DNA from: a virus
Strand: one strand, 5' to 3'
Virus record (IMG/VR): IMGVR_UViG_3300045988_125846
Coordinates: 64,001 to 128,000 of that record
DNA: 64,000 nt
Shown: positions 1 through 64,000 of the stretch, piece by piece
How the letters are laid out: the number at the start of each line of letters is the position of its first letter
How positions within the stretch are numbered: the stretch's first letter is position 1
Translations under genes and position numbers: made by a program
Notes under the pieces: generated by a model
The model's input: the letters and a program-made list of their open reading frames with translations, nothing else
What the model was told of the DNA's origin: nothing
The model's database searches: none

Positions 1-354
1 TCTACTCTCAGCATCATAAATTGTGACCGTCACAGCAAGAGTCTCATAGTCTGATGGGATTTTATCAAGTTTAATCTTAATAACCTCATCATCTCCATCT
101 CCCTCACCTGTACGGTTATCTCCCATATGCTTTACACTTTTTGAACTATGTTCAAGATTACCATAGAAAATAAAATCCTCATCCTTGCCAACCTTGCCAT
201 TCTCTTTTGTCATAAACACAGAGGCATCGAGATCAAAATCTGCTTCTCCGTCATAATGATTAATATCCCATCCAAGTCCAACAAGAATGTTTTTTAATGA
301 CGGTCTACCCTTTGTTAAATCTACTCTCTGTCCTTTACTTAACGAAACTGACAT
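1..354 (-). CDS. terD: TerD-domain protein (3' end of the gene lies outside the window)
   Basis: Not in the ORF track because it runs off the edge. Own translation from the ATG (rc of 352-354): MSVSLSKGQRVDLTKG..GLGWDINHYDGEADFDLDASVF..GDNRTGEGDGDDEVIKIKLDKIP. It is colinear with the two paralogs downstream. Confidence 0.8.
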   Translation of the reverse strand, partial: MSVSLSKGQRVDLTKGRPSLKNILVGLGWDINHYDGEADFDLDASVFMTKENGKVGKDEDFIFYGNLEHSSKSVKHMGDNRTGEGDGDDEVIKIKLDKIPSDYETLAVTVTIYDAESR

Positions 355-366
355 AATTAAATCCTC

Positions 367-942
367 CTACTTGTATCTTCTTGTTAATTCGCTAACACTT
401 GAATCATTTGTTCCCTGACCGATAGCGTTAAATTTCCACTCTCCGTCTTTCTTATAAACTTCTGCAAATACCATTGCTGTCTTGCCAGCATAATCATCTG
501 AAAGATTGTATTTACAAATTTCCTTACCAGTTGACTCATCAACAAGTCTAATGTACGCATTCTTGATAAGTCCAAAATCCTGCTTTCTTGAAATACAATC
601 ATAGATATTTACTACAAATACAATCTTCTCAACCTTATTTGTAATATTCGCAAGATCAACGGTAATCTGCTCATCATCACCGTCTCCATCTCCTGTGAGG
701 TTGTCACCATGATGATACACACATCTGTCTTCCGCTGATCTGTCACCATAATAAACACATGTACGATACTTATCATCTTTTCCTAAAATAATTGCTGAAG
801 CATCGCAATCAATGTTTGGCTTAGAACCAAATAATCCTTTCTTAGCAGCATCCCATCCAAGTCCTACCATAATCTTTGTAAGACCACCTGCTACTTCCTT
901 AGATAAATTAATTTTCTGTCCTTTTACTAAATTTACTGACAT
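367..942 (-). CDS. terD: TerD-domain stress protein
   Basis: 191 aa with VNLVKGQKINL..GLGWD..DCDASAI..GDNLTGDGDGDDEQITVDL (acidic Ca-binding loop) and a GEWKFNAIG tail. GGAAGGAG RBS upstream. Confidence 0.85.
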   Translation of the reverse strand: MSVNLVKGQKINLSKEVAGGLTKIMVGLGWDAAKKGLFGSKPNIDCDASAIILGKDDKYRTCVYYGDRSAEDRCVYHHGDNLTGDGDGDDEQITVDLANITNKVEKIVFVVNIYDCISRKQDFGLIKNAYIRLVDESTGKEICKYNLSDDYAGKTAMVFAEVYKKDGEWKFNAIGQGTNDSSVSELTRRYK

Positions 943-960
943 ATATATTCTCCTTCCATT

Positions 961-1539
961 TTATAAATCAAGACCAAAATTTCTACCAATAGCAGCTAAA
1001 CCACCATTGTAACCTGAACCAACTGCATTAAACTTCCATTCACCGTTCTTACGATACAACTCACCTGCAATAACACCTGTCTCTAATGAGAAATCCTCAT
1101 TAAGTTCATATTTGAAAAGTTCCTCATTTGTATCAGCGTTGTATGCTCTAATGTACGAATTATCAACCATTCCGAAATTCTGTAAACGATTTTCTGCATC
1201 ATAAATTGTCGCTGAGAAGCTAATCTTTGTAATATTAGATGGAATCTTATTTAACTCAACAATCATTGTCTCGTCATCGCCATCACCTACACCTGTTCTA
1301 TTATCACCAGAATAAATCAATGCTCCGCTTGGATGCTGTGGCTGACCATAAAATACAAAATCCTGTTCGCCTGTTACCTTTCCTGAATCATCAGTAAAAA
1401 ATGCTGATACATCCAAATCGAAATCTGCATTACCATCGTATCTATTTGTATCCCATCCAAGACCAAATACGACTTTGTTTAAACCTGCATTGCCTTTTGT
1501 AAGGTCAATCTTCTGACCTTTAACTAAACTAATTGACAT
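961..1539 (-). CDS. terD: TerD-domain stress protein
   Basis: Start moved to MSISLVKGQKIDL (AGGAGG 8 nt upstream of the ATG at 1539). Contains GDNRTGVGDGDDETMIVEL and GEWKFNAVG motifs. Confidence 0.85.
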   Translation of the reverse strand: MSISLVKGQKIDLTKGNAGLNKVVFGLGWDTNRYDGNADFDLDVSAFFTDDSGKVTGEQDFVFYGQPQHPSGALIYSGDNRTGVGDGDDETMIVELNKIPSNITKISFSATIYDAENRLQNFGMVDNSYIRAYNADTNEELFKYELNEDFSLETGVIAGELYRKNGEWKFNAVGSGYNGGLAAIGRNFGLDL

Positions 1540-1732
1540 ATTGTTTGTCCTCCTTATTCTTGGGAAGGCTGTCAACCTTCCCTTTTAATAATTTAAAAGA
1601 AATTGGGAATGTGAGTAACGTCAGAAAAATAAATGGAATAAAGCGTGTAATACATGCTACAACAACACTAATTGAAAAACATATAAGAGTAATAATCTCT
1701 ACTTTTTTATAACTTTTATCTCTCCTTATCAT
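1529..1732 (-). CDS. small hydrophobic (membrane) protein
   Basis: 67 aa with two hydrophobic stretches (IITLICFSISVVVACI, FIPFIFLTLLTF). GGAG RBS. Sits between the ATPase and TerD genes. Confidence 0.5.
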   Translation of the reverse strand: MIRRDKSYKKVEIITLICFSISVVVACITRFIPFIFLTLLTFPISFKLLKGKVDSLPKNKEDKQYVN

Positions 1733-1748
1733 GTTCTCATCTCCTCAA

Positions 1749-4349
1749 TTACTTATTCTCTCTTTTCTTCTCAATAATCTTTCTAATAAGATCAATTGGA
1801 ATAACCATAAAGGCTAAAATTACAACTACTACCCAATGTTTGAAATCTAAAGCTGTGACCTTAATAAGATTTTCTGCAAAGTTGCAAAGAGCAAATGTCA
1901 TTGCAAAAATTCCGATTGCAATGGCTGAAAATAACTTATTCTTTCCAATGCCATTGAATAAATTAATATGCTCTGTACGAATATTAAATCCATTAAATAC
2001 TGCCATAAAGCATAACAATGCGAATCTCGCTGTCATAGCTTCTGTTTCAGATGCAAACATATTTGCAATTGGGCTAAATGTAATAATTCCATAGAGTACA
2101 ATAAATGCTACTGTACTAATCGCAATACGTTTCTTTGCTCCTCTAATGAATAAGCCAGAACCTTTCTTAATAGGTTTCTCTGTCATATACTCATCTTTTG
2201 GTGGTTCACCACCGAATGATAGTGAATTAAGGGAATCCATAATGATATTTACAATCAGAATCTGAACTGAAGCGAGTAATGCACCTGTTGCAATCATTGG
2301 ATAGATAACACTGAGAATCAGAAGTGAAATATTAATAGGTAACTGGAATTCAAGGAACATCATAATATTGTGCATAAATGTTCTTCCAAGTTCTACTGCC
2401 TTTACTACGCTTGCAAAATTATCATCTGTCAATACAATGTCTGAAGCTTCTTTTGCAACATCTGATCCACCTTGCATACCAAAACCAACATCAGCTCTCT
2501 TTAAAGCAGGACTATCATTTACTCCATCACCTGTCATTGCAACTGATTTTCCAATCTCTTGTGCTAATGTGACAAGTCTGAGTTTTGTGTTTGGTGAGCA
2601 TCTTGAAATAACTCTCAATCGAGGAATTATACTCTTTACTTCATCATCTGACATCGCTTCAAATTCATCATTTGTAAGTGCTAAATCTCCATCTTTGTAA
2701 ATTCCACACTCTGTAGCAACTGCAACTGCTGTCTCAATACAATCGCCTGTAATTTCAATAACTTGGATACCAGCCTTATGTGCTATTTTTACTGCACTCG
2801 GTACTTCATCTCTTACAGGATCTACAACACCGATAATTCCAAGGAATGTCATGTCATTTGGTATTTCATTCTCTACTAAATCACCATCTGCCATTGTAAC
2901 TGCAATACATCTCATCGCATTACTTGTCATCGCTGTAATTGCATTACTTAATGTATCATTGTCGTTATTCTCTACAATTTCACCACTTGAGTCCATTACT
3001 TTTGTACAATGCTCAATCAATTTCTCAGGTGCGCCCTTATAGTATGTAACTCCATCCTTTGTCGTAAAAGCTGAATACTTATTACTACTATTAAATACCT
3101 GCTTTAACTTAACTGGATATTTTTTCTGAATGTCAGCATGTGTTTCAGGATTTACAAGGCTAAGAACTGCTCTATCAATTGAATTACCACCTGTAATATT
3201 GTTTTCTGAATCAAATGTTGCACTATTATTTAAAGAAATGTTTGCCTCGATATTATTCCAAAGAACCGAATCCTTATTTACATCATTACCAAAGCCATCA
3301 ATAATCTTCTTTGGAGTCATAATACCTGTCGTAAGAGTACCTGTCTTATCAGTACAGATAATATCAACATATGCTAACTCTGGAATTTTACCAGGATTCT
3401 TAGCAAGAATATTGAATTTCTCCATTGTCTTTACATTCTGTTTTGTTACAAGTTTTACAATAAGAGGCAATCCTTCGGGAACAGCAGCTACAATAATTGT
3501 TAATGCTACTGAGAAGTTCTGTGCGATTTTCTGAATAATATTCAGAACGCCACCGCTAAAATATTCTCCAAATCCAACCTGTACAATTCCTGAAATTGTA
3601 AGCACCGCAAATGTAATAACGGCTGCGATTGTTCCCCACTTAGAAATGAAGTCGCTCAGATTATCAAGTGCAATATCAAGTGCTGTCTTTGGTGCTTCAA
3701 GTGTTTGCATTTTAACAAGCGTATCGCCATTTACTGTATTCACACCTACATCAGTAACAATCATTTTTCCTTCGCCTGACATTACTGTTGTGCCAGCAAA
3801 TAAGCAATTCTGATTCGTATAAGCATCTGTTGAAGTAGTTTTCTTATGAACGTATCCTTCAATTGGTGTTTTCTTACACTCTTTTGTTTCTCCATTAATA
3901 GCTGCATTGTTTACAGAAATCTTACCTTCAATGAGATATCCATCTGCAAAAATCTCTTGTCCCATTCCTACACAAACAAGATCACCAACTACCAATTCAT
4001 CCTTATTAATTGTTTGAACTTTGCCATCACGAATTACGTCACAATACCTGACTGATGTTTTGGCTCTCAACTCTGCTGCTGATTTTTGAACACCAAGTCC
4101 AGTCTTAACAGCAATACATGTTACAATTGCTAATACAACAAGAATCATAATTGGATCTGATAAATCCATTACTCCCATGACTCCAAGGAATAACTGCAAT
4201 ACTGCAATTGCAATAAGAATCATTGTGATTTTCTCACTTAATGCCTCCTTTGCGAAGTCATACCACTTGTCCAACTTTGGTTCAGGAAGCTTATTACTTC
4301 CATGAAGCTCTCTACTTTTGAGAACTTCTTTACTACTCAATCCATTCAT
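1749..4349 (-). CDS. P-type (P2, Ca2+-type) cation-transporting ATPase
   Basis: 866 aa with the ICTDKTGTLT phosphorylation site, the VPEGLP TM4 motif, the MTGDGVNDSPALKRADVGFGM hinge, a cation-ATPase N-terminus (LSSKEVLKSRELHGSNKLPEPK) and multiple TM helices. Confidence 0.9.
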   Translation of the reverse strand: MNGLSSKEVLKSRELHGSNKLPEPKLDKWYDFAKEALSEKITMILIAIAVLQLFLGVMGVMDLSDPIMILVVLAIVTCIAVKTGLGVQKSAAELRAKTSVRYCDVIRDGKVQTINKDELVVGDLVCVGMGQEIFADGYLIEGKISVNNAAINGETKECKKTPIEGYVHKKTTSTDAYTNQNCLFAGTTVMSGEGKMIVTDVGVNTVNGDTLVKMQTLEAPKTALDIALDNLSDFISKWGTIAAVITFAVLTISGIVQVGFGEYFSGGVLNIIQKIAQNFSVALTIIVAAVPEGLPLIVKLVTKQNVKTMEKFNILAKNPGKIPELAYVDIICTDKTGTLTTGIMTPKKIIDGFGNDVNKDSVLWNNIEANISLNNSATFDSENNITGGNSIDRAVLSLVNPETHADIQKKYPVKLKQVFNSSNKYSAFTTKDGVTYYKGAPEKLIEHCTKVMDSSGEIVENNDNDTLSNAITAMTSNAMRCIAVTMADGDLVENEIPNDMTFLGIIGVVDPVRDEVPSAVKIAHKAGIQVIEITGDCIETAVAVATECGIYKDGDLALTNDEFEAMSDDEVKSIIPRLRVISRCSPNTKLRLVTLAQEIGKSVAMTGDGVNDSPALKRADVGFGMQGGSDVAKEASDIVLTDDNFASVVKAVELGRTFMHNIMMFLEFQLPINISLLILSVIYPMIATGALLASVQILIVNIIMDSLNSLSFGGEPPKDEYMTEKPIKKGSGLFIRGAKKRIAISTVAFIVLYGIITFSPIANMFASETEAMTARFALLCFMAVFNGFNIRTEHINLFNGIGKNKLFSAIAIGIFAMTFALCNFAENLIKVTALDFKHWVVVVILAFMVIPIDLIRKIIEKKRENK

Positions 4350-4478
4350 CTGTTTTACTCTCCTTTTCTATAATTTTTATATATGAATGTTAATTAGTTA
4401 CATATCTATATTCTCTTTTTAATTTGGGAATTTTATTGAGCTGAATCGCTCAGAAATTTTTTACAATGAAACGAAGTT

Positions 4479-4979
4479 TTACTTTGATTTTTTATTTAAA
4501 ATTTTTATAGCTAACTCTTTTAATTCTTCTGTCAACCCATGCTTATATGTTGTTTTAATAAAGTGGTCAGTATTTAAAAACTCACACATATCTGAATCAT
4601 CATCTAATATAATAAAATTATCAACTGGATTCTTTGACAACCATTCTCTAATTTCATCCCCACGTTGAGTATCGCCACTCAAAGATGGAGTAATATCATA
4701 CACCTCTATATCATAATCAGATAATCTACTAATTAGTTTTGTGTACAATTTATTTCCAAAAATACTTTCTTTACCACTTCTATCACAACCAATTCGCCAA
4801 GAGGATGACACAACAATTTTTGCGTTTGTTTTGTCAATTATTTCTTTTAATAATTTTAGAGGTCTATCCTCCACTTCCGCATATAATATACATCCCGTAA
4901 TATTATTCTTTGCTCTATAAATCAGCAAGTCATCCTCAGAATTGAGTACACCATCTACATCTAAAAATATAACCTTCAT
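4479..4979 (-). CDS. small HAD-superfamily phosphatase
   Basis: 166 aa with FLDVDGVLN (DxD motif I), VVSSSWR and IILDDD motifs. Confidence 0.65.
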   Translation of the reverse strand: MKVIFLDVDGVLNSEDDLLIYRAKNNITGCILYAEVEDRPLKLLKEIIDKTNAKIVVSSSWRIGCDRSGKESIFGNKLYTKLISRLSDYDIEVYDITPSLSGDTQRGDEIREWLSKNPVDNFIILDDDSDMCEFLNTDHFIKTTYKHGLTEELKELAIKILNKKSK

Positions 4980-5016
4980 TCTTTCACCTCTCTTCCCAAG
5001 AAATCGAACTTTACTG

Positions 5017-5331
5017 TTATTTATCTACAACAACTATCTCTTTGCCACAATAAGGACAATATTTTAAATTTGCCATATTTTCAGGTATCCTCCAATATGG
5101 ATCATCAGCATCGTCATGTTCTTTCGGGCAAATCGTTCTATAATCGTATTTTATCCATTTACAAGTTTGTATTTCCTCGTATCTTCGGAGTACAACATTT
5201 CCTCCGTCAATAAATATTTCCATTGGCTCACCAATTGCGTCTGCTTTTCCAAACACCAGTCTTCTAATTTCCTTTGGAATTACTATTCTACCTAAGTCGT
5301 CAAATCTACGAATTGTTCCCATAATTTTCAT
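5017..5331 (-). CDS. AbrB/SpoVT-type DNA-binding protein with a C-terminal Cys motif
   Basis: RRFDDLGRIVIPKEIRR is the swapped-hairpin AbrB signature. The C-terminus carries CPKE..YCPYCGKE. Confidence 0.7.
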   Translation of the reverse strand: MKIMGTIRRFDDLGRIVIPKEIRRLVFGKADAIGEPMEIFIDGGNVVLRRYEEIQTCKWIKYDYRTICPKEHDDADDPYWRIPENMANLKYCPYCGKEIVVVDK

Positions 5332-5523
5332 CTTTCACCTCTCTTCTAAAGAAACGAACTTTATTTTGATATTTCTATTTTAATTTCTGTTCATTTACCA
5401 TTTTTAATAATGGAATAATCCAACTCAGAACGAGAAGAATGTCATTTGGATATTGATTCAGCCATAGAAATGAGATACTATATATGTATATCGACTTCTG
5501 GATTATTCCTAGTTGATATGCGA

Positions 5524-5562
5524 GATGGGCAACAGCAACTTCACGACATATCGTTGCCCATC
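5524..5562. other. perfect 10 bp stem hairpin (GATGGGCAAC/GTTGCCCATC)
   Basis: Read directly. The T-run (TTTT) lies on the plus-strand side only. The hairpin is just downstream of the minus-strand gene 5598-7805. Confidence 0.35.
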
Positions 5563-5597
5563 TTTTATGTAAAAGCTATTGCTTATTACCAAATTGA

Positions 5598-7805
5598 TTA
5601 CGCATTTGCTATAAAATTATCAAAGCTGCGTTTCATATATGTATAATTAACTTTCTGTGATGAACTAAAATCAGATTTATTTCTGTAATTCTCAATCCAT
5701 TTTTCAAAATCCTGATCCTTATCATTTTGACAAGCATATGCCATGAGTGCTACTAATGCCATTCCACACTCTTTATAAACTGGATCGTCAATCTTAACAC
5801 AATCTTCTACCATGTCTGTGTAAAGGTTTATATCTTCGTCTGTCACATTTGGATTTGCATTTTCTTGAACAAAGGAAAGAACACTTTCTTCCGTATTTTC
5901 TTCAGCACTTTCTTTCGTATTGTTATTCTCCAATTCTGTGTTATTTACTTCTCTTGTACCAATATGTAAAAATTCATTCATCAGTTTTATAAGTAAATCA
6001 ATTTTACCTGTAATAGTTGCCTTTTTCTTTGTCTGTTGGTCTTTAAAATCTGCCATAGATACACCATCAACTTCTTTATCTTTAAGTTCTGTATTATATG
6101 CTCTTAAGAAATCAATGAATCTTGAATCTTCAATATTATATGTAGTAAATTTATCAAATACTGCAATCCACATTGGCATTGTAGTTGGAGTAAGTAATGA
6201 CTTCAAGTCTTTATTGTCATCGCCTAATGCTAATTCCAATCTATTAAAATGTGAATTAAGTTTTAAGAACTGCTGTTCTGTTGCATTTTCATCAACATAT
6301 TTGTAAATTGTATCAAGTTTTGCTTTCCATGAATCACGGAAGAACATTAACATTATTGATTCTGCAACAACACGTTCCAACTTTCCCTTAATAACATTAT
6401 TATCTGTAAACTTCCCACAATTTTTAAAGAATGTGTTTTTCTGTGAAATATTTTTAATATATCCCGCTGTCTGTGCAGATACATTAAGAAAACCACCCTG
6501 TTCCTTATTCATACTCGCATGATTGTTATAATCACGAATATGATCTGCAATCTGCTCATCTGTACAATCAAAGAATTTTGTTACGTTTATATTGAAATTA
6601 TTGAATCGTTTCTTTAACTCATCAGGAAGATCTTTATAATATTTCCCTATAACATCAAATATTTTCATCTCATATTCTGGTAAGCCATCTTCATCAAGTA
6701 CACGATTTCCATTATCATCTAAGACATAATCTCTATACTGAATTAAATGTCTCTCTGCTCCTGCTGAACCAATCTTAATACGATTTTCCTTGAATGCCTC
6801 AGCATATGAAAGTCTCTGCAATCCGTCAATTAAATGAGAGATTGTCAATCCCTTTTTCTTCTGTTCACAAAGAATAATTTCTGGAATAGGAAGATTACTA
6901 AGAATACGACAAAAATATCTATTCGCTTCTTCTGTAGTCCACTGAAAAGGTTCACGTTGCAAGATGTAGTTGCAGTTCACGTCTCCATTTTTCTTATCCT
7001 GTAACAACGAATACATGCTATACTTGTCCGTCCTGTAATTTTCAGATTCGCTAATTTCAATAATTCTGTCTTCCATATTATTTACCTCCACATCATAATT
7101 CCCATCATTTTTATTCTTTGAAAATACTGAAAGTCCTTTATTTATCTTAATTGACTTCATAGCACTACTATATTCTCTGTCTGATATATTCAATTTTTGT
7201 TTTATATTATCAGCAGGAACATTCTCCATCCGCATCAGCAAAATATTTTTTTGTATCCTCGGCAAAGAATCAATAAAATTATCAACTTTTTCATCGGCAC
7301 TAAAATCGAACTCACTCTTGTCTTCTACGTTAAAGTCAGATGCAATTTTTTCTACTAAATCATTATCTTCTTCAGTAGGTGCATCAAATGAAGTATCTGG
7401 AATAATAACTGGTTTTCCTTTATCGTCATCTGTTACATTTCCATTTTTATCAACCTTTACTATCTTTCCATTTTTATCAGTTAATAGATTTTTTCTTTTA
7501 CATCTCTGATAGTTGTCTCTATACCAGTCAATAACAGATTTTTTAATATTATTAATAAGGTAAGTTTTAAAACTCGCACCTTGAGATGAATCAAAGTTGA
7601 TAACACTTTCCATCAGAACATTCATTGCATCATCGTACAATTCGTCATGTTCATGTGCTGGAATCCCATACCTGAAAAATGCATTGTAACTAATTTTCTT
7701 CAATTTTGACATATCATTTACACAGTATTCAGTAATCCATTCCAACTGTTGTGATGAAAGATTATTTAATTTTTCACGCAATATTTCGTCTTTCACTTCA
7801 TGCAC
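5598..7805 (-). CDS. sigma-70-like N-terminal module fused to a DUF262 (ParB/GmrSD-type) domain
   Basis: 735 aa with a GTG start. Region-2-like FKTYLINNIKKSVIDWYRD and region-4-like LPRIQKNILLMRMENVPADNIKQKLNISDREY. Further on, LQREPFQWTTEE....HLIDGLQRLS matches the DUF262 signature. Confidence 0.6.
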   Translation of the reverse strand: MHEVKDEILREKLNNLSSQQLEWITEYCVNDMSKLKKISYNAFFRYGIPAHEHDELYDDAMNVLMESVINFDSSQGASFKTYLINNIKKSVIDWYRDNYQRCKRKNLLTDKNGKIVKVDKNGNVTDDDKGKPVIIPDTSFDAPTEEDNDLVEKIASDFNVEDKSEFDFSADEKVDNFIDSLPRIQKNILLMRMENVPADNIKQKLNISDREYSSAMKSIKINKGLSVFSKNKNDGNYDVEVNNMEDRIIEISESENYRTDKYSMYSLLQDKKNGDVNCNYILQREPFQWTTEEANRYFCRILSNLPIPEIILCEQKKKGLTISHLIDGLQRLSYAEAFKENRIKIGSAGAERHLIQYRDYVLDDNGNRVLDEDGLPEYEMKIFDVIGKYYKDLPDELKKRFNNFNINVTKFFDCTDEQIADHIRDYNNHASMNKEQGGFLNVSAQTAGYIKNISQKNTFFKNCGKFTDNNVIKGKLERVVAESIMLMFFRDSWKAKLDTIYKYVDENATEQQFLKLNSHFNRLELALGDDNKDLKSLLTPTTMPMWIAVFDKFTTYNIEDSRFIDFLRAYNTELKDKEVDGVSMADFKDQQTKKKATITGKIDLLIKLMNEFLHIGTREVNNTELENNNTKESAEENTEESVLSFVQENANPNVTDEDINLYTDMVEDCVKIDDPVYKECGMALVALMAYACQNDKDQDFEKWIENYRNKSDFSSSQKVNYTYMKRSFDNFIANA

Positions 7806-7815
7806 CTGCCTTACT

Positions 7816-7998
7816 TCATTTCCTTTTTCTGTCTAACTCTCTATACAAATATTCTCCAAAACTCAACTCATTATCATTGATTTTTATATGTCGTGTCTCT
7901 GAACAACATTTCGGACAACGACAGAATTTCTCATGCTTGTCCTTTGAGAACGACATAACTCCAATCATCGGAATATAACAATTTTTACAAATCACCAT
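7816..7998 (-). CDS. zinc-ribbon protein
   Basis: Start moved to MVICKNCY (AGGAAGGA RBS). Contains CxxC...CxxC (CKNC, CPKC). Confidence 0.55.
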   Translation of the reverse strand: MVICKNCYIPMIGVMSFSKDKHEKFCRCPKCCSETRHIKINDNELSFGEYLYRELDRKRK

Positions 7999-8011
7999 AT
8001 ATATCCTTCCT

Positions 8012-8629
8012 TTACAAATCAAACAGCTCGTTCATTACTCGTGGTTCATATGTACGCTTATCCATTTTCGACATGGATTCCAAAATCTCATTTGTAACTG
8101 TGTCAGAAATCTTTTTATCAAGAATAATGTTAAGAATTTGTATCTCATTTTTAATACTTCTTCTTTTTATTCTCCGTTCCTTTATCATCTTATATGCTTT
8201 CCATCCTTGTGCTGCATTAAGATTGCAAAATTCTATATAATGATTGATATCGGATAATTCCCTATCTACAAAGCTAAGTTCTTCACACAACTCTTCTTTT
8301 CTATGTAATGCATCTGTTGCTAATCCGTTAAGATCAGTTATTTTGTCAATCCATTTCTGGATATTTTCAGCAACCATAACTTTTTCAGTATTATTTTCCA
8401 CTTCTGATTGTGTAATCTGTTTTACATTATCGGGTGGGGTATCAATTTTCTGGATATGAAATACTGATTTCAAGGCTTTGGGTAGCGAGTTATTATATAG
8501 ATTATTGGCTGCTTTATTTGAAAATGTATCAGCCAATGCCTCGCAAGATGTTGGAACATATTTACCATTACGATTTCTCATAATCCAACGAGAACCGTCT
8601 GTAATTACATATTGTGCCAACGTAATCAT
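8012..8629 (-). CDS. hypothetical protein
   Basis: 205 aa ORF co-oriented in the array with a coiled-coil-like C-terminal half. No motif recognised. Confidence 0.6.
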   Translation of the reverse strand: MITLAQYVITDGSRWIMRNRNGKYVPTSCEALADTFSNKAANNLYNNSLPKALKSVFHIQKIDTPPDNVKQITQSEVENNTEKVMVAENIQKWIDKITDLNGLATDALHRKEELCEELSFVDRELSDINHYIEFCNLNAAQGWKAYKMIKERRIKRRSIKNEIQILNIILDKKISDTVTNEILESMSKMDKRTYEPRVMNELFDL

Positions 8630-8654
8630 CTCCTCTCTTTGTTTGATTTAGCAA

Positions 8655-8728
8655 TGGATCATCAGAGACTTGAACTCTGAGCCTTTCGGTTATGAGCCGA
8701 ATGCACTAACCAATTGTGCTAATGATCC
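8655..8728 (-). tRNA. tRNA-Met (CAT; elongator Met or Ile2-type)
   Basis: rc folds as GGATCAT-TA-GCAC/GTGC-TTCGG[CTCATAA]CCGAA-CAGAG[TTCAAGT]CTCTG-ATGATCC-A, a perfect cloverleaf. Confidence 0.9.
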
Positions 8729-8892
8729 AAGTCGCTGACACTATCGCAAGTTTATCAGGAAGTTCTATAGTATCAGCTTGTAATCCGTTAGTGGATCAGG
8801 CTATGGTAGAACTATAGCAACTACACATTTTGCTCTTACAATGATTAATTCTTGCGTTCTGCGATAGAACCCGGTCTGGAAGTATCGCATAG

Positions 8893-8964
8893 CAGGGCAT
8901 ATCAGATTCGAACTGACAAATTTCGCAGTCAAAGTGCGATGCCTTACCGCTTGGCGAATGCCCT
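8893..8964 (-). tRNA. tRNA-Gln (TTG)
   Basis: rc reads AGGGCAT-TCGCCAAGCGGTAAGGCA-TCGCA[CTTTGAC]TGCGA-..GTCAG[TTCGAAT]CTGAT-ATGCCCT-G. The D-arm is identical to the canonical bacterial tRNA-Gln. Confidence 0.9.
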
Positions 8965-9028
8965 ATAATATTATTTCCATATTTAATTGTGTAACTTAGG
9001 AATTTTAATTGCAGAAAACGCTTGAAGC

Positions 9029-9057
9029 TTGACTTTCTTTCGAAATATATGTAAAAT
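9029..9057 (+). promoter_or_regulatory. sigma-A-type promoter (TTGACT-17-TAAAAT) facing rightward inside the leftward tRNA leader
   Basis: Hexamers and the 17 nt spacer were read directly. The promoter is bracketed by the inverted repeat CGCTTGAA (9020-9027) / TTCAAGCG (9062-9069). A T9 run lies at 9170-9178. Confidence 0.35.
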
Positions 9058-9194
9058 AAATTCAAGCGATATTTCGCTTCTGCAATGGCTTAATGCTGTT
9101 GTATGTATTTGGTTTGATAGAGTCAAGTAGAAAGCTGTTGGCGCAGCGTTTGAATCGCTTGGCTCTATCTTTTTTTTTATTATTTACGAAAATT

Positions 9195-9223
9195 ATAATA
9201 CTCCAAACATTTGTTCTTGTCAA
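9195..9223 (-). promoter_or_regulatory. sigma-A-type promoter (TTGACA-17-TATTAT) upstream of the tRNA-Gln/tRNA-Met pair
   Basis: rc of 9195-9223 reads TTGACAagaacaaatgtttggagTATTAT. Confidence 0.45.
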
Positions 9224-9295
9224 CGCATTTCCAGAACATTCGTTCGAGATTTGTTCGTTTAATATTTTTATTATATAATACTTCAAGTCCTATAA

Positions 9296-9547
9296 TCAGG
9301 ACACTATTTGGGGAAACTTAATATTATGCACAATAAATTCCTGCACTCCATCCAGCGAAAGCAACCCAAAAAAGTCATTATCTTGATAATTAATTGTGTT
9401 TGCCCTATTTATTATTCGCTTTCCTTCATCAACAGTTATCTGTCTTGGTCTTGTATGGATAAAAGTCATACCGTTGAAGGAATCAACCCATATTTTGCCA
9501 GGTGTTTCATCAATCATTTTTTTTGCTATTTCTTTATCTACATACAT
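9296..9547 (-). CDS. hypothetical protein (overlaps the stop of the MazF-like gene by 1 nt)
   Basis: 83 aa, translationally coupled (ATGA overlap) to the upstream toxin-like gene. Confidence 0.55.
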   Translation of the reverse strand: MYVDKEIAKKMIDETPGKIWVDSFNGMTFIHTRPRQITVDEGKRIINRANTINYQDNDFFGLLSLDGVQEFIVHNIKFPQIVS

Positions 9548-9927
9548 TATGCCATTACCTCCTCAAGCTTGTAGTCTGTTCCAAAAAATAAAGAATTAAA
9601 GCATACTTTATCTACCATTCTTTTATTTTTATCATCAGTAATAGTTCCAATTTTTGAGATCACTTCATCTTTTGAGATTGTTGTGATCTGCTCACCTAAC
9701 GCCATAGAATATAATGTTAATCCATTATTTTCATTTGCTTGAATACATCCATGACAAGGCATGTTTGTCTTTTTAATCTTACTTGTCAAAGGCATCACTG
9801 TTATAATCGGAGCATATTTCGTACCCAATGGATTACTTACTATTACATAAGGTCTTTCATTCGCTTGTACCGAATTTCCTTCATAATTGATTTTTGCCTT
9901 TATTATGTCGTATCTCTGTAAATCCAT
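9547..9927 (-). CDS. mazF: MazF/PemK-family endoribonuclease toxin homolog
   Basis: RYDIIKAKI..NERPYVIVSNPLGTKYAPIITVMPLTSKIKKTNMPCHGCI..ISKIGTITDDKNKRMVDKV aligns by eye along the whole length of B. subtilis EndoA. GGAGGAG RBS. Confidence 0.8.
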   Translation of the reverse strand: MDLQRYDIIKAKINYEGNSVQANERPYVIVSNPLGTKYAPIITVMPLTSKIKKTNMPCHGCIQANENNGLTLYSMALGEQITTISKDEVISKIGTITDDKNKRMVDKVCFNSLFFGTDYKLEEVMA

Positions 9928-9984
9928 ATGTACTCCTCCTCTCTTTTGTGTTTATGTACTTGTGGATTACCTTTGATACTTCGC

Positions 9985-10013
9985 ATTATAGCAAGTTGTC
10001 ATCAACTTGTCAA
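9985..10013 (-). promoter_or_regulatory. perfect consensus promoter (TTGACA-17-TATAAT) for the MazF-like operon
   Basis: rc reads TTGACAagttgatgacaacttgcTATAAT. The spacer contains the palindrome CAAGTTG-tcat-CAACTTG (9992-10009). Confidence 0.6.
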
Positions 10014-10040
10014 TGGGTTTATGTCAGTTTTTTAAAATAA

Positions 10041-10069
10041 TTGACATATAGTTTGCAACAACTTATAAT
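10041..10069 (+). promoter_or_regulatory. perfect consensus promoter (TTGACA-17-TATAAT) for the RHH gene
   Basis: TTGACAtatagtttgcaacaactTATAAT. Further CAACTT half-sites lie in and after the spacer. Confidence 0.6.
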
Positions 10070-10099
10070 CAACTTATATTAATAAAGGAGATATTTACT

Positions 10100-10270
10100 A
10101 TGCCACAAGGAAAAATCAAAGATGAAAACACAAGGGTTATGGTGCTTCTTTCTAAAGATATAAAAGAAAAGGCAGCCAGAATTGCAACAGCAGATGGACG
10201 CTCGTTATCTGGTTGGATTCGTAACCTCGTAACAAATGAAGTTAATAAGTTTGACGACACTAAGAAATAG
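10100..10270 (+). CDS. ribbon-helix-helix (CopG/Arc-like) DNA-binding protein
   Basis: 56 aa ORF below the track cutoff: MPQGKIKDENTRVMVLLSKDIKEKAARIATADGRSLSGWIRNLVTNEV. AAAGGAG RBS. It is the only plus-strand gene in the left arm. Confidence 0.65.
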   Translation: MPQGKIKDENTRVMVLLSKDIKEKAARIATADGRSLSGWIRNLVTNEVNKFDDTKK

Positions 10271-10283
10271 TGTCGTTTACATA

Positions 10284-10478
10284 TTACACAAACTTTACAA
10301 GATCAAATGGTTTAACTTCCATCACATTTGCTACAAGTTCTAATACTGCCAGATCTGGAACTGCACTTCCATTTTCCCATTTACTAATTGTACTTGGTGC
10401 AATATCAGCCATTTTCGCAAGTCCTCTTACTGTTATTCTTTTTTCGGTTCTGATTTTCTTTCCAATATATTCAACCAT
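10284..10478 (-). CDS. XRE-family helix-turn-helix regulator
   Basis: ITVRGLAKMADIAPSTISKWENG is an HTH_3 signature. Start set to the ATG with GGAG 8 nt upstream. Confidence 0.75.
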   Translation of the reverse strand: MVEYIGKKIRTEKRITVRGLAKMADIAPSTISKWENGSAVPDLAVLELVANVMEVKPFDLVKFV

Positions 10479-10480
10479 AA

Positions 10481-11461
10481 TCACATCTCCATCAATTTCT
10501 CTTTCATTCCCACTGCACCATTCGCATAGTTATTAACTGTTGTATTTACACTACTATGTCCAAGCTGTTGCTGCACGAATGCAAGATTTCCATTCTGATT
10601 CATTACACTGGCATAATAATGTCTCATCATATGTGGAGTAATACCATTTCCATAATTCTCAAATATCTGTTTGATATTTCTTTCTGTTGTACGTGTACCA
10701 TTTTTATTTACGAACACAGCTTCTTTGTCTACAATATTATTCAATGTATTTCTGTACTCTAGCCATTCTTTTATAGCTTTTAAAGCAGATCCGCTAAGAT
10801 ATACCGTTCTATTTTGCATTTCTCTGTACACACCTTTACCAAGAATAGTAATATATGGCATTTCTTCTTCTAAATGCAAATCAGATAAATCCAAGCCAGC
10901 AAGTTCAGACTCTCTTATTCCAGTCCCTCTTAAGACACGAAAAATAGCAATATTTCTATTTCTTACAGGAATATCCTTTTTCCACATTATCTTTTCTTCC
11001 ATATCATTAAGCTGTTTTTCTGTTGGAAGTTTTTTAGTTAAATTGTTTCCAGATGGAATTCCTTTATATGTTACATCTTTAAAGAATCCATCTTTAATTT
11101 CGGTTCCCTTCACTCTACTCATATAATCCCAAAAACTGCTTATAATATGTTTCCTGGTTTCCAATGTAGTTGGTGACATACCATTCTGTTCTTTAGTTTT
11201 CAAATATAATGTAATATCCTCTGCCATAATATCAGTAAAATCCGATGGCTCAATATCTGAAATATTTGTTTTATCAATAAGTTTCTCTTCAATAAACCAA
11301 TTGAGCAAATCTACAATAACTCCAAGATAATTCAATGCACCTGCTTTACTCTCTATTTTAACAGTGAAATATTTTCTCATATATATAGGAAGATTTAACT
11401 CATCTAACTTCCTATTGAGTTTTTCTGCGTTTTTATTTTGAACTTCAATTTTATAACACAT
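10481..11461 (-). CDS. tyrosine recombinase / integrase (XerC/D-like)
   Basis: N-terminal SAM-like core-binding region, RGTGIRESEL (catalytic R), HMMRHYYAS (H-x-x-R) and LGHSSVNTTVNNY (H..Y). Confidence 0.85.
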   Translation of the reverse strand: MCYKIEVQNKNAEKLNRKLDELNLPIYMRKYFTVKIESKAGALNYLGVIVDLLNWFIEEKLIDKTNISDIEPSDFTDIMAEDITLYLKTKEQNGMSPTTLETRKHIISSFWDYMSRVKGTEIKDGFFKDVTYKGIPSGNNLTKKLPTEKQLNDMEEKIMWKKDIPVRNRNIAIFRVLRGTGIRESELAGLDLSDLHLEEEMPYITILGKGVYREMQNRTVYLSGSALKAIKEWLEYRNTLNNIVDKEAVFVNKNGTRTTERNIKQIFENYGNGITPHMMRHYYASVMNQNGNLAFVQQQLGHSSVNTTVNNYANGAVGMKEKLMEM

Positions 11462-11466
11462 AATTA

Positions 11467-11748
11467 TCACTCCCTTGTGTAATCTGCTATCGCTTTTGCA
11501 ATAGCTTTAGCTGCTCTTTTACTTTTTAATGATTTCTGAATCGATTCTGTATTCCAAAAGACATCACTAAACTCAGCTAACTCACCACCGCAATTCCAAT
11601 TCGGAATACTAAAGAATCCTCCATTTACATATTCTCCGAAAATCACACTATAATAATTTCCATTATACTCAACACCTATATGGTGAATATTTTCAACATA
11701 AGTATCACCATTATAACTGATTTTATAATTTTCCATACTATATTCCAC
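11467..11748 (-). CDS. hypothetical protein
   Basis: 93 aa, co-oriented, abuts the integrase gene. Confidence 0.55.
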   Translation of the reverse strand: MEYSMENYKISYNGDTYVENIHHIGVEYNGNYYSVIFGEYVNGGFFSIPNWNCGGELAEFSDVFWNTESIQKSLKSKRAAKAIAKAIADYTRE

Positions 11749-11752
11749 CTTC

Positions 11753-12019
11753 CTACATATTATTCTCTACTTTATCCGTATAATAACGTGATCTAATTCG
11801 TTGAGCATAATCCAACATTTCCAGATAATCGTCACACCAACGAATTTCTACGTTTTTCGTGATTTCTCCATTACAGCCTTCATTAAAACATGTTAAGTCT
11901 TTGATATGTTTCTTTTTACGCTGATTTCCATTTCTCTGTATACCACTTCCTAACTGATTAATTTTCATACAGTGAAGACATAAAAATCTTGAAGCTCTTT
12001 TTGGATTTCCCATATTCAT
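11753..12019 (-). CDS. hypothetical Cys-cluster (zinc-binding?) protein
   Basis: CLHC...CFNEGC motif. GAGGTGA RBS before MNMGNPK. Confidence 0.5.
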   Translation of the reverse strand: MNMGNPKRASRFLCLHCMKINQLGSGIQRNGNQRKKKHIKDLTCFNEGCNGEITKNVEIRWCDDYLEMLDYAQRIRSRYYTDKVENNM

Positions 12020-12078
12020 TATTATCACCTCGTTTTCTGTATTAAAAAAGAAGCAGTTTATTCTGCTTCTACTTTCAT

Positions 12079-12345
12079 TTATTCCAAATATTTATATTTT
12101 CCAGTTTCAACCAACTTATTTATAAGTGTTTCAAGAAAATTAACACAGGATTCATATGTATTTCCTTCGAAAATAACTTCGTTAATAGCTGTATTTTTTA
12201 CATACCATTCTATCTTATTATCGGTGGAGATGACTGCCATTATCCAATAGCTGAATTGATGTTCCTCCTCTCCGTACATTCGGATTTTATCCCAAACAAT
12301 CTCCATTGTAGATAGTTTATTTTTTAACAAGTCCAAATTTATCAT
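12079..12345 (-). CDS. hypothetical protein
   Basis: 88 aa, AGAGGGG RBS. Confidence 0.55.
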   Translation of the reverse strand: MINLDLLKNKLSTMEIVWDKIRMYGEEEHQFSYWIMAVISTDNKIEWYVKNTAINEVIFEGNTYESCVNFLETLINKLVETGKYKYLE

Positions 12346-12372
12346 AATTTTCCCCTCTAAATGTCTGTTTCA

Positions 12373-12531
12373 TCAGGTTTTCAAATCATCAAATTTATGT
12401 TTTCTAGCCACAGCTCTGCATACTTCTTTAATAACATTTCTCTGTCTTTCTGTTTCTGCTTTTTTAAGCAACTCTTGTTTTACTTCCTCAATAACAGATT
12501 TTTGCGCATTATATAAGACACGTTCATTCAT
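12373..12531 (-). CDS. hypothetical small protein
   Basis: 52 aa ORF below the track cutoff (MNERVLYNAQKSVIEEVKQELLKKAETERQRN..). GAGGTGA RBS. It fills the gap in the array. Confidence 0.4.
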   Translation of the reverse strand: MNERVLYNAQKSVIEEVKQELLKKAETERQRNVIKEVCRAVARKHKFDDLKT

Positions 12532-12575
12532 TATTATTCACCTCTCTTATATGAAAACAATCTTTCAACAACAAA

Positions 12576-12761
12576 TTATATATTCTGTTGAGCCATTGGA
12601 CATCCAAAACATACTGCACAACCTTTTAGATCCTGTAAATGCCGCTCATTAATCCAGTTTTTATCACTTGCTTGTTCATTGGATATACACACGCCACACT
12701 CCTGCATATTTTTAACTTCGTCTTCTGCATAAAGCTTACCAGAATACTTTCCTAGCCTCAT
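12576..12761 (-). CDS. hypothetical Cys-rich protein
   Basis: 61 aa, AAAGGAG RBS, CGVC..CAVCFGC motif. Confidence 0.5.
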   Translation of the reverse strand: MRLGKYSGKLYAEDEVKNMQECGVCISNEQASDKNWINERHLQDLKGCAVCFGCPMAQQNI

Positions 12762-12794
12762 ATAAATTATCTCCTTTCATATGAAAGCAATTTT

Positions 12795-13172
12795 TCATTT
12801 GATTAATGTATCTACATCAATGTCTGTTTTAAAAACAACGAATGATCCTGGTCTCATTAATTCCTCAGTTTTCTTAGCGGCTTCTCCCCAATCTAATCCT
12901 TCGTAATCTCTCTTTGGAATTTCGATAAAATCAGTTTCGTAAATTTTCTTATGAGTCTTATCTATGTCAACACATCCACTACTATTCAGTTCAGGTCTTC
13001 GTATTTTTACAACATACAGATCATATTTTGTTTCGATTATAAGTATACTTGCCATTTCACATATTCTTCTATCTGGCAACCTACTTATAAGTTTGTTTTT
13101 TATATCATCCATATCTTCTTTATAAAGATGTGATTCATAAACGCAATCTATAAAACTTCCAACTATCTTCAT
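12795..13172 (-). CDS. hypothetical protein
   Basis: Start moved to MKIVGSF (AAAGGAGA 8 nt upstream). Confidence 0.55.
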   Translation of the reverse strand: MKIVGSFIDCVYESHLYKEDMDDIKNKLISRLPDRRICEMASILIIETKYDLYVVKIRRPELNSSGCVDIDKTHKKIYETDFIEIPKRDYEGLDWGEAAKKTEELMRPGSFVVFKTDIDVDTLIK

Positions 13173-13211
13173 ATTAGTTGTCTCCTTTCGCATGAAGGCA
13201 TTTCTTTGGAT

Positions 13212-13490
13212 TTAATACCCAAATTTTTGCATTTTTTCTATATTGAATTTCCAATAAACCATTACCGATGAACCATATTTATTTATAGCATCTTGTCTTA
13301 ATCCTTCACTTGTGAAAATTAATTCAAGCTTTTTTAAATCATTAAATAACTTCTTACTCATTATAGGATAATGACTATCAAATCCTTTACGAACATTTTG
13401 TGTAACAATTTGATAACAAGCTCCATTATCTAAAATTAAATCTTTGTGATCAAGCTCAATTATATCTCTGCCAACTTTTAATTTTACCAT
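13212..13490 (-). CDS. hypothetical protein
   Basis: 92 aa, co-oriented in the packed array. Confidence 0.55.
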   Translation of the reverse strand: MVKLKVGRDIIELDHKDLILDNGACYQIVTQNVRKGFDSHYPIMSKKLFNDLKKLELIFTSEGLRQDAINKYGSSVMVYWKFNIEKMQKFGY

Positions 13491-13536
13491 TTTATTATCA
13501 TCTCCATTCTATTTTCAAAAGAAATCGTCATTTCTT

Positions 13537-13773
13537 TTAACAATAGTTATCCATTGCTGGTATGTTTTGACTTGCAACAATATGTTCATCTTTTATTTGT
13601 GGAGCTGAATCAATAAACTCACCATTGAAATTAACTAGAGCTATTGTATCACTTTCAATACAAATAATTTGTGCTTCAGGATTATATACCTGAATTCTTT
13701 TTAGAATATATTCCATTTTATCAAAGCATTTTTGCATATCACGAATGTCTTTCTCTTTAATACCATTAGTCAT
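13537..13773 (-). CDS. hypothetical protein
   Basis: 78 aa, 1 nt gap to the upstream ORF. Confidence 0.5.
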   Translation of the reverse strand: MTNGIKEKDIRDMQKCFDKMEYILKRIQVYNPEAQIICIESDTIALVNFNGEFIDSAPQIKDEHIVASQNIPAMDNYC

Positions 13774-13774
13774 T

Positions 13775-13972
13775 TTATATCACCTCTTCCAATCTTCCAA
13801 GTAAATCATTCTTTACTTCGATTATAGCATTTAACCTGCCTTTGATCTGTAAATCATATGGACTATCAGTACTTTTTAACAAATTCTCAAGTCTGTCAAT
13901 TTCTGTATTAAGCTCATTAATATATTCTCTTATCTTTTCTCTAATATCAGGATGATTCTCATACTGATACAA
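13775..13972 (-). CDS. hypothetical protein
   Basis: 65 aa, helical/coiled-coil-like. Confidence 0.5.
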   Translation of the reverse strand: MYQYENHPDIREKIREYINELNTEIDRLENLLKSTDSPYDLQIKGRLNAIIEVKNDLLGRLEEVI

Positions 13973-14081
13973 CTTTTCTAATGTTTATTGCATAGACTTA
14001 TTTGCTTCAAAATCAGCCTCACCGTACATATACATTTCTGTATTTGATCCGTCTAAATTCCATTTTACCTTCTGAACTAGC

Positions 14082-14261
14082 TTACTCATTATCATCACCA
14101 TTCTTATATGATTTCAGAATGATATTTTTATCATTATCATAGAAAATTTCCATAGGCATTCCATACACATCCCTTTTACCAAATGCTTTCTCCCTAATTT
14201 CTTTTGGAATAACAATTCTACCTAAATCGTCAAAACGTCTTACAATTCCTGTTGTTATCAC
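14082..14261 (-). CDS. AbrB/SpoVT-type DNA-binding protein (short paralog of 5017-5331)
   Basis: 59 aa GTG-start ORF below the track cutoff: (M)ITTGIVRRFDDLGRIVIPKEIREKAFGKRDVYGMPMEIFYDNDKNIILKSY. Confidence 0.55.
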   Translation of the reverse strand: MITTGIVRRFDDLGRIVIPKEIREKAFGKRDVYGMPMEIFYDNDKNIILKSYKNGDDNE

Positions 14262-14353
14262 TCATATCACTACCTTTCTTTTATTTTACATTATAATATT
14301 CTCTCTTACAATAAAAAATAACTGCTAGTAGAAATACTAGCAGTTAATATTCA

Positions 14354-14623
14354 TCAATGTACATTTTTGATAAATTCTTCAACAAAATCATAGTCTAACA
14401 TTTGTTCATGGTTGACTGGATTCGTTTCAACTGCACATCTGTAGTGGTGACAAAATCCTTGTGTCGCACCACAATCAGGACATTTTCCTTCATCGCCTGC
14501 ATACAAATCAAATTCTTCACCAACTCGAATTCTGTTATAAACTTTTCCTTTATACTTAAATTTTGTGCAATCGCAACCATTAGATGTTCCCATATCTTTT
14601 CCACATAATTCACAAATTACCAT
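14354..14623 (-). CDS. hypothetical Cys-rich (zinc-binding?) protein
   Basis: CELCGK..CDC..CPDCG..CHHYRC clusters. Confidence 0.55.
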   Translation of the reverse strand: MVICELCGKDMGTSNGCDCTKFKYKGKVYNRIRVGEEFDLYAGDEGKCPDCGATQGFCHHYRCAVETNPVNHEQMLDYDFVEEFIKNVH

Positions 14624-15029
14624 ATCTTTTTTCTCCTTTTGAATTTTATTATTATAGATTGATTTATAATATCACCCAATTTTCCAAGAAAGTTTCTATT
14701 CTGGAGTAAGGGCAAGATAATTTATTATTATCAGTTTTAACGACTATAACATCGCCTACACACTGACTATTTATAGTGTATTGTTCCATGTTTAAAACCC
14801 ATAGAATTGTTAATTCCTATAAATTTCGCTCTGAACATATAATACCTCCTGAAATAATTCTTTCATCTCTAATGTAAGCAAACATCACTATCTTCTTTAT
14901 ATTGAGGATGGTTACGATTCATACACATCTATCCAGGGCAAGCCCATGTACAATACAAACACTCTTTACATTTCATATATTACTTCTCCTACAACATTAC
15001 CAAATGAAAGTTAAATTTACTTGGTATTT

Positions 15030-15302
15030 TTATATTATATAGCCTGTAAACCCACCGCAAGTAATATCTGTTAATTCTGGATTTATTTGTGCAAAGCTAA
15101 TATTATCATCTATGCAAATATATAAATAATTTTCATCTACTGAAATGTGTTGTACTTCATATTTTCCATAGGGAATTAACGGGAATTTAATATCGTCAAC
15201 TTTTCCATATGCTAACTGAACAATTTCGTCTTTTTCTGTTGTTCCTTGAATATAAAATCTTGTATTTCCACCTGTTATTGTTAAAATATCTTTTACCGTC
15301 AT
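15030..15302 (-). CDS. hypothetical protein
   Basis: 90 aa, GGAGG RBS. Confidence 0.55.
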   Translation of the reverse strand: MTVKDILTITGGNTRFYIQGTTEKDEIVQLAYGKVDDIKFPLIPYGKYEVQHISVDENYLYICIDDNISFAQINPELTDITCGGFTGYII

Positions 15303-15335
15303 AATAATACCTCCTAAAACTTAGATTTCTTAGTA

Positions 15336-15524
15336 TTAAAACTGCGACCGAATTGTTATCTTTAATACACCATCTGCAATATCCCAGCTCTTAACTGTGA
15401 AATATCCATAGGAAGAAATTGCTTCCTGTACATGATTATATCTATGTGTGCTAAAATCATAACTATCGTAAATTTTAATATGATTATCTCCATTAAAATT
15501 TTCAAGAAAATCTTTAATTTTCAT
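15336..15524 (-). CDS. hypothetical protein
   Basis: 62 aa, AGGAGAA RBS. Confidence 0.5.
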   Translation of the reverse strand: MKIKDFLENFNGDNHIKIYDSYDFSTHRYNHVQEAISSYGYFTVKSWDIADGVLKITIRSQF

Positions 15525-15573
15525 ACACTATTATTCTCCTTTCCATTCCACAAGAAAACTTGGTTTCATTGAC

Positions 15574-15831
15574 TTATTTTATATAGATACTTGGTTCACT
15601 CTTTATTAATAAACTAACTAGATTCCCAAATTTTTCATGAGCTGCATTAAGAATAAGTTCTTCCAGATCTCTTAATTCCCAATACTGTAAATTTTCTGCT
15701 AGATGATTTAATGTACAATCTGGTTTAAGTTTCCCGGATTTATATTTCCATTCATTTATATCATTGCACAAATTTAATAAACCATTTGCATCCATATGAT
15801 CTATATAATATTTCACTTCATCTCTACTCAT
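15574..15831 (-). CDS. hypothetical protein
   Basis: Start moved to MSRDEVKYY (GGAGG 6 nt upstream). Confidence 0.55.
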   Translation of the reverse strand: MSRDEVKYYIDHMDANGLLNLCNDINEWKYKSGKLKPDCTLNHLAENLQYWELRDLEELILNAAHEKFGNLVSLLIKSEPSIYIK

Positions 15832-15859
15832 AATCAACCTCCAATTTTCCAATTGAAAA

Positions 15860-16066
15860 CTATTTAATTCCAACTTCCTTACACAATTCTAAAAACTCAT
15901 CCTGGCTAATTTGCATTTCTGGTTTAATAGTTGTCTCATAATAATGAATTGTATCTGCCGCAAGATTATAATTCTTATCAGACTTTGCAAGATCAACCAT
16001 TGATTCCAATGTAAATTTTACGATTCCTATGTATGTCTTCTTATCTATTTTATCCATATTATTCAC
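15860..16066 (-). CDS. hypothetical protein
   Basis: 68 aa, co-oriented. Confidence 0.5.
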   Translation of the reverse strand: MNNMDKIDKKTYIGIVKFTLESMVDLAKSDKNYNLAADTIHYYETTIKPEMQISQDEFLELCKEVGIK

Positions 16067-16091
16067 TCCAATCTTCCAATGAATCTATTAT

Positions 16092-16283
16092 TTAAACGCC
16101 AAATACTTTCTGATTAAATCCAAATAAATTGATCCATTTATCGTGACAAAAATTAATTGTCATCCTATACCCACATTTTGTAAAATGCCTTATAATTATA
16201 CAAAATGGTTTGTTACCAGTTGTATCACCAATCTGAATATACCAATCATGATTGCCAATATGTTTCAACTTTTTAAACTTCAT
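16092..16283 (-). CDS. hypothetical protein
   Basis: 63 aa, GGAGG RBS. Confidence 0.5.
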   Translation of the reverse strand: MKFKKLKHIGNHDWYIQIGDTTGNKPFCIIIRHFTKCGYRMTINFCHDKWINLFGFNQKVFGV

Positions 16284-16307
16284 AATCTACCTCCAACATT
16301 TTCTCTT

Positions 16308-16556
16308 TCATACTATATCATTCAATAGCTCAATTACTTCATCAAGTTTGTCACTTGCTTCTTCCATACTATCAATTGCATCTTCAGAACACATTCCTCT
16401 GTAACTGCTTTGTAATCCTTCTGGCATATTATCAAATGCGTCCTGTTCTTCATTAAGTATGGAAGATAACTCACTTGATATCTGTTTTAATTCAGTTTGT
16501 GTACTCTGAATCCTTGCTTTAAGTTTACCTATTTTTTCTCTTCTTTGTTTATTCAT
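16308..16556 (-). CDS. hypothetical coiled-coil protein
   Basis: 82 aa, heptad-like and acidic. 1 nt overlap with the upstream ORF. Confidence 0.55.
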   Translation of the reverse strand: MNKQRREKIGKLKARIQSTQTELKQISSELSSILNEEQDAFDNMPEGLQSSYRGMCSEDAIDSMEEASDKLDEVIELLNDIV

Positions 16557-17185
16557 TACCTATCACCCCATAATGCATGGACTACATCATAATCACTTGG
16601 CATACATGTACATGTCAAAGCTCCAAATTTCAACTTATTAAATTCTTCTTTTGTAATTTCAATTCCCATATCGCCATCAACAGTAGTATTGTAATCAAGC
16701 TTTCCTTGACATTCTGGACGGAAATACCATACTCTATAGAACTCTTTACCAGTCTTACTATTTTTACCGCTAAACAAACAGGTAATTGTTCTGCCTGAAC
16801 TAATTTCAGTTGTAACAGTTTTTCCGAAATATGGATTGTATTGACTATATACATTTTTCCCGTATTTTAGATTTTCCTGTTTATCATGTTCACTCATTTC
16901 GAATAACTGCTGTGTACCTCTTCCGTAAGAAGTGTCATACACTTTACTGCTATTCACACCAACTGTAGAATACAACTTAACTCCATTTCTATCAGTTGTT
17001 TCAACTTTCTTTACTCTTTCTCCGTTGATGTACTCATTGCATAATCTATCTGCATAATGCACATTTCCATTTTCATCAACTGTACGAGTAATTTTCTTCA
17101 TATCATAATTATCATAAGCTGCCTTTGCAGCACTTCCTGCATAAATTCCTAAGAATGCCAATAGTCCTCCGAACATATTCATCAA
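16556..17185 (-). CDS. hypothetical protein with an N-terminal transmembrane/signal segment
   Basis: MMNMFGGLLAFLGIYAGSAAKAAY followed by a soluble domain. GGAAGGTGG RBS. Confidence 0.6.
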   Translation of the reverse strand: MMNMFGGLLAFLGIYAGSAAKAAYDNYDMKKITRTVDENGNVHYADRLCNEYINGERVKKVETTDRNGVKLYSTVGVNSSKVYDTSYGRGTQQLFEMSEHDKQENLKYGKNVYSQYNPYFGKTVTTEISSGRTITCLFSGKNSKTGKEFYRVWYFRPECQGKLDYNTTVDGDMGIEITKEEFNKLKFGALTCTCMPSDYDVVHALWGDR

Positions 17186-17207
17186 CCACCTTCCTTATTT
17201 TATATTA

Positions 17208-17360
17208 CTATTTTCTCCACTTTTCCATTTCATCAACCGACTTCTTGTTTAAGTTATTATACATATCTTGTCTCTTACGAGATTCTTCCTTTTTGTTCGC
17301 TCTCCATGGAAGATATATACATAAGTATCCTGCAATTAAAAATCCGATTAACTGTGACAT
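17208..17360 (-). CDS. small single-pass membrane protein
   Basis: 50 aa ORF below the track cutoff (MSQLIGFLIAGYLCIYLPWRANKKEESRKRQ..). GGAGG RBS. Confidence 0.45.
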   Translation of the reverse strand: MSQLIGFLIAGYLCIYLPWRANKKEESRKRQDMYNNLNKKSVDEMEKWRK

Positions 17361-17410
17361 AATAATTACCTCCGTTTTTCCAACTGTTGAATATCATTAC
17401 TATAATTTTA

Positions 17411-17647
17411 TCACATGACTTTAAATTTTGCACTATATATCCAAGTATTAAAATGATCCATATTTAGTAACTTCAATACATCCTCAAAACCTTTAATGAT
17501 ATCCGTTGCAAACAAAAATCCTTTATTGTATCCTTCGTAATTATTATTAGGAATAATTATAAGATACTTTCCATTCTTATGTACTTCATGTCCTCTTTTA
17601 GACATTTCCTTTTTAAATTCTTTGTAATCAAACATAATTTTCACCAT
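17411..17647 (-). CDS. hypothetical protein
   Basis: 78 aa. The start is uncertain (the alternative is MFDYKEF). Confidence 0.5.
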   Translation of the reverse strand: MVKIMFDYKEFKKEMSKRGHEVHKNGKYLIIIPNNNYEGYNKGFLFATDIIKGFEDVLKLLNMDHFNTWIYSAKFKVM

Positions 17648-17722
17648 TCCTTTCCAAAAAAATAAGAGATTGAATATTCCAACCTCTTACATATTCTCCA
17701 AGTAAATTTCCGATTCATTGAA

Positions 17723-17998
17723 TTATTTCCCTTTGTATTTTAATGGATATTTTGATAAATCCAAATATTCTGGGCAGTAAATACATGGTACATATTCTCT
17801 AAAATCATCATAATACCATGCTTTCCACAAAGTTGTACCTTTCTTTGCTAATTCCCTTGTTGCTTCCTGAAATGAATCTGCTAAATCCATATGATACACT
17901 TCCATATTTTCTCTTGTACGTTCCAAAATCTTTTTTGGTACTCGTTTTATAAAATCATTCTCATCAAATACTGTTTGGCTCATAATTATTTCCTCCAT
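17723..17998 (-). CDS. hypothetical protein
   Basis: 91 aa, GGAGG RBS. Confidence 0.55.
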   Translation of the reverse strand: MEEIIMSQTVFDENDFIKRVPKKILERTRENMEVYHMDLADSFQEATRELAKKGTTLWKAWYYDDFREYVPCIYCPEYLDLSKYPLKYKGK

Positions 17999-18030
17999 TT
18001 CTAAAACAAGAAATCATCCTTTCATTCGAC

Positions 18031-18201
18031 TTAGATACTATTCCATATCCAAGTCAAACATTCTTCAAATGTACCCGTATATAAGTCTTTTGCTTCTTTT
18101 GTATCATCGCCACAATCATACACTTCATATCCGTTTAGTCCTTGTGTGATAAAATACTCATCATTAACAATCCAATTTTCCATTTCTAATACAATATTCA
18201 T
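18031..18201 (-). CDS. hypothetical small protein
   Basis: 56 aa ORF below the track cutoff (MNIVLEMENWIVNDEYFITQGLNGYEVYDCG..). AAGGTGG RBS. Confidence 0.4.
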   Translation of the reverse strand: MNIVLEMENWIVNDEYFITQGLNGYEVYDCGDDTKEAKDLYTGTFEECLTWIWNSI

Positions 18202-18241
18202 GTAGCCACCTTACTTTCCAATAAATATTTTTCTATTTATT

Positions 18242-18433
18242 TCACTCATCCAGAACACCTATCATAGATGGTATCTGACACACTTTTAGTTCGCCATCAA
18301 ATAATTCTCTATGTTCTCTTGATTCAAAATATCTTTTTGCTTTATTATAAGCATCTTTTTTTGAATCTGCTTTTACTTCAATCATTCTATCGTGGAATAT
18401 TGCTATATAATTTCCATCTTTAATTCTTACCAT
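18242..18433 (-). CDS. hypothetical protein
   Basis: Start moved to MVRIKDGNY (AAAGGAGAG RBS). Confidence 0.5.
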   Translation of the reverse strand: MVRIKDGNYIAIFHDRMIEVKADSKKDAYNKAKRYFESREHRELFDGELKVCQIPSMIGVLDE

Positions 18434-18480
18434 AATACATCTCTCCTTTATAACAAATCCTGAGCATTGTAAATTATCTT

Positions 18481-18786
18481 TCATTTGCTTTTATTATTTA
18501 AAGCATCTATAAGACCTTTCCCGTTCTCTATACTAGATAATTTTAATTCTACATCAGCTATCGTACTAGCAGAAACCATTTTAACAAACTCAAATGATAC
18601 TTGCCCATTATTATTCTCTGCTACTACTTCAAGTCCATGAATTAATGCTTCTAATCCAGCTTTCATACCACCTAAGAAAGCTAACTGAATATTATTATCA
18701 ATTTTTTCCATGTCTGCCTCCATTCTTCTAAAGAAACTCTTGTTTACTTGCCTATTAAATAACAAATCTAATAATTCCGTTTCCAT
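18481..18786 (-). CDS. hypothetical protein
   Basis: 101 aa. The start is uncertain. Confidence 0.5.
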   Translation of the reverse strand: METELLDLLFNRQVNKSFFRRMEADMEKIDNNIQLAFLGGMKAGLEALIHGLEVVAENNNGQVSFEFVKMVSASTIADVELKLSSIENGKGLIDALNNKSK

Positions 18787-19015
18787 TAGGTAAATTCATA
18801 AATTCACCTATACCACCATGATATAATTTCCGTGCTTCTGTTCTTGTATAACCACATCCATCACACCAATCTGAACAAAAATCTTCCCAACCTGAATACC
18901 ATGCACATATTTCTGCTCTGATATTGTATCTATTTGCATGGGATTCTATCTTCTGTTTGATTTTATTAGTAAGTTTTATATACTGACTTAAATATTCTTC
19001 ACTTTTCTTGTCCAT
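18755..19015 (-). CDS. hypothetical protein
   Basis: 86 aa, co-oriented. Confidence 0.5.
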   Translation of the reverse strand: MDKKSEEYLSQYIKLTNKIKQKIESHANRYNIRAEICAWYSGWEDFCSDWCDGCGYTRTEARKLYHGGIGEFMNLPNGNGIIRFVI

Positions 19016-19178
19016 AAAATCACTCCAATCTTAAAATGAAATTGCTATTTCTTACTAACAACATTCCATATTTCCATACCAAAACCATCGCACACCATCA
19101 TAGCTTGCATATATATCATTATCTTTACTCTTAAAATATATTGGATAATCATTGTTTTTTCATTTTCATCACTCCAAT

Positions 19179-19538
19179 CTATACCAAATTCCATGTTTTA
19201 ATAGGTGTACTTACTGAAATATCAAAGTGTTCATCATTCCGTAAATCTTCAACCTCTTTTCTAAGTACAATACACTCAAATTTATTCTCTTTAATTGCCT
19301 TGCAAATCACTCTCATTGAACCTGCTTTTGATTTGTAATTTCTGTTAAAAGTAGCCATCTTATTTTTATCCGCAAAGCCAACCACCTTATAATAAATTCT
19401 GTCAGTTGCCTTCCAGAAATTTTCTGCAATCGGAATGAGAACATAATGTTCACACATCCATTTGAAATCCTTTTCCGTTTTGCTGATATAAGGATTACTA
19501 CCATCAACAAATTCTATATGCTGATATTTCATACTCAC
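19179..19538 (-). CDS. hypothetical protein
   Basis: 119 aa, GGAGGTG RBS. Confidence 0.6.
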   Translation of the reverse strand: MSMKYQHIEFVDGSNPYISKTEKDFKWMCEHYVLIPIAENFWKATDRIYYKVVGFADKNKMATFNRNYKSKAGSMRVICKAIKENKFECIVLRKEVEDLRNDEHFDISVSTPIKTWNLV

Positions 19539-19756
19539 ACCTCCTTGTAATCTTCCAATAGTTCATTTAAGTTGTCTTTTCTCCACCGATGAAGTTTTCC
19601 ATCGCCAGTGTAATTCCTAACAACTCCAACCTTACGACCCGCAACTTTCTGATCGTGCTGTATATACTGACGAACAGAATTGTGATGATGCCCGTCACTA
19701 TGTACCTCAATGTATTTCTGCTTGTTTCGTTTATTTTGATATGTTTTTACTCTCAT
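19535..19756 (-). CDS. hypothetical basic protein
   Basis: Start moved to MRVKTYQNK (GGAGGG RBS). Confidence 0.5.
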   Translation of the reverse strand: MRVKTYQNKRNKQKYIEVHSDGHHHNSVRQYIQHDQKVAGRKVGVVRNYTGDGKLHRWRKDNLNELLEDYKEV

Positions 19757-19757
19757 T

Positions 19758-19946
19758 TTAATATCCCTCCAATCGTTTCCACTCACCATCAATCCGTTTC
19801 CATGCAGTAGGATTTAAGCTATATAATTCTCTTTGAAATAACTCATCATATCTTTTATCCATCTGCTCTTTAGCATCGAACAGTTCCTCATGGTCTAAGT
19901 TTCCTTTATCTAAACCAGACAGTTTATATATTCGCAACTTATACAT
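19758..19946 (-). CDS. hypothetical protein
   Basis: Start moved to MYKLRIY (AAGGAG RBS). Confidence 0.5.
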   Translation of the reverse strand: MYKLRIYKLSGLDKGNLDHEELFDAKEQMDKRYDELFQRELYSLNPTAWKRIDGEWKRLEGY

Positions 19947-19951
19947 ATTAA

Positions 19952-20158
19952 TCACTCCTTAACTATTTTTAAATTTCCATAACATTTTCCGCACATTGAG
20001 TAATTCCTATCACACGACACACAAGAATCCCAATATCTATTATCTTTCTTGTATCCTTTTGGAAAAATAACTTCTCCTATTTCATTTAATTTTGGTATTT
20101 CTCTTTTACATTCATTCCCGTCATAATGACAAAAATAAGCTAATCTCATACTAATCAC
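19952..20158 (-). CDS. hypothetical Cys-rich protein
   Basis: 68 aa with several Cys pairs (CVSCD, CGKC). Confidence 0.5.
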   Translation of the reverse strand: MISMRLAYFCHYDGNECKREIPKLNEIGEVIFPKGYKKDNRYWDSCVSCDRNYSMCGKCYGNLKIVKE

Positions 20159-20327
20159 TCTCCTTCAAATTAGGACACAAACCAAGACCACCATCAATTT
20201 CAGGTACTCTTCTGTATGCGTCTCTATGAATACAATCTGCCTTATCACATTCGCTGCAACAACATTTCTTGTATTCCTCATAACTCATTTTGTAATTTGT
20301 CTCTTTAAATCTCTCTTCTGTCATCAT
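20151..20327 (-). CDS. hypothetical Cys-rich small protein
   Basis: 58 aa ORF below the track cutoff (MMTEERFKETNYKMSYEEYKKCCCSECDKADCIH..). Confidence 0.4.
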   Translation of the reverse strand: MMTEERFKETNYKMSYEEYKKCCCSECDKADCIHRDAYRRVPEIDGGLGLCPNLKESD

Positions 20328-20329
20328 AA

Positions 20330-20653
20330 TTACTGCACCTCCAATGCTTTCTGTACTTTCTCGTTAAACTCACCATATAAAGATTTCCATTTCTCAATCA
20401 TTTCTTCTGTAGGCTCACCAATAAGATTGTATCTTTCTTGCCTATATTCTTCGGGATCTTCACAACATTCTGTTACAAACACAGCAGTTCCAAATTTATC
20501 TGCATCACATCCAAAACCACCAGTTGCAAGTACAATTTGATATTTTGCATCTCTAAATTCTGGTTTAAAAAAATCTGGTTTAATTACTACTAACTTGCCT
20601 TCAATATTGTCACTTAATGGTTTACATTCGCTTCTATCAATTATTGTTTTCAT
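20330..20653 (-). CDS. hypothetical protein
   Basis: 107 aa, GGAGGTG RBS. Confidence 0.6.
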   Translation of the reverse strand: MKTIIDRSECKPLSDNIEGKLVVIKPDFFKPEFRDAKYQIVLATGGFGCDADKFGTAVFVTECCEDPEEYRQERYNLIGEPTEEMIEKWKSLYGEFNEKVQKALEVQ

Positions 20654-20861
20654 TATCGTTTACCTCCTTCACCCAATCTGGTTCATATCCTCTTGCTCTC
20701 CATTCTATTACAGAAACTTTGTAGCCTTCGTTTTCTGGAAATTTTTCTTTTAATAATTTGTAAACCCGTTTTGCTTCCCAATCGTATGTAAGCTCTCCTT
20801 GTTCTGTTGCGAATAAATATTTGCCATCTTTTGACACATTTATTCTTGTATAATCAACCAT
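20637..20861 (-). CDS. hypothetical protein
   Basis: Start moved to MVDYTRI (GTGAGGcaagtaaaATG, the same leader as the ORF at 22201). Confidence 0.5.
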   Translation of the reverse strand: MVDYTRINVSKDGKYLFATEQGELTYDWEAKRVYKLLKEKFPENEGYKVSVIEWRARGYEPDWVKEVNDNENNN

Positions 20862-20905
20862 TTTACTTGCCTCACTTTCTAAATAAACAGTTCTTTCATT
20901 TGGTT

Positions 20906-21544
20906 TTATGCTGCAAAAAATGTACCATCCTCTAAGAATTTCCATTCATTTGCTTCACATGTTTCTTCCATTATTTCATCATCCACCTCATAGAAAAATT
21001 CATAACCATATTTTTCATAATCAGCACATAATCTTTCAATAATTGCAACCACATATTTTTCAAGCTTCTGAAGCAATTCTTTACTTACATTTTTGTAATT
21101 TGCATACCATAAATCATTTTCCCATTCTTCTGCTAGATCAATTCTATCTACACAACAATAGTTATAATGATTATTCATAGGGAGTTTAATATCCATTCCA
21201 CATTCACTTGAATACCTACTGATTGTTCTTAATTCCTTTTCCGTAAAATATTCAATCAAATCATTAAATTCGTCTCCACAGAAATGACTTTTCGGAAGAT
21301 TTAAGACATTGCTTACATTTAACTCTCCATAAATATTCAATCCGTCTCCCTGACAGTAATTTAAAGAATACTGTAATTTCAGTTCGCTGTCTGGAAATAT
21401 ATTCCGTAAATCCTGCTCATAAATTTCAGTAAATTCTGATGGTCTAAAATCGTCATCTAAATACCACTGTTTTGCTTTTTCTTTTGCGTCTTCTGATAAT
21501 TCAGAAAAGTTATATACTTTGTATTCTCTTGTAACAACTTCCAT
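20906..21544 (-). CDS. hypothetical protein
   Basis: Start moved to MEVVTREYKVYNFSELSEDAKEKAKQWY. The N-terminal motif is reminiscent of proteins on conjugative elements, but no family is assigned. Confidence 0.6.
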   Translation of the reverse strand: MEVVTREYKVYNFSELSEDAKEKAKQWYLDDDFRPSEFTEIYEQDLRNIFPDSELKLQYSLNYCQGDGLNIYGELNVSNVLNLPKSHFCGDEFNDLIEYFTEKELRTISRYSSECGMDIKLPMNNHYNYCCVDRIDLAEEWENDLWYANYKNVSKELLQKLEKYVVAIIERLCADYEKYGYEFFYEVDDEIMEETCEANEWKFLEDGTFFAA

Positions 21545-21562
21545 ATCAATCAACCTCACTTT

Positions 21563-22201
21563 CTATGCTATCTGCCTTGCTATATCTTCAATGTTCCCAT
21601 TCATTACAATCACAGCATCTTTGTTATCAGGATGTTCACTCATAAAATCTCTCAATCCTTCAAACTGCTTATTATCTGCATTTTCAATCATCTGCCTTAC
21701 ATCTTTATTGTGTAGCTTAATCAGATAAACCTTTTCATAATACTGTTTGAATAACAGATTTTTCTTTTCACAATACTGCTTAATTAAATCAATCTGTCTC
21801 TGTTCCTTTTCTCTGATTGCTTCAACCTTTGCTTTCTCATTAGCTTCTGCTTGTTCTTTTCGCTTACGATTTCCAATCAGATGATTAAATAATGAGTTTG
21901 TTTCACACAGATCCCTAATAACTGCATTATCAATGTCATATGCATCAGGATTATCTTTGTCAATCCACCATAAGAAGTTATCAATTGTCCTGTTGAAATT
22001 CTCTTCAAAGATACATCTGTTACCAAGATTTCTGTTGTAGATTTCCTCTCCGTTTCGCTCAATCCGTAATGATGTATATACATTTTCATCTGGTTTATTA
22101 TTGTAGATAGTCCATTCATATCTATCCTGTCTGCCATATACGGTTAATCCGTATGCACTGTATAACTGTTTCTCTTCATTCTTTAAATATAAAAGTCCCA
22201 T
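21563..22201 (-). CDS. hypothetical protein
   Basis: Start moved to MGLLYLKNEE (GGAGG RBS). Confidence 0.6.
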   Translation of the reverse strand: MGLLYLKNEEKQLYSAYGLTVYGRQDRYEWTIYNNKPDENVYTSLRIERNGEEIYNRNLGNRCIFEENFNRTIDNFLWWIDKDNPDAYDIDNAVIRDLCETNSLFNHLIGNRKRKEQAEANEKAKVEAIREKEQRQIDLIKQYCEKKNLLFKQYYEKVYLIKLHNKDVRQMIENADNKQFEGLRDFMSEHPDNKDAVIVMNGNIEDIARQIA

Positions 22202-22202
22202 T

Positions 22203-22502
22203 TTACTTGCCTCCATAGTTCAAATCTAAATTTGTATATTTTGCCCATTTTCCTGTATAAACACCATTCATTCTTTCTTCAAAAGTTCTCTTTCTCATTC
22301 CATACATTTCTGTTGCAACTTTATACATGTCATAAACAAGATCCTTTTCCGTATCAATAATCATAAAATCTTTTGGATTTTTCACATTGTCCAATACATA
22401 CTGCATGAAATCTCTGAATGTAATTAGTCTGTTTGTTGTACACCATACAAGAATTTTGTTTTTGTCTTTGGTGTCTCTTGTTACAAATTTCATCAACTGC
22501 AT
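22203..22502 (-). CDS. hypothetical protein
   Basis: Start moved to MQLMKFVTRD (AAGGAGAA RBS). Confidence 0.55.
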   Translation of the reverse strand: MQLMKFVTRDTKDKNKILVWCTTNRLITFRDFMQYVLDNVKNPKDFMIIDTEKDLVYDMYKVATEMYGMRKRTFEERMNGVYTGKWAKYTNLDLNYGGK

Positions 22503-22572
22503 TTCACATTCTCCTTCATAATAAAATAAGACAGACACAATTATTTGCATCTGCCTTTATTTATTCTCTGTA

Positions 22573-23058
22573 TTAATCTACTTTCTCTTCTTTTGGTGTG
22601 ATTAAACTCATAAGATTCTCTCTAATATAACCACAGAAAGCATCAATACTTCCATTTCCAATAGTCCAACAACTATCTTCATCATAATTCCAATGGATAA
22701 TTACCTCATGCCCTGCTGTGATATTAGGTAAATCAGCATCTTCCTTTCTCGCATATGAACTATTTGAAAGAGCTTTAAGATATACATATCTTCTGATATT
22801 CTCAATATCTCTTTCTGTTTCTGCATTGAAAATCTCTACCAGATGGTCATCAGAACATTCATCATAAATATCATATTCAGAAGCTCCATTTTTCTTATTA
22901 TCAAGTCTCTTTAACTCTTTGCTGATTGCAAACAGTGCTGATTCCTCATACTTTTTACACTCTTCTTCACTTCTAAATACTGTGCCATCTTCTGCGATGT
23001 ACTCTGTTCTTACAAGTTTCTCAATTGTTTCTGTTTTTCTTACTTCGTTTACTCTCAT
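22573..23058 (-). CDS. hypothetical protein
   Basis: 161 aa, AAGGAGA RBS. Confidence 0.6.
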   Translation of the reverse strand: MRVNEVRKTETIEKLVRTEYIAEDGTVFRSEEECKKYEESALFAISKELKRLDNKKNGASEYDIYDECSDDHLVEIFNAETERDIENIRRYVYLKALSNSSYARKEDADLPNITAGHEVIIHWNYDEDSCWTIGNGSIDAFCGYIRENLMSLITPKEEKVD

Positions 23059-23162
23059 AGTTTTAATCTCCTTTTCTCTTATACTATATATCGTGGTTAC
23101 TCGTTTTATGCACCACTATATCTTGTAATTATTTTACCAAGAAATTACAATTTCCTTTGACT

Positions 23163-23396
23163 TTAGAATACAAATACTGCTGTTGTTCTTGATGTAATCG
23201 CATATAATTTTCCAGTCTTATTTCCTTTTAACAGCATTCCATTACATCCATATACACCACTTGAATATCCGACTTGTGTGTAATATCCTTCTGTTTCTTC
23301 GATCTGCCTTCTCGTATCATTATTTCCGTATGTAATATCTTCTGCAAGTCCATCTTTTACCATCTCTTTTAACTGTCTCTGTGTATACTTTGTCAT
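23163..23396 (-). CDS. hypothetical protein
   Basis: 77 aa, co-oriented, 3 nt gap to the upstream ORF. Confidence 0.55.
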   Translation of the reverse strand: MTKYTQRQLKEMVKDGLAEDITYGNNDTRRQIEETEGYYTQVGYSSGVYGCNGMLLKGNKTGKLYAITSRTTAVFVF

Positions 23397-23399
23397 ATC

Positions 23400-23915
23400 T
23401 TATTCCTCCGTTTCTGTTTCGTGCCACTGCAATCCTCTTGCTTTATATAATGGAATCCAATGACTTTCATAAAAATCATATCCAGCTCCATCAATTCCAA
23501 AGAAGTAACCAAACTCTTCACTTTCATAAATTCTAAATCCGCACTGTGACATCAGTTCAATTCCGTTATCTTCTTCTAACCACCAATCATCACACCTATC
23601 TCCAAAGCTCCACATTGTTCCCCACATTGGAAGATAATCATCATGATTAACTTCAAAATCGCCATTTTCACATCTGATTTCTTCTCCGTTGTCAAGTGAG
23701 ATAATGTATTCTTCCGTTTCTTCATCAAAGTCTGTGATTTCTCCATAGTCTCCATTATCAAATACATATACTCTGTCATATTTGCTTGGCTTTGTAACTT
23801 CTGTCCAATCATCGGGATGATCCTGAAATAACCGTAAAATCATTCCCTGTGGAATTGCATTCATTTCATGTACCCATGCTTCAGTTGCTTCTTTAATTGT
23901 TTTAAATCTGCTCAT
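23400..23915 (-). CDS. hypothetical acidic protein
   Basis: 171 aa with an LPMWGTMWSF motif. No family assigned. Confidence 0.6.
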   Translation of the reverse strand: MSRFKTIKEATEAWVHEMNAIPQGMILRLFQDHPDDWTEVTKPSKYDRVYVFDNGDYGEITDFDEETEEYIISLDNGEEIRCENGDFEVNHDDYLPMWGTMWSFGDRCDDWWLEEDNGIELMSQCGFRIYESEEFGYFFGIDGAGYDFYESHWIPLYKARGLQWHETETEE

Positions 23916-23986
23916 AATCGTTTCCTCACTTTCTTGTAATAAAATAGGCAGCTAGTAGATTATTCTCCTAACTGCCTTTACGTTTG

Positions 23987-24202
23987 CTATAAATTAATTG
24001 CGTTTCCATCTTCATCATATTCAATTGGTGCAATGTGAACGGCATAACCGATTTCTTTTTCTTTGTCGTAAATCTCCATTGTGCCACCTGCACAAAATTC
24101 AAATGAGAACCGCTTGTCATCCGATTCAAGCAATTTAATCAAATGATCCGTGAGTTCGTTTAAGTTCCGTGCATCTTCTTTTGATTTTTCAATACTTGTC
24201 AT
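23987..24202 (-). CDS. hypothetical protein
   Basis: 71 aa. Confidence 0.5.
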   Translation of the reverse strand: MTSIEKSKEDARNLNELTDHLIKLLESDDKRFSFEFCAGGTMEIYDKEKEIGYAVHIAPIEYDEDGNAINL

Positions 24203-24208
24203 TTTGCT

Positions 24209-24400
24209 TCACTCCTTTTCATAAATCTCTAACTTATGTAACAAATCAAACATTGCTACATATCTGCCCTGATTCCGTTCTTTGAGTTTATCATTGTCGT
24301 TCTGCATTGCATTATCATAATCTTTATTTACTTTTCTAAATTCCTCTGCAATAATTTCAAGAATTTCATCCTTTGTCTTGCTGCATTTATATTTTGCCAT
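24209..24400 (-). CDS. hypothetical protein
   Basis: 63 aa. Confidence 0.5.
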   Translation of the reverse strand: MAKYKCSKTKDEILEIIAEEFRKVNKDYDNAMQNDNDKLKERNQGRYVAMFDLLHKLEIYEKE

Positions 24401-24417
24401 TTCTCTTCACCTGCTTT

Positions 24418-24636
24418 CTACATTTCATCAATAGCATTGTGCATTCGTTCTTTTGCGTCTGCTAACTGTTTATCTAAATCCTCAAAGCATTTCTGTTTTG
24501 CTTCATCAGACAATTCCATATCTTGAATCACCTGTTTATCTCTCTTAATAGAATTTAATTCATCCATTAATCTATCAAAATCATTTGCGTCTCTTTTTGC
24601 ATCGTGGCAATGCATGATTGCTCCTCTATCTGTCAT
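24418..24636 (-). CDS. hypothetical protein
   Basis: 72 aa, GGAGTGAAG RBS. Confidence 0.5.
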   Translation of the reverse strand: MTDRGAIMHCHDAKRDANDFDRLMDELNSIKRDKQVIQDMELSDEAKQKCFEDLDKQLADAKERMHNAIDEM

Positions 24637-24669
24637 TTTCGCTTCACTCCTTCCTAAGAAATCTTAGAT

Positions 24670-24840
24670 TCAGCCTAGATATATTCTAACTACGAAGTCA
24701 TTTATTTCAACTGCGTTTGGCGTTAGTTGTAAGTTGTGTTCTGTAAGTGGCAACTCTCCCCATATACCAGCTTCGTCTAATAAATGAATCTCTTTGCCTT
24801 TATTTTCTTCTATAATCTGTTTAACCGTTTTTTCTACCAT
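24670..24840 (-). CDS. hypothetical small protein
   Basis: 56 aa ORF below the track cutoff (MVEKTVKQIIEENKGKEIHLLDEAGIWGELPL..). Confidence 0.4.
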   Translation of the reverse strand: MVEKTVKQIIEENKGKEIHLLDEAGIWGELPLTEHNLQLTPNAVEINDFVVRIYLG

Positions 24841-24872
24841 ATTTTTCCTTTCTAATCTAAAGAAATGCGAAT

Positions 24873-25118
24873 TTACTCTGTTTCTACTTCATATATCTTC
24901 CAATCAATATTGTATGAATCCGTCTGAATGTTCGCATCATATTCATCAATGGACGATTCATTTCCTTCTTCTACTAAATTCTCATATCTGCCTTTCATTT
25001 CATCATAAGCTTCTATATAAGAATCATATGTATCAGGCTCATTTATACTCTGGTTCTCAACCTCTATTAAAATCCATTTACTCATTTCTCTTACCTCCAA
25101 TTCCAATGAAACACGCAT
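24873..25118 (-). CDS. hypothetical acidic protein
   Basis: 81 aa, GGAGG RBS. Confidence 0.5.
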   Translation of the reverse strand: MRVSLELEVREMSKWILIEVENQSINEPDTYDSYIEAYDEMKGRYENLVEEGNESSIDEYDANIQTDSYNIDWKIYEVETE

Positions 25119-25121
25119 TTA

Positions 25122-25298
25122 CTATGTTTCTTTAAACTCCTCTTTTGGATCAACAAACTCAATCTTCTGTACCCAGATTGTACACTTGTATTCCTCTTTC
25201 AGATGCTTGTACGCAAGTTTTGCACTCTCTTTATTATCTACAGTGCGAAGACGCTCTAAACTTCCATCTGTGTTATAACAACCTAATCTGTACTTCAT
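25122..25298 (-). CDS. hypothetical small protein
   Basis: 58 aa ORF below the track cutoff (MKYRLGCYNTDGSLERLRTVDNKESAKLAYKHL..). AGGAGGA RBS. Confidence 0.4.
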   Translation of the reverse strand: MKYRLGCYNTDGSLERLRTVDNKESAKLAYKHLKEEYKCTIWVQKIEFVDPKEEFKET

Positions 25299-25582
25299 GA
25301 TCTATCCTCCTTCTTATGAAATATCCATTTACTCCTTTATAATTTCTGTGGAAATAGAAATTCCATCAACAAGGAATCCTTCCAACATTTCCTTCGCAAA
25401 TTTCATCGCTTGCTCATCATTAGCTGCCCCCAATTTCTTTATAGAAAGCTCTAATTTTATTTTCTTTTCGTAATATAATTTGTACTTTAAAAATCATATT
25501 TATCTCCATTCTTTCTTTTGAAATATCTGTTTACTCTGCTATTACATTTATCGAGATAATAAAATCCTTATCTTCCTGCTCA

Positions 25583-25789
25583 TTATCTTTTAGAGACAAT
25601 TAAATTTCCTGTTAATGTAACTTCGATTCCGTTTTCATACTTTCTAAGACTTCCCTTTTCAACCTCAAAATCATTATATTTAAGAAAAATACTATCTCTC
25701 CCATTGTATTCAGCTACAATTTTTCCATCCAACCATACATAGACATTTTCATTTTCGCTTATATATGATAATAAATCATCTAATCGCAT
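25583..25789 (-). CDS. hypothetical protein
   Basis: 68 aa. Confidence 0.5.
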   Translation of the reverse strand: MRLDDLLSYISENENVYVWLDGKIVAEYNGRDSIFLKYNDFEVEKGSLRKYENGIEVTLTGNLIVSKR

Positions 25790-26187
25790 AAATTATACCC
25801 TTCGCTTTCTTCTGCCTCTTTCAAACTCTCTTCATCTACAATGCAGTAACAACCAAGTGCATCTCCAACTCTGTCATTATCAACTCCAAGCGATGTAACA
25901 ATTTCGTTGAATGTGCCTTCGCTATAATCTTCCCTGTAAATTTCAAGGTGTTTCTGACCTTTGGTTACATAGTGTTCTTCAGTTTTGCTTCTGAAACAAT
26001 CTAAAGCATTTTGCAAGCAATCGGCTTTTCTCTTTGCATTATTCCAATAAGTAAAATATGTTCCATGCGCCCACTGCTGATCTTCTGGTTGTGTTGGATC
26101 GTAACCACTAACAACCACATACTGAGTATCACTTTCGCTTTGTAGTAAGGCATAATTATCTTTCCGTAATAACTCTGTCCATTTCAT
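25780..26187 (-). CDS. hypothetical protein
   Basis: Start moved to MKWTELLRKD (AGGAGGTG RBS). Confidence 0.55.
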   Translation of the reverse strand: MKWTELLRKDNYALLQSESDTQYVVVSGYDPTQPEDQQWAHGTYFTYWNNAKRKADCLQNALDCFRSKTEEHYVTKGQKHLEIYREDYSEGTFNEIVTSLGVDNDRVGDALGCYCIVDEESLKEAEESEGYNLCD

Positions 26188-26200
26188 GTTCTTACACCTC

Positions 26201-26371
26201 CTATTCAATCACTTCTACTTCTTCGCTTAATCCTATGAGCATTAAATCTTTCATTGGACAATTTTTATTCAAACAATCTGCCTTAAATATGAATCCATCA
26301 TTTGATGTACAGATCCATTCTTCTTTCATGTGCTTAAATTTTGTTCCAACTTTAATATTTCTTGTCTGCAT
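26201..26371 (-). CDS. hypothetical small protein downstream of the HicA-like gene
   Basis: 56 aa ORF below the track cutoff (MQTRNIKVGTKFKHMKEEWICTSNDGFIFKADCLNKNCPMKD..). GGTGGAGG RBS. No HicB features seen. Confidence 0.45.
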   Translation of the reverse strand: MQTRNIKVGTKFKHMKEEWICTSNDGFIFKADCLNKNCPMKDLMLIGLSEEVEVIE

Positions 26372-26375
26372 AGTT

Positions 26376-26573
26376 TTATACCTCCACCAAATTGTTCTCT
26401 TTTATAAGTCTTTCACGAACCATTCTGTTTAAATCCTTATTGACTGCTATAATTTTATGAGAAGTTCGATTCATGTAAATAAAATGACTTCCCCTACACC
26501 GTGTAAATCTATAACCATTCCGTAACAGAATCGGCTCGAATTCTCTTAATTGTTTTGTCTTTCTATATGCCAT
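26376..26573 (-). CDS. hicA: HicA-family toxin homolog
   Basis: 65 aa with LLRNGYRFTRCRGSHFIYMN..IIAVNKDLNRMV, matching the HicA/YcfA pattern (G-x-x-x-x-R-x-x-GSH-x-x-[FY]). GGAAAGGA RBS. Confidence 0.65.
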   Translation of the reverse strand: MAYRKTKQLREFEPILLRNGYRFTRCRGSHFIYMNRTSHKIIAVNKDLNRMVRERLIKENNLVEV

Positions 26574-26690
26574 AATTTATCTATCCTTTCCTTATTATAA
26601 TGTGTTTGCCCGTATAGTCTGATAGCACAGCTTCATTTCACTTTTACCGATGTTTCATATTAATCACTCACTTTCTAATTGTTTATTCTC

Positions 26691-27629
26691 TTAAATTGCC
26701 TTTACCCTTGAAGATTTCTTAGTAGTCTTTGTAGTTCTCTTCTTCTCTGTAAACGGACTTTCCATTTCGTAGCGAACAATTTCGGACAGATAATCAAAAA
26801 TCTGTGCCTGTGTTTTATTCATAATATTCTCTACAAAATATTCAGTTCCCTTACAATGTTCAAGTAAAGCAGCTTCCATTTCGTCTGTTCTTCCGTCTGT
26901 GTAAGCATATAATGCTTTTAAAGCACGAATAATTTTCGCTGTATATGCTTTCCCATTATACGAATCTGCATATCCATTCCATCCGAGATTTCCAAGCAGT
27001 TTCAGCATAGAATCAAGAAGATTTACGTTTGTCTGCACAAGATGAATACCGTCTGAAATTGATGTAAGAGTTCCAACGGTATTTGTTGTATCATCATCTC
27101 CTTTTACTGCAACATTATTCTTATGACAAATTTCCTGTAATTTTACATAATCTCCCTTACCACCTGCAATAGCAGCCTTGTAAATATCCATAGGTTGCAT
27201 TTTTACTCTATCCTGTGACTGGTTAATAAACAAATCAATCGCTTCCTCAAGAGAACATTCCATAATTTCAACAACTACAGAATCCATTTTCGCTTTGAAT
27301 GCTCCATAAATTCTGTGCTGACCATCAATAACCCATAATCTTCCTTTGTAAAATAATACCTTCGGAACATCCCATTTGTACTTGTTATATGCATTACCGA
27401 TTGTGTATGCTCTTGCAAGTTTTAATCTTCTCTGCCATTCAGGAATGTGGATATACATTGGATCTACTACAAGCTGAAGCTTATCTCCAACCATACTGTT
27501 TCGTTTTGCGTCCTTAATCATCCGTGAAATATAATCCGTTTCCATTTTGCCGGTAAATCCTTCTGCGTTCCGTGCTTCCTGCATTTCCATTTCTGCTTCT
27601 TTTGCTGTTAAATAAACTCTCTTACACAT
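26691..27629 (-). CDS. ParB/Srx-fold protein with a DGQHR motif (DndB/DUF262-like)
   Basis: 312 aa with IPEWQRR..(35 aa)..LWVIDGQHRIYGAF. Confidence 0.6.
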   Translation of the reverse strand: MCKRVYLTAKEAEMEMQEARNAEGFTGKMETDYISRMIKDAKRNSMVGDKLQLVVDPMYIHIPEWQRRLKLARAYTIGNAYNKYKWDVPKVLFYKGRLWVIDGQHRIYGAFKAKMDSVVVEIMECSLEEAIDLFINQSQDRVKMQPMDIYKAAIAGGKGDYVKLQEICHKNNVAVKGDDDTTNTVGTLTSISDGIHLVQTNVNLLDSMLKLLGNLGWNGYADSYNGKAYTAKIIRALKALYAYTDGRTDEMEAALLEHCKGTEYFVENIMNKTQAQIFDYLSEIVRYEMESPFTEKKRTTKTTKKSSRVKAI

Positions 27630-27673
27630 AATTGCGTCCTCCTAGTAGTTTTTTGCATTAAAATAGCGACTAC

Positions 27674-27811
27674 TTATTTCGCAGTCGCTTTGATTTCTCT
27701 TGCCTTTACCATTGCATTATTCATTTCAATACAAATTCCATGACAAATTCTCCTGTCTCCACATCGCTTGCATAGTGAAACGAACAATGTTTCCTTAATT
27801 TCCTTTGCCAT
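27674..27811 (-). CDS. hypothetical small Cys protein
   Basis: 45 aa (MAKEIKETLFVSLCKRCGDRRICHGICIEM..), followed by the inverted repeat AGCGACT/AGTCGCT. Confidence 0.35.
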   Translation of the reverse strand: MAKEIKETLFVSLCKRCGDRRICHGICIEMNNAMVKAREIKATAK

Positions 27812-27925
27812 TTAGACCTCTTCTCTCTCTAAAAGTGTTTCGTAATATTGGCTTTCGCTTTCAAAAAGCTGGTATTTTCCATTGATCCAACCCATATAAC
27901 CATCCGGTACTTCATATCCTTTCAT

Positions 27926-28084
27926 TTATTTTTTCGCCTCTCTTTCTGTTCTCCTTGCTAAATTATTTTCGCTATCTGGGCAAATTCCCATAGCTAATAA
28001 TGCGTCTTTCGCTGTGCATCCTGTAATAATCGCATAGAATAATGCGTCCCATGGTGCTTGATTATCCCGTAATGTTCTTGCCAT
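27926..28084 (-). CDS. hypothetical protein
   Basis: Start moved to MARTLRDNQ (GGGAGAG RBS). Confidence 0.45.
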   Translation of the reverse strand: MARTLRDNQAPWDALFYAIITGCTAKDALLAMGICPDSENNLARRTEREAKK

Positions 28085-28101
28085 GATTTTCACTCTCCCT
28101 T

Positions 28102-28278
28102 CTATAACAGTCCACATGCGGCTAATAATTTCTTTGCAAATGGATGCTTGTTTGCTTCCAATTTGCGTTTCAACTCTCTGTTGTAACGCTCCTCAAAATA
28201 ATCACGCTCTGATTGTGCGATTTCTGCTTCTGGACGATTATCAATAACATCATAACCATCCTTAATGATAATTATCAT
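28102..28278 (-). CDS. hypothetical small protein
   Basis: 58 aa ORF below the track cutoff (MIIIIKDGYDVIDNRPEAEIAQSERDYFEERYN..). GGAGGAG RBS. Confidence 0.45.
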   Translation of the reverse strand: MIIIIKDGYDVIDNRPEAEIAQSERDYFEERYNRELKRKLEANKHPFAKKLLAACGLL

Positions 28279-28303
28279 TTGACTTTTCTCCTCCTTTTGT
28301 GCA

Positions 28304-28477
28304 TTAAAAAAGCGATGCTAACGTCTGCGCTAACATCGCTTTACTCATGTTGTTGGTTTTGATACCATGGTTTCGTTTTACTTCTGCCCGGACTGAATAG
28401 ATCCGTGGTGGTCTGCTTGCTTTTGCAATTTCATAATCACAATAAGCATTGTGAATTTGTTTTGCTTTCTCTGACAT
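28304..28477 (-). CDS. hypothetical small protein
   Basis: 57 aa ORF below the track cutoff (MSEKAKQIHNAYCDYEIAKASRPPRIYSVRAEV..). GGAGGAA RBS. Confidence 0.45.
   Translation of the reverse strand: MSEKAKQIHNAYCDYEIAKASRPPRIYSVRAEVKRNHGIKTNNMSKAMLAQTLASLF
28305..28342 (-). terminator. intrinsic terminator
   Basis: On the minus strand, a roughly 12 bp stem (GCGATGTTAGCG..CGTTAGCATCGC, with G-U pairs) is followed by TTTTTT. Confidence 0.55.
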
Positions 28478-28496
28478 GGTGATTCCTCCTTATTAT

Positions 28497-28994
28497 TTAC
28501 CACTCTGCACCGCTATATCTGACCTGTAAGATAATATCATCGGTTATCTTTTCTGTTCCGTTACTATCCATGAGCATAGATACTACATCTTCATCTTCAT
28601 AGTCTTCACAGCCACGAAATTTCCATTTGTTTCCGCTATAATCCTGTACAGTGACAACGTTTTGCTTTTTGTTTGCCCTTATTACTTTCGCTGTCAAAGG
28701 ATATGTTTTGTTTTCATCTAAATCTTTAAGATGCGGAAGTTTCTCACAGATTTTTGAATACGAATATCCATCTGCCTTATTGAACTGCTTTGTTGTATCG
28801 CCAAGCTCAAAGCAGAGATATCCATATTTGTCATAGAAATAACCAGCAATGTCACAGATTGGGATTGCATTTGTTACACTGATCTGCTTTGGAGTTGAGG
28901 CATTGACTGTTTGCGTTTGTTGCATTGTGCCTACTGTGTAGGATGTAAGGATTGTTGCTGTTGTAAGAATGAGTGATAATAATTTCTTTTTCAT
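28497..28994 (-). CDS. secreted protein (signal peptide)
   Basis: Start moved to MKKKLLSLILTTATILTSYTVG..VNAS (AAGGAGAA RBS). Confidence 0.6.
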   Translation of the reverse strand: MKKKLLSLILTTATILTSYTVGTMQQTQTVNASTPKQISVTNAIPICDIAGYFYDKYGYLCFELGDTTKQFNKADGYSYSKICEKLPHLKDLDENKTYPLTAKVIRANKKQNVVTVQDYSGNKWKFRGCEDYEDEDVVSMLMDSNGTEKITDDIILQVRYSGAEW

Positions 28995-29084
28995 ATTTGT
29001 TCTCCTTTTCTGATTGTTTTTGGGTATAAAAAATAGCACCCGGAAATTGGGTGCTTGATTGGTGCTGTGGTTATATTTGACGCA

Positions 29085-29375
29085 TTATTTGCCTTGTAAT
29101 TGCTTTTTCTTTGCCTCAAGTTCTGCTATTTGTTGCTCTATTGAGGCAATTGCTTCGTTTGCCTTGTTATATTTTTCATCTGGTATCCATTCCATAATTT
29201 CCCCTGGTTGGACTTGGAGATATTCGCAGATACGATTTAATGTATCTGTTTTAAATACTTCATTTTTACTTATTTTAGACACAACATTAGTGCTAATTCC
29301 TGTATCTTTACATAGTTGTGTTTTTGTTATTTTGCGTTCGCTTAAAAGTGTATCAAGTTTATAATATACTATCAT
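29085..29375 (-). CDS. XRE-family helix-turn-helix regulator
   Basis: ITKTQLCKDTGISTNVVSKISKNE is an HTH, followed by a coiled-coil tail. Confidence 0.7.
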   Translation of the reverse strand: MIVYYKLDTLLSERKITKTQLCKDTGISTNVVSKISKNEVFKTDTLNRICEYLQVQPGEIMEWIPDEKYNKANEAIASIEQQIAELEAKKKQLQGK

Positions 29376-29403
29376 ATAATTTTCGCCTCCTTTTATATAT
29401 TCA

Positions 29404-29432
29404 AAGATAGCATATTATTTGACTTTTTTCAA
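29404..29432 (-). promoter_or_regulatory. promoter (TTGAAA-17-TATCTT) with a flanking 7 bp inverted repeat
   Basis: rc reads TTGAAAaaagtcaaataatatgcTATCTT. The repeat GATAGCA (29406-29412) / TGCTATC (29434-29440) brackets it. Confidence 0.4.
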
Positions 29433-29444
29433 GTGCTATCATTT

Positions 29445-29612
29445 TTATTTACCATATGTCAATGCATATGGTTTTGCCTTGAACCATTTACGTATATTGT
29501 CAGTAAGTCCCCATGAAGTTTGTGCAAAGTCGTTTTGATCGTTTAGCACTTCTTTCATTGCTTCTTTTTTCGCTTTTGCATGTTTAATTGCCATGCTTCT
29601 ATCTTTTCCCAT
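29445..29612 (-). CDS. hypothetical protein
   Basis: Start moved to MGKDRSMAIKH (AAGGAGGA RBS). Confidence 0.5.
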   Translation of the reverse strand: MGKDRSMAIKHAKAKKEAMKEVLNDQNDFAQTSWGLTDNIRKWFKAKPYALTYGK

Positions 29613-29629
29613 GATTTTATCCTCCTTTT

Positions 29630-29857
29630 TTAGAATCTCCAATGATGCTTGAATTTATCAGGTATAGCAGTTGCAGTTACAGTTCTACCCCAGCAGTCGG
29701 AAATTTTCCCTTCCATTAGACAACCAAACTCATTTGCAGAGTTTGACAGTGTTACTAGCTGAGAAGTAACGGAGCAAATTTCATCTCCGAAAAGCTCAGA
29801 GTTGGCTGTGAGCTGATTTGCAAGTGCATGGATTTCATTTTTTCTGAATTTCAACAT
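29630..29857 (-). CDS. hypothetical protein
   Basis: Start moved to MLKFRKNEI (AAGGAGGG RBS). Confidence 0.5.
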   Translation of the reverse strand: MLKFRKNEIHALANQLTANSELFGDEICSVTSQLVTLSNSANEFGCLMEGKISDCWGRTVTATAIPDKFKHHWRF

Positions 29858-29892
29858 GTCAATTCCCTCCTTAATTTTAAAAATGCACACTA

Positions 29893-29920
29893 TAAAAAGG
29901 GCAAAGTATTTGCCTTGCCC
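29893..29920 (-). terminator. intrinsic terminator after the 222 aa ORF
   Basis: Minus strand: GGGCAA-ggcaaatact-TTGCCC followed by TTTTTAT. Confidence 0.6.
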
Positions 29921-29949
29921 TCTCTAACTATGCATTTTATGGTTGCATA

Positions 29950-30618
29950 CTATTTGTTGTTTTTCTTAGATTTTTTTGTGTACTTGTCAGTTAATACGCT
30001 AGGAATATCGGCAGGTTTAATAGTTCCTGCTTCTACCATCCACTCAAAGCCTACACCGTAAAGGTTTTTAAGCGCATTTGTTACGTCATACTTGAGAGCC
30101 TTTGTACCGTTAGACTTTACAACGGTTTTCGTGTCAATCTTCTTACCGATTGATTCCAGAACGGCAGTTTCAAATGTTGTACCTGCTACATCAAGTTTGT
30201 AAACTTTGTAGAAGTTCTCTACTGCTGTCTTGACATCTTCTAAGCACTTAGCATCTTTCATAGCTTTGCGGAATTTTTTGTCGTGTTCGTTGTATTCAAA
30301 AGAAGCTTGTTCTTTGAGCAACTTATCCCACTCAACCTTTAAGCCTTCATTGATAGTTACATAATTAGTACGCATCCGGTTCAGATCCTCAACTGTAATG
30401 TCAAGATTTCCCGAACCTTTTTCGAGCATGTCGTCAATGGCTGCAATACTGTTATTATTAGCATCAATTTTTGAGCCATAGATTGTATTCAGTTCGGCTT
30501 TTTTGATGATGCAACGGAAAAATTCAGAAGTCCGTGTTGATAATGTGCGTGCTGACTGGAAAAAGTCAACTTTAGTGTTGTTTGTTGCTACTGTTGTGTT
30601 AGTTGTTGTTTTACTCAT
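29950..30618 (-). CDS. hypothetical protein, the only ORF of a monocistronic unit driven by three strong promoters
   Basis: 222 aa, GGAGAAAGAG RBS, T/N-rich N-terminus and K-rich C-terminus. Bounded by a long leader and its own terminator. Confidence 0.65.
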   Translation of the reverse strand: MSKTTTNTTVATNNTKVDFFQSARTLSTRTSEFFRCIIKKAELNTIYGSKIDANNNSIAAIDDMLEKGSGNLDITVEDLNRMRTNYVTINEGLKVEWDKLLKEQASFEYNEHDKKFRKAMKDAKCLEDVKTAVENFYKVYKLDVAGTTFETAVLESIGKKIDTKTVVKSNGTKALKYDVTNALKNLYGVGFEWMVEAGTIKPADIPSVLTDKYTKKSKKNNK

Positions 30619-31193
30619 AATGTTCTCTTTCTCCGACTTGACGCAATCGGTGCTATGTATTTTTATTGTGTACGTTGTTATCCTCAGCTTTTAACAGACT
30701 TGGAACTGTCAATCTTTGCAGACTGGTAGCTTTATAACGTCCTCCTCACCTTACCTAGTGCACCTCACACCGTTGTACTTTCGTACGCCCCTAAAGAGTA
30801 TTCATGCTTAGTCTTGAGCATTCATGACCTCTAACCCCTTTAGGATATAGATACAGACCTCAATATTCAATTCCTACGAGTTGGGGAACGTAGGCACTCT
30901 ATTTTCACCCCGAATTGCAATGCAAATAGTTAGAATACAAGCCGTAACTTATTTTCGTAGTGTGGTTTGTGCCGTAACACTTGCCACCTATCCGCAAAGG
31001 CATTTTTAAAGATATGCAAACTTTTTGTGGAATTTTTGCATGAAATATGCTAAGATATGTAATGCTATGGTGTAGCGTTTCATGCGTTCCACTATGTAAG
31101 GGTGTAAGGTGTGATAGACTTTGCACCCTATTTATAGGTTGCTACCCTATATATAAGCTATAAGTTTGAACATTTAAGTCAATCGCTTGACTT
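30619..31193 (-). ncRNA. long structured 5' leader or non-coding RNA
   Basis: No credible ORF and visibly higher GC than the flanks. It contains many helices; the individual helices and their coordinates are listed in the finding for 30619-31193. Confidence 0.4.
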
Positions 31194-31199
31194 GTTTAA

Positions 31200-31228
31200 A
31201 GTATATCATGTTACTTGTCTGTTGTCAA
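31200..31228 (-). promoter_or_regulatory. strong leftward promoter P1 (TTGACA-17-TATACT, extended -10 TGa)
   Basis: rc reads TTGACAacagacaagtaacaTGaTATACT, followed by the conserved AAGTCAAG around +1. Confidence 0.65.
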
Positions 31229-31301
31229 GTATTATTTTAGGATTGCTTGCAAAGAAGTTTAAAGTCTTGTTACTTCCTAATTATTCACTTGACTTAATAC
31301 A

Positions 31302-31330
31302 AGTATATCAGATATTCTTTTGCTTGTCAA
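31302..31330 (-). promoter_or_regulatory. strong leftward promoter P2 (TTGACA-17-TATACT, extended -10 TGa)
   Basis: rc reads TTGACAagcaaaagaatatcTGaTATACT, followed by AAGTCAAG. Confidence 0.65.
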
Positions 31331-31380
31331 GAGTCAATCTCTAATTTCTTAAAAATTGTTTGTTCTCTTGACTTGATTAT

Positions 31381-31409
31381 ATACTATCACATGAATTGTC
31401 TAAAGTCAA
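31381..31409 (-). promoter_or_regulatory. leftward promoter P3 (TTGACT-17-TAGTAT, extended -10 TGa)
   Basis: rc reads TTGACTttagacaattcatgTGaTAGTAT, followed by AAGTCAAG. Confidence 0.55.
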
Positions 31410-31610
31410 GTATTATTTTTCAAAAAATACGATAAATTATAATACAAACATATGTTCTACTTGGATAATCCAGATCTGATTTTATAGAACGTTTGTTCTA
31501 TCCAAAAACAATGTATAATATATATCTATTATCCACTGTTTTTGCCTAACCCGGGGTAGTTAAAACTAATTAGATGGGCTGGAAATGTAGTAAACCTTAT
31601 AGCTGATTCA

Positions 31611-31830
31611 TCCACACACCAACTCAAAAATCTAACCCTTCCCAATATTCAAAATCCCAACAAAATCAAGCAAAATCCAAAATTTCACCCTTCAAACCAC
31701 TTATCGTACCCCATATCGTCAAATTCCACTAAAATCAAGCATTTCAGCCACTTCAACCCCAAAAAATTAAATTCCTATCTCACCAAAAATTCACCCATAA
31801 TTTCAAAATTATCCTTATTTATAAGCACTT
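31611..31830 (+). other. G-depleted, C/A-rich tract with phased A-runs
   Basis: By direct count only a handful of G occur in about 220 nt of the plus strand. Repeats AAAATCAAGCA (x2) and TTCACCC (x2). No ORF. Confidence 0.5.
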
Positions 31831-31946
31831 TTGCCGATAACGATTTTTCCATCAAAAGTCACACTCAAGAATCTCAACATATGGGGGTATTAAAACCTTC
31901 GCACAAATCACCTTTTAAATAGAGATATCCATATATAAAACAGCAA

Positions 31947-31976
31947 TAAAAAGGACTATAGCCAAAGCCATAGTCC
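31947..31976 (-). terminator. intrinsic terminator after the Big_2 gene
   Basis: Minus strand: GGACTAT-ggctttggct-ATAGTCC followed by TTTTTATTG. Confidence 0.6.
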
Positions 31977-32003
31977 AATAAACAAATATTCAACAATATA
32001 CAA

Positions 32004-32879
32004 CTAATATAAATAAATTTCAATTCTCTCAATATCATATTTTTCTTTCATATCCAATAAATAACGATCAGATATTTTTATTTTTTCACATGCTGGTATT
32101 TTATTTGTTTTTATACTATAAGAAGTATTTATGCAAATTGGTTTATTATCGCTATTGTAATACAATATAGAGCATAATGCTAATTGATTACGATTTGAAT
32201 TATTACTAAATATAATATCTCTATATTCAAAGTTTCCATTAGTATATGGATTAGATACGCTATACTCTATATCTATAGGATCGGCTCTATAAACATTGCT
32301 TAAGTTTATTCTTGTATATTCATCATATGATATTGGAATAATAATATACCTGTTAGAATTTACAACACCTCTAATTTCACCACTTCCAATATAAAATCCG
32401 TCTTTATCGTAACGTTTACATTTAATTCTAGCTTCAACAGTAATATCATTGTTATTTATTATCTTAATAGCATTAGTATTATTTCTATTAAAATCTTTGT
32501 TTTCAGGAATATCAATCAACTCATAACTTACATGATCTTTTAAAGCATCCTTAACAGTAACCTTACAAACATAATTTTTATCATTATATTTTGCGGTTAT
32601 TTTAACAGAACCAGGTTTTAATGCTTCTATATGCCCATAATTAGTAACTTTCACAACATTTTTATTAGAAGAAGACCATCTGGCAGAATATATTTCAGTT
32701 TTCCCTTCATATATTTTCAAATTTTTTACTTCTCCAGCATACAAAGTAATTTTTGTATAATTCAATTTAACCTTCTTGGCAGCATAGGTATTTTGTGGTG
32801 CTAATTGAATAATGGTAATAGTCATTACAACACATAACACAAAACTAAATACCCTCTTTAATCTCTTTGATTTCTTCAT
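32004..32879 (-). CDS. secreted protein with a bacterial Ig-like (Big_2) domain
   Basis: Signal peptide MKKSKRLKRVFSFVLCVVMTITIIQLAPQNTYA. LYAGEVKNLKI..ARWSSSNKNVVKVTNYGHIEALKPGSVKITAKY matches the Big_2 pattern. Confidence 0.7.
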   Translation of the reverse strand: MKKSKRLKRVFSFVLCVVMTITIIQLAPQNTYAAKKVKLNYTKITLYAGEVKNLKIYEGKTEIYSARWSSSNKNVVKVTNYGHIEALKPGSVKITAKYNDKNYVCKVTVKDALKDHVSYELIDIPENKDFNRNNTNAIKIINNNDITVEARIKCKRYDKDGFYIGSGEIRGVVNSNRYIIIPISYDEYTRINLSNVYRADPIDIEYSVSNPYTNGNFEYRDIIFSNNSNRNQLALCSILYYNSDNKPICINTSYSIKTNKIPACEKIKISDRYLLDMKEKYDIERIEIYLY

Positions 32880-32913
32880 AAATAAAAACCTCCTATATAA
32901 AATATTTGATTTA

Positions 32914-32942
32914 ATTGTACTCTTATATAAAAAGAATTACAA
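32914..32942 (-). promoter_or_regulatory. promoter (TTGTAA-17-TACAAT) for the Big_2 gene
   Basis: rc reads TTGTAAttctttttatataagagTACAAT. Confidence 0.4.
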
Positions 32943-33234
32943 TAAGTATGTTTCAATATAAATGTTTTCATAAAATAAAATCTCACTAATATAATTCCTC
33001 AAAAATATTATATATCATTCTAACGTATTTAAAAGCCGAAATAAGGCTTTTTAATTTTTACCCCAACAAGTTATCATAAAAGCAATAAAAAACATTTCTA
33101 GGGCTATTCTACGCTGTCAAAAATGCATCTACTTAAGTTACTCATTGTAGATTTTTACCAAAATTATTTTCAGTACAAAACATTATTTTATACATAATTG
33201 CCAAATTATACATCAGATAATGTGCGTAGCACAA

Positions 33235-33290
33235 GATGTAGTCCCTTGATAGGGACGGTCTTTTCGCAGCGTTAGCAAGAAAAGAACATC
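33235..33290 (+). other. three-way-junction-like structured element
   Basis: GATGT-a-[GTCCCT tgat AGGGAC]-gg-[TCTTTTC..13 nt..GAAAAGA]-ACATC, preceded by the hairpin GTGC-gta-GCAC (33222-33232). Confidence 0.35.
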
Positions 33291-33376
33291 TCTAGGGTAG
33301 ACATATATAAAATAAACCAATAAATAGCAATCCTAACAGAGAATAATATATTATCAATCAAGAAAGGAATTATATC

Positions 33377-33793
33377 ATGAACAATACAAACAATATAACC
33401 AATTCAGAGACACCAAAGTACCTCAAACATAAAGAAAGTAATATATCCAAAGCAAAGAAGAAATCTAAGCATAAACATCAATATGAAGAATGTTTAATTC
33501 AATACAGATGGAATTTTAAAAGTAATGTATTTACACAAGAAGAAAAAGATAAAATTTACACATCATTGAGCAGTTACTGTGCCGTATGCGGAAAAATCAA
33601 AGGATATTTGCAAAACGGAAAATATCATACTGAGATTGAAGAATTACAAAAAGAAAGACAAAAATGGAAACCGTATTGGGTTGGAATACCAGACGAAGAA
33701 ATATATGAAAGATATCATGATAAATTACCAGTATTCTTTGTAGAGGATTATTGGAAAGACAGCTATGTGAATTTGGATGAGAATAAAAAATAG
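33377..33793 (+). CDS. hypothetical protein
   Basis: 138 aa, AAAGGAA RBS, basic N-terminus, one CxxC. Flanked by GC-rich hairpin islands. Confidence 0.6.
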   Translation: MNNTNNITNSETPKYLKHKESNISKAKKKSKHKHQYEECLIQYRWNFKSNVFTQEEKDKIYTSLSSYCAVCGKIKGYLQNGKYHTEIEELQKERQKWKPYWVGIPDEEIYERYHDKLPVFFVEDYWKDSYVNLDENKK

Positions 33794-33909
33794 AAAAGAG
33801 AATAATCATATATGTACACTTCATTGCCTACGGCGTTGTTGGTCAATCGCTTCTTACGAAGCTCATGCCCTTGTGTCCTGCTTACGCAGTCCACAAATAT
33901 AAGAATTTT

Positions 33910-34057
33910 AATTTTAGAACTTTTATTATATCTTTTATAAGGGATAGCCCTAAAAACCCTTGATTTATAAGGCTTTTTTTTCAATTTTAGAACTTTTGCA
34001 AATTTGGCATATTTTTGCAAAAACTTCAAAAACCCTTAATTTATAAGGGAAAAATCC
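33910..34057. repeat. about 74 bp tandem repeat (2 full units plus a partial third)
   Basis: AATTTTAGAACTTTT at 33910 and 33983 (AAGAACTTATTTT at 34058). AAAAACCCTTgATTTATAAGG at 33952 and AAAAACCCTTaATTTATAAGGG at 34029. TTTTGCAAA occurs twice in unit 2. Confidence 0.6.
33952..33981. terminator. bidirectional terminator-like hairpin
   Basis: AAAAA-CCTT-gatttat-AAGG-cTTTTTTTT. The stem is short and weak. Confidence 0.35.
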
Positions 34058-34179
34058 AAGAACTTATTTTTTGAAAATGGTGTTAAAATTTTATGCCAAG
34101 CCAAACGGCAGTTGGAGGGATTTTTGTCGTTAAGTGGAGAATATAGTTATATACAAGTATTTAGAAAGGAGATTTTATA

Positions 34180-35433
34180 TTGGAATTTAATTGTAAAGTT
34201 AATATTGTAGATGCCATTATGGGTGCTGGTAAAACTCAGTCAATAATGAATTATATTAATCAATCAGATGAAGATGAGAAATTTTTGGTAATAACACCTT
34301 TCCTTGATGAAATAACCAGATATAGGACGTATTGTAATGGTAAGAATTTTAAAGCACCTACATTTTTAAAAGATGAAAAGGATGATAGGGGCAGTAAACT
34401 TAGAGATCTTAAGAGATTGATCGGCAATGGTAATAACATAGTGTCAACCCATGCTCTATTTCAAAAATTCGACAATGAACTGATTGATTTATGTAGAGCG
34501 CAAAATTATACGCTTATAATGGATGAAGTTGCAAATGTTATAGAAGAATATGATATTACCAAACAGGATTTTGAGATATTAAAAAATACATATGTTGAAA
34601 TCAATCCTGATACAAAGCAGCTTACATGGAAAGATGAATATTCTGATTATCATGGTAAATTTGATAATGAAAAGCGTTTATGTGAGTTAGGAAGTCTTGT
34701 ATGTTATGGAGACAACTTAATGGTATGGTTATTTCCTATAGAGACATTTAATTCATTTAGGAATATCTATATTCTTACATATTATTTTGATATGCAAATG
34801 CAGAAATATTACTATGACTATTATGGAGTTCAATATACATACTGGTCTGTTCAAGGCGATTCTATGGAAAATTATCATCTTATTCCATATAGCTCAAATA
34901 TCAGATATACATCTTATGATTATAGTAAGCTAATTCATATTTGTGAGAATGAAAAATTAAATATGATTGGCGATAGAGATTCTGACTTGTCTTTTTCTTG
35001 GTATTCTCGAAATAAAAACAACGCATCAATGAAGATATTAAAAAAGAATATATATAATTTCTTCCATAATGTGCGAAATACAAATTCAAATGACTACATA
35101 TGGACTACATTTAAAGAATACCAACAAATATTAAAAGGGAAAGGATATACAAAAGGATATCTATCATGTAATTGCAGAGCCACCAATGAATATCGAGACA
35201 GAACTTCTGTAGCATATCTTATAAATCGTTACCTCAATCCATTTATTAAAAATTTTTTCACAACAAATCATATTAGTGTAGACGAGAATGGTTATGCACT
35301 TTCTGAAATGCTTCAGTTTATATGGCGATCAGCTATTCGTGATGGCAAGGAAATTTGGGTATATATCCCAAGTATACGAATGCGAAATCTTCTAAAAAAA
35401 TGGATCAAAGACAATTCACCACAAAATTCCTAA
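34180..35433 (+). CDS. P-loop NTPase (helicase-like)
   Basis: 417 aa with a TTG start after AAAGGAG. Walker A is IMGAGKTQS and Walker B is TLIMDEV. Confidence 0.55.
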   Translation: MEFNCKVNIVDAIMGAGKTQSIMNYINQSDEDEKFLVITPFLDEITRYRTYCNGKNFKAPTFLKDEKDDRGSKLRDLKRLIGNGNNIVSTHALFQKFDNELIDLCRAQNYTLIMDEVANVIEEYDITKQDFEILKNTYVEINPDTKQLTWKDEYSDYHGKFDNEKRLCELGSLVCYGDNLMVWLFPIETFNSFRNIYILTYYFDMQMQKYYYDYYGVQYTYWSVQGDSMENYHLIPYSSNIRYTSYDYSKLIHICENEKLNMIGDRDSDLSFSWYSRNKNNASMKILKKNIYNFFHNVRNTNSNDYIWTTFKEYQQILKGKGYTKGYLSCNCRATNEYRDRTSVAYLINRYLNPFIKNFFTTNHISVDENGYALSEMLQFIWRSAIRDGKEIWVYIPSIRMRNLLKKWIKDNSPQNS

Positions 35434-35529
35434 TAAATAGAGAATAAACATATGTAACCAATTAACACAGCACTTAAAAGGAGCTGATTACAATGAATAA
35501 AATTTTAAAAATCAAAGGAGAACAATTAA

Positions 35530-35748
35530 ATGAACAAAACAGTAACAATCGAATCAAAGAATCATAAATACGCAAATACATACGGTGGGCTTATCTGTCA
35601 GTCCGATTTTTGTACTGACTATGAAGGAAGTAAAAATATTGCAGATAAAATCGCTTCTGCTTGGAGATTTGATAGATCATGTAACATGCAAATGAAAAAT
35701 AGTATTAGAAGTTATAAAGAAAAGGTTACAAATAATAAAAATAACTGA
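35530..35748 (+). CDS. hypothetical protein
   Basis: 72 aa, AAAGGAGAA RBS. Confidence 0.5.
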   Translation: MNKTVTIESKNHKYANTYGGLICQSDFCTDYEGSKNIADKIASAWRFDRSCNMQMKNSIRSYKEKVTNNKNN

Positions 35749-35884
35749 GATACCATTTCTAGCTGAGAATTTATTATTCTGACAGTGCACAGAAAATTCT
35801 ACACCATTCGGTGAACAAATACTCGCCTAAAAATTATAACTGAAAAATTTACACAACTGTATTAAAGGAGAATGGAATAACTAT

Positions 35885-36121
35885 ATGTGTAGTCTATGTA
35901 ACAGATATGATGGTACGCACGATCCACGATGTCCTTACTATTCTCCTACTCGCCCAAGAATAACTTGCTGCTATTGCAACGAAGGAATTTATCAAGGCGA
36001 AAGGTATCTTGATAATGAACAAGGAGAATATATACATGAGGATTGCGTTGGATCTGCTGGAATTAATTGGATGATTAATTGGTTAGGATTTAGATATGAA
36101 ACGGAGGAGAACGATGAATAA
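35885..36121 (+). CDS. hypothetical zinc-binding protein
   Basis: CSLC..CPYY..CCYC..EDC clusters. AAGGAGAA RBS. Confidence 0.55.
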   Translation: MCSLCNRYDGTHDPRCPYYSPTRPRITCCYCNEGIYQGERYLDNEQGEYIHEDCVGSAGINWMINWLGFRYETEENDE

Positions 36122-36389
36122 GATTATTAGAAAAATCAAGAAGATGTTCTGTAAATCTGGACAAGTATATAAGGTAAATATCAAAGACATTATTATATCA
36201 GAAGAATTCAGGGCTACTCACCCTAGATTCAAGAAAATGGTACAAAAACGTGAATTTTACCGTAAGAATAATATGTATGAGTCGCTGGTTATACTCAACA
36301 GAGATTTTATGCTGATAGATGGATATACTACATATTTGCTCTGTTTAGAGAATGGTGAAAAATATGTTGATGTTTATTTTATGGATTAG
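36114..36389 (+). CDS. small ParB-N/Srx-like domain protein
   Basis: Start moved to MNKIIRK (GGAGGAG RBS). IKDIIISEEFR..(30 aa)..LIDGYTTYLLCLENG resembles the ParB N-terminal domain. Confidence 0.45.
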   Translation: MNKIIRKIKKMFCKSGQVYKVNIKDIIISEEFRATHPRFKKMVQKREFYRKNNMYESLVILNRDFMLIDGYTTYLLCLENGEKYVDVYFMD

Positions 36390-36459
36390 GAATAAATAGA
36401 AATTTCATTTGGAGAATATATAAGTGAAACATAATAAATAAAAGATAAAAGGAGGATTT

Positions 36460-36924
36460 ATGGCTGGTACAGTTGAAAAAGAAACCAATTTTTATCTATA
36501 TAAGATTATAGATAAAGACGAATTAGTGTATATTGGGAAGTCAACTAATATTGATAATAGAATTGAAGTTCATAGCGTTATAAATAATCATTTTGATAAA
36601 AACATGTATTTTACATGTAGAGGAGAAAGTATATCAAATTTAGTTATTTATATTGCCAACGTTCCTGACGAGTATCTTTTGTCAATATATGAAATAACAT
36701 TAATTTCAAAATATAAACCACTATATAATAACAGCGACAAGTATGATACAAAACATCTATTAAAGTTACCACAAATAAATTGGTTTCCATATGTATCAAA
36801 AGAAAATTGTGAAGTAATTTATAACATGAAAACAGGCAAGATTATTGATCCTTGTTTAATAGATACACCATTAAAAAGATGGAATATTTTAAAAGATTTA
36901 CATATGGAGGAAATTAAATGTTAG
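36460..36924 (+). CDS. GIY-YIG nuclease-domain protein
   Basis: FYLYKIIDKDELVYIGKSTNIDNRIEVH carries GIY-x10-YIG and the conserved R. Confidence 0.6.
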   Translation: MAGTVEKETNFYLYKIIDKDELVYIGKSTNIDNRIEVHSVINNHFDKNMYFTCRGESISNLVIYIANVPDEYLLSIYEITLISKYKPLYNNSDKYDTKHLLKLPQINWFPYVSKENCEVIYNMKTGKIIDPCLIDTPLKRWNILKDLHMEEIKC

Positions 36925-39686
36925 ATACACAGATTAATATGTATTCGGTTGATACAGGTCATTTTTATAGCAATCATGAAAAATACTTACATCAAATGAA
37001 CTGTAAATACAGACGTGAAAGAAATTATGTAAATAATATGCTTCCAAAATTAGAAGAAGAACTCGTAACGCAGGGTTACAACAAAGATGATTTTTCTGAT
37101 TGGAAACGTTGTACCGTTGAAGACTACTATGAACAAGAAAATGATTCTGTAAAAGAATATATGAAGTGGTGTTTGATTATAAAACACAAAAGAGAGAAAG
37201 CAAATTTATCAAAAGAAAAACTTCTGAATCTTTTATCAAATAAGACAATTCAAAAAGAGAATCTATCGAATAAAATCGAGTATTGCAAATCGCATAATAT
37301 TCCATATAATAAAAAAATCGAATTAAGAGAGTTAAGAAAAGATGAACTAAATGATAATAATATCATTTCAGTATTTGAATCTTCCCTTACACGTATTATT
37401 GGCATTAAAAAAGACGAACTAACAGACGCTCTTATTGTAGTTCAAGTTTATTATTTTGATGTATTTAAAGATTTGTCTTTTTATGGGTTTATGTATAATG
37501 GCGAAAAATACAGATACTTTACATCTTCTGCTGGTCAAATCCGTAAGAAAAAAGCTGTTTTTATTAAAGAATCAGTATGGAATGAAGTTGAAAAGACAGT
37601 CATGTGTGGTCTTACTATTGATAAAATAAACTCAAAGGGTGGAAACAATGTTAATAAACATCTTGCGTATATGGCATTGGCGAATTCAGCTACTGACCAG
37701 TGGAATGATTTTGATATAGACAGATGTATTGTTGTAGATGATTTTGAGACGAATGTGCCAGGAGAATTTGATTTTATTGATGAGACTGATTATTCGATTG
37801 AGAGAAAAACTGGTACTGTTCCGATTACTCATACTGATGGAGCTGGCATGATATTACCAAGCGTAATGACGAAAAACACAATGTTTCGTGCTCCATGGGT
37901 GAAAGGTTTATTGGGAGTATTTGATTTTAAAAAGTTTATTGAAGTAAATAATTGCTCTCCTATTATCACAGATATTTATGGGCAAGATCATGATGTAATT
38001 GCTGAAGATATTAGAATAATTTTCACAAAAAGTCAATTTAAGATGTATAAGTTTTATGATTCATGGGATGAGTATAAGACATATTTTAAGCAATATCATT
38101 GTCAAGCTGGTAGATGTAACACTGAGGAAGATAGAATTAAAAATGCAAAAATCAATTATCAGATGTTGCAAACTCTCACAAATGTAACAGATGAAGAGAT
38201 TGATTTACTTACAAAGAAGTCTGTGGAGCGAATCACAAATATCTGTAACTCTGTTGATACTATGAAAGATATTCTTGGAATTACACCTTATAATACAAAT
38301 ATGACAGCTTTTCAAAAAGCAGTAAAGATTTATCCTGCTCTACTCAACGATACATATGCAAAAGACGTGATCCGTGAAGTAAAGAATAGCCTTTTAAAAA
38401 AATATAGAAGTGGAAAACTTGAAATAAATGGAAAATATACTTTCTTACTTCCAGATTATTATGCAGCTTGTGAGTATTGGTTTGGACACATTGATACGCC
38501 TAAAGGATTGTTGGCAGACAAAGAGGTATTTTGTTGGTTATTTAAACAATATGATAAACTTGACTGTCTAAGAAGTCCTCACCTCTACAAAGAACATGCT
38601 ATTCGTTTTAATGTAGCGAATAAAGTATATGAGGAACGAGTTGATAAAATCAGAGAATGGTTTACAACAAATGCGGTATATACAAGTACATATGACTTGA
38701 TTAGTAAAATTCTTCAGTTTGATGTTGATGGAGATAAATCATTGGTAGTTGCTGATCCTGATTTTGTAAGAATCGCAGAACGTAATATGAATGGTGTTGT
38801 ACCACTCTATTATAATATGCGTAAAGCAGAGCCAAGAATTTTGAATAATCAAAGTATTTATGAAGGATTAAATGCGGCATTTACAGGTGGAAACATCGGT
38901 GTTTATAGCAACAATATTTCAAAAATCTGGAATAATGATGTATTTATCAATGGAACAGATGAGGAAAAAGAACATGCAACTAATTGTGTCAAGCGTTTAT
39001 GCTGTCAGAATAATTTTGTTATTGATTACGCTAAGACATTATACAAGCCTGAGTTTCCAGAAACAATTGGTGAAGAAATTAAAGAGTTTACCAATCAGAA
39101 ACTTCCTGCATTCTTTGAATACGCTAAAGACAAGGAAAAATCACAAGTTGATGATAGAAATGATAGTTTTGTAAATAAACTCTACTATCGTATTCCTAAT
39201 AAATCAATTAATACAAGAGGTATGAAACTTGGAGAATTAAAATATAAGGATATGATGAAAAATCCTGATATTGTATGTTCTAAAGAGGTATCTGATTTGT
39301 ATGATGAATTGAACAAGAAGTACCGCTATATGGTCAATATGAAGGATGAATATATTGATAATCTTCATTATGTGGCTTGCTCTATTAGAAATCAATTTGC
39401 AGAGCTTGGATATTCGGAAGAAATGATTGCTGATATGCTCATTCAATATTTATATGGTGGGGAAAAACGTGCGAAACAATTGTTTTGGTTTTGTTATGGT
39501 CAGTATATTGTTACTAATTTAGAGAATAATCCAAATATCAAAAAGAAAAAGACTAAAATGATTCAATGTATTGATTGTGGTAAATGGATTGAAGTTGATT
39601 TTATGTCCAAGTCATGTAGATGTGAACTTTGTCAGCATGAATATCGAAAACAGCTTGATCGAGAAAGAAAAAGAAAAAACAAGTAA
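36918..39686 (+). CDS. candidate single-subunit two-barrel RNA polymerase (YonO/QDE-1-like)
   Basis: 922 aa. LRSPHLYKEH (nt 38571) lies 50 aa upstream of QFDVDGDKSLVV (DVDGD at nt 38721-38735), matching the RxPxxH...DxDGD catalytic-barrel pattern. C-terminal zinc ribbon CIDCGK..CRCELC. An HU-like gene follows. Confidence 0.55.
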   Translation: MLDTQINMYSVDTGHFYSNHEKYLHQMNCKYRRERNYVNNMLPKLEEELVTQGYNKDDFSDWKRCTVEDYYEQENDSVKEYMKWCLIIKHKREKANLSKEKLLNLLSNKTIQKENLSNKIEYCKSHNIPYNKKIELRELRKDELNDNNIISVFESSLTRIIGIKKDELTDALIVVQVYYFDVFKDLSFYGFMYNGEKYRYFTSSAGQIRKKKAVFIKESVWNEVEKTVMCGLTIDKINSKGGNNVNKHLAYMALANSATDQWNDFDIDRCIVVDDFETNVPGEFDFIDETDYSIERKTGTVPITHTDGAGMILPSVMTKNTMFRAPWVKGLLGVFDFKKFIEVNNCSPIITDIYGQDHDVIAEDIRIIFTKSQFKMYKFYDSWDEYKTYFKQYHCQAGRCNTEEDRIKNAKINYQMLQTLTNVTDEEIDLLTKKSVERITNICNSVDTMKDILGITPYNTNMTAFQKAVKIYPALLNDTYAKDVIREVKNSLLKKYRSGKLEINGKYTFLLPDYYAACEYWFGHIDTPKGLLADKEVFCWLFKQYDKLDCLRSPHLYKEHAIRFNVANKVYEERVDKIREWFTTNAVYTSTYDLISKILQFDVDGDKSLVVADPDFVRIAERNMNGVVPLYYNMRKAEPRILNNQSIYEGLNAAFTGGNIGVYSNNISKIWNNDVFINGTDEEKEHATNCVKRLCCQNNFVIDYAKTLYKPEFPETIGEEIKEFTNQKLPAFFEYAKDKEKSQVDDRNDSFVNKLYYRIPNKSINTRGMKLGELKYKDMMKNPDIVCSKEVSDLYDELNKKYRYMVNMKDEYIDNLHYVACSIRNQFAELGYSEEMIADMLIQYLYGGEKRAKQLFWFCYGQYIVTNLENNPNIKKKKTKMIQCIDCGKWIEVDFMSKSCRCELCQHEYRKQLDRERKRKNK

Positions 39687-39725
39687 AATTCCGCATATCT
39701 TTAATGATATTTTGCACCCATTAGT

Positions 39726-39766
39726 AATGGACTATTTTTAAATGTTATTTTTCTAAATAGTCCATT
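39726..39766. repeat. perfect 12 bp inverted repeat AATGGACTATTT / AAATAGTCCATT
   Basis: Read directly; 17 nt loop. A third copy, TTATGGACTTT, lies at 39769-39779. Confidence 0.6.
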
Positions 39767-39887
39767 CATTATGGACTTTCATTTGTGTCTATATGGAGAA
39801 CAACATATCATATAGGCATAAGCCTAATTTACAAATTAAGATATGTTTCTATAAACGAATTCGTGCAGTTGGGAGGAATGATTATTT

Positions 39888-40184
39888 TTGACAATTACAC
39901 AGGAAAAGATTATTAAAGAAATCGCAGAGAAGGAAGATATAAATGTAGCGACAGTCCGTAAAGTATTCAAAAGGGCAGAGAAATGTATATTCGCCTACCT
40001 ATCTTCTACTACTCCCACTGATAATACAGTGGTAAAAATTTTAGATGGATTAAGTTTGGAATGTAAATATATTCCAGAAAAAGAAATCCATACATATGAT
40101 AATATCCAATGTGAGGCAAAAATTTGGACGAAACCAAAAATAACTCGTTATTACAATAGAAAGCTAAATGGATATTTTGATTAA
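39888..40184 (+). CDS. HU/IHF-like DNA-binding protein (divergent)
   Basis: 98 aa, TTG start after GGGAGG. KIIKEIAEKEDINVATVRKVFKRAEKCIFAYL..VKILDGLSLECKYIPEKE follows the HU layout. Confidence 0.45.
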   Translation: MTITQEKIIKEIAEKEDINVATVRKVFKRAEKCIFAYLSSTTPTDNTVVKILDGLSLECKYIPEKEIHTYDNIQCEAKIWTKPKITRYYNRKLNGYFD

Positions 40185-40590
40185 AACAATGAAATCAGCT
40201 TTTCTTGGCTGATAAAACAGAGAATATATAATTGTCGGAAGACATTAGAACAACGTCCTATACGGACGCAATATAACACAAATTAAATTCAGAACAGTGA
40301 TTTAGATCTCGTATCATACTGAGGCAATAAAGTCCATAGAGACAATGTATGTGGTGCAAGCAGCCATAACTGCTAACTTTAATGTTAGGTTGGTAAACCT
40401 ACGGATAATCAGCTTATTTGGTGAACTGATAAAATCTAAGAGATTCCATCGCTACTAATTCATTGGCGGTTCTGAACAATTCTAAAGATCATTTCTAAGA
40501 TTGGTACATATTCATATTGTACTCCTCTTCTTATATGTATCGGTGACTGTGCTACAATTCTTGCAGTATGGTTGCCGATTATTCTTTTAA

Positions 40591-40663
40591 TCTCTTATAG
40601 CTCAGTTGGTAGAGCATCGCACTGTTAATGCGAAAGTCGTAAGTTCGAGTCTTACTGGGAGAG
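40591..40663 (+). tRNA. tRNA-Asn (GTT)
   Basis: TCTCTTA-TA-GCTC/GAGC-TCGCA[CTGTTAA]TGCGA-AAGTC-GTAAG[TTCGAGT]CTTAC-TGGGAGA-G. Confidence 0.85.
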
Positions 40664-41497
40664 CTTTTCTACTTTTGTAGGACTGGTTGGTTTCGGATCA
40701 GGAGATGTTAAATCTCAAAAATAAGCATGGCGACATGTATAAAGTGGTTCTTATCGTATTATAAGGCTGCGACTGTGAAATACAGTTTAACGGAAAACAC
40801 ATAAAATCTACGCCCAACCTTCTATTCAAGGACAACTGTTGGCGAATATGGTTGATTGGTGGGTGTCTTGAAATAGGCACTGTAGTAACACAGAAATGTG
40901 GGTATGATTTGTGTACTATTGGTGGGAATACCGCAAGTATAACCGCTGGTAGGATTTTGGTAATATCTCTTAAGTTGAAAAACAGGGATGGAATCAAAAG
41001 GCAAGGAGATCGCAATTCGAGCAGGATGGTGATGATTGGGCTGTACTCAAAAGGTACGGATGATCAAATGTACACCTCATCGTCCATAATAAGTACATGC
41101 TTTTGAAAGAAATCAAATTATTTTAGGTAAATAATATTTAAAAGAAAATTACAAAACAGCAAAAGTGTGTGCGACCGCAAAGAGAAAAACAACTTATTCA
41201 CCTGTAATATGGTGACATATAGCACTCGCAAGGTGTTATATGAGAAAGTACAAGTACGTGCAATTCTAATAGGCTGCAACCTATGAATCTCGCAAGGAAG
41301 AATGTGCCGAAAGAAAATCTATAATACTTTGTGGTAAGAGTTTGCCGGTTATGTCAAAACTGGTGTTGTTGCTAACTACAAGTTAATCGCTTGTGTGATA
41401 AACTGTGTCCAACCACAGTAGATGTTAGTGTATTGAGTCAAATATCTCAGCTCATATTAAGTAATGATCTCATACTTCGGTATGGGATTTTTTATTT
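40664..41497 (+). ncRNA. candidate large structured non-coding RNA(s) between tRNA-Asn and tRNA-Lys
   Basis: About 830 nt with no credible ORF and visibly higher GC than the flanks. Repeated CGCAAG-type and GAAA-capped hairpins; their coordinates are listed in the finding for 40664-41497. Ends in a UUCG-capped terminator. Confidence 0.45.
41469..41494 (+). terminator. intrinsic terminator
   Basis: CTCATAC-TTCG-GTATGGG followed by ATTTTTT. Confidence 0.65.
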
Positions 41498-41498
41498 A

Positions 41499-41573
41499 GA
41501 GTGTGTAGCTCAGTTTGGCAGAGCACTCGACTTTTAATCGAGTTGTCGATGGGTTCAAATCCCTCCACGCTCA
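41499..41573 (+). tRNA. tRNA-Lys (TTT)
   Basis: GAGTGTG-TA-GCTC/GAGC-CTCGA[CTTTTAA]TCGAG-..GGG[TTCAAAT]CCC..-CACGCTC-A. Confidence 0.85.
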
Positions 41574-41827
41574 CTCTCTTCTGCTATTCGGCAGGAAATA
41601 AATCAAGAAAGAAGTGAAAATTATTTTATTAATTAACAAAACAGAAGCCTTTGCAATGAGGAAACTTGTTGGAAATGAGAATGTAAAAAAGACTTATAGT
41701 GGTCATTCTAAATACTATCTGGTTGAGTCTTATCAGAATTTAAAGGCTTTAAGTAATTATAGAAAAAGTAAAATCGTTGGATAGAGACGAAATCTAAAAT
41801 GAAAGGTGGTCGGAAACCATCGGTACA

Positions 41828-43057
41828 ATGAAATTTTATGATACTAATGCTATTTTAAAACTACAGGACAAAATTTTTGAGGAAGATTTTATCATAAGTT
41901 CTGTAACATTACAAGAATTAGAGCATATTAAAGTATCTCGAAACAAAGATGATCATGTAAAGTATGAAGCACGAAAAGTTTTGCACCTACTTGATGATAA
42001 TTCGGATAAATATGAAGTTGTTGTATATGACAACGCAATTGAAAATTACATACTTGAGAAAAATATGGAAATAACACCTGATACTAAAATAGTTGGTAGT
42101 TGTGCATTTGTAAATACAATGAAGGATGTTATTTTTATTACAGATGATATTGCTTGTAAAATGATTGCAAGTAAGATATTTAATCTTACTGTAAAAGGTG
42201 TAAATGATGAGCCAGTAGATGATTATAGTGGATTTATTGAGAAGACACTTTCAGAGTCAGAAATGGCTTATTTTTATGAACATTTGCAGGAAAATACCTA
42301 TGGATTACTTGAAAATGAGTATCTTATCTTAAAAGATTCTAATACTCATGCCGTTGATACTCTCGTTTGGCGAGAAGGAATGTACCAAAATATTAAATTC
42401 CCTAATATTAAATCAGATTATTTTGGCGTAGTTAAACCTCTTAATGGAGATATTTATCAGCAAATGGCTTTAAATAGTTTCTCTAATAATCAAATTACTA
42501 TGATTAAAGGTTCTGCTGGTACAGGAAAATCATATCTTGCGGTTGGATATATGATGTGGTTACTCGAAAAACACAAGATTGATAAAATTGTGATTTTTGC
42601 CAACCCAACTCCTACTATGAATTCGGCTAAGATTGGATTTCTGCCAGGAACACAGCTAGATAAGCTCGTTGATTCAAGTATTGGTAATATGCTTGCTGGA
42701 AAACTTGGAGACAAGTTTATGATTGAACAGCTTGTGTCAAGAAACAAGCTTTCTATATTACCGATGTGTGATATTCGAGGATTTGATACAAGTGGTTTAA
42801 ATTGTGCGGTCTATATTACAGAGGCGCAGAATTTAGATATATCACTCATGAAACTTGCATTACAGAGAATTGGAGAAGATTCAATCTGTATTATAGATGG
42901 CGACTATAACACTCAGGTCGATCTCAATCAATATGCAGGCAATAATAATGGTATGAGAAGAATGTCTGAGGTATTCAGAGGACATGATTTCTATGGAGAA
43001 ATTGAATTACAGAACATCTACAGAAGTAAGATTGCTGCTGTAGCTGATGACATGTAA
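41828..43057 (+). CDS. phoH: PhoH-like ATPase with an N-terminal PIN-like domain
   Basis: 409 aa. N-terminal FYDTNAIL..ITDD (PIN-like). Walker A is IKGSAGTGKSYLAVG, followed by the conserved PhoH C-terminal region (FLPG..K..P). Confidence 0.8.
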   Translation: MKFYDTNAILKLQDKIFEEDFIISSVTLQELEHIKVSRNKDDHVKYEARKVLHLLDDNSDKYEVVVYDNAIENYILEKNMEITPDTKIVGSCAFVNTMKDVIFITDDIACKMIASKIFNLTVKGVNDEPVDDYSGFIEKTLSESEMAYFYEHLQENTYGLLENEYLILKDSNTHAVDTLVWREGMYQNIKFPNIKSDYFGVVKPLNGDIYQQMALNSFSNNQITMIKGSAGTGKSYLAVGYMMWLLEKHKIDKIVIFANPTPTMNSAKIGFLPGTQLDKLVDSSIGNMLAGKLGDKFMIEQLVSRNKLSILPMCDIRGFDTSGLNCAVYITEAQNLDISLMKLALQRIGEDSICIIDGDYNTQVDLNQYAGNNNGMRRMSEVFRGHDFYGEIELQNIYRSKIAAVADDM

Positions 43058-43080
43058 AATATTATGAAATTGGAGGCTAA

Positions 43081-43719
43081 ATGCCTATGAATAAAGATTA
43101 TTTACAGTTAGAGTTTGATAGTTTAGGAAATGAAGCAAATTATAAACTTGCAGATCCGACTCTTGTTGATTATTATAAGCGATTAAATAATCGTGAAATT
43201 CTCATCAATCAAGATATTGATGACGGAATTGTAGAATGGACTCAGGAAATAGTTGAATGGAATAGAGAAGACAAGGATATAGCAATTGCCGAAAGAAAGT
43301 CAATTAAGATTTGGATTAATTCAAATGGTGGTTCTCTTAATGCAATAAACGAGCTTATTAATATCTGTAATCTTTCTAAGACACCAGTTTATGCTATTGG
43401 AATGGGAAAATGTTACTCCGCAGGAGGGCTTTTGCTTATGGGTATCCCAAGGGGCAACAGATATATCCTGTCGTCTACCGAAGCACTTATTCATGATGGT
43501 TCTACAGGTAGTTACGGAGATACTGGCAAGGTACTTGATGATTTAGAGAGAACTAAGAAAATCGAGGAAGACACAAAACAGTTTATTTTAAGTCATACAA
43601 AGATTATTGAGAGTGAATATGATAAAAATTATCGTAAAAATTGGTGGCTAGACGCTAACGAGATTATTGAAAAAGGTGTAGCTGACCACATTATTACAGA
43701 TATTGAGGAATTATTTTAA
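43081..43719 (+). CDS. clpP: ClpP-family serine protease-like protein
   Basis: IWINSNGGSLNAINELINICNLSKTPVYAIGMGKCYSAGGLLLMG..ALIHDGS parallels the ClpP core (S and H positions). Confidence 0.7.
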   Translation: MPMNKDYLQLEFDSLGNEANYKLADPTLVDYYKRLNNREILINQDIDDGIVEWTQEIVEWNREDKDIAIAERKSIKIWINSNGGSLNAINELINICNLSKTPVYAIGMGKCYSAGGLLLMGIPRGNRYILSSTEALIHDGSTGSYGDTGKVLDDLERTKKIEEDTKQFILSHTKIIESEYDKNYRKNWWLDANEIIEKGVADHIITDIEELF

Positions 43720-43765
43720 GGAGGGCGCACTGCTCTCCTATTTTATTGGAGAAAAAGGAGAAAAT

Positions 43766-43975
43766 ATGGTAGATAGTAAAATTAAGAAAGCAACTGTTAG
43801 TGCGGCTAAAAAGAATATCACAGCAAGTGGAGTAAGAATTGAAAATGGAACCTTCGTTGACGATGAAGGTTCTATTGTAGATCGTATTGCTGAGAAGTTA
43901 CCAAAAGGTACAACTATCTTTGATATTAAAATCAGTATTGAGATTTCAGATGAAGAGTCTGAGTCTGCTGAATAG
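43766..43975 (+). CDS. hypothetical protein
   Basis: Start moved to MVDSKIKK (AAAGGAG RBS). Confidence 0.5.
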   Translation: MVDSKIKKATVSAAKKNITASGVRIENGTFVDDEGSIVDRIAEKLPKGTTIFDIKISIEISDEESESAE

Positions 43976-43982
43976 AGAGTAG

Positions 43983-44978
43983 GTGGATGTTATAATCGAC
44001 TTACATAGATTAGAAAATGAAACAGGTTTTGAATGGAAATTAAGATGTTGTCTTGCAAAGAAACGTAAAGAGACAGATATGGATTGGATTGAAATTCGAG
44101 ATATGCTTGGATTGAACATTACACCAGATCAGCTTAGAAAACAGGCAGTCGGATATGAAGAATATGATAATTATATTCACAACTGCGAGGGTGCATCTGA
44201 AAGAATTTTATGTGTGTCAGATGTTCATATTCCGTTTAATTTACCTATTGATATTTTTACAAGCTATAAGGGAATTGTAGATACTTTAATAGTCAATGGT
44301 GATTTATTGGATTGTTTTTCATGTTCTGCATTTCCTAAAAAATTCAAAGTAAATCTTGATGAAGAACTTGTTTTAGGAAGACAGTATATTATTGATTTAA
44401 TCAATCTGACTACACCTAAAAAGGTAATGTTTGTGATGGGAAATCATGAATACCGTATGCAAAGATACTGTTCTGATAGATTATCAAACGAATTACTTGG
44501 CATCATCCCAACAGATCCGCTAGGAATGATTGTAGACGATGGATTCAAAGTTAATGATGAAAGAAATAAAACCCAGACACAATACTCTTCTATTCGTGAA
44601 GTGTTTGAAGATTCAAATATTGAAATCGTTTATGATAAAGAATGGTGGATAAAAGAAGGTAATGTAATTTTCTGTCACCCATTAAATTATTCATCTGGTA
44701 TGTTAAAAACAACAGAAAAGGCAGTCAATTATTTCTTGCGTGTAGATCGCACATTTACTGGAATCGTAATGGCTCATACCCATAAAGTAGGAAGTTTTAC
44801 TCAAGGTGGAATAAAAATGTATGAGCAAGGTTGTGTGTGTGATTTGGATAAGCTGGATTATAACAACGGTAAACTTATAATTCCAAATCAGAACGGGTTT
44901 ATGTATCTTGCATTGGATTCAAATGGTGACATTATTGATTCCAAGACAAGAATTATTACTAATTTCATGACAAAGTAG
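43983..44978 (+). CDS. calcineurin-like metallophosphoesterase
   Basis: GTG start. Motifs VSDVHIP, NGDLLD, MGNHEYR and MAHTH. Confidence 0.75.
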   Translation: MDVIIDLHRLENETGFEWKLRCCLAKKRKETDMDWIEIRDMLGLNITPDQLRKQAVGYEEYDNYIHNCEGASERILCVSDVHIPFNLPIDIFTSYKGIVDTLIVNGDLLDCFSCSAFPKKFKVNLDEELVLGRQYIIDLINLTTPKKVMFVMGNHEYRMQRYCSDRLSNELLGIIPTDPLGMIVDDGFKVNDERNKTQTQYSSIREVFEDSNIEIVYDKEWWIKEGNVIFCHPLNYSSGMLKTTEKAVNYFLRVDRTFTGIVMAHTHKVGSFTQGGIKMYEQGCVCDLDKLDYNNGKLIIPNQNGFMYLALDSNGDIIDSKTRIITNFMTK

Positions 44979-45005
44979 ACCAAGTACAAGTGACTTGGTT
45001 TTTAT
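44979..45005 (+). terminator. intrinsic terminator
   Basis: ACCAAGT-acaagtg-ACTTGGT followed by TTTTTAT. Confidence 0.65.
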
Positions 45006-45185
45006 ATTATGCATAAGTAACTATGAAAATTGGGCTAATTTTCTACTTTTAATTAGTCCGATTGTATAGAAATTGTGATGTTGCTGTCACAATTGTATGT
45101 ATCGGAGGGAGTGTACTCAAATGAGACACTACCTTCTTTTTGTATTAAAAAAATAAATAATTGAGAAAAAAAGGAGAAAATTAAA

Positions 45186-45470
45186 ATGACAAAGAACGAG
45201 GTATTAAAGGCAGTAGTAAATAAAGTTGAGGGAGCTTCACAGAAGGATATCGCAGTTATTCTTGATGCTTTTGCTGATGTAATCACAGAGACATTAACAG
45301 CAAACCACGCAGAATCAGTTGCAGTTGGAAAACTTGGAAAGTTTAAGGTCAAGACAGTTCCAGAGCGTAGAGGAAAAATTATGATGGGCAATCGCAAAGG
45401 TGAGGAGTATGTAACTCCACAGCATGATGAGATTTGCTTTAAGATGTCAAAGTCTGCAAAACAGCTCTAA
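45186..45470 (+). CDS. hup: HU-family DNA-binding protein
   Basis: MTKNEVLKAVVNKVEGASQKDIAVILDAFADVITETL..VAVGKLGKFKVKTVPERRGK is the canonical HU pattern. Confidence 0.85.
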   Translation: MTKNEVLKAVVNKVEGASQKDIAVILDAFADVITETLTANHAESVAVGKLGKFKVKTVPERRGKIMMGNRKGEEYVTPQHDEICFKMSKSAKQL

Positions 45471-45491
45471 TTCTAAGGTGGTGAAAATATA

Positions 45492-46166
45492 TTGAAAACA
45501 TTTGGTTTTACAGATACAAATGATTTTGCTGAATTTTTAGCAGATACTTTTGACAAGCTGGATGTTTGTACAAGAGATTATGACGATGATTGTTCAGAAA
45601 TTGTAGTTGTGGCTAAGTATGATGTGATGAAAGATGTTCTTAATTCTGTTATTAAGAATACGAATTTTAAACTTGCTTCTTGTAACGATTTGAATGATCC
45701 TTATTTGGACGGTTATGATGATGCATTTATTCTTAGTATTGATTCTGAAATGAATGTATGTGTTCAGGTTGTTAAGTATGAGGGAAGTGATACTTATATC
45801 AATATGAATGAGACAGACATTGTGTTTATTCATGGAGATGTAAGTTCAGCTTTTGTTAAGGACAATAAAGATTCTGGATGCATTATTCATGAATTCAACA
45901 TTGGTGATGACGCTGAAGATGTAGACGATGATTGTGATGGTAATTGTAAGAATTGCAGTTGCAGTGACGTAAGTGATAATTCTCATAAAAATATTACATT
46001 TGATAAAGATGAAAACGGAAAAATTCACGGATTTACTTCTGTTAAAAGTGATGTTAATGGATATGAAAAGCGTGAATTTTATTCTAGTAAGCCGATTGAT
46101 TTAAGTGATTTTGACGAATATAATTCGGTTGGAAGATTATTTGATTTGCTTGATTTTATTTTTTAA
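45492..46166 (+). CDS. hypothetical acidic protein
   Basis: 224 aa, TTG start after AAGGTGGTGA. D/E-rich with a Cys cluster CDGNCKNCSC. Confidence 0.55.
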   Translation: MKTFGFTDTNDFAEFLADTFDKLDVCTRDYDDDCSEIVVVAKYDVMKDVLNSVIKNTNFKLASCNDLNDPYLDGYDDAFILSIDSEMNVCVQVVKYEGSDTYINMNETDIVFIHGDVSSAFVKDNKDSGCIIHEFNIGDDAEDVDDDCDGNCKNCSCSDVSDNSHKNITFDKDENGKIHGFTSVKSDVNGYEKREFYSSKPIDLSDFDEYNSVGRLFDLLDFIF

Positions 46167-46173
46167 ATATTTG

Positions 46174-46205
46174 GAGTGTGCGGTGTATGCTGCACACTCT
46201 TTTTT
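46174..46205 (+). terminator. intrinsic terminator
   Basis: GAGTGTGC-ggtgtatgct-GCACACTC followed by TTTTTTG. Confidence 0.65.
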
Positions 46206-46209
46206 GTAT

Positions 46210-46293
46210 GGGTAATTAAACAACTACGGAGATTGGCGAAACTGTAAATTTCGTGGCTTTTGCATCGAGTGGGTTCGACTCCCTCATTACCCA
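46210..46293 (+). tRNA. tRNA-Tyr (GTA), class II with a long variable arm
   Basis: GGGTAAT..CGAAA[CTGTAAA]TTTCG-long arm-GGG[TTCGACT]CCC..ATTACCC-A. The D-arm is AT-rich and weak. Confidence 0.7.
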
Positions 46294-46458
46294 CTTTTGA
46301 TGTTTCTGTGAATGGAAACAGGGAATAGATATATGTGCTCATGATTAGTGTCATAGCTGATTGTGGGATTTATGATGAATATATAAAAATGCGACAAGAA
46401 GCGGTTAGTTAATGATACTACTGCTTCTTTTTTGTTATATGAAAGGAAGTGAGATTTA

Positions 46459-47493
46459 ATGGGTAGAAAAATACAGCATAACAATATTGTTACTGATGAG
46501 TTATTGGCTCAGTGCAATAAAGAGAATATAAAGTTAGGAAATGACTTTTTGGATTATCTTCGTTCAGTTGATAGATCCCCAAATACAATCAATGCGTATA
46601 GGCGTGACCTTTTTATTTTTTGGGTTTATCTGCTTCAGCATTGTGACAACAAATTCTTTATTGATTTATCTAAGAGGGATATTGCTCATTATCAGAGTTT
46701 TTGCCTTACTGAATATAAATGGTCGCCAGCTAGAATGCGTAGAGTAAAATCTACTCTTTCTTCTCTTTCAAATTATGTGGAAGCTATATTGGACGATGAG
46801 TATGAAAATTTTAAACCGATTATACGCAAGATTGAAAATCCTGCAAATGAGAAAGTATTTACTAAAACTGTATTATCCGATGAACAAGTACAGGGTATGC
46901 TTGATTTTTGGGTTGAAAAAGGTAAATATGACAAGGCTTGTATTTTAGCATTAGCTGCATTTAGTGGCAGACGTAAGAGTGAGTTACCACGATTTAAAGT
47001 ATCTTATTTCGATGATGAAAATATTATATACGGTTCTTTATATAAAACACCTGAAAAGATTCAAACAAAGGGAAGAGGCTCTAGGGGCAAAATGTTGACG
47101 GTATATACACTTGCAAAACCGTTTAAGCCATATTTTGATTTGTGGATGAATTATAGAAAAGAACACGGAATTGAATCAGAATGGTTATTTCCAAAGAAAG
47201 TAAATGGAGAATATATAGATGAACCTATGGATTCAAGCACTCTTGACAGTTGGGCTGATACATTTAGTAAGCATTTAGGAGAAGACTTTTATTTTCACAG
47301 TCTTCGTCACTTCTTTACAACTTCTTGTTCTCGAAGCGGTCTTCCTGATGATGTAATTCAAATGCTAGTTGGTTGGAGTTCGCTAGATATGGTATCAGTG
47401 TACAAAGATATTGACGCTGATGAGCAATTTGCAAAATATTTTGCTGATGGAGAAATAAAACAAGTAGAACAAAAATCACTTTCTGATTTGTAG
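46459..47493 (+). CDS. tyrosine recombinase / integrase (second copy)
   Basis: 344 aa with SPNTINAYRRDL (core-binding), AAFSGRRKSEL (R), FHSLRHFFTT (H-x-x-R) and LVGWSSLDMVSVY (W/H..Y). Confidence 0.85.
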   Translation: MGRKIQHNNIVTDELLAQCNKENIKLGNDFLDYLRSVDRSPNTINAYRRDLFIFWVYLLQHCDNKFFIDLSKRDIAHYQSFCLTEYKWSPARMRRVKSTLSSLSNYVEAILDDEYENFKPIIRKIENPANEKVFTKTVLSDEQVQGMLDFWVEKGKYDKACILALAAFSGRRKSELPRFKVSYFDDENIIYGSLYKTPEKIQTKGRGSRGKMLTVYTLAKPFKPYFDLWMNYRKEHGIESEWLFPKKVNGEYIDEPMDSSTLDSWADTFSKHLGEDFYFHSLRHFFTTSCSRSGLPDDVIQMLVGWSSLDMVSVYKDIDADEQFAKYFADGEIKQVEQKSLSDL

Positions 47494-47749
47494 ACAATCC
47501 CGATGAAACTTTTGTCTAACATTATTTTTCCACTATCAGCCATAGAAATGTTCGTGCTTCTCTGCGTTAATGAGAACCTTAATTGTCGGATGAGAGACAA
47601 TAAACCTTATCAACTGGTCTTTGCTCCGAAGACTGAAAATATGTGGAGAATAATCAATAAGCATGAATGGATTGCGAAAGTTTTCTAATTTAAAACTGCA
47701 TGTGTACAGTGCAATATCAGCTAGTTAGTGCTTTATGCTGATTATACTT

Positions 47750-47821
47750 GGCTCTATAGTATAAAGGTAATTATATCCGACTGTCTATCAGAAGATTTGG
47801 GTTCGATTCCCAATAGAGTCG
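47750..47821 (+). tRNA. tRNA-Asp (GTC), AT-rich with one C-A mismatch in the anticodon stem
   Basis: GGCTCTA..TCCGA[CTGTCTA]TCAGA..TTGGG[TTCGATT]CCCAA-TAGAGTC-G. Position 37 is T, which is unusual. Confidence 0.6.
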
Positions 47822-47823
47822 CT

Positions 47824-47897
47824 GTGTTAGTAGCTTAGTAGGTTAAAGCGTCAGATTGTGGTTCTGAATATCGTGGGTTCAAATCCCACCTAACACC
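47824..47897 (+). tRNA. tRNA-His (GTG)
   Basis: GTGTTAG-TA-GCTT/AAGC-TCAGA[TTGTGGT]TCTGA-ATATC-GTGGG[TTCAAAT]CCCAC-CTAACAC-C. The nucleotide at -1 is T rather than G. Confidence 0.8.
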
Positions 47898-47946
47898 TAA
47901 TGATTAAAAGGAAAACGAAAAAATAAAAGAAAGGAGTGTACATACA

Positions 47947-48240
47947 ATGGCAAGTAGATTATCTATTGAAAATGATAGATTAAAAGTCGGTCAAGTAAAA
48001 CGAGTAACATCGAATAATGGAAATAAAATTGATTCTATTACTCTTCTGCTTAATGAATCTGTGGAAGTTTTATTTGCACCAAATGGAAATACATTGGAAT
48101 TTACGGTATCAAATCCAAATATTGATATGAGCAATTTGGACTGTACTATTGATAAAGAGACTTTAAGGGACTTAGTAATCAGTTTCAAAGATGCTTATAA
48201 TCAGATAATTTCAAACGAAAGTGAGGGGACAAATTCATGA
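47947..48240 (+). CDS. hypothetical protein
   Basis: 97 aa, AAAGGAG RBS. Confidence 0.55.
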   Translation: MASRLSIENDRLKVGQVKRVTSNNGNKIDSITLLLNESVEVLFAPNGNTLEFTVSNPNIDMSNLDCTIDKETLRDLVISFKDAYNQIISNESEGTNS

Positions 48241-48710
48241 AATTAGATCAGAAATTTAATGTAGAAAATGACATCGCAAGTGTAGATATTACTGTTACAA
48301 GTCTTGGCACTGCTGATTTGACAAGTGAGCAGGAAAAAGAATTACTTGCAAATTACAATAAGTATATCGAGTATAGTAAAATACAGTTCAAGGGAAATAT
48401 CAAGCTTAATAATGGTGTTCCAGAAGTAACAACAGATCCAAAAGACGATTCTACTATTGTTGAATTGGAGATTACGGATGTAACAAATGAGAGAAAACTT
48501 GTCAATGAAGATTTAGCATTTCATTTTGAAAGAGATGTAACAAAATATCCTGATACAGTATTAAATACTGTTCTTGATAAGAAGGAACTGTATGCACAGG
48601 CTCAGTGTGTATTATTTGCTACAAAAGTTAAGGAAGCTGTTACTGAGAAGTTAGCTGAAATTCGTGCGTTGAATAATACTTTCGAAGGAACTACAGAATA
48701 TACTCTGTAA
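48237..48710 (+). CDS. hypothetical protein
   Basis: 157 aa, 4 nt overlap (ATGA) with the upstream ORF. Confidence 0.6.
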   Translation: MKLDQKFNVENDIASVDITVTSLGTADLTSEQEKELLANYNKYIEYSKIQFKGNIKLNNGVPEVTTDPKDDSTIVELEITDVTNERKLVNEDLAFHFERDVTKYPDTVLNTVLDKKELYAQAQCVLFATKVKEAVTEKLAEIRALNNTFEGTTEYTL

Positions 48711-48744
48711 AAAATAATGGGTGGTACTCTTCCACCCTAAATAT

Positions 48745-48815
48745 GGGGCATTAGTCAAAAGGTAAGACAATGGATTTTCATTCCATGAGTATCGGTTCGA
48801 GTCCGTTATGCCCTA
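48745..48815 (+). tRNA. tRNA-Glu (TTC)
   Basis: GGGGCAT-TA-GTCA..AGAC-ATGGA[TTTTCAT]TCCAT-..ATCGG[TTCGAGT]CCGTT-ATGCCCT-A. Confidence 0.8.
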
Positions 48816-48823
48816 TTTTTTAT

Positions 48824-48900
48824 GCGGTAAGCCTGATGTGAAAGCTTATCTTTTGGATGCATACGAAATTTAGTGTGTAAGTTCAACACTTACTACCGCC
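48824..48900 (+). other. tRNA-like element / possible pseudo-tRNA
   Basis: A perfect T-arm GTAAG[TTCAACA]CTTAC and 6 bp acceptor-like pairing GCGGTA/TACCGC. I could not build a canonical D-arm or a 7 nt anticodon loop. Confidence 0.25.
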
Positions 48901-49006
48901 CTATGCCCTTTGCGGTCTTCGGACTGGTACTGTTGTAACAATAGGATACGTCCTATGCAGTTTAGATGAAAGCTCGCCATTCGAGGATGGAATGAGAAAG
49001 GCAATA

Positions 49007-49675
49007 TCATTTTGGAATTTTATCAAATATCAATTTTCTTAACTTGAGTTGATATTTATCATAATGAGATTCCCAATCAAATTCTTTTGTATTATCTAAG
49101 ATATCTTGTTTGAGATTTTTGAGTTGTTGTTTATCTGTTTTATGCTTCATGATAATCGGTAATTCGTTAATCTCGTTCTCATAAAATAAAATGGTTGCAA
49201 TAATACAATTCTTATTGGCAAACAACGCAACTAATTCTTGTTTTGTACCCAATACAATTTCAGCCATACCTACTACTCTATTCGTAGTCATAGCTTTACG
49301 AAGAAGTTCATATTCGATTTCTGACTCCATTTCAGGAATTAAATAATATGATTTATCTATGAGTAGGTCTGATATTTCTTTTGATTTACAGAAATATTTT
49401 ATTGAAAGTGTTCTATCTTTGTTTGATGTAATTGATTCTATATCATATTGTTCCAAAATAACATACTTATCTTCTGCATATTTATATCCTTTTACAATAT
49501 CTTCATTGTGGATTTCTTTATTACAAGATGGACAAAATTTGATATAACGCACTCTTTCTTTGGAGTCTTTGCAGAGTTGATTAAGTTCTATAGAACTGTT
49601 GTGTGATGTTTTTAACATTTTTACGGGAATATATAAATCTTTGAATTGAATTGCAGTTTTATATGAAGCGTTCAT
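49007..49675 (-). CDS. ku: Ku-like DNA end-binding protein
   Basis: 222 aa with AIQFKDLYIPVKMLKTS..IELNQLCKDSKERVRYIKFCPSCNKEIHNEDIVKGYKYAEDKYVILEQYDIESI, which aligns by eye with the bacterial Ku (YkoV) N-terminal core. Confidence 0.8.
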   Translation of the reverse strand: MNASYKTAIQFKDLYIPVKMLKTSHNSSIELNQLCKDSKERVRYIKFCPSCNKEIHNEDIVKGYKYAEDKYVILEQYDIESITSNKDRTLSIKYFCKSKEISDLLIDKSYYLIPEMESEIEYELLRKAMTTNRVVGMAEIVLGTKQELVALFANKNCIIATILFYENEINELPIIMKHKTDKQQLKNLKQDILDNTKEFDWESHYDKYQLKLRKLIFDKIPK

Positions 49676-49733
49676 GATAGTTTCTCCTTAGATACTTTTG
49701 GTTTAGTATATGGAGAAATTTGAAAAATATTAT

Positions 49734-49807
49734 CTGGATATAGGACAATTTGGTAGTCCGCTAGTTTTGGGAACTAGACGTTGTAGGTTCGAGTCCTACT
49801 ATCCAGA
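49734..49807 (+). tRNA. tRNA-Pro (TGG)
   Basis: CTGGATA-TA-GGAC/GTCC-CTAGT[TTTGGGA]ACTAG-ACGTT-GTAGG[TTCGAGT]CCTAC-TATCCAG-A. Confidence 0.9.
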
Positions 49808-49900
49808 CTACTGCTCTATACAGTTATAACCGGTTTGGCGACTGATTGGTAAATATTGGAAGAAAGAGTCATTTCCTTTGGAGTGGCACTTTTATTATAT

Positions 49901-49973
49901 ACACCTTTAGCTTAATTGGTAGAGCAACGATCTCCAAAATCGTCAGGTCTATGTTCGAATCGTAGAAGGTGTG
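49901..49973 (+). tRNA. tRNA-Trp (CCA)
   Basis: ACACCTT-TA-GCTT..GAGC-ACGAT[CTCCAAA]ATCGT-CAGGT-CTATG[TTCGAAT]CGTAG-AAGGTGT-G. Confidence 0.9.
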
Positions 49974-50035
49974 CTAAGTGAAGTGAACTAAATTGTCAAA
50001 ACATTCAAAATATTTGTACAAATGGTTTTATATAC

Positions 50036-50064
50036 AAAAAATAGAGAGTATTGTCAACTCTCCA
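50036..50064 (-). terminator. intrinsic terminator
   Basis: Minus strand: GGAGAG-ttgacaatac-TCTCT followed by ATTTTTTG. Confidence 0.5.
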
Positions 50065-50077
50065 TTTAATTATACTA

Positions 50078-50377
50078 TTACCATAAATCAACGGTATTTT
50101 CTTTATTTACTTCTACCAAGTAATCTTCATCTACATTAAATGGTTCGGGTTTCTTATTGCACTCATAGCATAATGGAATTATGTACCATTTATTGCTTTC
50201 ATGTGTTTTCTTAACGTGTGCTCCCACTTTTGCACGATTATAGCATTCCTCACATTGACAATATGTTGGGAATGGGAGTAAAGATTTATTTTCCCAATAT
50301 GTTATCCAAGAGGAGCAACCTTTAGGATTTGAATATCTATCTTTTGATGTTCCGTTGATGTTTTTAACTTCAACCAT
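50078..50377 (-). CDS. Cys-rich protein, possibly an HNH-like (beta-beta-alpha metal finger) nuclease
   Basis: 99 aa with CQCEEC..GAHV..SNKWYIIPLCYECNK. The spacing resembles an HNH/HNN core. This is a weak call. Confidence 0.3.
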   Translation of the reverse strand: MVEVKNINGTSKDRYSNPKGCSSWITYWENKSLLPFPTYCQCEECYNRAKVGAHVKKTHESNKWYIIPLCYECNKKPEPFNVDEDYLVEVNKENTVDLW

Positions 50378-50622
50378 TATATCATCTCCTTTTATAAGTT
50401 TGACATATTTTATCGCAATCTGTCGAATTAGTCAAGTGTAAATTGTGTAAAAGAGAATAAATATATAGCCAACTATGAGAGGATTGTTACTGTTTCGGTT
50501 GCAGGTAGTTGGATTATGGAGTGAGAAGCCTTTGACTGATCATCTTAGGTATAGTAGATACTCGCACTACTCTCTCACTCTATTTTAATTGGTTTTGCGA
50601 GTGGAAAGCGAGAAAAGAATAT

Positions 50623-51636
50623 ATGGGTAATTATAAAAGAAATGAAGAAAACAAAAAAGATAGTAATCAATGTGGAATTTATTCTATAACCAATAAATTA
50701 AATGGTAAAAGATATATAGGTCAAACCTACAATTTTAAATATAGATGGATGAGACATAGAAGTTATCTAAAGCACAATACTGAACACAATGCACATTTAC
50801 AAAATGCATGGAATAAATATGGTGCAGAAAACTTTGAATTTGAAATTATTGAAAGATGTAAATTTGAACAGCTAGATGAACGAGAAATTTATTGGATAAA
50901 CTATTATGATTCCAAAAATGCGGGATATAACTTTGCAGATGGTGGACTCGGATGTAAAGGTTATAAACACACTGATGAAGAAATTGCAAAAATGAGAATG
51001 ATTCAAAATCCTGAACCAATTGTAATGCTTGATCTAAATGGTGAGTATATAAGAACTTTCGTCAGTGCAGGTGAAGCATGTGATTTTTTAGGCAAAAAGT
51101 CAACAAGTGGAATTAAAAGATGTTGTGAAAAAGATAAATATAAAAAGGCTTATGGATATATTTGGATCTATGAAAAAGATTATAAATCAGGAAACATAGA
51201 TTGGAATTATTATTTATCTAAAAATAAAAATCTTCCTAAGCCAGTATTGCAATACAACTTTAATATGGAACTAATCAAAGAATATGCTTCTGCTTACGAT
51301 ACAAGCAGAGAAGGATTTAATTCTGCAACAGTATCGGCAGCTTGTAATGGTAAGTATGATACATATAAAGGTTATATTTGGATTTGGAAAGATAATCCAG
51401 AAATCTATTATAAAAATAAAGCCAAACGAAAAGAAAAGGCTTTAAATAATAAAAAAAGTAGAGAAAGAATTATTTTACAATATTCAAAAGAAATGGAATA
51501 CTTAAAAGAGTGGACTTATGATGAGATTTTAAACAATAATTTTAATTTAAGAGCAATTCAAAGCAATTGCTCTGGACATACAAAAACATCACAAGGTTAT
51601 ATATGGAGATATAAATCAGAAGAGTCGGTTGCTTAA
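50623..51636 (+). CDS. GIY-YIG homing endonuclease with three NUMOD-like DNA-binding repeats
   Basis: GIYSITNKLNGKRYIGQT..RWMRH..ENFEFEIIE..EREIYWINYY..GYN. Triplicated [YG]YIW[IR][YW]K repeats (AYGYIWIYEKD, YKGYIWIWKDN, SQGYIWRYKSE). Confidence 0.85.
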   Translation: MGNYKRNEENKKDSNQCGIYSITNKLNGKRYIGQTYNFKYRWMRHRSYLKHNTEHNAHLQNAWNKYGAENFEFEIIERCKFEQLDEREIYWINYYDSKNAGYNFADGGLGCKGYKHTDEEIAKMRMIQNPEPIVMLDLNGEYIRTFVSAGEACDFLGKKSTSGIKRCCEKDKYKKAYGYIWIYEKDYKSGNIDWNYYLSKNKNLPKPVLQYNFNMELIKEYASAYDTSREGFNSATVSAACNGKYDTYKGYIWIWKDNPEIYYKNKAKRKEKALNNKKSRERIILQYSKEMEYLKEWTYDEILNNNFNLRAIQSNCSGHTKTSQGYIWRYKSEESVA

Positions 51637-51653
51637 ACTACTCTTCTTTTTTA
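51618..51653 (+). terminator. intrinsic terminator overlapping the end of the endonuclease gene
   Basis: AGAAGAGT-14 nt-ACTCTTCT followed by TTTTTATT. Confidence 0.6.
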
Positions 51654-51680
51654 TTGGAATAAAAGGAAGGAAGTGACAGA

Positions 51681-52739
51681 ATGGCTAAATTAATACAGCC
51701 TTTATCAGAACAAGAATTAAAGCAGGCTACATTAGTCAGTCTGCGCAAAGATTATGGTAAGCTATCCAATTTCTATCAAAGAATCATAAATGGGGAACTT
51801 ACACTTTGTCCTAAATGCGGTCAATGGAAATCCACAAAGATAAATTTTTATCAGTCAAATACGAGTCCTGATGGCGTAGAACATTATGGATGTCGTGAAT
51901 GTATCCTTAATGATTGTACAGATTATGACAAAGCCACAGATACAAGAATTGATAACAGAGAAAAAACGATTGAAACTTTTAAGCGTCTCAATTGGTATTT
52001 TGATGAAAATGTATATAATGACCAATTGAAAATATTAGCAGATGGTGTAGGTGAAAAGGTTCGTGGTACTGCCGCACAACAGTGGATTACTATTAGGGCT
52101 AGTCTTAATGACTATAAGTTTAAGACTTTTGCTGATTCCGTATTCTCAGATGAAGATGAAGAAACTTTGCAACTTACTTCCAAAAGATCACCTAGAAAAG
52201 AAATTATTAAAATATTCGGCTCAGGTTTTACATCGGAGGATTACTTGTATTTGCAAGATCAGTATGATGATTGGCGTAGTCGCACACAAGTTGATAGTAA
52301 ATCACAGGAAACCTACATCATACAGATATGTTTTAAGCAGTTAGAAATTTGGAAGGCGCAGAAAGTAGGAAAAGATACTGACAAATTAGTAAAATCATTA
52401 AATGACCTTATGAATGGTGCAAATTTACAGCCACGTCAGAATGTTGGAAACGCTGCTACTGACAGTCTTACTTTTGGACAGCTCATCGAAAAATGGGAGT
52501 TGGAGTCACCTATACCAGAAGCCCAAGGTGAATTTGCTGATCCAGATCATATTGGAAAATTTTTACGAGTATGGTTCAAGGGAAGCTTAATGCGAGCCTT
52601 GGGGTTGGATGGTGGTTATTCAAAAGAGTACGATGATTATGTCCAGAAATATACAGTTGAAAAACCTCAAAATATTGATGATGACGATTCTGTTGATGAA
52701 ACCATGTATGAAAAAGTATTTGGAAAAAACGAGGTCTAA
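51681..52739 (+). CDS. putative terminase small subunit / DNA-recognition protein (assigned by position)
   Basis: 352 aa, abuts the large terminase (stop and ATG adjacent). Zinc ribbon CPKCGQ..CRECI. Assignment is positional only. Confidence 0.35.
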   Translation: MAKLIQPLSEQELKQATLVSLRKDYGKLSNFYQRIINGELTLCPKCGQWKSTKINFYQSNTSPDGVEHYGCRECILNDCTDYDKATDTRIDNREKTIETFKRLNWYFDENVYNDQLKILADGVGEKVRGTAAQQWITIRASLNDYKFKTFADSVFSDEDEETLQLTSKRSPRKEIIKIFGSGFTSEDYLYLQDQYDDWRSRTQVDSKSQETYIIQICFKQLEIWKAQKVGKDTDKLVKSLNDLMNGANLQPRQNVGNAATDSLTFGQLIEKWELESPIPEAQGEFADPDHIGKFLRVWFKGSLMRALGLDGGYSKEYDDYVQKYTVEKPQNIDDDDSVDETMYEKVFGKNEV

Positions 52740-54512
52740 ATGCTTATGGGTAAAAAATTAACAGATAAACAGATTAAAGAAGATCGTACTAGTAAGATTA
52801 TGAATACTGTTGCTCAAAGAGCATCCTATTACCGAGCCAACCCGCATAGATTTTGCAGTGATTATTTGTTCCCAGATACTCCAAATTTTTTAAAGACATT
52901 CCAAAAGATTTTAATTTGGGCGATGGTACATTCAGACTCATTTTGTTTTATTGCTTGTAGAGGTATTGGAAAAACTTTCTTAGTTGCCTTGTTTTCGGTA
53001 ATAAAATGTATTTTATATCCAGGTACAAAGATAGTTGTAAGTTCTGCAACTTTCAAACAAAGTAAAGAATTGGTAGGTAAGATAACTGATGATTTTATGC
53101 ATAGATCAGCTATGTTAAGGTCTGAAATAGAACGAACTAGTACAGGACAAAACGATTGTGGTGTATGGTTCAAAAATGGCTCATTTCTAGTTTGTAGAGT
53201 TGCAAATGAAAATGCCAGAGGCGCAAGGTGTAACGTACTTATAATTGATGAAAGTCGGCTTGTTCCAAAGAATATTATTGATGATATTTTTGTGCCTATG
53301 TTAAATGCCCCAAGGTCGCCTGGATATTTAAGTAAACCTGAATATTCTCATCTCGCAGAAGTTGGACAAAAATTGTTTTTAAGTTCGGCTTGGTATAAGC
53401 AAAGTGAATTATACTCTATGCTTAAAGGATATACAATAAACATGTTAAAAGATAATTCTAAATTCTTTGCATGCGACCTTCCTTATCAGTTATCTATCGC
53501 ATCTAACATTATGATGCGTGAAACTATCGAAAATGTTATGGCAGATCCAGATTTTAATGATATTTCATTTATGATGGAATACGAAGGAAAATTTTATGGT
53601 TCTGGTGAAGATAGTTTATTTAAGCTTGATGTTCTTGAAAATAGAAGAAATTTAAAAACAAGTTTTAGGAGTTTAGAATATTATCGAAACACGAATACTA
53701 AACCACCTATGAAACAGGCAGGTGAAAAAAGGATTTTATCTGTGGATATTGCTTTGTTAGCTTCACGAAAACATAACAACGATGCTTCTTGTTTTATAAT
53801 CAATCAGCTTCTTCCAAATGGAGAAATGGATTATATAAGTAATATTGTTTATATAGATACTGCTGAAGGTCTTGTTACAGATGAACTTGGAATTATGATT
53901 ATGAGATATTTTTATCAGTATGATTGTGATTATTTGTCTTTAGATGCAAATGGTGTTGGGCAGTCGTGTTTGGATTTCTGTTTTGCAGATAGATATGATG
54001 CCATATATGGATGTACATACCCTGCTATTCAAACAGTTAATTCAGAAGATTTAAATGAACGATGTAAAATTAAGAATGCACCAAAAGTCATTTATGCTAT
54101 TAAAGCAAATGCTAAATCAAATAATGATATGGCACTCGCATTAAGAGCAGGTTTTCAAAATGGAAACATCAATCTTCTTATTAGCGAAAACAATATTGAA
54201 GATGAATTATCTAATGTTATTAAAGGGTATAATAAATTATCCATTCCGCAACAAGTCAGAGAAAAAATCCCATATTTGCAAACAACATTTTTAATAGAGG
54301 AACTTATCAATCTTGAACATGATATTGTAAATGGCTTAGTAAAAGTCAAAGAAAAATCAGGTATGAGAAAAGATAGATATAGTTCTCTTGAATATAATTA
54401 TTTTGTTGCACAAGAATTGGCGAGAAAACTAAAGCCTAAGAAAAACAATTTTGACATCACCAAAATGGTCGGTGTCTCAAAACGCCCTAAAAAATGGGGA
54501 TTCTATAACTAA
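52740..54512 (+). CDS. terL: terminase large subunit
   Basis: 590 aa. Walker A-like ACRGIGKTF and Walker B VLIIDES. C-terminal RNase H-like nuclease region (SVDIAL..D). Followed by the portal gene. Confidence 0.85.
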   Translation: MLMGKKLTDKQIKEDRTSKIMNTVAQRASYYRANPHRFCSDYLFPDTPNFLKTFQKILIWAMVHSDSFCFIACRGIGKTFLVALFSVIKCILYPGTKIVVSSATFKQSKELVGKITDDFMHRSAMLRSEIERTSTGQNDCGVWFKNGSFLVCRVANENARGARCNVLIIDESRLVPKNIIDDIFVPMLNAPRSPGYLSKPEYSHLAEVGQKLFLSSAWYKQSELYSMLKGYTINMLKDNSKFFACDLPYQLSIASNIMMRETIENVMADPDFNDISFMMEYEGKFYGSGEDSLFKLDVLENRRNLKTSFRSLEYYRNTNTKPPMKQAGEKRILSVDIALLASRKHNNDASCFIINQLLPNGEMDYISNIVYIDTAEGLVTDELGIMIMRYFYQYDCDYLSLDANGVGQSCLDFCFADRYDAIYGCTYPAIQTVNSEDLNERCKIKNAPKVIYAIKANAKSNNDMALALRAGFQNGNINLLISENNIEDELSNVIKGYNKLSIPQQVREKIPYLQTTFLIEELINLEHDIVNGLVKVKEKSGMRKDRYSSLEYNYFVAQELARKLKPKKNNFDITKMVGVSKRPKKWGFYN

Positions 54513-54537
54513 GGAAAGGAGGAAATCAGAAATATAA

Positions 54538-56130
54538 ATGACAACACAGAAAACAAATAATTCTGCAAAGAAATCAGTACAGACAGAACCATCGCCAACT
54601 CGTAAAAATGAGCTGACTACTTCTACTCAGAAGTATGCACAGATGATTAACTTTCAGGAATTACAACGTATCTTACAGCAGAATATATCCAAAGGTACAT
54701 CGAAGACATATACTCAATACACAAAAGAAAAATTACAATCATACATAAAAAGTCCTCTTGCCAATATTGACAATCTTCGTGATATATCTGCTTTCTTATA
54801 TCGTATCAGTCATAACTATAAAAAGATTATAGAATATTATGCTTACACTCCTATCTTTAGTTATAACGTATCTTACAATACTCCCGATTGGGCAAATCCC
54901 CCACAGGATGCATCTGAATATATTAAAGGATATCAAGAACTCTGTACTCGATTAGAAAATATGGATTTGAAAGAAATGGGTTCGCAAATGATTGCCACTT
55001 GTCTAAGAGATGGTATTTATTGTGGATTTTGTTATGATGATGGAGATTCGTTCTTTATACATCCACTTGATCCAAAATATTATAAAATCGGTTCTCGTGC
55101 AGAAAAAGATACATGGATTGTAAAATTCGATGCCTCTTATTTTGATTCTGGTAACAACAAGGATTTCTTATATGGTACTGGTAGTGAAACAGATTCAGAG
55201 GAAGGATTATGGGATGATGTTTTTGTAGAAGGCTACGAAACATATAAATCAAAAGGTAATGATTATAAATGGTTTGAATTACCACCAGAAAAAACTATAT
55301 GTATTATATGTGGTGATGATCCAGTTGTACCACTGCCCTACTTCCTACCTGTATTCGTATCTCTCTTAGATTTGCTTGATTACGAAGCTCTTATTCGTTC
55401 TAAAACAGAACTTGAAAATTATGTTCTTCTCTTATCAAAAATCCCTATGAATGAAAATTCAGGCGAAGTAAATGACTTTGCTGTAGACCTTGAAATTGTA
55501 CAAGCTACTCAAGCTGCAATTGATGAAGTATTACCAAGTCTTGTTGGTTCAGCATGGACTCCATGTGAAGTTGAAAAAATTGAGTTTGGTAATAAAAATC
55601 AGGTTGATGATACCAATGTATATTCACAGGCAATTAAGAACTTGTTCTCTTCTCTCGGTATATCTGAAATGATATTCAATGGTCAAAAATCAGGTTCTGT
55701 TGGTCTTAAACATTCTATCACAGTTGATATGACTCTTCCTATGGAGTTATTAAAAAGAATCGAAGCGAATATTCAAAGATATGTCAAATTAAATATCACA
55801 GAGGATTTTGAATTTTATTTCCATTATGTATCTGTATTTGACCTTGATGAAAAGATGTCTCAAAGAAAAGATAAAGCTACGTTGGGTATAGATACAATGG
55901 ATTATGCAACGTTGGATGGTTCTTCACCTTCAAGAGTTGTTAATAACGCTTTTATGATGAGGTCATTAGGATTAATGAATTACTTTACTCCTCTCTCATC
56001 TTCGTATACGCAAAGTGGCATGGGTGATAATGAAGGTGGTGGTCAGACTAAGAATGAAGATGACCTTTCAGATGAGGGACTTGCTACCAGAGAGGGTGAA
56101 AAAGATGTTGGCACACAAGCTGGTAATTAA
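54538..56130 (+). CDS. portal protein
   Basis: 530 aa, directly downstream of terL. The size and acidic C-terminus are typical. Positional call. Confidence 0.7.
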   Translation: MTTQKTNNSAKKSVQTEPSPTRKNELTTSTQKYAQMINFQELQRILQQNISKGTSKTYTQYTKEKLQSYIKSPLANIDNLRDISAFLYRISHNYKKIIEYYAYTPIFSYNVSYNTPDWANPPQDASEYIKGYQELCTRLENMDLKEMGSQMIATCLRDGIYCGFCYDDGDSFFIHPLDPKYYKIGSRAEKDTWIVKFDASYFDSGNNKDFLYGTGSETDSEEGLWDDVFVEGYETYKSKGNDYKWFELPPEKTICIICGDDPVVPLPYFLPVFVSLLDLLDYEALIRSKTELENYVLLLSKIPMNENSGEVNDFAVDLEIVQATQAAIDEVLPSLVGSAWTPCEVEKIEFGNKNQVDDTNVYSQAIKNLFSSLGISEMIFNGQKSGSVGLKHSITVDMTLPMELLKRIEANIQRYVKLNITEDFEFYFHYVSVFDLDEKMSQRKDKATLGIDTMDYATLDGSSPSRVVNNAFMMRSLGLMNYFTPLSSSYTQSGMGDNEGGGQTKNEDDLSDEGLATREGEKDVGTQAGN

Positions 56131-56142
56131 GGAGAAAAAAGG

Positions 56143-56322
56143 ATGAAACAGAATTTTATAAAGACATCAGATTCTGAAACAGCTTCTAAGATGACAAATC
56201 TTGGCTTTCAGAAAATTGATGAACAAAATGGTATTTATACTTTTCTGAATACTGATAAATTGATGTTTTCAGATGATATAGATAAATCAAAGATTCAGTA
56301 TAGTAATATGCTGAACATTTAG
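56143..56322 (+). CDS. hypothetical small protein
   Basis: 59 aa ORF below the track cutoff (MKQNFIKTSDSETASKMTNLGFQKIDEQNG..). AAGGAGAA RBS. Confidence 0.45.
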   Translation: MKQNFIKTSDSETASKMTNLGFQKIDEQNGIYTFLNTDKLMFSDDIDKSKIQYSNMLNI

Positions 56323-56353
56323 CCACTCTCCTATTTCGAGTGGTTTTATTTTT
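56323..56353 (+). terminator. intrinsic terminator
   Basis: CCACTC-ctatttc-GAGTGG followed by TTTTATTTTT. Confidence 0.6.
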
Positions 56354-56381
56354 GCCTAAATTTTGAAGAAAGGAGAAGAAA

Positions 56382-58088
56382 ATGGCTAAGAAAAGACTTC
56401 GTTATATAGAAGATTTGTATGATTTCTATTCAAATAAATACAAACGTTCTACGAAATTCAGTGCCGAAAAAACTGGTGAACCATTGGTTGTTCAAGTACA
56501 TGGGCGTATAAATTTTGATGAGTCAAACAAGAACAAAGATGGGCTTCTTCCAGTTCATTTACAGTCATGCCATACAGATTTAAATGTAAACGGCTCTAAT
56601 ATTGAATCTTCTGTCATGGAAGCTGCTCTTCCATCTTTTAGCAATCGTCCTATTCTTGGATACATTCACAAGGTAACAACCGATGAAAATCCAGAAGGTC
56701 AGTGGGAATTTTATTCTCATAATATGCATGAAGACGAGAATGGTGATGTGGTTTATGATGAATATCCTATTGGAATCATACCTGAAAGTTGTAATGCACA
56801 GTTAGTTTATGATGAAGAAAAAAAGAAAACTTATTGTGAAGTCGATGGATATATTTTTGAGGAATATTCTAAAGCTGCTGAAATTTTACAGCGTGAAGAA
56901 GAATGCTCTGTATCAGTCGAATTGTCAATCCGAGAACTCAGTTATGACGCAAAGCAGAAGTTTTTAAATATTGAAGATTTTTGGTTTTCTGGTGTGACAA
57001 TTCTAGGAAAAACACCTCAAGGCAATGAAGTAAAGCCTGGAATGACTGGTTCAAATATTAAGTTGGCAGATTTCAGTTCTAAGAATAACAGTTTATTTGA
57101 AGATTATGAGTCAAAAATGGTTGAACTACAAGCACGAATTGAAAATTTAGAGACTGCTTGTTTCAATAAAGAACAGAATTCTTCTGTTCGCACATTATCA
57201 AAGGAAGGAGGAAATAAAGAAAGTATGACAAAATTTGAAAAGTTACTTGCTAAATACAATAAAACAGTTGAAGATGTAACCTTTGATTATTCAGAATTAT
57301 CAGACGAAGAATTAGAGGCTAAATTTGCAGAAGTGTTTGGTGAAGACAATAATACAGATGGTGACAATTCTGGTGACAATACAGTGAATGAACCTTCTAA
57401 TGATAATGAAGGTGATGAAGAAAACACTACTGAGCCAGAAGGAACTACTGATGGAGATAATGAGGGCGAAGGTCAGAATTTTGAGAATATGACAAAGACA
57501 TTTGAAATTTCTCATGATGACATTCGTTATGCTTTATATAATCTCTTGTCTTCTTATGAAGACGCAGATAATGAGTGGTATTACATTACTGGTGTATATG
57601 ATTCTTACTTTGTTTATGAAAGTTGGGATGGCGGTAAAATCTATGGTCAGAAATATACAAAAGATAATGACAATGTATCATTTGATGGCGAACGCTATAA
57701 TCTGCACAAAGAATATCTTACCGATTCAGAATATACAGAAATTCAGGATATGCGTTCCAACTACTCTTCTGTTGTAGAGGAATTAAACACATATAAATCT
57801 GCTGAAGTATTTGCAGACAAGATGACTGTATTTGATGACGAAGCATATTCAGAATATCTTGATACAGATGAGTTCAAAGCACTTATGTCTGAGGATTCTG
57901 TAAACAAATATTCTAAGGAAGAGTTATCTGAGAAGGCTGATGCTACTCTTGGAAAACTTGTTAAAAAGAATAAGACATTCTCTTTTGCAGGTGAAACACC
58001 ACAAAAGAAACATGTGAGCAGAGTTGCATTTAATGCAGAAAAAGAAACGGAAGATACATATAAACCATATGGCGATCTGTTTGATTAA
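56382..58088 (+). CDS. putative prohead protease fused to a scaffold-like acidic region
   Basis: 568 aa. The N-terminal third (NRPILGYIH..PIGII..VDGYIF..CSVSVELSI) resembles HK97-type prohead proteases. The middle has coiled-coil and a D/N/E/G-rich tract. Confidence 0.45.
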   Translation: MAKKRLRYIEDLYDFYSNKYKRSTKFSAEKTGEPLVVQVHGRINFDESNKNKDGLLPVHLQSCHTDLNVNGSNIESSVMEAALPSFSNRPILGYIHKVTTDENPEGQWEFYSHNMHEDENGDVVYDEYPIGIIPESCNAQLVYDEEKKKTYCEVDGYIFEEYSKAAEILQREEECSVSVELSIRELSYDAKQKFLNIEDFWFSGVTILGKTPQGNEVKPGMTGSNIKLADFSSKNNSLFEDYESKMVELQARIENLETACFNKEQNSSVRTLSKEGGNKESMTKFEKLLAKYNKTVEDVTFDYSELSDEELEAKFAEVFGEDNNTDGDNSGDNTVNEPSNDNEGDEENTTEPEGTTDGDNEGEGQNFENMTKTFEISHDDIRYALYNLLSSYEDADNEWYYITGVYDSYFVYESWDGGKIYGQKYTKDNDNVSFDGERYNLHKEYLTDSEYTEIQDMRSNYSSVVEELNTYKSAEVFADKMTVFDDEAYSEYLDTDEFKALMSEDSVNKYSKEELSEKADATLGKLVKKNKTFSFAGETPQKKHVSRVAFNAEKETEDTYKPYGDLFD

Positions 58089-58117
58089 ATCAAAAACTAA
58101 ATAACTTTATGAATTAG

Positions 58118-58147
58118 CACTTATGGAAAATCCATAGGTGTTTTTTA
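58118..58147 (+). terminator. intrinsic terminator
   Basis: CACTTATGG-aaaat-CCATAGGTG followed by TTTTTTATT. Confidence 0.65.
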
Positions 58148-58186
58148 TTGCACAAAAATTAGAAATTTTAAGGAGGAAATAAAACT

Positions 58187-58708
58187 ATGGCTAGTAATTT
58201 CATTTCATATACTAAGCACGGTGTTGCTGAGTCAACTTTACTTAAGGCTACAAAAGTTGGTCATCACTACAACTTAGTAAATGAGTCTAAGGATATTGAC
58301 AATGGTTCTGTTGCTGTAATTGGTGACAGAAAGAAAGCAGATGTGTTTGAAGCAAAAGTTCCTGCAAAGGGAGACAAAATTGTTCTCATTTTAACTGCTC
58401 CAAAGATTTATGAGGAATATACAACAAAGATGCAGGAGGAATCTAACTTCTACAACGGTAAGGGTGAAGTTATGAGAGCTTACGAGATTCAGGACACTGA
58501 TAGATTCACACTTTCTACAGAAGCTTTCAATTCTGATGCAGAATTAGCTGTTGGAAAATATGTATTTGTAGATGGTACAGACTTCAAGCTTACAACTGGT
58601 GAGAAACCAAGTATGACTGAGTATGGTTTTGTGGGACATATCTACGAAGTTGCTGCAAATGGAAATTATCGTATTTGGGTAGATAAGAATGCCCAGGTAT
58701 ATGCGTAA
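58187..58708 (+). CDS. hypothetical head protein (decoration or accessory, by position)
   Basis: 173 aa, AAGGAGGA RBS, immediately upstream of the capsid gene. Confidence 0.4.
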   Translation: MASNFISYTKHGVAESTLLKATKVGHHYNLVNESKDIDNGSVAVIGDRKKADVFEAKVPAKGDKIVLILTAPKIYEEYTTKMQEESNFYNGKGEVMRAYEIQDTDRFTLSTEAFNSDAELAVGKYVFVDGTDFKLTTGEKPSMTEYGFVGHIYEVAANGNYRIWVDKNAQVYA

Positions 58709-58735
58709 TTCGGTAGAAAGGAGGATTAATATACT

Positions 58736-59836
58736 ATGCAGAGATTAAGATTTAATGAAATGAGCGATGTAATCGTTGAAAAGTTTGATGAGACAAAATA
58801 TAAGAACTTCTCTCGTCTGTGTGTTGACACAGCAAAAGGTACTGTAAAGCAGTATTCTATCGAAGAAGCAAATGATAAGATTCGTAAGACAATTATCGAG
58901 ATGGCAGGTCTTTCTGAGACTCCGACTCCTAATGAGGTAAGAAAGGCATTTAAGAAACAGTCTGTAAGAGAAGCCGTATTCGAGGTTATCGAGGAGACTG
59001 TTGAAGATACTCTTGTATCTGGTTGGACAAGCTCACCTGTATTCCAGAAGTATGTAGAGGTTAAGACTCTTGCTCTTGGACAGACAAATAAGTTCTATAC
59101 AAAAGATCCTTGCATTATCACTGTTGCTGAGATTGCTGATGGTCATCACAGCATTGAGAGACAGAGACTTGGTGCTGGTAAGGAATTCGGTGTAACTGTT
59201 AAGTCTTATGGCGCAAAGGTTTACATGGAAATGTCAAGATTCCTTCAGGGCGTTGAGGATTGGAGCGAGTTAATCAATAAGATTGCAGAAGCTTTCACAA
59301 GATTAATCAATACTCTTCTTCATGAAGCTGTTATGAGTGCTGGTACTTCTCTTCCTGTTCCTACTAAGTGGAATATCCGTGGTGAGTTAAATGCAGCTAA
59401 CCATGATAAGTTTGTAAAGCTTATTTCTGATGTTCAGCTTGCTACAGGTGGTGTTGCTACTATCGTTGGTACAAAGGTTGCTCTTGCAGGATTAAAGAAC
59501 CTTGGAGATATTCAGTGGGTTTCTGAAGCTGCAAAGAACGATGTTTATAACACTGGTAGAATTGGTACATTTGAGGGTACTCAGATTATCGAGCTTCCAC
59601 AGGCATTTAAGGAGAATGACGTAGAACATTATCTTGAAGATGATACAAAGCTTCTTATTCTTCCATCTAACATTGACAAGTTTGTTAAGATGTACTATGA
59701 GGGAATGGATGAGACTAAGGAAGTATCTGAGTCTGGTGATAATGCCGATGATACAAAAGAGTACGAGTTCAAGTCTCGTTTTGGTATCAAGACTATGACT
59801 AACACAAGATTTGGTACTTGGACAATCGGTGCGTAA
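58736..59836 (+). CDS. major capsid protein (positional call)
   Basis: 366 aa, AAAGGAGGA RBS, followed by a strong terminator. The order portal / protease-scaffold / small head protein / ~360 aa protein mirrors lambda-like head modules. Confidence 0.6.
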   Translation: MQRLRFNEMSDVIVEKFDETKYKNFSRLCVDTAKGTVKQYSIEEANDKIRKTIIEMAGLSETPTPNEVRKAFKKQSVREAVFEVIEETVEDTLVSGWTSSPVFQKYVEVKTLALGQTNKFYTKDPCIITVAEIADGHHSIERQRLGAGKEFGVTVKSYGAKVYMEMSRFLQGVEDWSELINKIAEAFTRLINTLLHEAVMSAGTSLPVPTKWNIRGELNAANHDKFVKLISDVQLATGGVATIVGTKVALAGLKNLGDIQWVSEAAKNDVYNTGRIGTFEGTQIIELPQAFKENDVEHYLEDDTKLLILPSNIDKFVKMYYEGMDETKEVSESGDNADDTKEYEFKSRFGIKTMTNTRFGTWTIGA

Positions 59837-59850
59837 TCCATAGAAATATT

Positions 59851-59886
59851 GGGACTGTATATCTAAATGATATGCAGTCCTTTTTG
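59851..59886 (+). terminator. intrinsic terminator after the capsid gene
   Basis: GGGACTG-17 nt-CAGTCC followed by TTTTTG. Confidence 0.6.
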
Positions 59887-59909
59887 ATTGAGTGAAAGGA
59901 GAAATATAA

Positions 59910-60479
59910 ATGCCATATCAGAAAAAAGCTACAACTACTTCTGCTACAAAAACAAAGGCAGAAGATACAAAGGTTGAAAAAGATACGATAAAGGAAACAG
60001 TTGCAGAGGTTAAGAAACCTAAGAAGTATGAACCAGATGATTTAATTCCATGTCGCTCTATGTACGCAGGTACTCTTCTATTTACTGGTGATAAGACAAA
60101 GATTACATATGAGTTTAGTAACATGGGTGATTTCAGATATATTGAGTATCAGGACTTACTCTCAGCTTTACTTGTTCGTAAGAAGTCTTTATTTGCACCT
60201 TATATCATTATTGAGGACGAAGAGTTACTTGAAAATGTACATTGGCAGGAAGTTAAAAAAGTATATGATGGTTTATATGATAGAGAGGATTTAATAAATC
60301 TTATCAATCTTCCGACTATGCGTTTTAGTGAAGAGTTTAGAAAACTTCCATCTGGTTTCAAAAATACAATCGCAACAATGGTTTCTGAAATGATTTCAGA
60401 AGGAACTTTTGACAGTATGAATAAAATCAAGATTATTGATGAGGAATGTGGTACTGATTTAAAGTTACTTGCTGAGTAA
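59910..60479 (+). CDS. hypothetical structural-module protein
   Basis: 189 aa, K/T-rich N-terminus, AAAGGAGAA RBS. Confidence 0.55.
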   Translation: MPYQKKATTTSATKTKAEDTKVEKDTIKETVAEVKKPKKYEPDDLIPCRSMYAGTLLFTGDKTKITYEFSNMGDFRYIEYQDLLSALLVRKKSLFAPYIIIEDEELLENVHWQEVKKVYDGLYDREDLINLINLPTMRFSEEFRKLPSGFKNTIATMVSEMISEGTFDSMNKIKIIDEECGTDLKLLAE

Positions 60480-60496
60480 TATATTGGAGGTGTTAT

Positions 60497-60952
60497 ATGA
60501 ATATCTCCTACGAAAAAGTATTTGACAGATACTTTGGTTTAATTGATGATGTCAAAGAATTGTCTTTAAAAGAGTCTGATTTGCATGAAATATTAGCAGA
60601 ACGTTTACATTCTACTATCTCTAGTCCATTTATTCGTAGATTATTTTCCACATTAAAACTTGATGATGAAATGGAACAGTTTGAATTTGAATTAACAACT
60701 TCTGTTGATGAGTATTCTGACGAAGAATTTGTTATTGAACTATTTAGCAAAGGTATGGCTATAAAATGGCTTGAGCCAAAAGTTAAATCATTGGAAAATA
60801 CTGTGAAGTTTTTCGGTGGAAAAGAAGAGAAAAAATTGAAAGACGATTTTTCACTAAATAAGGCATTGCTGAAAGAAATGAAAATTGAACAGCAGAAACT
60901 TATTCGTGATTATGGTTTTGCTTTTAAACCATATTCGTCAACGGAGTCTTAA
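60497..60952 (+). CDS. hypothetical head-completion/connector candidate
   Basis: 151 aa, GGAGGTG RBS. Positional only. Confidence 0.5.
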   Translation: MNISYEKVFDRYFGLIDDVKELSLKESDLHEILAERLHSTISSPFIRRLFSTLKLDDEMEQFEFELTTSVDEYSDEEFVIELFSKGMAIKWLEPKVKSLENTVKFFGGKEEKKLKDDFSLNKALLKEMKIEQQKLIRDYGFAFKPYSSTES

Positions 60953-60953
60953 T

Positions 60954-61319
60954 ATGCAATACATATATGGAGACTTCACAGATAAGCAAATCAATGAAGC
61001 AGTTCGTGCAATGCATGGTGATATTCACAAACTACTGCTCTATAAAGACAAGACAATTGAAGAGAAAATATTTGAAGATGATGAAGCATTTCTCGTCTTC
61101 TTTAAAAACGTTATGTTTAAATTAGGTGGCACAAAAACCTTATTTAATGATAACGGACTTATGGTTACTCTTATTGCAACCTTACAAGGTGCTATGGATA
61201 ATTTCAAGAGCGACCATTTTAGTTACAAAAAATTCCGTAGGGCAATCTTAGATTCTCACGGATATATTAAGCAGATGTTTGAAGGAGGTGTAAGCGATGC
61301 CGAGTCTACAAACAGCTAG
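60954..61319 (+). CDS. hypothetical structural-module protein
   Basis: Start moved to MQYIYGDF (the ATG directly follows the previous stop). Confidence 0.5.
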   Translation: MQYIYGDFTDKQINEAVRAMHGDIHKLLLYKDKTIEEKIFEDDEAFLVFFKNVMFKLGGTKTLFNDNGLMVTLIATLQGAMDNFKSDHFSYKKFRRAILDSHGYIKQMFEGGVSDAESTNS

Positions 61320-62559
61320 GCGTGTCGCAAATGCCAAGAACAACGGTGCTAAAACGATTGGTCAGATTTATAAGGAACAGTCTGATTGGGCGATGGAACA
61401 GACATTTGAAAACGACATCGCTACAAAGACTTGTTACATCTATGACTATTTTCATGACGATTTTTTCACAGATGAACATGGAATTACACGTTCACTTGCT
61501 GAAGGTATGACTTATGAAAATACTAATAAGACAAAAATAGATGCAAAGTTTATTGTCAAATCTTATCAGTCAATGGACAAAGATCAAGTGGAATACTATC
61601 TTATGTTTCGTCCAAGTCAGCCTGTAAGATTTAATGAGGGCGATGACCTTTATTATTATGAGACTGATTTCAGGAAACGCTATGGAGCGACATTTCCGAT
61701 AGGACTTTTCGTGGACGTTCCAGATGATAGAGGAATTTATCATAAGTGGATTGTCTGTCGTGATGAACCTGCAAATCAGTTTCCAAAGTATCTGATTTTA
61801 CCAGTAAATTATGAACTTACATGGATTGAAAAGAATGATGATAAACGTATCAAGAGACGTATGTGGTGTTGTTTAAGACAACAGAATTCTTACACGATTG
61901 GAACTTACACAGACCGATATTTTACACATACAGATAATCAGGATAAGATATGGTTGCCAATGAACTCTATTACAGAGAAGTTTTGGTACACTTCTGAAGA
62001 TTCTAAAAATATGCGAGTTGTAGTAAGTGCTTTGACAGAACATCCTACAGTATGGACAGTGACCAAGGTTGAAAATTCAATGCCATTTGGCATTCAAAAG
62101 CTTACTATATATACAGCATTTTGGAACGAGCATACTGATTATGTCAATCTTGAAACAGGCGAAATGTATGCGAACTATTTCGATTCAGAAATTGCCCCAA
62201 CCGATCCATCCACACCAATTCCTGCTCCATCTTCTATCACAGCTAAGATTTCTGCATCCACTTCAACAATCAAAGTAGGTGGCTCTTATAAAAATTTTAC
62301 CGTAAATTTCTACAACGATTCCAATGAAGATATTACAACTGAATATGCTGATGCAACCTTTACATGGACTTGCTTTATTGATAATGAAGATTGGACTGAT
62401 AAAGTCACATGGCGAACTGGTACAGAGTACAACCAAAAGAAAGCAAAGTTTCCTAACGACACTTCTACTATCGGCAAAATATTGTCTATTAAGTGTGAAA
62501 TTGTTAAGGATAGCTTGCCGATTAAATCCGAAATTTTGTCGTTAGAATTAACTGAATAG
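61297..62559 (+). CDS. hypothetical structural protein with a C-terminal Ig-like region
   Basis: 420 aa. The C-terminal ~110 aa (SSITAKISASTSTIKVGGSYKNFTVNFYN..) looks like a beta-sandwich. Confidence 0.55.
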   Translation: MPSLQTARRVANAKNNGAKTIGQIYKEQSDWAMEQTFENDIATKTCYIYDYFHDDFFTDEHGITRSLAEGMTYENTNKTKIDAKFIVKSYQSMDKDQVEYYLMFRPSQPVRFNEGDDLYYYETDFRKRYGATFPIGLFVDVPDDRGIYHKWIVCRDEPANQFPKYLILPVNYELTWIEKNDDKRIKRRMWCCLRQQNSYTIGTYTDRYFTHTDNQDKIWLPMNSITEKFWYTSEDSKNMRVVVSALTEHPTVWTVTKVENSMPFGIQKLTIYTAFWNEHTDYVNLETGEMYANYFDSEIAPTDPSTPIPAPSSITAKISASTSTIKVGGSYKNFTVNFYNDSNEDITTEYADATFTWTCFIDNEDWTDKVTWRTGTEYNQKKAKFPNDTSTIGKILSIKCEIVKDSLPIKSEILSLELTE

Positions 62560-62569
62560 GAGGTGTTTT

Positions 62570-63220
62570 ATGGCAGAAAAATTAGTTACAAAGAATGATT
62601 TGTTAAATAAGCTTCGTGCATATAGAATTACTCCTGACGATGAAAATATTCAGTATAAGAAAAAGATTGAAAAAGCACTTATGCTTAATCCATGTCTTTT
62701 ATATGCACTCAATGAGAAGTCATTAGAGTCTGAACTTTTCGATGATGATGGAAATATCAACTGGGAATGGAACGAAGATACAAAAGAGTATGAACCTCTT
62801 GGGGAATGGGATAGATATTTTGGTGGAACTTCTAATATTCGTCCTTATTTATTTATTCCTGATACTCAGACTGAGGTAAAACATTATATCTGTTACCAAG
62901 TATCTTTTGATGAAATGCCTCGTTATCAAGATACATTAAAGTACACAAATATTACATTTACAATATTTGTTCACGGTAATGACAGAAATGACAAATTAAC
63001 AGGTATTCCAAGGCATGATCTTATTGCTTCTATTATAAGAGAGCGATTTAATTGGTCTAATATATTTGGAATGCAAACACATCTTGTATCATCAAAGGAA
63101 TCTACAACAGATAATAATTATCTTGTTCGCACTCTCGTATTCCAAGTTGTTGACACTAATGGAATTCATAAAACAACAGATAAAAAATCTTCTATCATGA
63201 ATTACGGTATAAGGCGGTGA
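62570..63220 (+). CDS. hypothetical structural-module protein
   Basis: 216 aa, GGAGGTG RBS. Confidence 0.55.
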   Translation: MAEKLVTKNDLLNKLRAYRITPDDENIQYKKKIEKALMLNPCLLYALNEKSLESELFDDDGNINWEWNEDTKEYEPLGEWDRYFGGTSNIRPYLFIPDTQTEVKHYICYQVSFDEMPRYQDTLKYTNITFTIFVHGNDRNDKLTGIPRHDLIASIIRERFNWSNIFGMQTHLVSSKESTTDNNYLVRTLVFQVVDTNGIHKTTDKKSSIMNYGIRR

Positions 63221-63224
63221 TTAT

Positions 63225-64000
63225 TTGGATGTATTAGAAACGTTAAATAATCTTCAATCTGCTGCTGAAGAAGATATAAAAAAGAAACAAGAAAAAAGTC
63301 ATAATCCAGAATACCATTTTGACAAACTTAAAATGTATTTTGGTGAGGATTATACAATAAATGGTATAACTGTTTCAATTCCAACCATAGGAGATATTTT
63401 AAATATTGGCGAATCAAAATTTTACCAAGCAATCTCTCCTTTTCTGAGTAATTCTACTTCTATTCGAGTTCTTCTTTATGATGTATTTAAAAAGGATTGG
63501 AACAAAACAAAAGATATTGAAGTGTTTTATATCTTATATCAATTGCTCGAAGATAAAGAGCCGTTAAAGCTACTATTCAAAGATTTTAGTTTTGATGGTT
63601 TTGAGCTGATTCAAGCAAGAAAAAATGTTGACGATCCAGAATACAATCATCTTGCGCTTTTAAATCAAGATAAAAATATGATTATTTATGATGACGAATA
63701 TATGGAAATTGCCGAATTTATTCGAGCGATGATGAATGTTCATCCAAAGGTGGAAAAAGCAAAAGGTAAAACAACAAAACAATGGATACTACAGGAAGAT
63801 AGAATGAAAGCTGAACAGGATGATAAAAAGAAGGGCGTATCGACTCTTTTACCACTTGTTTCGAGTTGTATAAATCATCCTGGGTTTAAATATAAGTTGG
63901 AAGAATTAAAACAAGTGAATATATGTCAGTTTATGGATTCTGTAAACAGAATTCAAAAATACGAACAGGGAACGGCTGCTCTACACGGAATTTACGGTGG
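63225..64000 (+). CDS. hypothetical protein (3' end outside the window)
   Basis: Not in the ORF track. The frame is open from TTG at 63225 (AAGGCGGTGA upstream) to the window edge: LDVLETLNNLQSAAEEDIKKKQEKSHNPEYHFDKLKMYFGEDY... The start is uncertain. Confidence 0.5.
   Translation, partial: MDVLETLNNLQSAAEEDIKKKQEKSHNPEYHFDKLKMYFGEDYTINGITVSIPTIGDILNIGESKFYQAISPFLSNSTSIRVLLYDVFKKDWNKTKDIEVFYILYQLLEDKEPLKLLFKDFSFDGFELIQARKNVDDPEYNHLALLNQDKNMIIYDDEYMEIAEFIRAMMNVHPKVEKAKGKTTKQWILQEDRMKAEQDDKKKGVSTLLPLVSSCINHPGFKYKLEELKQVNICQFMDSVNRIQKYEQGTAALHGIYG

Follow-up and report, generated by a model that had tools for sequence, protein, structure and literature searches.

A phage-borne gene unit combining a calcium-type P-type ATPase, TerD paralogs and a PspA/IM30-like protein in large phages of gut Clostridia

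Introduction

What could a phage gain from three tandem terD genes encoded next to a calcium-type P-type ATPase? This question is raised by one end of a stretch of viral DNA of 64,000 nucleotides (positions 64,001 to 128,000 of the IMG/VR record IMGVR_UViG_3300045988_125846), here called the window. TerD is a Ca2+-binding protein, and an original prediction made from these letters alone proposed a phage-borne module of TerD proteins and a Ca2+ pump. We therefore analysed the identity of its parts, their packing and their conservation among related phages.

Results

The cassette is a tightly packed unit on phage DNA

The window is phage DNA, as it encodes a terminase large subunit (52740-54512), a distantly SPbeta-like portal (54538-56130), an integrase (10481-11470) and 10 tRNAs. 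Near-identical ATPases were found in Coprococcus eutactus assemblies, and the carrier is a large phage of human-gut Clostridia (Bacillota). All the cassette genes that had been predicted were found in place, every one on the minus strand:

1-354, minus strand: 5' part of the gene for TerD paralog C (Pfam TerD profile)
367-942, minus strand: TerD paralog B (Pfam TerD profile)
961-1539, minus strand: TerD paralog A (Pfam TerD profile)
1529-1732, minus strand: hydrophobic protein of 67 aa (hydropathy)
1749-4349, minus strand: P-type ATPase of 866 aa (TIGR01517 and Pfam profiles)
4350-4478, minus strand: intergenic region of 129 nt (sequence, hairpin)
4479-4979, minus strand: HAD_SAK_2-family phosphatase-like gene, 166 aa (PF18143, phrog_1818)
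5017-5331, minus strand: AbrB/SpoVT-N-domain protein, 104 aa (TIGR02851, TIGR01439, phrog_4681)

The cluster runs past the left edge of the window, as anticipated: identical contigs (L001-L006), which supply the gene content beyond that edge, carry the rest of TerD C followed by a PspA/IM30-like gene. From the ATPase through the 67 aa ORF and TerD A, B and C to the PspA-like gene, successive gaps are 16, -11, 18, 12 and 9 nt, while wider gaps, of 129 and 240 nt, separate the unit from its neighbours; the predicted TerD spacings of 12 and 18 nt were thus recovered exactly, and the 17 nt given for the gap after the ATPase became 16 nt. Phage contigs of 160-190 kb (160-186 kb in IMG/VR) carry the cassette internally, flanked on the right by a sigma-like gene, the integrase and tRNAs and on the left, as the identical contigs show, by RlaP, a CCA-adding enzyme and genes of NAD salvage. 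About 5 kb from the module, the integrase is accompanied by genes for a PemK toxin and an HTH regulator.

The region at 4350-4478, upstream of the ATPase gene, contains a hairpin at 4436-4453 and is likely the operon boundary and promoter region; a search of the operon for promoters and terminators gave none callable with confidence. The same region ends a variable cargo slot, and upstream of this region gene content differs among otherwise near-identical genomes: at least 12 different genes occupy this hypervariable slot across 21 genomes with 98-99% identical ATPases. Both the HAD and the AbrB-like genes that had been placed upstream of the ATPase are indeed there. The proposal that the HAD phosphatase is a Ter-linked partner did not hold, since it belongs to the HAD_SAK_2 family (PF18143, E 2.5e-27), is just one of the slot's alternatives and is carried, among about 150 related loci, only by L001-L006 and L133. 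The 104 aa protein combines an AbrB/SpoVT N-terminal domain (TIGR02851, E 2.4e-12; TIGR01439, E 3.4e-5; both scores below the model cut-offs) with a Cys-rich C-terminal tail, and its gene was also rejected as a member of the conserved module, because it is present in few relatives (L012, partial; L017; L018; L120).

The ATPase resembles PMCA-type calcium pumps

The predicted length and motifs of the ATPase (DKTGT at 334-338, PEGLP at 291-295 and TGDGVNDSPAL at 606-616) were confirmed, and Pfam matches cover E1-E2_ATPase, Cation_ATPase_N/C and Hydrolase. Beside the DKTGT aspartate D334, the protein keeps the Ca2+ site II residues E292 (PEGLP, M4), N701 and D705 (both M6), while acidic residues are missing from M5 and M8 at the positions of SERCA site I. 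The only equivalog model that it passes is the PMCA-type TIGR01517, by a margin of just 5 bits (512 against a cut-off of 507), whereas with the PMR1/SPCA-type model it reaches 404 of the 798 bits required. Its best solved relatives in the PDB (ACA8, SPCA1, LMCA1 and PMCA1/2) are all Ca2+ pumps; SPCA1 matches with an E value of 4e-91, but over the M5-M10 region PMCA and ACA8 match far better (E 1e-17 to 1e-21) than SPCA (1e-8). Judging from sequence, the ATPase is thus a predicted type IIB, PMCA-like pump with the residues of one Ca2+ site, in agreement with its original description as a P2 Ca2+ ATPase of the PEGL type; profile searches did not move it to a non-Ca subfamily, and its linkage to terD held. 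Sequence does not fix the transported ion, since Mn2+ too is carried by SPCA/PMR1-type single-site pumps.

Listeria LMCA1 (PDB 6zhf) and PMCA/ACA pumps share the domain set of the phage protein, a similar length (866 aa against about 880 aa for LMCA1), the DKTGT and PEGLP motifs, the M6 Asn/Asp of site II and the absence of an acidic site-I residue. Unlike them, the phage ATPase has NGET (152-155) in its A domain where TGES is canonical, lacks a calmodulin-binding autoinhibitory tail, and is encoded on a phage in linkage with terD and pspA-like genes.

Right after the pump, the 67 aa ORF overlaps the start of TerD A by 11 nt; the overlap and its hydrophobic character had been predicted. Its maximum Kyte-Doolittle value is 2.4 (19-mer), and the protein probably has two TM helices. 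At least 38 of 79 loci encode it, as does, at 53% identity, the deep-branching variant L184; the protein is weakly constrained (dN/dS about 0.5) and had no match in Pfam, PHROG or PADLOC. Its membership of the module is optional, and it may be a pump-associated subunit.

Three TerD paralogs and a PspA/IM30-like partner

The three co-directional TerD genes with acidic Ca2+-type loops were borne out by Pfam TerD matches (PF02342; E 6.4e-46 for 1-354, 6.2e-68 for 367-942 and 4.1e-75 for 961-1539), by motif checks and by a full-length alignment of TerD A with the solved, Ca2+-binding Klebsiella TerD (PDB 2kxt, E 5e-57). The acidic loops, all intact, read GDNRTGEGDGDDE in TerD C (window positions 85-123), GDNLTGDGDGDDE in TerD B (670-708) and GDNRTGVGDGDDE in TerD A (1270-1308), each with an intact DxDxS motif upstream of it. 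The window holds the N-terminal 118 of the 193 aa of TerD C, the full gene being present on the identical contigs; TerD B has 191 aa and TerD A has 192 aa, with its ATG at 1539. TerD B is of the 'IDCDASAI / GxGTxD' subtype, which is a separate paralog in bacterial Ter clusters, and shares 53-58% identity with bacterial type-2 TerD, against only 42% with the phage TerD A.

A search of the window and of 10 kb to its left found no TerA/B/C/Z, TelA, YceG or vWA genes, some of which the original prediction had suggested looking for on the left; what lies there instead, 9 nt after TerD C, is the 249 aa PspA/IM30-like gene, which the original prediction missed and which is the most informative partner of the cassette. 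PspA and Vipp1 are membrane-repair homologues of ESCRT-III. The coiled-coil region of about 200 residues of the phage protein aligns to the Pfam PspA_IM30 profile (positions 26-219, 194/220; E 2.5e-6), with 27.7 bits, below the gathering score of 33.9, and Vipp1/PspA structures are the top PDB matches of its family profile (E 1.4e-4). It differs from these proteins in that an N-terminal TM helix stands where an amphipathic helix is usual; in its homologue from Bacillus phage G, gp247, TM helix and coiled coil are laid out in the same way.

The unit is conserved and under purifying selection

Across the roughly 150 related phage loci, the conserved unit consists of the ATPase, one to three TerD genes and the TM-anchored PspA/IM30-like gene, with the small TM protein and a vWA-TerF-like protein as optional members; the suggested survey for adjacency thus found TerD linked to the P-type ATPase in essentially every homologous phage locus. 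Among 79 loci retrieved via the PspA-like gene, the ATPase gene is present in 72. Six more lie on contigs that end early upstream, while the last, L112, has undergone a natural deletion that removed the ATPase and TM genes together with two TerDs and part of the third one; the module is thus dispensable for phage viability. The linkage persists in L184, whose ATPase is only 49% identical, and in an ATPase-vWA(TerF-like)-TerD-PspA variant. The single TerD of this vWA variant lacks the GDGDDE loop, which is at odds with a simple Ca2+-buffer role. Purifying selection is strong over the ATPase, the three TerDs and the PspA-like gene (dN/dS 0.01-0.11; 0.04-0.11 for the ATPase), and the architecture was kept even though ATPase alleles recombined against the downstream part.

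Discussion

Related arrangements in phages and bacteria

The original prediction considered a phage TerD-Ca-ATPase module uncharacterised, a view now outdated, since parts of it were reported in 2025-26 (PMC12880540; preprint PMC12363816) and 138 GenBank phage records carry TerD. According to the text of the article (Sci Adv 2026), Ca-translocating P-type ATPases occur in jumbo phages of the gut and in a further 85 phages, and the Jug phages of Bacteroides/Phocaeicola (Bacteroidota) highly transcribe three terD genes, one of them adjoining a pspA-like gene, together with a Ca-ATPase. As described there, these gut phages resemble ours in the Ca-type ATPase, the three terD genes, the terD-adjacent pspA-like gene and a small protein by the ATPase. 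They differ in that their terD regions and ATPase are separate transcription units and their small protein is upstream of the pump, whereas here one packed unit joins the ATPase, the small TM protein, all three TerDs and the PspA-like gene, in phages of about 160-190 kb with a distantly SPbeta-like portal, an integrase and Bacillota hosts. The main and supplement text of PMC12880540, as far as it was available, does not describe a contiguous ATPase-TerD-PspA operon; three contigs of the present family (L032, L081 and L169) appear in its huge-phage genome list, so the present ATPase family has probably already been counted there.

In bacteria, gut contigs carry PRTase_2/TRSP, StiP-PELOTA, C-C lyase, YceG, TelA and two or three TerDs followed by a P-type ATPase. 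Anantharaman, Iyer and Aravind reportedly described in 2012 Bacillota Ter stress-response clusters of the B. subtilis yceCDEFGH type, which likewise place several TerD paralogs beside a cation exporter of the membrane and a membrane-associated coiled-coil protein. The phage TerD subtypes match the bacterial paralog subtypes, but the phage module lacks TelA, YceG, StiP, PRTase, C-C lyase, TerB and TerC, its coiled-coil partner is PspA/IM30-like and not TelA, and its ATPase, just 30-35% identical to the Ter-linked bacterial one, is a separate lineage. Ruminococcus chromosomes devoid of TerD carry members of that lineage at 70% identity. Herelleviridae (Bacillus phage YungSlug, MT416612; Lysinibacillus LysYB1/2) are Bacillota phages too, with TerDs 54-56% identical to ours directly beside a divalent-cation exporter and a coiled-coil protein. 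Unlike the present phages, they are virulent myoviruses with two TerDs instead of three, a TerC exporter (PF03741) and no P-type ATPase, and their coiled-coil protein, of 359 aa and encoded upstream, gave no detectable match to PspA. TerD beside a cation exporter thus recurs independently in bacterial Ter clusters and in Herelleviridae, and the Jug phages, as their published text presents them, count as a third case.

What the unit may do

With moderate confidence, we propose a role for this operon in the management of calcium and membrane stress within infected cells. The functional ideas of the original prediction, namely a remodelling of host Ca2+ and envelope-stress physiology or superinfection exclusion, are still plausible. 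The operon's genes would be transcribed as one minus-strand unit, from about 4349 to beyond position 1; the PMCA-like ATPase, with its single Ca2+ site, would export Ca2+ from the cytoplasm, with the optional 67 aa membrane protein encoded next after it, while the three cytoplasmic TerDs may bind Ca2+ by their acidic loops as a buffer and/or sensor and the PspA/IM30-like protein, held at the membrane by its TM helix, may stabilise or repair it.

An unlikely alternative is that the module reproduces the classical ter-operon effects, in which other phages are inhibited and pore-forming colicins resisted, and does not manage Ca2+ as such, shielding the lysogen or infected cell from competing phages and membrane-damaging bacteriocins. 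TerD and, in relatives, the vWA-TerF-like protein are Ter-system components, the ter operon has been implicated in phage inhibition and colicin resistance (PMC8123226), a PspA-like membrane protector would suit defence against pore formers, and the module lies near an integrase, a regulator and a toxin and adjoins the hypervariable slot, a setting typical of lysogenic-conversion and exclusion genes. However, the operon that gives those phenotypes includes the TerB, TerC, TerA/Z and TelA genes that are absent here, the module proteins matched no PADLOC defence model except for a marginal PbeC coiled-coil match of the PspA-like protein, and such exclusion leaves the constant partnership with a Ca2+ pump unexplained. 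It also overlaps with calcium and membrane-stress management, as membrane protection could be how exclusion works.

We are more doubtful still that the ATPase exports Mn2+ or another divalent metal, so as to relieve toxicity in the cytoplasm or supply metal to secreted or phage proteins, in the place that TerC takes in a yceCDEF-like unit. The yceCDEF unit comprises three TerD genes and the Mn2+ exporter TerC/MeeF. Cultured Herelleviridae carry TerD-TerD-TerC (TerC PF03741, E 1e-52), the phage pump is of the single-site kind and the Ca2+/Mn2+ pump SPCA1 is among its best solved relatives; the TerC proteins MeeF(YceF) and MeeY export Mn2+ for metalation (PMC10550928). Against this stand the equivalog scores and the M5-M10 matches, both of which favour PMCA over SPCA, and an Rfam search upstream of the ATPase, which found no riboswitch, the yybP-ykoY Mn2+ riboswitch included. 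Lastly, that the cassette is passenger DNA (host chromosome beside a prophage, or a recent functionless capture) is hardly credible: near-identical ATPases do occur on contigs as long as 0.9 Mb and under a RefSeq Coprococcus eutactus accession, and the Ruminococcus copies sit in an ordinary bacterial context, but this reading is contradicted by the phage genes on both sides, the contig-interior position, the conservation across diverse phages and the purifying selection, and the Ruminococcus copies nest within the phage clade and not the reverse (NJ tree without bootstrap).

The operon is a new arrangement of parts that had all been known from phages before. If it manages calcium and membrane stress as we propose, its components would together hold down cytosolic Ca2+ and preserve a tight membrane in a Gram-positive gut host (Coprococcus and relatives), either as a fitness gene in lysogeny or during lytic growth, when it may keep the cell energised until lysis.

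The operon and its limits

Every gene in the first 33 kb of the window (1-33 kb) lies on the minus strand, and the genes in and around the cluster are, in the order of transcription:

7805-5598, minus strand: 735 aa sigma-70-like protein (sigma-70 region 2/ECF-like, TIGR02937, E 1e-10) fused to a GmrSD_N/DUF262-like region
5331-5017, minus strand: AbrB/SpoVT-N-domain protein, 104 aa (profile scans)
4979-4479, minus strand: HAD_SAK_2 protein, 166 aa (Pfam; PHROG phrog_1818)
4349-1749, minus strand: P-type ATPase, 866 aa (Pfam, NCBIfam)
1732-1529, minus strand: hydrophobic protein, 67 aa
1539-961, 942-367 and 354-1, minus strand: three TerD genes (A, B and C; Pfam TerD), the last cut by the window edge

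The original prediction had read the genes from AbrB to the TerDs from the bare sequence, and the Pfam, NCBIfam and PHROG scans, together with the motif positions, agree with it and uphold all assignments; the motifs that had been quoted (DKTGT, PEGLP, TGDGVNDSPAL and the acidic loops of the TerDs) were all found. The spacing is 129 nt between the HAD and ATPase genes, followed by 16 nt, an overlap of 11 nt, and gaps of 18 and 12 nt, so that the gap of 17 nt proposed at the ATPase becomes 16 nt, which is the sole correction to the observation. Since genes, gaps and quoted motifs were all verified, we consider the observation confirmed.

The cluster had also been expected to continue past the left edge, which it does on contigs L001-L006, identical to the window: TerD C is 193 aa long there and is followed after 9 nt by a gene encoding a 249 aa PspA-like protein, then by a 30 aa mini-ORF and by a 240-nt gap, beyond which lie unrelated phage genes (RlaP, CCA-adding enzyme, NAD salvage). 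The mini-ORF product is hydrophobic (MIVLNIGVFVICLGVCFGAGFIVGKRKKNK; 15336-15428 of L001); its gene overlaps the stop codon of the PspA-like gene and is annotated on several contigs. Because scans for promoter and terminator consensus sequences performed no better than on shuffled sequence, the limits of the operon were set by gap sizes only. An Rfam search of positions 1-9500 found no metal riboswitch upstream of the ATPase, its sole matches being two tRNAs. Altogether, the module is better defined than it could be from the window sequence alone.

The arrangement is conserved across related phages

We compared 80 IMG/VR loci retrieved via the ATPase, 79 retrieved via the PspA-like protein and 19 loci from species-representative genomes. 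The constant unit consists of the ATPase, one to three TerDs and the PspA-like gene. Among the PspA-retrieved loci, the architectures were ATPase-TM-TerDx3-PspA (n=41), where TM is the 67 aa protein, ATPase-TerDx3-PspA (n=27) and ATPase-TM-vWA-TerDx3-PspA (n=5), the rest including incomplete contigs. Another common form is ATPase-vWA-TerD-PspA, in which a 255 aa protein displays a clear vWA-TerF-like domain (PF10138, E 1.4e-59). The linkage is kept in a deep branch (L184) whose ATPase is just 49% identical to that of the window. Values of dN/dS ranged from 0.04 to 0.11 in the ATPase, from 0.01 to 0.09 in the TerDs and from 0.04 to 0.09 in the PspA-like gene, and came to about 0.5 in the 67 aa gene.

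In a natural deletion variant, L112 (IMGVR_UViG_3300045988_145941, about 5550-7000), everything from the ATPase through the 67 aa gene and TerDs A and B to codon ~54 of TerD C is missing, with a PspA-like gene that is still 99% identical, showing that the module is dispensable for the phage. The parts of the module also have different histories: when loci L036 and L065 were compared with L001, the ATPases were 78-86% identical (dS 1.3-1.4), whereas the TerDs and PspA-like proteins were 96-99% identical (dS 0.03-0.19), and the ATPase tree is discordant with the split between the TerDx3 and vWA-TerDx1 forms. Thus, recombination shuffled the parts while the arrangement persisted.

In the vWA-TerD variant, we also observed two short proteins of 57 and 63 aa, each with a single TM helix, encoded directly upstream of the ATPase (L074, 7449-7994; L103, 7803-7991), with similar C-terminal tails (...GKL..LY.IL...).

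A hypervariable cargo slot precedes the ATPase gene

The HAD phosphatase had been proposed to be associated with the Ter genes, a link that did not survive the comparison: a HAD gene (HAD_SAK_2/phrog_1818 family) was found in 7 of ~150 related loci, namely L001-L006, which represent the window's own strain, and L133. Few loci carry the AbrB-like gene. Across 21 genomes with ATPases at 98-99% identity, at least 12 alternative genes fill the position that ends ~130 nt ahead of the ATPase start. The position upstream of the ATPase is a hypervariable cargo slot, located between the sigma-like gene and the ATPase (4350-5600 in the window; about 7300-7900 in loci L010-L070), and HAD and AbrB are two of its alternatives. 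Since these two genes are not conserved and the content of the slot varies, we removed them from the module.

An element of ~35 nt (AAAGTTCG[T/A]TT(T)CTT..GAAGAGAGGTGAAAGA) is found on the minus strand at 4982-5016 and 5334-5366, directly before the HAD and AbrB start codons, and a weaker partial copy follows the HAD stop codon (about 4460-4478). It may mark cassette boundaries. As a cassette signal it was not retained, considering that it is not enriched elsewhere in the window (4 matches versus 2.8 expected). The 735 aa sigma-like protein (5598-7805, minus strand) matches the PADLOC model NsnA (E 5e-11), and its versions in related genomes are highly divergent (20-58% identity). Some 5-7 kb upstream of the cassette are a PemK/MazF-type toxin gene (9547-9927, minus strand) and a tyrosine integrase gene (10481-11470, minus strand), which flank an HTH regulator, and a second AbrB/MazE-like gene is found near 14.1-14.3 kb of the window.

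The cassette is carried by a large phage of gut bacteria

The window contains genes for a terminase large subunit (52740-54512), a portal protein (54538-56130), PhoH, a homing endonuclease, a tyrosine integrase and the PemK toxin, together with ten scattered tRNA genes. At least 159 related contigs were found in IMG/VR, many of which are 160-186 kb long with the cassette in their interior. That the cassette is phage-borne, as originally proposed, is thus borne out by the terminase, portal and integrase genes and by this interior position. The portal protein shares 27-29% identity with its counterparts in large Bacillota siphoviruses (Brevibacillus phage Sundance, SPbeta-like phages and 160-kb Bacillus phages). 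When window positions 1-8000 were compared by megablast with 50,697 GenBank phage records, no DNA match was obtained, so that there is no close cultured relative.

The exact ATPase is present on 19 contigs, and hundreds of metagenome contigs, up to 0.9 Mb long, carry near-identical copies. A near-identical ATPase is found in RefSeq (WP_173783507.1, Coprococcus eutactus), and the isolate Ruminococcus sp. AM36-2AA has a related copy in phage-like surroundings. Considering the phage genes together with these contig and isolate contexts, the element is most likely a large phage of gut Lachnospiraceae, putatively temperate.

Two features of the window are recorded here besides. The homing endonuclease gene is of the GIY-YIG/HNH type (50623-51636, plus strand) and precedes the terminase large subunit gene by about 1.1 kb, with a 352 aa gene (51681-52739, phrog_3314) in between. 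Transcription is organized in two divergent arms, minus up to about 33 kb and plus beyond; the sign of the GC skew flips there, and tRNA genes are found in both arms.

The P-type ATPase is a predicted Ca2+ pump

The ATPase passes the equivalog model TIGR01517 (PMCA-type) narrowly, with 512.0 bits against a cut-off of 507.05; this is the sole equivalog model that it passes, the other subtype models being far under their cut-offs. PEGLP is located at residues 291-295, DKTGT at 334-338 and TGDGVNDSPAL at 606-616, and DKTGT and TGDGVND are invariant in eight family members that share 72-100% identity. The A-domain motif at 152-155 is NGET instead of TGES: its first residue departs from the P2 consensus, the catalytic Glu is retained, and N152, G153 and E154 are invariant across the ATPase family. 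The first homologue search was filled by more than 120 entries at 99-100% identity, with no distant relative among them. Among proteins of solved structure, Arabidopsis ACA8, human SPCA1, Listeria LMCA1 and human PMCA1/2 match best, and the M5-M10 half alone favours ACA8 and PMCA; the calmodulin-binding extension is absent from the phage ATPase.

The ligands of Ca2+ site II are kept (E292 in the PEGL motif of M4, N701 and D705 in M6) and align with those of ACA8, PMCA1/2 and SPCA1. The positions in M5 and M8 that correspond to SERCA site I are not acidic, and the phage ATPase should for this reason transport one ion per cycle, as expected by comparison with PMCA, SPCA and LMCA1. From these features, our best call for the predicted ion is Ca2+.

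The TerD proteins carry putative Ca2+ loops

TerDs C, B and A score 156.6, 228.4 and 251.8 bits, respectively, with Pfam PF02342 (cut-off 25.3), and residues 1-191 of TerD A align to the solved TerD 2kxt (E 5e-57). Each of the three paralogs contains one GDNxTGxGDGDDE and one DxDxS motif, putative Ca2+ loops that align with 2kxt and 3ibz. A Ca2+-binding TerD structure (2kxt/2kxv) was reportedly described by Pan et al. in 2011. The GDGDDE motif is missing from the single TerD of the vWA variant (L074 and L103). TerD is annotated in at least 138 GenBank phage records and is widespread in bacteria too, where ter operons have known phenotypes.

The protein encoded last is PspA-like, with a predicted membrane anchor

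The 249 aa protein combines an N-terminal TM helix (hydropathy 3.3) with a long coiled coil. Its match to Pfam PF04012 (PspA_IM30) reaches 27.7 bits (E 2.5e-6) in the window family, where the coiled coil spans profile positions 26-219/220, and 28.6 bits (E 1.4e-6) in L074. Since both scores are below the gathering score of 33.9, we name it PspA-like and not PspA. A profile built from 13 diverse members gave weak but specific matches, the top four PDB entries all being Vipp1/PspA (E 1.4e-4 to 2.3e-4). PspA and Vipp1 are related to ESCRT-III. A homologue of the TM-anchored protein is gp247 of Bacillus phage G (28% identity, E about 1e-9 to 1e-23), whose gene follows those of an ABC transporter (permease and ATPase) and of a coiled-coil protein (gp243-gp247, 171533-174536); no TerD is found in this neighbourhood.

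Related modules combine other parts

Ruminococcus/Oscillospiraceae MAGs (L093-L102 and L104) encode a chromosomal ATPase that is ~70% identical to the phage pump; in L098 its neighbours are ordinary bacterial genes (BlaR1-type peptidase, TetR, CDF transporter, RsgA), with neither TerD nor PspA among them. An origin of the phage ATPase in Ruminococcus was considered, but the chromosomal copies nest instead within the phage clade of a neighbour-joining tree without bootstrap, which tentatively hints at transfer from phage to bacterium.

Two GenBank 'Bacteriophage sp.' fragments from human faeces carry TerD triples linked to a different P-type ATPase (30-34% identical). We rejected the record MT836648.1 ('UNVERIFIED: Bacteriophage sp.'; L008) as a phage, since it is bacterial chromosomal DNA with a MetRS fragment, MoaC, TatD, PGA_cap and a full Ter cluster (PRTase_2/TRSP, StiP-PELOTA, C-C lyase, YceG, TelA and TerDx3, then the P-type ATPase). 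When the 147 aa ATPase fragment of L008 served as query, all matches were fragments, one of which led to a second bacterial contig, L187 (YceG-TelA-TerD-TerD-ATPase). The paralog order is of type 1-2-1 in the phage, 1-1-2 in L008 and 2-1-x in locus L007, and the paralog subtypes are older than the phage. Capture of the TerD triple as one block from a bacterial Ter cluster was not adopted, given that the paralog order differs and that the neighbouring ATPase is of another lineage.

The cultured Herelleviridae YungSlug (131237-135649) and LysYB1 (71491-74650) encode a 359 aa coiled-coil protein, two TerDs that are 54-56% identical to those of the window, and a TerC-family membrane protein (PF03741, E 1e-52 and 6e-49) annotated merely as 'membrane protein' or 'hypothetical protein'. 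Judging from these several outside relatives, TerD adjacent to a divalent-cation exporter and a coiled-coil membrane protein is a recurring theme, a combination repeatedly put together from different parts.

Classical Ter systems contain TerB, TerC, TerA/Z and TelA/YceG, unlike the phage module, in which a vWA-TerF-like protein is found in some relatives only. By tblastn, the 64 kb window showed no match for TelA, YceG, StiP, PRTase, C-C lyase, TerC or vWA, and the 10 kb to its left contained no classical Ter-partner Pfam family, TerB and TerA/Z being judged there from Pfam lists only. Among the PADLOC-DB 2.0 defence models, none matched the TerDs, the ATPase, the TM protein or the vWA protein, and the PspA-like protein gave just a marginal match to PbeC (E 1.6e-4).

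A 2025 preprint and a 2026 paper on Jug phages, jumbo gut phages of Bacteroides/Phocaeicola, describe a highly transcribed Ca-translocating P-type ATPase, presented as the first in phages, which is co-transcribed with a small protein upstream and is also found in 81 other huge phages and in four phages of 159-197 kb; each Jug genome has three terD, one of which adjoins a pspA-like gene (PMC12363816, PMC12880540). The terD regions and the ATPase are described as separate units in Jug phages, whereas they form one contiguous operon in the window family, and the small upstream protein recalls the single-TM proteins upstream of the ATPase in L074 and L103. Three contigs of the window's phage family appear in that paper's list of huge phages. 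Our literature search found no description of a contiguous ATPase-TerD-PspA operon. All the components are known from the literature, as is their joint occurrence in gut phages; what is new is a fused, strongly conserved operon in Bacillota phages, and not a new category. The same three functions have been united independently in Bacillota phages and in Bacteroidota jumbo phages, and here they are fused in one operon.

What the operon may do

We give about even chances to a model in which the pump, the TerDs and the PspA-like protein together hold cytosolic Ca2+ low and the membrane sealed. The ATPase would export Ca2+, the TerDs would bind cytoplasmic Ca2+ as a buffer or sensor, and the PspA-like protein would protect or repair the membrane, so that cytosolic Ca2+ would stay low in a host living in millimolar luminal Ca2+; this action could take place in a lysogen or during the lytic cycle. 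A role in the exclusion of other phages and of bacteriocins, which overlaps with this model, seems to us rather unlikely.

Eukaryotic cells repair their plasma membrane through a Ca2+/ALG-2/ESCRT-III pathway. That the phage operon is a self-contained, Ca2+-triggered device for membrane repair is quite unlikely in our view: Ca2+ would leak in where the membrane is breached, be it by the entry of phage DNA, a competing phage, a bacteriocin or a holin acting prematurely; the TerDs would sense the leak and either recruit the PspA protein, ESCRT-III-like and anchored in the membrane, to the damage or activate it there, and the ATPase would expel Ca2+ and reset the signal. If true, the operon would be the equivalent, in prokaryotes and viruses, of the eukaryotic pathway, and TerD, whose role has been unclear for decades, would acquire a concrete job.

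We regard it as improbable that the operon is a unit for Mn2+ export and metalation. Mn2+ as the pumped ion may be compatible with the sequence taken alone, and the unit would be analogous to the TerD-TerC pairs, TerC proteins being Mn2+ exporters that metalate secreted enzymes (PMC10550928). Passenger DNA is an extremely improbable explanation, contradicted by conservation and selection.

The operon is a minimal, strongly conserved unit (predicted Ca2+ pump, putatively Ca2+-binding TerDs and PspA-like protein), free of the biosynthetic and TelA/TerB/TerC baggage of bacterial Ter clusters. With it, a connection of TerD to calcium and membrane integrity can be put to a direct test, and the module is a good experimental handle on TerD function. 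The finding complements the 2026 report on Bacteroidota jumbo phages. Given that this phage turns up very frequently in metagenomes of the human gut and that a copy is found in the butyrate producer Coprococcus eutactus, effects on calcium and stress in the host could matter for gut ecology.

Follow-up and report, generated by a model that had tools for sequence, protein, structure and literature searches.

A phage gene joining a sigma-70-family module to a DUF262 domain, behind a promoter with predicted LexA operators, in an SPbeta-like Lachnospiraceae prophage

The window analysed here, a 64,000-nt stretch of virus record IMGVR_UViG_3300045988_125846 (positions 64,001 to 128,000), belongs to an SPbeta-like prophage of Lachnospiraceae that encodes an RNA polymerase (RNAP) of the YonO type, and it carries on its minus strand an intact ORF (5598..7805) whose 735-aa product joins a sigma-70-family module to a DUF262 domain. 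Sequence comparison establishes this architecture as well as its conservation, its split and fused forms, an internal translation start, a promoter with predicted LexA operators and a linkage to YonO-like genes. Since the fusion gene lies behind a promoter with the features of LexA control, its product probably switches on the lytic programme of the phage. An earlier note on this DNA had called the architecture unusual; indeed, a literature search for sigma factors that carry a DUF262 or ParB-like domain, together with the ECF classification, Menshen and SPbeta papers, gave no earlier description, and the combination appears to be undescribed so far.

Judged by its distribution, the sigma-DUF262 fusion is a genuine, widely conserved gene. 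Its start codon may be GTG 7805 or GTG 7796, the latter giving a 732-aa form that is present in databases, and the protein comprises, in order, the sigma module (regions 2, 3.2 and 4), DUF262, a helical domain and, at the C-terminus, a further domain that is all-helical. Homologues number more than 900 and, at E <= 1e-30, fall into 225 representative clusters; in its phage clade the gene belongs to the syntenic core. The earlier note had considered that two genes might be involved, split by a frameshift or sequencing error. Separate adjacent sigma and DUF262 genes do occur in 12 of 127 related loci, with the sigma gene first and a stop, a separate RBS and an ATG between them, and the fused gene has an internal Shine-Dalgarno sequence (SD) and ATG, as would be expected if two genes had been merged in sequencing or assembly. 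However, hundreds of independent assemblies contain the ORF uninterrupted, at 96-100% identity, and the fused form is found in 111 of the 127 loci, spanning 25-100% identity; an artefact is thus excluded for the window. The idea remains of interest, as some other lineages do have genuine two-gene versions.

The internal translation start (7074..7089, minus strand) consists of the SD GGAGG (7085-7089), an 8-nt spacer and an ATG at codon 244 (7074-7076), from which a 492-aa free DUF262 protein is predicted. An in-frame SD and ATG just ahead of DUF262 are kept in 48 of 53 fused lineages, compared to a background of 9.8% (P = 5e-43), and this conservation suggests that the free DUF262 protein is probably co-produced with the full-length fusion.

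The N-terminal module has the profile matches of a bona fide sigma-70-family factor with regions 2, 3.2 and 4. Region 2 (aa 1-104; 7494..7805, minus strand) was identified by Pfam Sigma70_r2, Foldseek and PDB profile matches. The Sigma70_r2 match of the window protein covers aa 43-98 at 28.3 bits (cutoff 24) and encloses the region-2-like segment recognised in the earlier note (aa 79-101); the same family is detected in 21 of 32 family members. Foldseek matched this region to SigE-N (8b3z, TM 0.76), and F79 and R104 are near-invariant among 32 diverse homologues. There follow a beta-hairpin insert, a region-3.2-like segment and an acidic disordered linker (aa 105-171; 7293..7493, minus strand), delimited by AF2 and the family profile alignment. 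AF2 places strands at aa 105-135 and disorder (pLDDT < 50) at aa 147-170, which coincides with the acidic linker previously described between regions 2 and 4. The region-3.2-like segment reads SFDAP...D..EKIASDF in the window protein, with SFDAP at aa 139-143 and D141 near-invariant, and the stretch of the family profile with a conserved VSLDAP aligns to SigA region 3.2 ISLETPIGKEEDSRLGDFIESD.

The region 4 HTH domain (aa 172-230; 7116..7292, minus strand) was delimited by the reach of TIGR02937 and by HTH matches in the family, found in 11 of 32 members (r4_2 in 6, GerE in 4, r4 in 1). TIGR02937 (sigma70-ECF) spans aa 43-218 of the window protein at 41.5 bits, just under its cutoff of 42.9, and together with a weak Sigma70_r4_2 match (E 0.085) it takes in the HTH that had been proposed at aa 181-212. 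L181 is invariant in A1 and L205 in A3, with I201 near-invariant in both. The concern that the N-terminus might fail to match sigma profiles is answered by the Sigma70_r2 score and by a profile of the N-terminal 230 aa, whose 68 PDB matches at E <= 0.01 (best 4e-8) are sigma factors with few exceptions; its region 2 matches include SigA, FliA, SigH and WhiG, and its alignments reach r4 and LuxR/NarL-type HTHs. The full-length protein, compared to the PDB by sequence, gave marginal sigma matches only. Pfam Sigma70_ECF was found in 2 of 32 members, and the window protein matches the CAS_III-E sigma model weakly. Given the region-3.2-like segment and the best PDB matches (SigA, FliA and SigH), the sigma looks more like a group 3 factor in origin than an ECF one. 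A weak NCBIfam SigG match at aa 635-711 was taken as chance, since no second method reproduced it.

The ParB/GmrSD_N-type DUF262 domain (aa 255-432; 6510..7043, minus strand), assigned from Pfam GmrSD_N, PADLOC NsnA, invariant residues and Foldseek, is the most conserved domain of the fusion (40% mean identity). It carries the motifs QRxxxxW (283-289), DGxQR (327-331) and YN..PMN (426-432). Motifs I and II, LQREPFQW and IDGLQR, on which the DUF262 assignment had originally been made, show little or no variation among 32 diverse homologues; G328 is invariant, N427 invariant or nearly so, and D327, Q330 and R331 are present in at least 90% of members. GmrSD_N scores 23.7-28.7 bits on the window protein, under its cutoff of 33.2, and reaches E <= 0.01 in 21 of 32 and 29 of 35 family members (best E 3e-13). 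The PADLOC NsnA match (aa 238-419, 5e-11) covers the DUF262 part alone (profile positions 23-175 of 385). By Foldseek, fold matches of this part in the PDB are weak (best match BrxU, best E 1.5e-3), and those to ParB-CDP/CTPgS and Noc have probabilities of 0.4-0.7 with E values of just 0.1-1; the weak PDB E-values of both models are related to the domain arrangement. As a profile, DUF262 with the C-terminal part gave no significant match in the PDB.

The helical domain that follows (aa 433-616; 5958..6509, minus strand; AF2, pLDDT ~90) may be positionally equivalent to the ParBDB / GmrSD-M / SspE-M DNA-binding domain, ParBDB being a concept introduced in PMC12065111; it occupies the same position as ParBDB of NsnA, with no sequence match. 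Two-domain matches in BFVD are viral nuclease-less GmrSD_N proteins (target-normalised TM 0.56-0.64). The all-helical C-terminal domain (aa 641-735; 5601..5885, minus strand; AF2) is optional, being absent in ~26 loci with 570-650-aa variants. Within it W703 alone is invariant, conserved His or Asp residues are absent, and neither a family match nor a Foldseek fold match was obtained. AF2 models the C-terminal 300 aa as all-helical, and no HNH, DUF1524 or other nuclease family was found in the 67 members scanned. This agrees with the earlier reading of the C-terminal part as devoid of HNH/DUF1524, and argues against the accompanying suggestion of a GmrSD-type nuclease/NTPase enzyme targeted to RNAP, no member having a nuclease domain.

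Inspection of the upstream sequence indicates that the fusion gene or its operon is driven by a sigmaA-type promoter with one or two predicted LexA operators. The promoter (9195..9223, minus strand) matches the consensus at 11 of 12 positions, with TTGACA at 9218-9223, a 17-nt spacer and TATTAT at 9195-9200. A perfect LexA (SOS/Cheo) box, GAACGAATGTTC (operator 1; 9234..9245, minus strand), adjoins the -35 element, and operator 2, GAACAAATGTTT (9205..9216, minus strand), lies inside the spacer and has the same sequence as the C. difficile recA operator core (sequence from PMC4234289). The operator consensus agrees with Bacillus and Clostridium LexA boxes in the literature. Perfect GAACN4GTTC boxes are concentrated upstream of the fusion gene, where 84 of 99 fall in 11.5% of the sequence; 35 of 57 lineages have one there, compared to 0/52, 3/61 and 0/57 in control regions (3/170 in all). 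The same promoter architecture recurs across many lineages, and in 24 of the 57 the operators are paired in the layout box / TTGACA / box / TATAAT. Twenty-two of the 57 are without a perfect box, a figure that falls to 6 when one mismatch is allowed. We would thus expect LexA to bind these sites and the gene to be SOS-induced in vivo. A further SOS-like box inside the ORF (6267-6278) was left uninterpreted, as it is coding and conserved among close relatives only.

Between the SOS promoter and the fusion gene, all on the minus strand, lie a tRNA region (8654..8964) with tRNA-Gln (8892-8964) and tRNA-Met (8654-8729), then c1, a conserved 205-aa upstream partner gene (8012..8629; PHROG 32601) that adjoins the fusion in 69 of 81 loci (80 viral loci and the window), and, immediately upstream, a gene for a 68-aa CxxC...CxxC zinc-ribbon protein (7816..8022). 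Zinc-ribbon proteins of its cluster, c8, are found in 34 loci and those of cluster c17 in 17. Downstream genes encode an AbrB/MazE-like + zinc-ribbon protein, HAD_SAK_2 and then variable cargo.

The window encodes terminase, portal and a YonO-like single-subunit RNAP (36918..39686, plus strand; DVDGD motif; Pfam RdRP, PHROG 8308) that is 44% identical to SPbeta YonO. In ~30 relatives' loci the YonO-like gene is the divergent neighbour of the fusion gene, and phage RNAP and late genes adjoin it. Scanning genome contigs with a single sequence gave no matches, while an alignment-based rescan recovered prophages in Lachnospiraceae genomes, with hosts including Lachnospira, Lacrimispora, Blautia, Roseburia, Coprococcus and Hungatella; Lacrimispora sp. 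HJ-01, Hungatella hathewayi WAL-18680 and Lachnospiraceae bacterium 28-4 are examples of lysogens that can be cultivated. A megablast of the 8.6-kb fusion neighbourhood against INPHARED phages returned no match. Some Bacillus phages (PJN02, FADO and others) encode distant homologues that consist of DUF262 only (21% identity); with no sigma gene beside them, these were set aside as uninformative.

We also searched for promoter elements specific to the phage. Across the window's 45 intergenic regions, k-mer and gapped-dyad searches returned just RBS and sigmaA-like -10 elements above the shuffled null, and the window yielded no clear two-block promoter specific to the sigma; a two-block AATAAATAG-N11-GAGAAT promoter was dropped as it was backed by just two sites. 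On the YonO-facing side, an AAAnAGAGAAWTATA element is common to 20 lineages, with an information content of 13.2 as opposed to <= 11.0 in shuffles, and it also precedes the window's YonO and packaging operons. The AGAGAAT element is modestly above the null, A-rich and partly overlaps RBS-like sequence; it could equally be the YonO promoter.

The earlier note had listed a phage sigma among the possible functions, and this possibility is supported by the phage nature of the element, the intact sigma module, the SOS-type promoter and the proximity of phage RNAP and late genes. In the scheme that we consider somewhat better than an even bet, an SOS-derepressed sigma redirects host RNA polymerase to lytic promoters, with an NTP-binding DUF262 that tethers or gates it. 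In the lysogen, host LexA would occupy the one or two operators that overlap the sigmaA promoter and keep the gene or its operon off. DNA damage would remove LexA, and the sigma-DUF262 protein would be made together with free DUF262 from the internal start. The sigma module would then direct host core RNA polymerase to phage lytic promoters, probably including that of the YonO-type RNAP operon, and the YonO-type RNAP would in turn transcribe late genes. The DUF262 module, which probably dimerises with the free form, would act as an NTP-dependent DNA-binding partner, either tethering the sigma to phage DNA or licensing it. In this scheme we infer that the gene is SOS-induced in vivo, that the sigma binds host core RNAP, which genes make up its regulon, and that DUF262 tethers or gates it. 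Two more far-reaching readings are together rather unlikely: that DUF262, dimerised with the free form, makes an NTP-gated clamp on phage DNA, so that the sigma tethers itself and is delivered to lytic promoters, or that the protein is the initiation factor that gives the YonO-type RNAP its promoter specificity.

The DUF262 part could instead be a cognate anti-sigma-like regulator that holds the sigma inactive until NTP, DNA or a DNA state (damage, modification) is bound, with the free product titrating or buffering the sigma. We consider this possible, if doubtful. In the split form the order of the genes, sigma and then regulator, is the classic one and recalls sigma/anti-sigma gene pairs, and C-terminal extensions are the second most common mode of ECF sigma regulation (PMC7826278); free DUF262 is encoded almost throughout the family, DUF262 domains serve as sensors in GmrSD, SspE and Menshen (PMC12065111), and a buffering inhibitor would presumably help under leaky LexA control. 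However, the module resembles no known anti-sigma domain, and the extensions described for ECF sigmas are of SnoaL, TPR or Cys-rich type, never ParB-like; the high conservation of the NTP-binding motifs suits a sensor and a tether alike. The fusion could also serve prophage defence or superinfection exclusion, a GmrSD/Menshen-type sensor of foreign (e.g. modified) DNA activating the sigma and, through it, protective or suicidal genes. Several defence systems do use DUF262 domains as sensors, the RpoE-like sigma of type III-E CRISPR systems offers an analogue, and the NsnA and CAS_III-E matches, a PemK/MazF-like toxin in the neighbourhood and TerD and RNA-repair genes in the downstream cargo point the same way. 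This reading is improbable, and membership of a defence system, raised in the earlier note, found no support: NsnB/NsnC, DUF1524 or other effector partners are absent beside the fusion, with an ABC-ATPase in no locus; the gene is syntenic and near-universal in a deep phage clade (30-100% identity) and not patchy cargo; the downstream cargo is not conserved with it; the predicted LexA control ties it to the phage's own induction; and in ~30 loci it adjoins phage RNAP and late genes.

We find it more improbable still that the fusion protein partners not host RNAP but the YonO-type single-subunit RNAP, as its missing promoter-specificity factor. In favour of this are the tight linkage, with the two genes divergent neighbours in ~30 loci and found together in the window, a AGAGAATATATA element that is contiguous, resembles a T7 promoter and precedes YonO and late operons, with candidate sites at window positions 33339, 36412, 40220 and 50453, and the fact that Forrest et al. 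leave open whether promoter recognition by YonO needs host or phage factors. On the other hand, SPbeta-type Bacillus phages have YonO and no sigma-DUF262 homologue was found in them, and the linkage may reflect a mere regulatory cascade. In addition, the parts of multisubunit RNAP that sigma regions 2, 3.2 and 4 touch are its beta-prime clamp helices, active-site cleft/RNA-exit channel and beta flap. YonO is without several multisubunit-RNAP elements, including the beta flap (Forrest et al.).

Alternative sigmas of mobile elements that turn on lytic or late genes include PBSX Xpf, SPO1 gp28 and T4 gp55, and the clostridial TcdR/UviA group are further examples. Like these, the fusion has a small divergent sigma-70-family factor of a mobile element, with a predicted takeover of host core RNAP. 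None of them is known to have a ParB/DUF262 module or a nested second product; in the fusion, moreover, the sigma's own promoter carries predicted LexA operators, and the phage also encodes a YonO-type RNAP. ECF41/42/56/238 and similar groups (PMC7826278, PMC8999054) share with it a sigma2-sigma4 core with an in-cis extra domain in place of a separate regulator, and here as there related lineages carry the regulator as a separate adjacent gene. Their extensions are, however, SnoaL-like, TPR, Cys-rich, DUF1835 or transmembrane and that of the fusion is ParB-like/DUF262; the fusion sigma also has a region-3.2-like segment, and phage sigmas lie explicitly outside the ECF classification.

On the DUF262 side, the GmrSD / BrxU / SspE type IV restriction enzymes begin with a DUF262 (ParB/Srx-like) NTP-binding domain that has the same motifs, QR..W and DGxQR, and continue with a helical middle domain, whereas the fusion has no DUF1524 or HNH domain and no evidence of restriction, and its DUF262 is joined to a sigma. 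With Menshen NsnA (PMC12065111), the best defence-library match, the fusion would share the layout of DUF262 and helical domain and the size. In some NsnA proteins further sensor domains that bind DNA precede this part, including ones like sigma region 1.1 (PMC12065111), but the N-terminus of the fusion is a complete sigma (r2-r3.2-r4), and it sits in a phage regulatory locus without the NsnB ABC-ATPase and NsnC genes. For the C-terminal module, the closest working analogy would be with ParB-superfamily regulators. KorB, VirB and Noc are ParB-family NTP-dependent DNA clamps that regulate transcription. DndB, a DUF262-type protein with a DGQHR motif, regulates the transcription of dnd operons in a sequence-specific manner (PMC4507180). 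All four use an NTP-binding domain of this superfamily for DNA binding or transcription control and not for cleavage, as predicted for the fusion; these stand-alone repressors, anti-silencers and partition proteins are not known to be covalently joined to a sigma, and the fusion has no dnd/par context. In T4 late transcription, the sliding clamp gp45 is tethered to the sigma gp55 via gp33. If DUF262 is a tether, a DNA-loaded NTP-dependent clamp would likewise bring a phage sigma to promoters, as a one-polypeptide counterpart by analogy and not by homology, since gp45 is a PCNA-like clamp with a clamp loader and the domain in the fusion is ParB-like.

Much is known about phage sigmas, about ECF sigmas with regulatory extensions and about ParB/DUF262 NTP switches; here they are joined in one protein. 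The family is abundant, with hundreds of near-identical copies in human-gut assemblies; were the fusion a true SOS-triggered master switch, it would offer a simple model of induction, for instance by DNA-damaging drugs, for large gut prophages of a major class. A question raised for SPbeta is touched on as well, namely what drives the expression of the YonO-type RNA polymerase and its promoter recognition. NTP-gated DNA binding in the ParB superfamily would, on the same proviso, extend to transcription initiation, and a self-tethering sigma or a YonO initiation factor would represent a new principle coupling the sensing of DNA state to promoter selection. We note that the nested start and the natural split and fused variants constitute ready-made genetic controls.

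Window positions 5598-7805 (-) hold a single uninterrupted ORF of 735 amino acids, and all the segments quoted from it in the earlier note were recovered in ORF and domain scans. Matches to sigma70_r2/r4 profiles in its N-terminal region, which that note had proposed, were confirmed: in Pfam, Sigma70_r2 matched aa 43-98 above the gathering score (28.3 versus 24 bits) and Sigma70_r4_2 matched aa 173-210 weakly, while the TIGR-type sigma70-ECF superfamily model of NCBIfam covered aa 43-218 (41.5 bits versus a cutoff of 42.9) and PHROG 351, 'RNA polymerase sigma factor', matched at 5e-12. Further along, GmrSD_N (DUF262) was a sub-threshold Pfam match at aa 281-422, and the PADLOC model of NsnA, the DUF262 sensor of the Menshen system (PMC12065111), matched aa 238-419 at 5e-11. 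With free-standing split sigmas included, a profile built from the first 230 aa retrieved 68 PDB sequences at E <= 0.01 (best 4e-8), nearly all of them sigma factors, and the segment of the family profile that holds the conserved VSLDAP motif (SFDAP...EKIASDF in the window protein) aligned with SigA region 3.2. On these sequence grounds, the N-terminal module is thus a true sigma factor, comprising regions 2, 3.2 and 4.

The alternative that two genes had been joined by a frameshift or sequencing error is refuted, since the fused ORF is continuous in 111 of the 127 viral-contig and bacterial-genome loci compared and natural split pairs also exist. The latter occur in 12 of the 127 loci, where a sigma ORF (176-223 aa) sits immediately ahead of a DUF262 ORF (379-502 aa); at the 11 split loci that are viral, the junction consists of a stop codon, 17-24 nt with AGGAGG or AAGGAAG, and an ATG, an arrangement found in at least 4 separate lineages. 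Homologues number more than 900, among them hundreds of 96-100% identical copies from independent gut assemblies, whose contigs reach 0.9 Mb. Representatives clustered at 50% identity, when searched exhaustively, yielded 707 matches (225 at E <= 1e-30), and full-length fusions of 680-780 aa persist down to ~26% identity; 570-650-aa variants without the C-terminal domain were seen in ~26 loci, mostly bacterial genomes. Databases label family members only 'sigma-70 family' or 'DUF262 domain-containing', and the sole deposited phage record with the fused gene is MT835469.1, an unannotated human-faecal contig. The fused and split loci form a textbook 'Rosetta stone' pattern, which indicates that the predicted sigma and DUF262 modules function jointly.

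In an alignment of 32 diverse fusions, conservation runs from one end of the protein to the other, including F79 and R104 in sigma region 2, L181, I188, I201 and L205 in region 4, the DUF262 motifs I (Q283-R284-x4-W289) and II (D327-G328-x-Q330-R331), N427 and M432 of a YN..PMN motif, and W703 near the C-terminus. Mean pairwise identity is highest in the DUF262 domain (40%), followed by the sigma domains (30%) and the linkers (13%). The AlphaFold2 model built with this alignment (mean pLDDT 81.8) comprises a helical sigma2 (aa 1-104), a beta-hairpin insert (105-135), a disordered acidic stretch (147-170), a four-helix sigma4 (172-230), a disordered linker (232-253), an alpha/beta DUF262 domain (255-432), a helical domain (433-616), a second disordered linker (618-639) and a five-helix C-terminal domain (642-735). 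Modelling the C-terminal 481 aa on an alignment with 34 stand-alone homologues gave a pLDDT of 89.8 and a pTM of 0.71. Fold matches in the PDB included the sigma factors SigB, SigH and SigE-N (TM 0.76), the GmrSD-family protein BrxU (E 1.5e-3, probability 0.89), CDP/CTP-bound ParB, Noc and SspE; among viral models, a fused homologue was found at E 9e-39 together with many nuclease-less GmrSD_N proteins.

The absence of an HNH or DUF1524 motif after DUF262, noted previously for the window protein, extends to the family: neither these nor any other nuclease family was detected in any member of either alignment. Because everything past the DUF262 domain is also helical in the model, a GmrSD enzyme was ruled out, and the earlier suggestion of a ParB-like nuclease targeted to RNAP or to modified DNA is not supported. 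Menshen was likewise rejected, since NsnB and NsnC genes are missing from the neighbourhood of the fusion gene in the window and its relatives. Sigma-related N-termini in the Menshen study are only region-1.1-like (PMC12065111), whereas the fusion protein carries regions 2, 3.2 and 4.

At codon 244, an ATG follows a GGAGG with 8-nt spacing (nt 7089-7074), exactly where split-form DUF262 proteins start. The linker is barely conserved as protein sequence; of 53 dereplicated fused lineages, 48 have an SD and ATG in frame in the 33 codons leading up to the DUF262 domain, against 9.8% of the remaining 33-codon windows of these ORFs (binomial P = 5e-43). Through this conserved signal or the split form, nearly all lineages are thus predicted to encode a free DUF262 protein, the sigma being apparently free in the split form and tethered in the fused one. 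T7 gp4A/4B offer a parallel, and ParB, GmrSD and BrxU form dimers, so that mixed oligomers of the fusion and free DUF262 proteins are plausible by analogy.

In the direction of the fusion gene, the divergent intergenic regions carry TTGACA-17-TATAAT promoters whose spacer includes GAACnnnnGTTC. The LexA operator is GAACN4GTTC in Bacillus (SPbeta review) and GAACnnnnGTT(C/T) in clostridia (PMC4234289), and GAACnnnnGTTC is, by sequence, the Firmicute operator; the consensus derived from the loci is TAGAACATATGTTCTA. We found 99 perfect boxes in 125 loci (2.45 Mb), 84 of which lie between -2300 and +80 of the fusion start, a region making up 11.5% of the sequence scanned. After dereplication at 80% identity, 35 of 57 lineages had a perfect upstream box (51 with one mismatch permitted), versus 0/52, 3/61 and 0/57 in three control regions of equal size (Fisher P = 1e-22). 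Operators are paired in 24 of the 57 lineages, in the order box, 7-12 nt, TTGACA, box in the spacer, TATAAT. The window promoter, 1.4 kb upstream of the fusion gene on the minus strand, has operator 1 at 9245-9234 (GAACGAATGTTC), a -35 TTGACA at 9223-9218, operator 2 in the spacer at 9216-9205 (GAACAAATGTTT), identical to the C. difficile recA operator core (PMC4234289), and a -10 TATTAT at 9200-9195. It is followed by tRNA-Gln, tRNA-Met, c1, c8 and the fusion gene, an operon that LexA would repress and DNA damage would switch on. Since they lie between this promoter and c1, the two tRNAs (8654-8964, -) would be induced with it.

The window also encodes a terminase, a portal, a PIN-PhoH protein, ten tRNAs (8654-8964, -; 40591-49974, +), two tyrosine-recombinase-like proteins and a YonO-like protein (36918-39686, +; 922 aa). 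The last matches Pfam RdRP and PHROG 8308 and has a DVDGD motif; it shares 44% identity with SPbeta YonO and 49.5% with a protein of Clostridium phage D-1873. Late genes of SPbeta are transcribed by YonO, a single-subunit RNAP (SPbeta review; Forrest et al.), and the presence of the YonO-like protein makes the window an SPbeta-like phage of Lachnospiraceae. Fusion relatives occur on IMG/VR contigs, mostly of 90-200 kb, and as prophages in Lachnospiraceae genomes, namely Lachnospira (66% identity), Lacrimispora, Coprococcus, Blautia, Roseburia, Hungatella and Butyrivibrio, complete chromosomes among them. In ~30 bacterial-genome loci the fusion gene is the divergent neighbour, usually 250-1400 bp away, of a YonO-like gene up to 80% identical to the window copy, with DxDGD motifs and followed by structural genes.

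K-mer and dyad searches of the window revealed no abundant phage-specific promoter. Gibbs sampling of the divergent regions of 20 lineages, on the side that faces YonO, returned AAAnAGAGAAWTATA (IC 13.2 bits versus <= 11.0 in shuffles). Related sites, an A-tract with AGAGAAT(A/T)TATA, lie at 33339 (+; ahead of the first gene in the rightward direction), 35765 (+), 36412 (+; 48 nt upstream of the ORF preceding the YonO-like gene), 40220 (+), 50453 (+; 170 nt before the packaging operon) and 22568 (-). The element thus recurs ahead of operon starts, including the YonO-like and packaging operons, and could, as a lead only, be a promoter for the phage sigma or the YonO-like RNAP. It is also present at six relatives' loci (L104, L105, L110, L113, L121, L123).

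The best-supported reading is an SOS-derepressed phage sigma with a DUF262 tether or gate. The sigma, made upon derepression, would redirect host core RNAP to lytic promoters, the one for the YonO-like operon probably among them, and the NTP-binding DUF262 module and its free form would gate the sigma or tether it to DNA; that a relative with the DGxxR motif can regulate transcription in a sequence-specific manner is shown by DndB (PMC4507180). Among the roles offered earlier (phage sigma, anti-defence factor or DNA-targeted enzyme), the sigma module, LexA operators and YonO-type phage favour the first, and the nuclease enzyme is not upheld. As rivals, DUF262 could be an anti-sigma-like partner, for which ECF C-terminal extensions offer a precedent (PMC7826278), or the protein could be a sensor for defence whose output is the sigma. 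A role as YonO specificity factor is weakened, because SPbeta phages carry YonO without a fusion homologue and regions 2, 3.2 and 4 fit a multisubunit RNAP.

We found no description of a sigma joined to ParB/DUF262 in literature on DUF262, sigma and phage or on ParB-like proteins and ECF extensions, nor in the ECF reclassification (PMC7826278), Menshen survey (PMC12065111) or SPbeta review. Points of interest are the fusion architecture, the conserved nested start, the predicted direct control by LexA and the connection with YonO-type phages.

In window-type phages, the conserved module upstream of the fusion gene comprises, in order, a tyrosine-recombinase-like gene, a divergent small HTH/RHH gene, a PemK/MazF-like gene, a small ORF, c1 (205 aa; 69/81 loci) and the zinc-ribbon gene c8. 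c1 (PHROG 32601, C-terminal half coiled-coil-like) and c8 (68 aa, CxxC...CxxC) are co-transcribed immediately upstream of the fusion (7816-8629, -), are missing wherever the SOS promoter abuts it, and may be accessory regulators. The PemK/MazF-like toxin gene (9547-9927, -), with an overlapping 83-aa ORF downstream, adjoins the fusion operon in 59 of 81 loci. Within 9296-10270, two perfect (12/12) divergent sigmaA promoters (10013-9985, -; 10041-10069, +) face a 56-aa RHH-like gene (10100-10270, +). One recombinase-like gene (10284-11470, -) is co-transcribed with a 66-aa HTH_3 protein gene and kept upstream of the fusion module; it may correspond to the SPbeta integrase-like master repressor MrpR/YopR. 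The other lies at 46459-47493 (+).

Genes downstream of the fusion are variable, and the position looks like a cargo hotspot: the window carries an AbrB/MazE-like and zinc-ribbon protein, a HAD_SAK_2 RNA-repair-type phosphatase, a P-type cation ATPase and two TerD-family proteins (367-5331, -), and relatives instead RlaP, CCA-adding enzyme, Tpt1, PspA or a TnpB-like gene. A second SOS operator pair (31446-31498, +), AAACATATGTTC (one mismatch) and perfect GAACGTTTGTTC, lies in a 529-nt intergenic region and is followed by ~300 nt of G-poor, C/A-rich sequence with no ORF (31580-31870); a non-coding RNA under LexA control or a further early promoter may lie here. In many loci of bacterial genomes (L099, L104, L110, L112, L096, L089), the YonO-like gene has upstream of it a conserved small ORF, which encodes a motif like ...(F/Y)GG.IY.SDF......RI..D.RFDE.C..... 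ParB-superfamily modules recur in this phage group, as seen from a separate ParB-like protein in the window (PHROG 1033; 26691-27629, -) and an extra upstream 172-aa GmrSD_N-only gene in some close relatives (L001/L002/L006, 5125-5643).

Follow-up and report, generated by a model that had tools for sequence, protein, structure and literature searches.

A YonO-family single-subunit RNA polymerase and its HU-type neighbour in an SPβ-like Lachnospiraceae prophage

Results and Discussion

We analyzed a 64,000 nucleotide stretch of viral DNA (the window) and found that it encodes a single-subunit two-barrel RNA polymerase of the YonO/QDE-1 type. Four independent tests (profile, direct homology, fold, and active site) agree on this assignment, which the original prediction had proposed for a phage-encoded protein of 922 aa. 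The gene very probably specifies the YonO-family RNA polymerase of an SPβ-like Lachnospiraceae prophage, where it would transcribe the late region from DNA. It is an ordinary member of an already known family, in a gut Lachnospiraceae prophage setting. Identity, fold, active-site conservation, and gene linkage are directly supported by the analyses described here (Table 1).

Table 1. Features of the polymerase locus, in window coordinates.
Feature	Position	Strand	Basis
97 aa protein, weakly similar to ParB N-terminal domain	36096..36389	+	Family profile vs PDB
Free-standing GIY-YIG nuclease, 154 aa; window-specific insert in variable slot	36460..36924	+	Pfam PF01541, E=5e-7
YonO-family single-subunit two-barrel (double-psi beta-barrel) RNA polymerase gene, 922 aa	36918..39686	+	PF05183, phrog_8308, SPβ YonO homology, AF2 model, Foldseek
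Clade-specific insertion, residues 41-128, mainly one long helix (76-125)	37038..37301	+	Alignment coverage, AF2 model
Active-site segment, first (beta-like) barrel: D307 (HTDGxG), R324 and K329 (RxPWxKG)	37836..37904	+	Invariant in 72 homologues
R552-S-P554 motif, second (beta-prime-like) barrel	38571..38579	+	R552, P554 invariant in 72 homologues
D602-V-D604-G-D606 metal-binding aspartate triad	38721..38735	+	Invariant in 72 homologues
C-terminal putative zinc ribbon: C884, C887, C902, C905	39567..39632	+	Cys invariant in 72 homologues
Terminator-like hairpin right behind polymerase gene	39759..39777	+	Consensus scan
98 aa highly diverged HU-fold protein (predicted), conserved downstream partner of polymerase gene	39888..40184	+	Predicted fold, family homology
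Conserved long hairpin, then U-rich tract, upstream of tRNA-Asn	40539..40579	+	MFE -19.6 kcal/mol, z=-4.9
tRNA-Asn (GTT)	40591..40664	+	ARAGORN, Rfam
GOLLD-type large non-coding RNA	40665..41498	+	Rfam RF02032
GOLLD-type RNA, variable 5' half	40665..41023		
GOLLD-type RNA, conserved 3' domain	41024..41453		
GOLLD-type RNA, terminator-like hairpin	41466..41489		
tRNA-Lys (TTT)	41499..41574	+	ARAGORN, Rfam
Start of presumed late region: PIN-PhoH, ClpP, 90 aa ORF, Metallophos (YonJ position), HU, recombinase, tRNAs, GIY-YIG/NUMOD endonuclease, large terminase	41828..54512	+	Pfam
Canonical HU/IHF-family DNA-binding protein	45186..45470	+	PF00216, E=6.4e-14

Identity and sequence motifs of the polymerase

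The polymerase reading frame is complete, with an ATG start and a GGAGG ribosome-binding site upstream. The Pfam RdRP profile (PF05183), suggested as a check in the original prediction, scored 46.2 bits against a gathering cut-off of 23.8 (E=3.6e-12), and phrog_8308 matched at E=4e-247. Searches by tblastn (E=0 in each case) aligned the protein with SPβ YonO (44% identity over residues 129-906), with a homologue from Clostridium phage D-1873 (49.5% identity), and, over its full length, with one from Psychrobacillus phage Perkons (42.5%). An exhaustive search, clustered at 50% identity, returned 1,192 clusters of relatives at E<=0.001 and 372 at E<=1e-30. Relatives occurred in 44 genomes, mostly Lachnospiraceae, and the close ones are Lachnospiraceae prophages. 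A direct sequence search of the PDB gave no match, and NCBIfam contained no model naming the polymerase.

The expected motifs, namely RSP (552-554), DVDGD, and a C-terminal four-cysteine ribbon, were all confirmed in the sequence. The first residues of LRSPHLYKEH and QFDVDGDKSLVV are 551 and 600, respectively; the 50-residue spacing originally reported between them is exact for R552 to D602, but is 49 from start to start. The pattern D.DGD occurs once (602-606), while the CxxC pairs lie at 884-887 and 902-905. In an alignment of 72 homologues spanning 43-96% identity, R552, P554, D602, D604, D606, and all four cysteines were invariant. Judged by this invariance, chance is excluded as a source of the three motifs.

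Compared with SPβ YonO (839 aa), the window enzyme is longer because of the helical insertion at residues 41-128. Alignment coverage of this segment was 0.93 among close relatives versus 0.37 in the SPβ/Clostridium/Bacillales group, and it is mostly missing from SPβ-type YonO. Otherwise the two enzymes share homology over nearly their whole length, the RSPH...DxDGD arrangement, the C-terminal CxxC...CxxC, and eight active-site residues.

Predicted fold and active site

The AF2 model of the polymerase was obtained with a pLDDT of 89.4 and a pTM of 0.82. Foldseek against the PDB, the structural comparison with QDE-1 that had been proposed, returned 11 significant matches (E 4e-15 to 6e-8), all to RDR2 or QDE-1. 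These covered ~800-900 aligned columns with TM 0.43-0.51 at an identity of only 11-13%. The next PDB match had E>1, and no multisubunit polymerase chain was among the matches. In BFVD, the top matches were phage models labelled 'RNA dependent RNA polymerase' (E=1.6e-27).

Eight residues are invariant across all two-barrel polymerases, arranged around two Mg2+ ions (PMC2919709). Their counterparts here are D307, R324, K329, R552, P554, D602, D604, and D606, all invariant in the 72 homologues. R552 and P554 correspond to QDE-1 R962/P964 and Rpb1 R446/P448 (PMC2919709). Order, R-x4-K spacing, and invariance suggest that D307, R324, and K329 are equivalent to D709, R738, and K743 in the published QDE-1 list (PMC2919709). 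One polypeptide with two double-psi beta-barrels would thus form a single active site, in which D602, D604, and D606 together with D307 would hold the two catalytic Mg2+ ions, and R324, K329, and R552 would contact the incoming NTP and the RNA 3' end. The C-terminal four-cysteine ribbon, modelled with two short strands (879-883 and 890-894), and the helical insertion would decorate this core. For SPβ YonO, replacement of the aspartate triad with asparagines abolished RNA synthesis (PMC5467207).

The multisubunit RNA polymerase beta/beta-prime core likewise contains the eight invariant residues and a NADFDGD-type aspartate loop (PMC2919709), but belongs to a ~400 kDa five-subunit core, as opposed to one chain of ~105 kDa. 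In YonO, neither a trigger loop nor a flap nor a clamp is detectable (PMC5467207). With Neurospora QDE-1 and plant RDR2, also in PF05183, the window enzyme shares the one-chain two-barrel fold and a bipartite domain (D...R-x4-K plus R-x-P...DxDGD). In eukaryotes these enzymes copy RNA as part of silencing; phage YonO, by contrast, transcribes DNA (PMC5467207), and there is no RNAi context in the window.

This kinship raises the question of whether the protein is an RNA-dependent RNA polymerase that copies or amplifies phage or host RNA instead of transcribing DNA. Its Pfam family is named 'RdRP', its sole solved structural neighbours are RNA-dependent enzymes, and its relatives are labelled 'RNA dependent RNA polymerase' in database sources. 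The Pfam name, however, stems from the eukaryotic founders rather than the phage members. SPβ YonO, with 44% identity over most of the protein, has a strong preference for DNA templates, for NTPs, and for RNA as the product, and late-gene mRNA needs it (PMC5467207). The surrounding gene layout also agrees with SPβ. We consider RNA-templated synthesis very unlikely.

Still less probable, in our estimation, is a polymerase-derived protein whose catalysis has been lost or turned to a non-transcriptional task, such as replication priming or a structural or regulatory role. Two features could suit another DNA transaction, namely the 41-128 insertion and the DNA-binding protein with which the polymerase is strictly paired. 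Against this, neither the eight catalytic residues nor the putative zinc ribbon varies over a range of 43-96% identity, a sign of purifying selection on catalysis, and the closest characterised homologue, SPβ YonO, is a genuine transcriptase. A functional YonO-type RNA polymerase remains our preferred assignment.

The HU-type partner gene

The gene directly 3' of the polymerase encodes a protein of 98 aa and has, in the window, a TTG start with GGAGGA 10 nt upstream; it occupies this position in 54 of the 57 loci related to the window. An HU/IHF-like ORF had been predicted at this position. The ORF and an HU-like predicted fold were borne out, and PF00216 was matched by 17 of 22 family members (best E=1.6e-7), but the window's own protein showed no PF00216 match and no significant direct sequence similarity to HU. 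Its AF2 model (pLDDT 78.6) has the topology a1-a2-b1-b2-b3-a3, which is the HU order of elements. The top five Foldseek matches were all HU, with probabilities of 0.85-0.98 but weak E-values (0.1-0.4). A family profile searched against the PDB placed viral histone-like proteins, TF1, and HU on top, all with weak E-values (0.1 or worse). The protein thus resembles HU/IHF proteins of PF00216 (SPβ YonN, SPO1 TF1, ASFV pA104R) in element order and in its yonN position, and differs in having a short beta-arm that lacks R-x-x-R-N-P; throughout its subfamily, however, position 63 is a proline. On predicted fold and family homology, we regard it as an HU derivative that has diverged very far. In the genome it accompanies the polymerase gene almost without exception.

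As originally stated, yonO adjoins the HU homologue yonN in SPβ; Clostridium phage D-1873 and Psychrobacillus phage Perkons also place HU next to the polymerase gene. Together with the adjacency across the 57 loci, the canonical HU found there in these three phages indicates that, in different orders of Firmicutes, an HU-fold gene has been retained beside the polymerase gene. Unlike in SPβ, the neighbour in the window is beyond direct sequence recognition, and the canonical HU gene lies ~5 kb farther downstream, behind the Metallophos gene, a position that relatives share.

The 98 aa protein may have an architectural role or one related to initiation. We give an even chance to the alternative of a plain phage nucleoid or packaging protein, held in place by inherited gene order and without a tie to transcription. 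In its favour, HU proteins serve general architectural functions, a second, canonical HU is encoded in this prophage, and the Arg-rich RNP motif found in DNA-bending HUs is missing from the predicted arm. Weighing against mere inheritance, the adjacency persists although the family diverges to 33% identity and flanking genes on both sides have been exchanged between loci, and the same slot holds canonical HU in SPβ, D-1873, and Perkons.

Upstream neighbours

The GIY-YIG ORF that had been predicted before the polymerase was confirmed by its Pfam match. Its stop codon and the start codon of the polymerase gene overlap, an arrangement that differs from SPβ. None of the 57 related loci had a homologue of this GIY-YIG gene; other genes were present in the slot instead (DUF2726-like in close relatives L010-L016), and DNA homology between relatives and the window starts at 36915. 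As the GIY-YIG gene is window-specific, the proposed operon uniting it and the ParB-like gene with the polymerase is unsupported as a conserved unit. The ParB-like ORF had been given a start at 36114 and is best read from 36096. Pfam had no family matching this protein or five relatives; the ParB resemblance persists as weak matches of the family profile to PDB entries 5k5a (E=0.0035) and 5k5d (E=0.022), 'ParB domain protein nuclease'. Only 5 of the 57 loci carried a homologue of this gene.

The non-coding stretch

The terminator-like hairpin behind the polymerase gene matches the position of a stem-loop annotated after yonO in SPβ. The longer hairpin block upstream of tRNA-Asn is kept in L010-L014 while its flanks diverge; as a possible terminator or insulator, it may separate the early unit from the cargo and late region that follow.

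Between the two tRNAs lies a GOLLD-type RNA of ~830 nt, in the slot of the non-coding leader that YonO transcribes in SPβ. The SPβ leader instead has a DUF3800-VIII motif. GOLLD RNA (RF02032) is a large phage and prophage RNA that forms 14-mer nanocages (PMC12286853). The window RNA is like GOLLD in its size, prophage location, tRNA flanks, variable 5' half, and conserved 3' domain matched end to end, as well as in a structure supported by covariation (compensatory changes in 33 of 108 predicted pairs, four copies). The match spanned the full model (1-416) and scored 100 bits (E=1e-26), short of Rfam's curated threshold of 150 bits, and we therefore treat the RNA as a divergent Lachnospiraceae-phage variant. 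RF02032 was likewise matched end to end by homologues of this RNA from L013 (94 bits) and L017 (61 bits). Among the 57 polymerase loci, only 4 carried the RNA.

Prophage context and proposed role

The left end of the window carries a host P-type ATPase gene, tRNAs, and an integrase gene; with relatives in 44 mostly Lachnospiraceae genomes, the window is an integrated prophage. Like SPβ, it is a temperate siphovirus-like prophage, differing in its Lachnospiraceae rather than Bacillus host. Both share a divergent junction (~33-34 kb here), followed by the polymerase gene, hairpin, HU-type gene, non-coding stretch, and same-strand late genes. Relatives carry YonK, YonJ_N, YonG_N, and YonV_C families at positions matching the downstream region. 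By the published P_YonO primers, transcription in SPβ starts 0.3-0.5 kb behind yonN, before a ~1.2 kb non-coding leader. Across 40 loci, no shared motif was detected downstream of the HU-type gene, and no promoter was definable.

SPβ YonO is strictly DNA-dependent as an RNA polymerase and transcribes the late genes (PMC5467207). These experiments and the common gene layout suggest a late-transcription role for the window enzyme. Rifampicin insensitivity had also been predicted; the YonO paper does not mention rifampicin (PMC5467207). We infer template specificity, timing, promoter, and the partner's role; as identity to SPβ YonO is 44%, template preference and timing could differ. By analogy with SPβ, host polymerase would make the YonO-type enzyme after induction. 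This RNA polymerase, DNA-dependent and highly processive, would then transcribe the long late region, which runs rightward, probably beginning somewhere 3' of the small HU-type gene, as in SPβ, and extending through the genes for PhoH, ClpP, the Metallophos/YonJ-like protein, HU, terminase, and structural proteins.

Identification of a YonO-type two-barrel polymerase

The 922 aa protein had been predicted from its motifs to be a single-subunit RNA polymerase of the YonO/QDE-1 type, and these motifs were confirmed upon reexamination. The first residue of LRSPHLYKEH is 551 and that of QFDVDGDKSLVV is 600, which puts R552 and D602 exactly 50 residues apart. DVDGD is the sole D.DGD of the protein, and the C-terminal ribbon contains CxxC pairs at residues 884-887 and 902-905. 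The flanking ORFs named in the original prediction were also present in the window. Profile searches assigned the protein to known families. Pfam RdRP (PF05183) matched in two stretches with 46.2 bits (E=3.6e-12), above its gathering threshold of 23.8 bits, and PHROG 8308 (function unknown) matched end to end (E=4e-247).

Homologues were identified by a translated search (tblastn) of 50,697 annotated phage genomes. The closest, all with E=0, were from Clostridium phage D-1873 (49.5% identity), SPβ (YonO; 44% identity over residues 129-906), and Psychrobacillus phage Perkons (42.5% identity over the full polymerase length). More distant homologues were found in Enterocloster, Thomasclavelia, and c-st phages, and none of the genomes searched encoded a polymerase more than 50% identical. 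Alignment of 72 homologues (43-96% identity) revealed that residues 1-40 also align with YonO. An N-terminal extension was therefore rejected as the source of the extra length, which instead results from an internal, clade-specific insertion (residues 41-128) modeled mostly as one long helix.

A direct phmmer search of PDB sequences gave no match and NCBIfam contained no model naming the protein, such that a fold search was needed. The AlphaFold2 model built from the 72-sequence alignment had a mean pLDDT of 89.4 and a pTM of 0.82. All 11 significant Foldseek matches in the PDB were to RDR2 of plants or QDE-1 of fungi, with probability 1.00, E-values between 4e-15 and 6e-8, and some 800-900 columns aligned. 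The next match had E>1, and no other fold was recovered from the PDB at E<1. Within a viral model library, the best matches were to phage proteins labeled as RNA-dependent RNA polymerase (E=1.6e-27).

Active site residues were assigned by comparison with QDE-1. Eight residues are invariant across two-barrel polymerases, corresponding to QDE-1 D709, R738, K743, R962, P964, D1007, D1009, and D1011 (Ruprich-Robert and Thuriaux, PMC2919709). Their counterparts here are D307, R324, K329, R552, P554, D602, D604, and D606, in the same order and with the same local spacing; the first three were matched through their order and spacing rather than by superposition. All eight, along with H555 and the four ribbon cysteines, were invariant in the 72 homologues. 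The profile match to PF05183 and the fold matches to RDR2 and QDE-1 clearly place the protein among the two-barrel polymerases and support the main interpretation of the original prediction.

YonO-type polymerases were recognized by sequence in 2003 and characterized biochemically in 2017. The window polymerase is a further member of this experimentally characterised family, which we found to comprise 1,192 clusters at 50% identity (E<=0.001), many of them from gut Lachnospiraceae prophages. With more than 1,000 such clusters, the polymerase gene by itself adds little. Close relatives were present in 44 species genomes, almost all from Lachnospiraceae. Some relatives are scaffolds that carry a strain name and are not recorded as MAGs (Lachnospiraceae bacterium A4 and 28-4, Faecalicatena contorta NLAE-zl-C134, and Lactonifactor sp. 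BIOML-A5).

SPβ YonO forms stable elongation complexes, strongly prefers DNA templates and NTPs, and exceeds bacterial RNA polymerase in processivity at lower accuracy (Forrest et al., PMC5467207). Changing its aspartate triad to asparagines inactivates the enzyme, and 37 SPβ late genes, transcribed as one operon, require it (PMC5467207). DNA-dependent RNA synthesis that is abolished by triad mutation is known for SPβ YonO alone (PMC5467207) and may, by analogy, also apply to the window polymerase. The same paper left open the YonO promoter sequence and any need for a cofactor, and does not mention rifampicin (PMC5467207), to which the original prediction considered the window polymerase probably insensitive.

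Prophage setting and gene layout

Host DNA occupies the left end and is followed by an integrase, which identifies the element as an integrated prophage with its host junction within positions 1-11500. Just beyond the apparent prophage end lies a 735 aa ORF with an unusual pairing of matches to Sigma-70 region 2 and the GmrSD_N restriction-endonuclease N-domain. Strand bias flips near 33-34 kb, and from 34 kb onward the genes run rightward through the whole remainder of the window. Their order is a phrog_2467 protein, small ORFs, GIY-YIG, the polymerase, the 98 aa ORF, tRNAs, PIN-PhoH, ClpP, Metallophos, and HU, followed by a recombinase, more tRNAs, a GIY-YIG/NUMOD endonuclease, and the large terminase. 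Relatives encode the Pfam families YonK, YonJ_N, YonG_N, and YonV_C and are therefore SPβ-like prophages. The window shares the context of YonO-type phages, with presumed late genes downstream on the same strand and an HU-type neighbor. From this arrangement and by analogy with SPβ YonO, we infer that the downstream genes depend on the polymerase.

Features of the prophage and adjoining host DNA (window coordinates)
Feature	Position	Strand	Location or remarks
P-type cation ATPase (host)	1749-4349	-	Left window end
735 aa ORF	5598-7805	-	Just beyond apparent prophage end
tRNA-Met and tRNA-Gln (host)	8654-8964		Left window end
Integrase	10481-11470	-	After host tRNAs
97 aa 'ParB-like' ORF	36096-36389		Upstream of polymerase gene
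GIY-YIG ORF	36460-36924		Upstream slot
922 aa YonO-family polymerase	36918-39686	+	ATG start; GGAGG ribosome-binding site upstream
98 aa ORF	39888-40184	+	Directly after polymerase gene
Long hairpin and U-rich tract	40539-40579		Just upstream of tRNA-Asn; -19.6 kcal/mol, z=-4.9
GOLLD-type RNA, ~830 nt	40665-41498 (3' domain 41024-41453)		Between tRNA-Asn and tRNA-Lys
Canonical HU/IHF-family gene	45186-45470		5 kb downstream of polymerase gene; PF00216 E=6.4e-14
Second tyrosine recombinase	46459-47493		Inside rightward region
Second GIY-YIG/NUMOD homing-type endonuclease	50623-51636		Just before terminase genes

Genes upstream of the polymerase

The original prediction suggested that the ParB-like and GIY-YIG genes and the polymerase may form one operon. 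The GIY-YIG domain is real (Pfam), yet the gene is not part of a conserved operon: a homologue of it was found in none of the 57 related loci. DNA homology between the relatives and the window starts at 36915, which nearly coincides with the start codon of the polymerase gene, and in the close relatives L010-L016 the upstream slot is occupied by DUF2726-like genes. These observations indicate that the window's GIY-YIG gene is a window-specific insert, and it is probably mobile. The adjacent 'ParB-like' ORF was present in 5 of the 57 loci. Its family profile gave a borderline match to the N-domain of PDB 5k5a, 'ParB domain protein nuclease' (E=0.0035), and Pfam matched none of six family members.

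GIY-YIG genes also occur within yonO itself. In the SPβ-like phages BUCT083 and Goe11, yonO is divided in two by an insert of ~1.2 kb that carries a GIY-YIG nuclease gene (L061 3348-4250 and L062 3347-4249), and the BUCT083 insert carries a weak group I intron signal (20 bits). The window's GIY-YIG is unrelated in sequence to the nuclease inside BUCT083 yonO and to the second GIY-YIG of the window. At three further loci (L053 5098-8509, L059 8001-10874, and L038 2599-5433), the DNA spanned by the 922 aa match exceeds 922 codons by up to ~650 nt, which suggests inserts or introns inside the polymerase gene there too.

A diverged HU-fold protein follows the polymerase

In SPβ, D-1873, and Perkons, a canonical HU gene directly follows the polymerase gene, which confirms the original prediction's statement that SPβ yonO adjoins the HU homologue yonN. 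The 98 aa ORF in this position of the window had been described as HU-like, and direct sequence comparison did not bear this out. PF00216 did not match the ORF itself at E<=1, and HU-HIG matched only at E=0.16. BLASTP against the neighboring HU of D-1873 was non-significant, and no direct similarity to the HU proteins following the polymerase genes of SPβ, D-1873, and Perkons was apparent, including by MAFFT. A first, low-diversity profile comparison with HU likewise failed (probability 8%).

The HU link was recovered only by a diverse family alignment and a fold search. The family of the 98 aa ORF comprises at least 416 clusters without a Pfam domain. Among 22 diverse members, 17 matched PF00216 (best E=1.6e-7), and hhalign aligned the diverse family with HU over its full length (E=5.5e-4, probability only 30%). 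The best PDB sequence matches to the family profile, all weak, were ASFV pA104R, another viral histone-like protein, SPO1 TF1, and HU. The AlphaFold model (pLDDT 78.6) contained helices at residues 5-16, 20-39, and 83-93 and strands at 47-52, 55-62, and 72-78, which is the HU element order. Its top five Foldseek matches in the PDB were all HU, aligned over the full length (TM 0.51-0.64, probability 0.85-0.98, E only 0.1-0.4). The modeled beta-arm is short and lacks the arginines of the Arg-rich HU arm with its R-N-P intercalating-proline motif. The pLDDT of the model is lowest in this region (59-73), and P63 does not vary within the close subfamily. Based on the modeled fold, the family matches to PF00216, and the hhalign result, we assigned the 98 aa ORF as a strongly diverged HU derivative. 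Thus, the HU-like designation holds for the modeled fold and for the family, and not as a direct sequence match.

In 54 of the 57 related Lachnospiraceae loci, the gene directly after the polymerase is a homologue of the 98 aa ORF, usually separated by a gap of 120-260 bp and with identity as low as 33%. The prophage also encodes a canonical HU, whose position is the same in relatives, for a total of two HU-fold proteins. Judged from gene order and sequence, the near-obligate pairing of polymerase and HU-fold protein is a modestly interesting lead to a possible function.

A GOLLD-type RNA in a variable non-coding slot

No convincing ORF was identified in the 1.6 kb that separates PhoH from the 98 aa ORF. 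A long hairpin with a U-rich tract in this region is kept in L010-L014 despite differing flanks and may be a terminator, insulator, or promoter element. Farther downstream is a block of ~830 nt whose 3' 430 nt matched positions 1-416 of 416 of Rfam RF02032 (GOLLD; E=1e-26). Copies in L013 and L017 matched the same model independently; the window copy scored 100.1 bits, and those of L013 and L017 scored 93.8 and 61 bits, all short of the gathering threshold (150 bits). Across four GOLLD copies, compensatory changes were present at 33 of 108 predicted pairs. GOLLD RNAs occur in phages and prophages near tRNAs, become more abundant in lysis, and assemble as 14-mer nanocages (PMC12286853). The window RNA shares several GOLLD traits, including its prophage location, adjoining tRNAs, length of about 800 nt, and variable 5' half.

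This GOLLD type was present in only 4 of the 57 polymerase loci, as judged by nhmmer, a custom covariance model, and, for eight diverse loci, an Rfam scan. GOLLD as a constant partner of the polymerase was therefore rejected; the link is optional and must not be over-read. In the closest relatives, L011 (10432-11507) and L012 (same region), the GOLLD slot holds a different gene-free insert of ~1 kb with a tRNA-Thr, which may be another non-coding RNA.

The corresponding region of SPβ is the leader transcribed by YonO. On the SPβ locus (L001), the published primers for P_YonO lie at 8090-8113 and about 8307-8333, 0.3-0.5 kb after yonN. They bracket the start coordinate (2225998 in strain 168). 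A non-coding leader of ~1.2 kb then precedes yonK. Within L001 7830-9510, Rfam identified DUF3800-VIII at 9189-9254 (47.5 bits, above cut-off) and a sub-threshold skipping-rope match at 7835-7944. As these were the only matches found, assignment of the SPβ leader as GOLLD or ROOL RNA was rejected. The slot following the HU-type gene is analogous to the SPβ leader slot and variable in its cargo: SPβ carries DUF3800-VIII, whereas the window carries a GOLLD-type RNA. By analogy with SPβ, a GOLLD-type RNA in the slot of a YonO-transcribed leader is a modestly interesting lead to a possible function.

A search for a shared promoter motif downstream of the HU-type gene (about 40 loci) revealed no 8-12-mer above shuffled controls, and a sigma-70-type scan performed no better than shuffles (44 sites versus 55 expected).

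Implications for late transcription

To our knowledge, neither a promoter sequence nor a cofactor has been established for any YonO-type enzyme. One speculative model, which we consider unlikely on balance, is that the polymerase and its adjoining HU-fold protein constitute a two-component system. The small protein would bend or open promoter DNA for YonO-type enzymes, and late transcription would begin immediately downstream, within the variable cargo slot. If so, the tRNAs and the GOLLD nanocage RNA would be the first, highly expressed products of the polymerase during lytic growth. 

The location of GOLLD in the YonO-leader slot suggests a testable answer to the question of which polymerase makes GOLLD RNA in lysis. 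Both the HU-partner and GOLLD ideas could be examined experimentally in the strain-named relatives, if these are available as cultures. The HU-fold neighbor provides a concrete candidate for the question posed by the YonO paper, whether the enzyme finds its promoter alone or with a phage factor.
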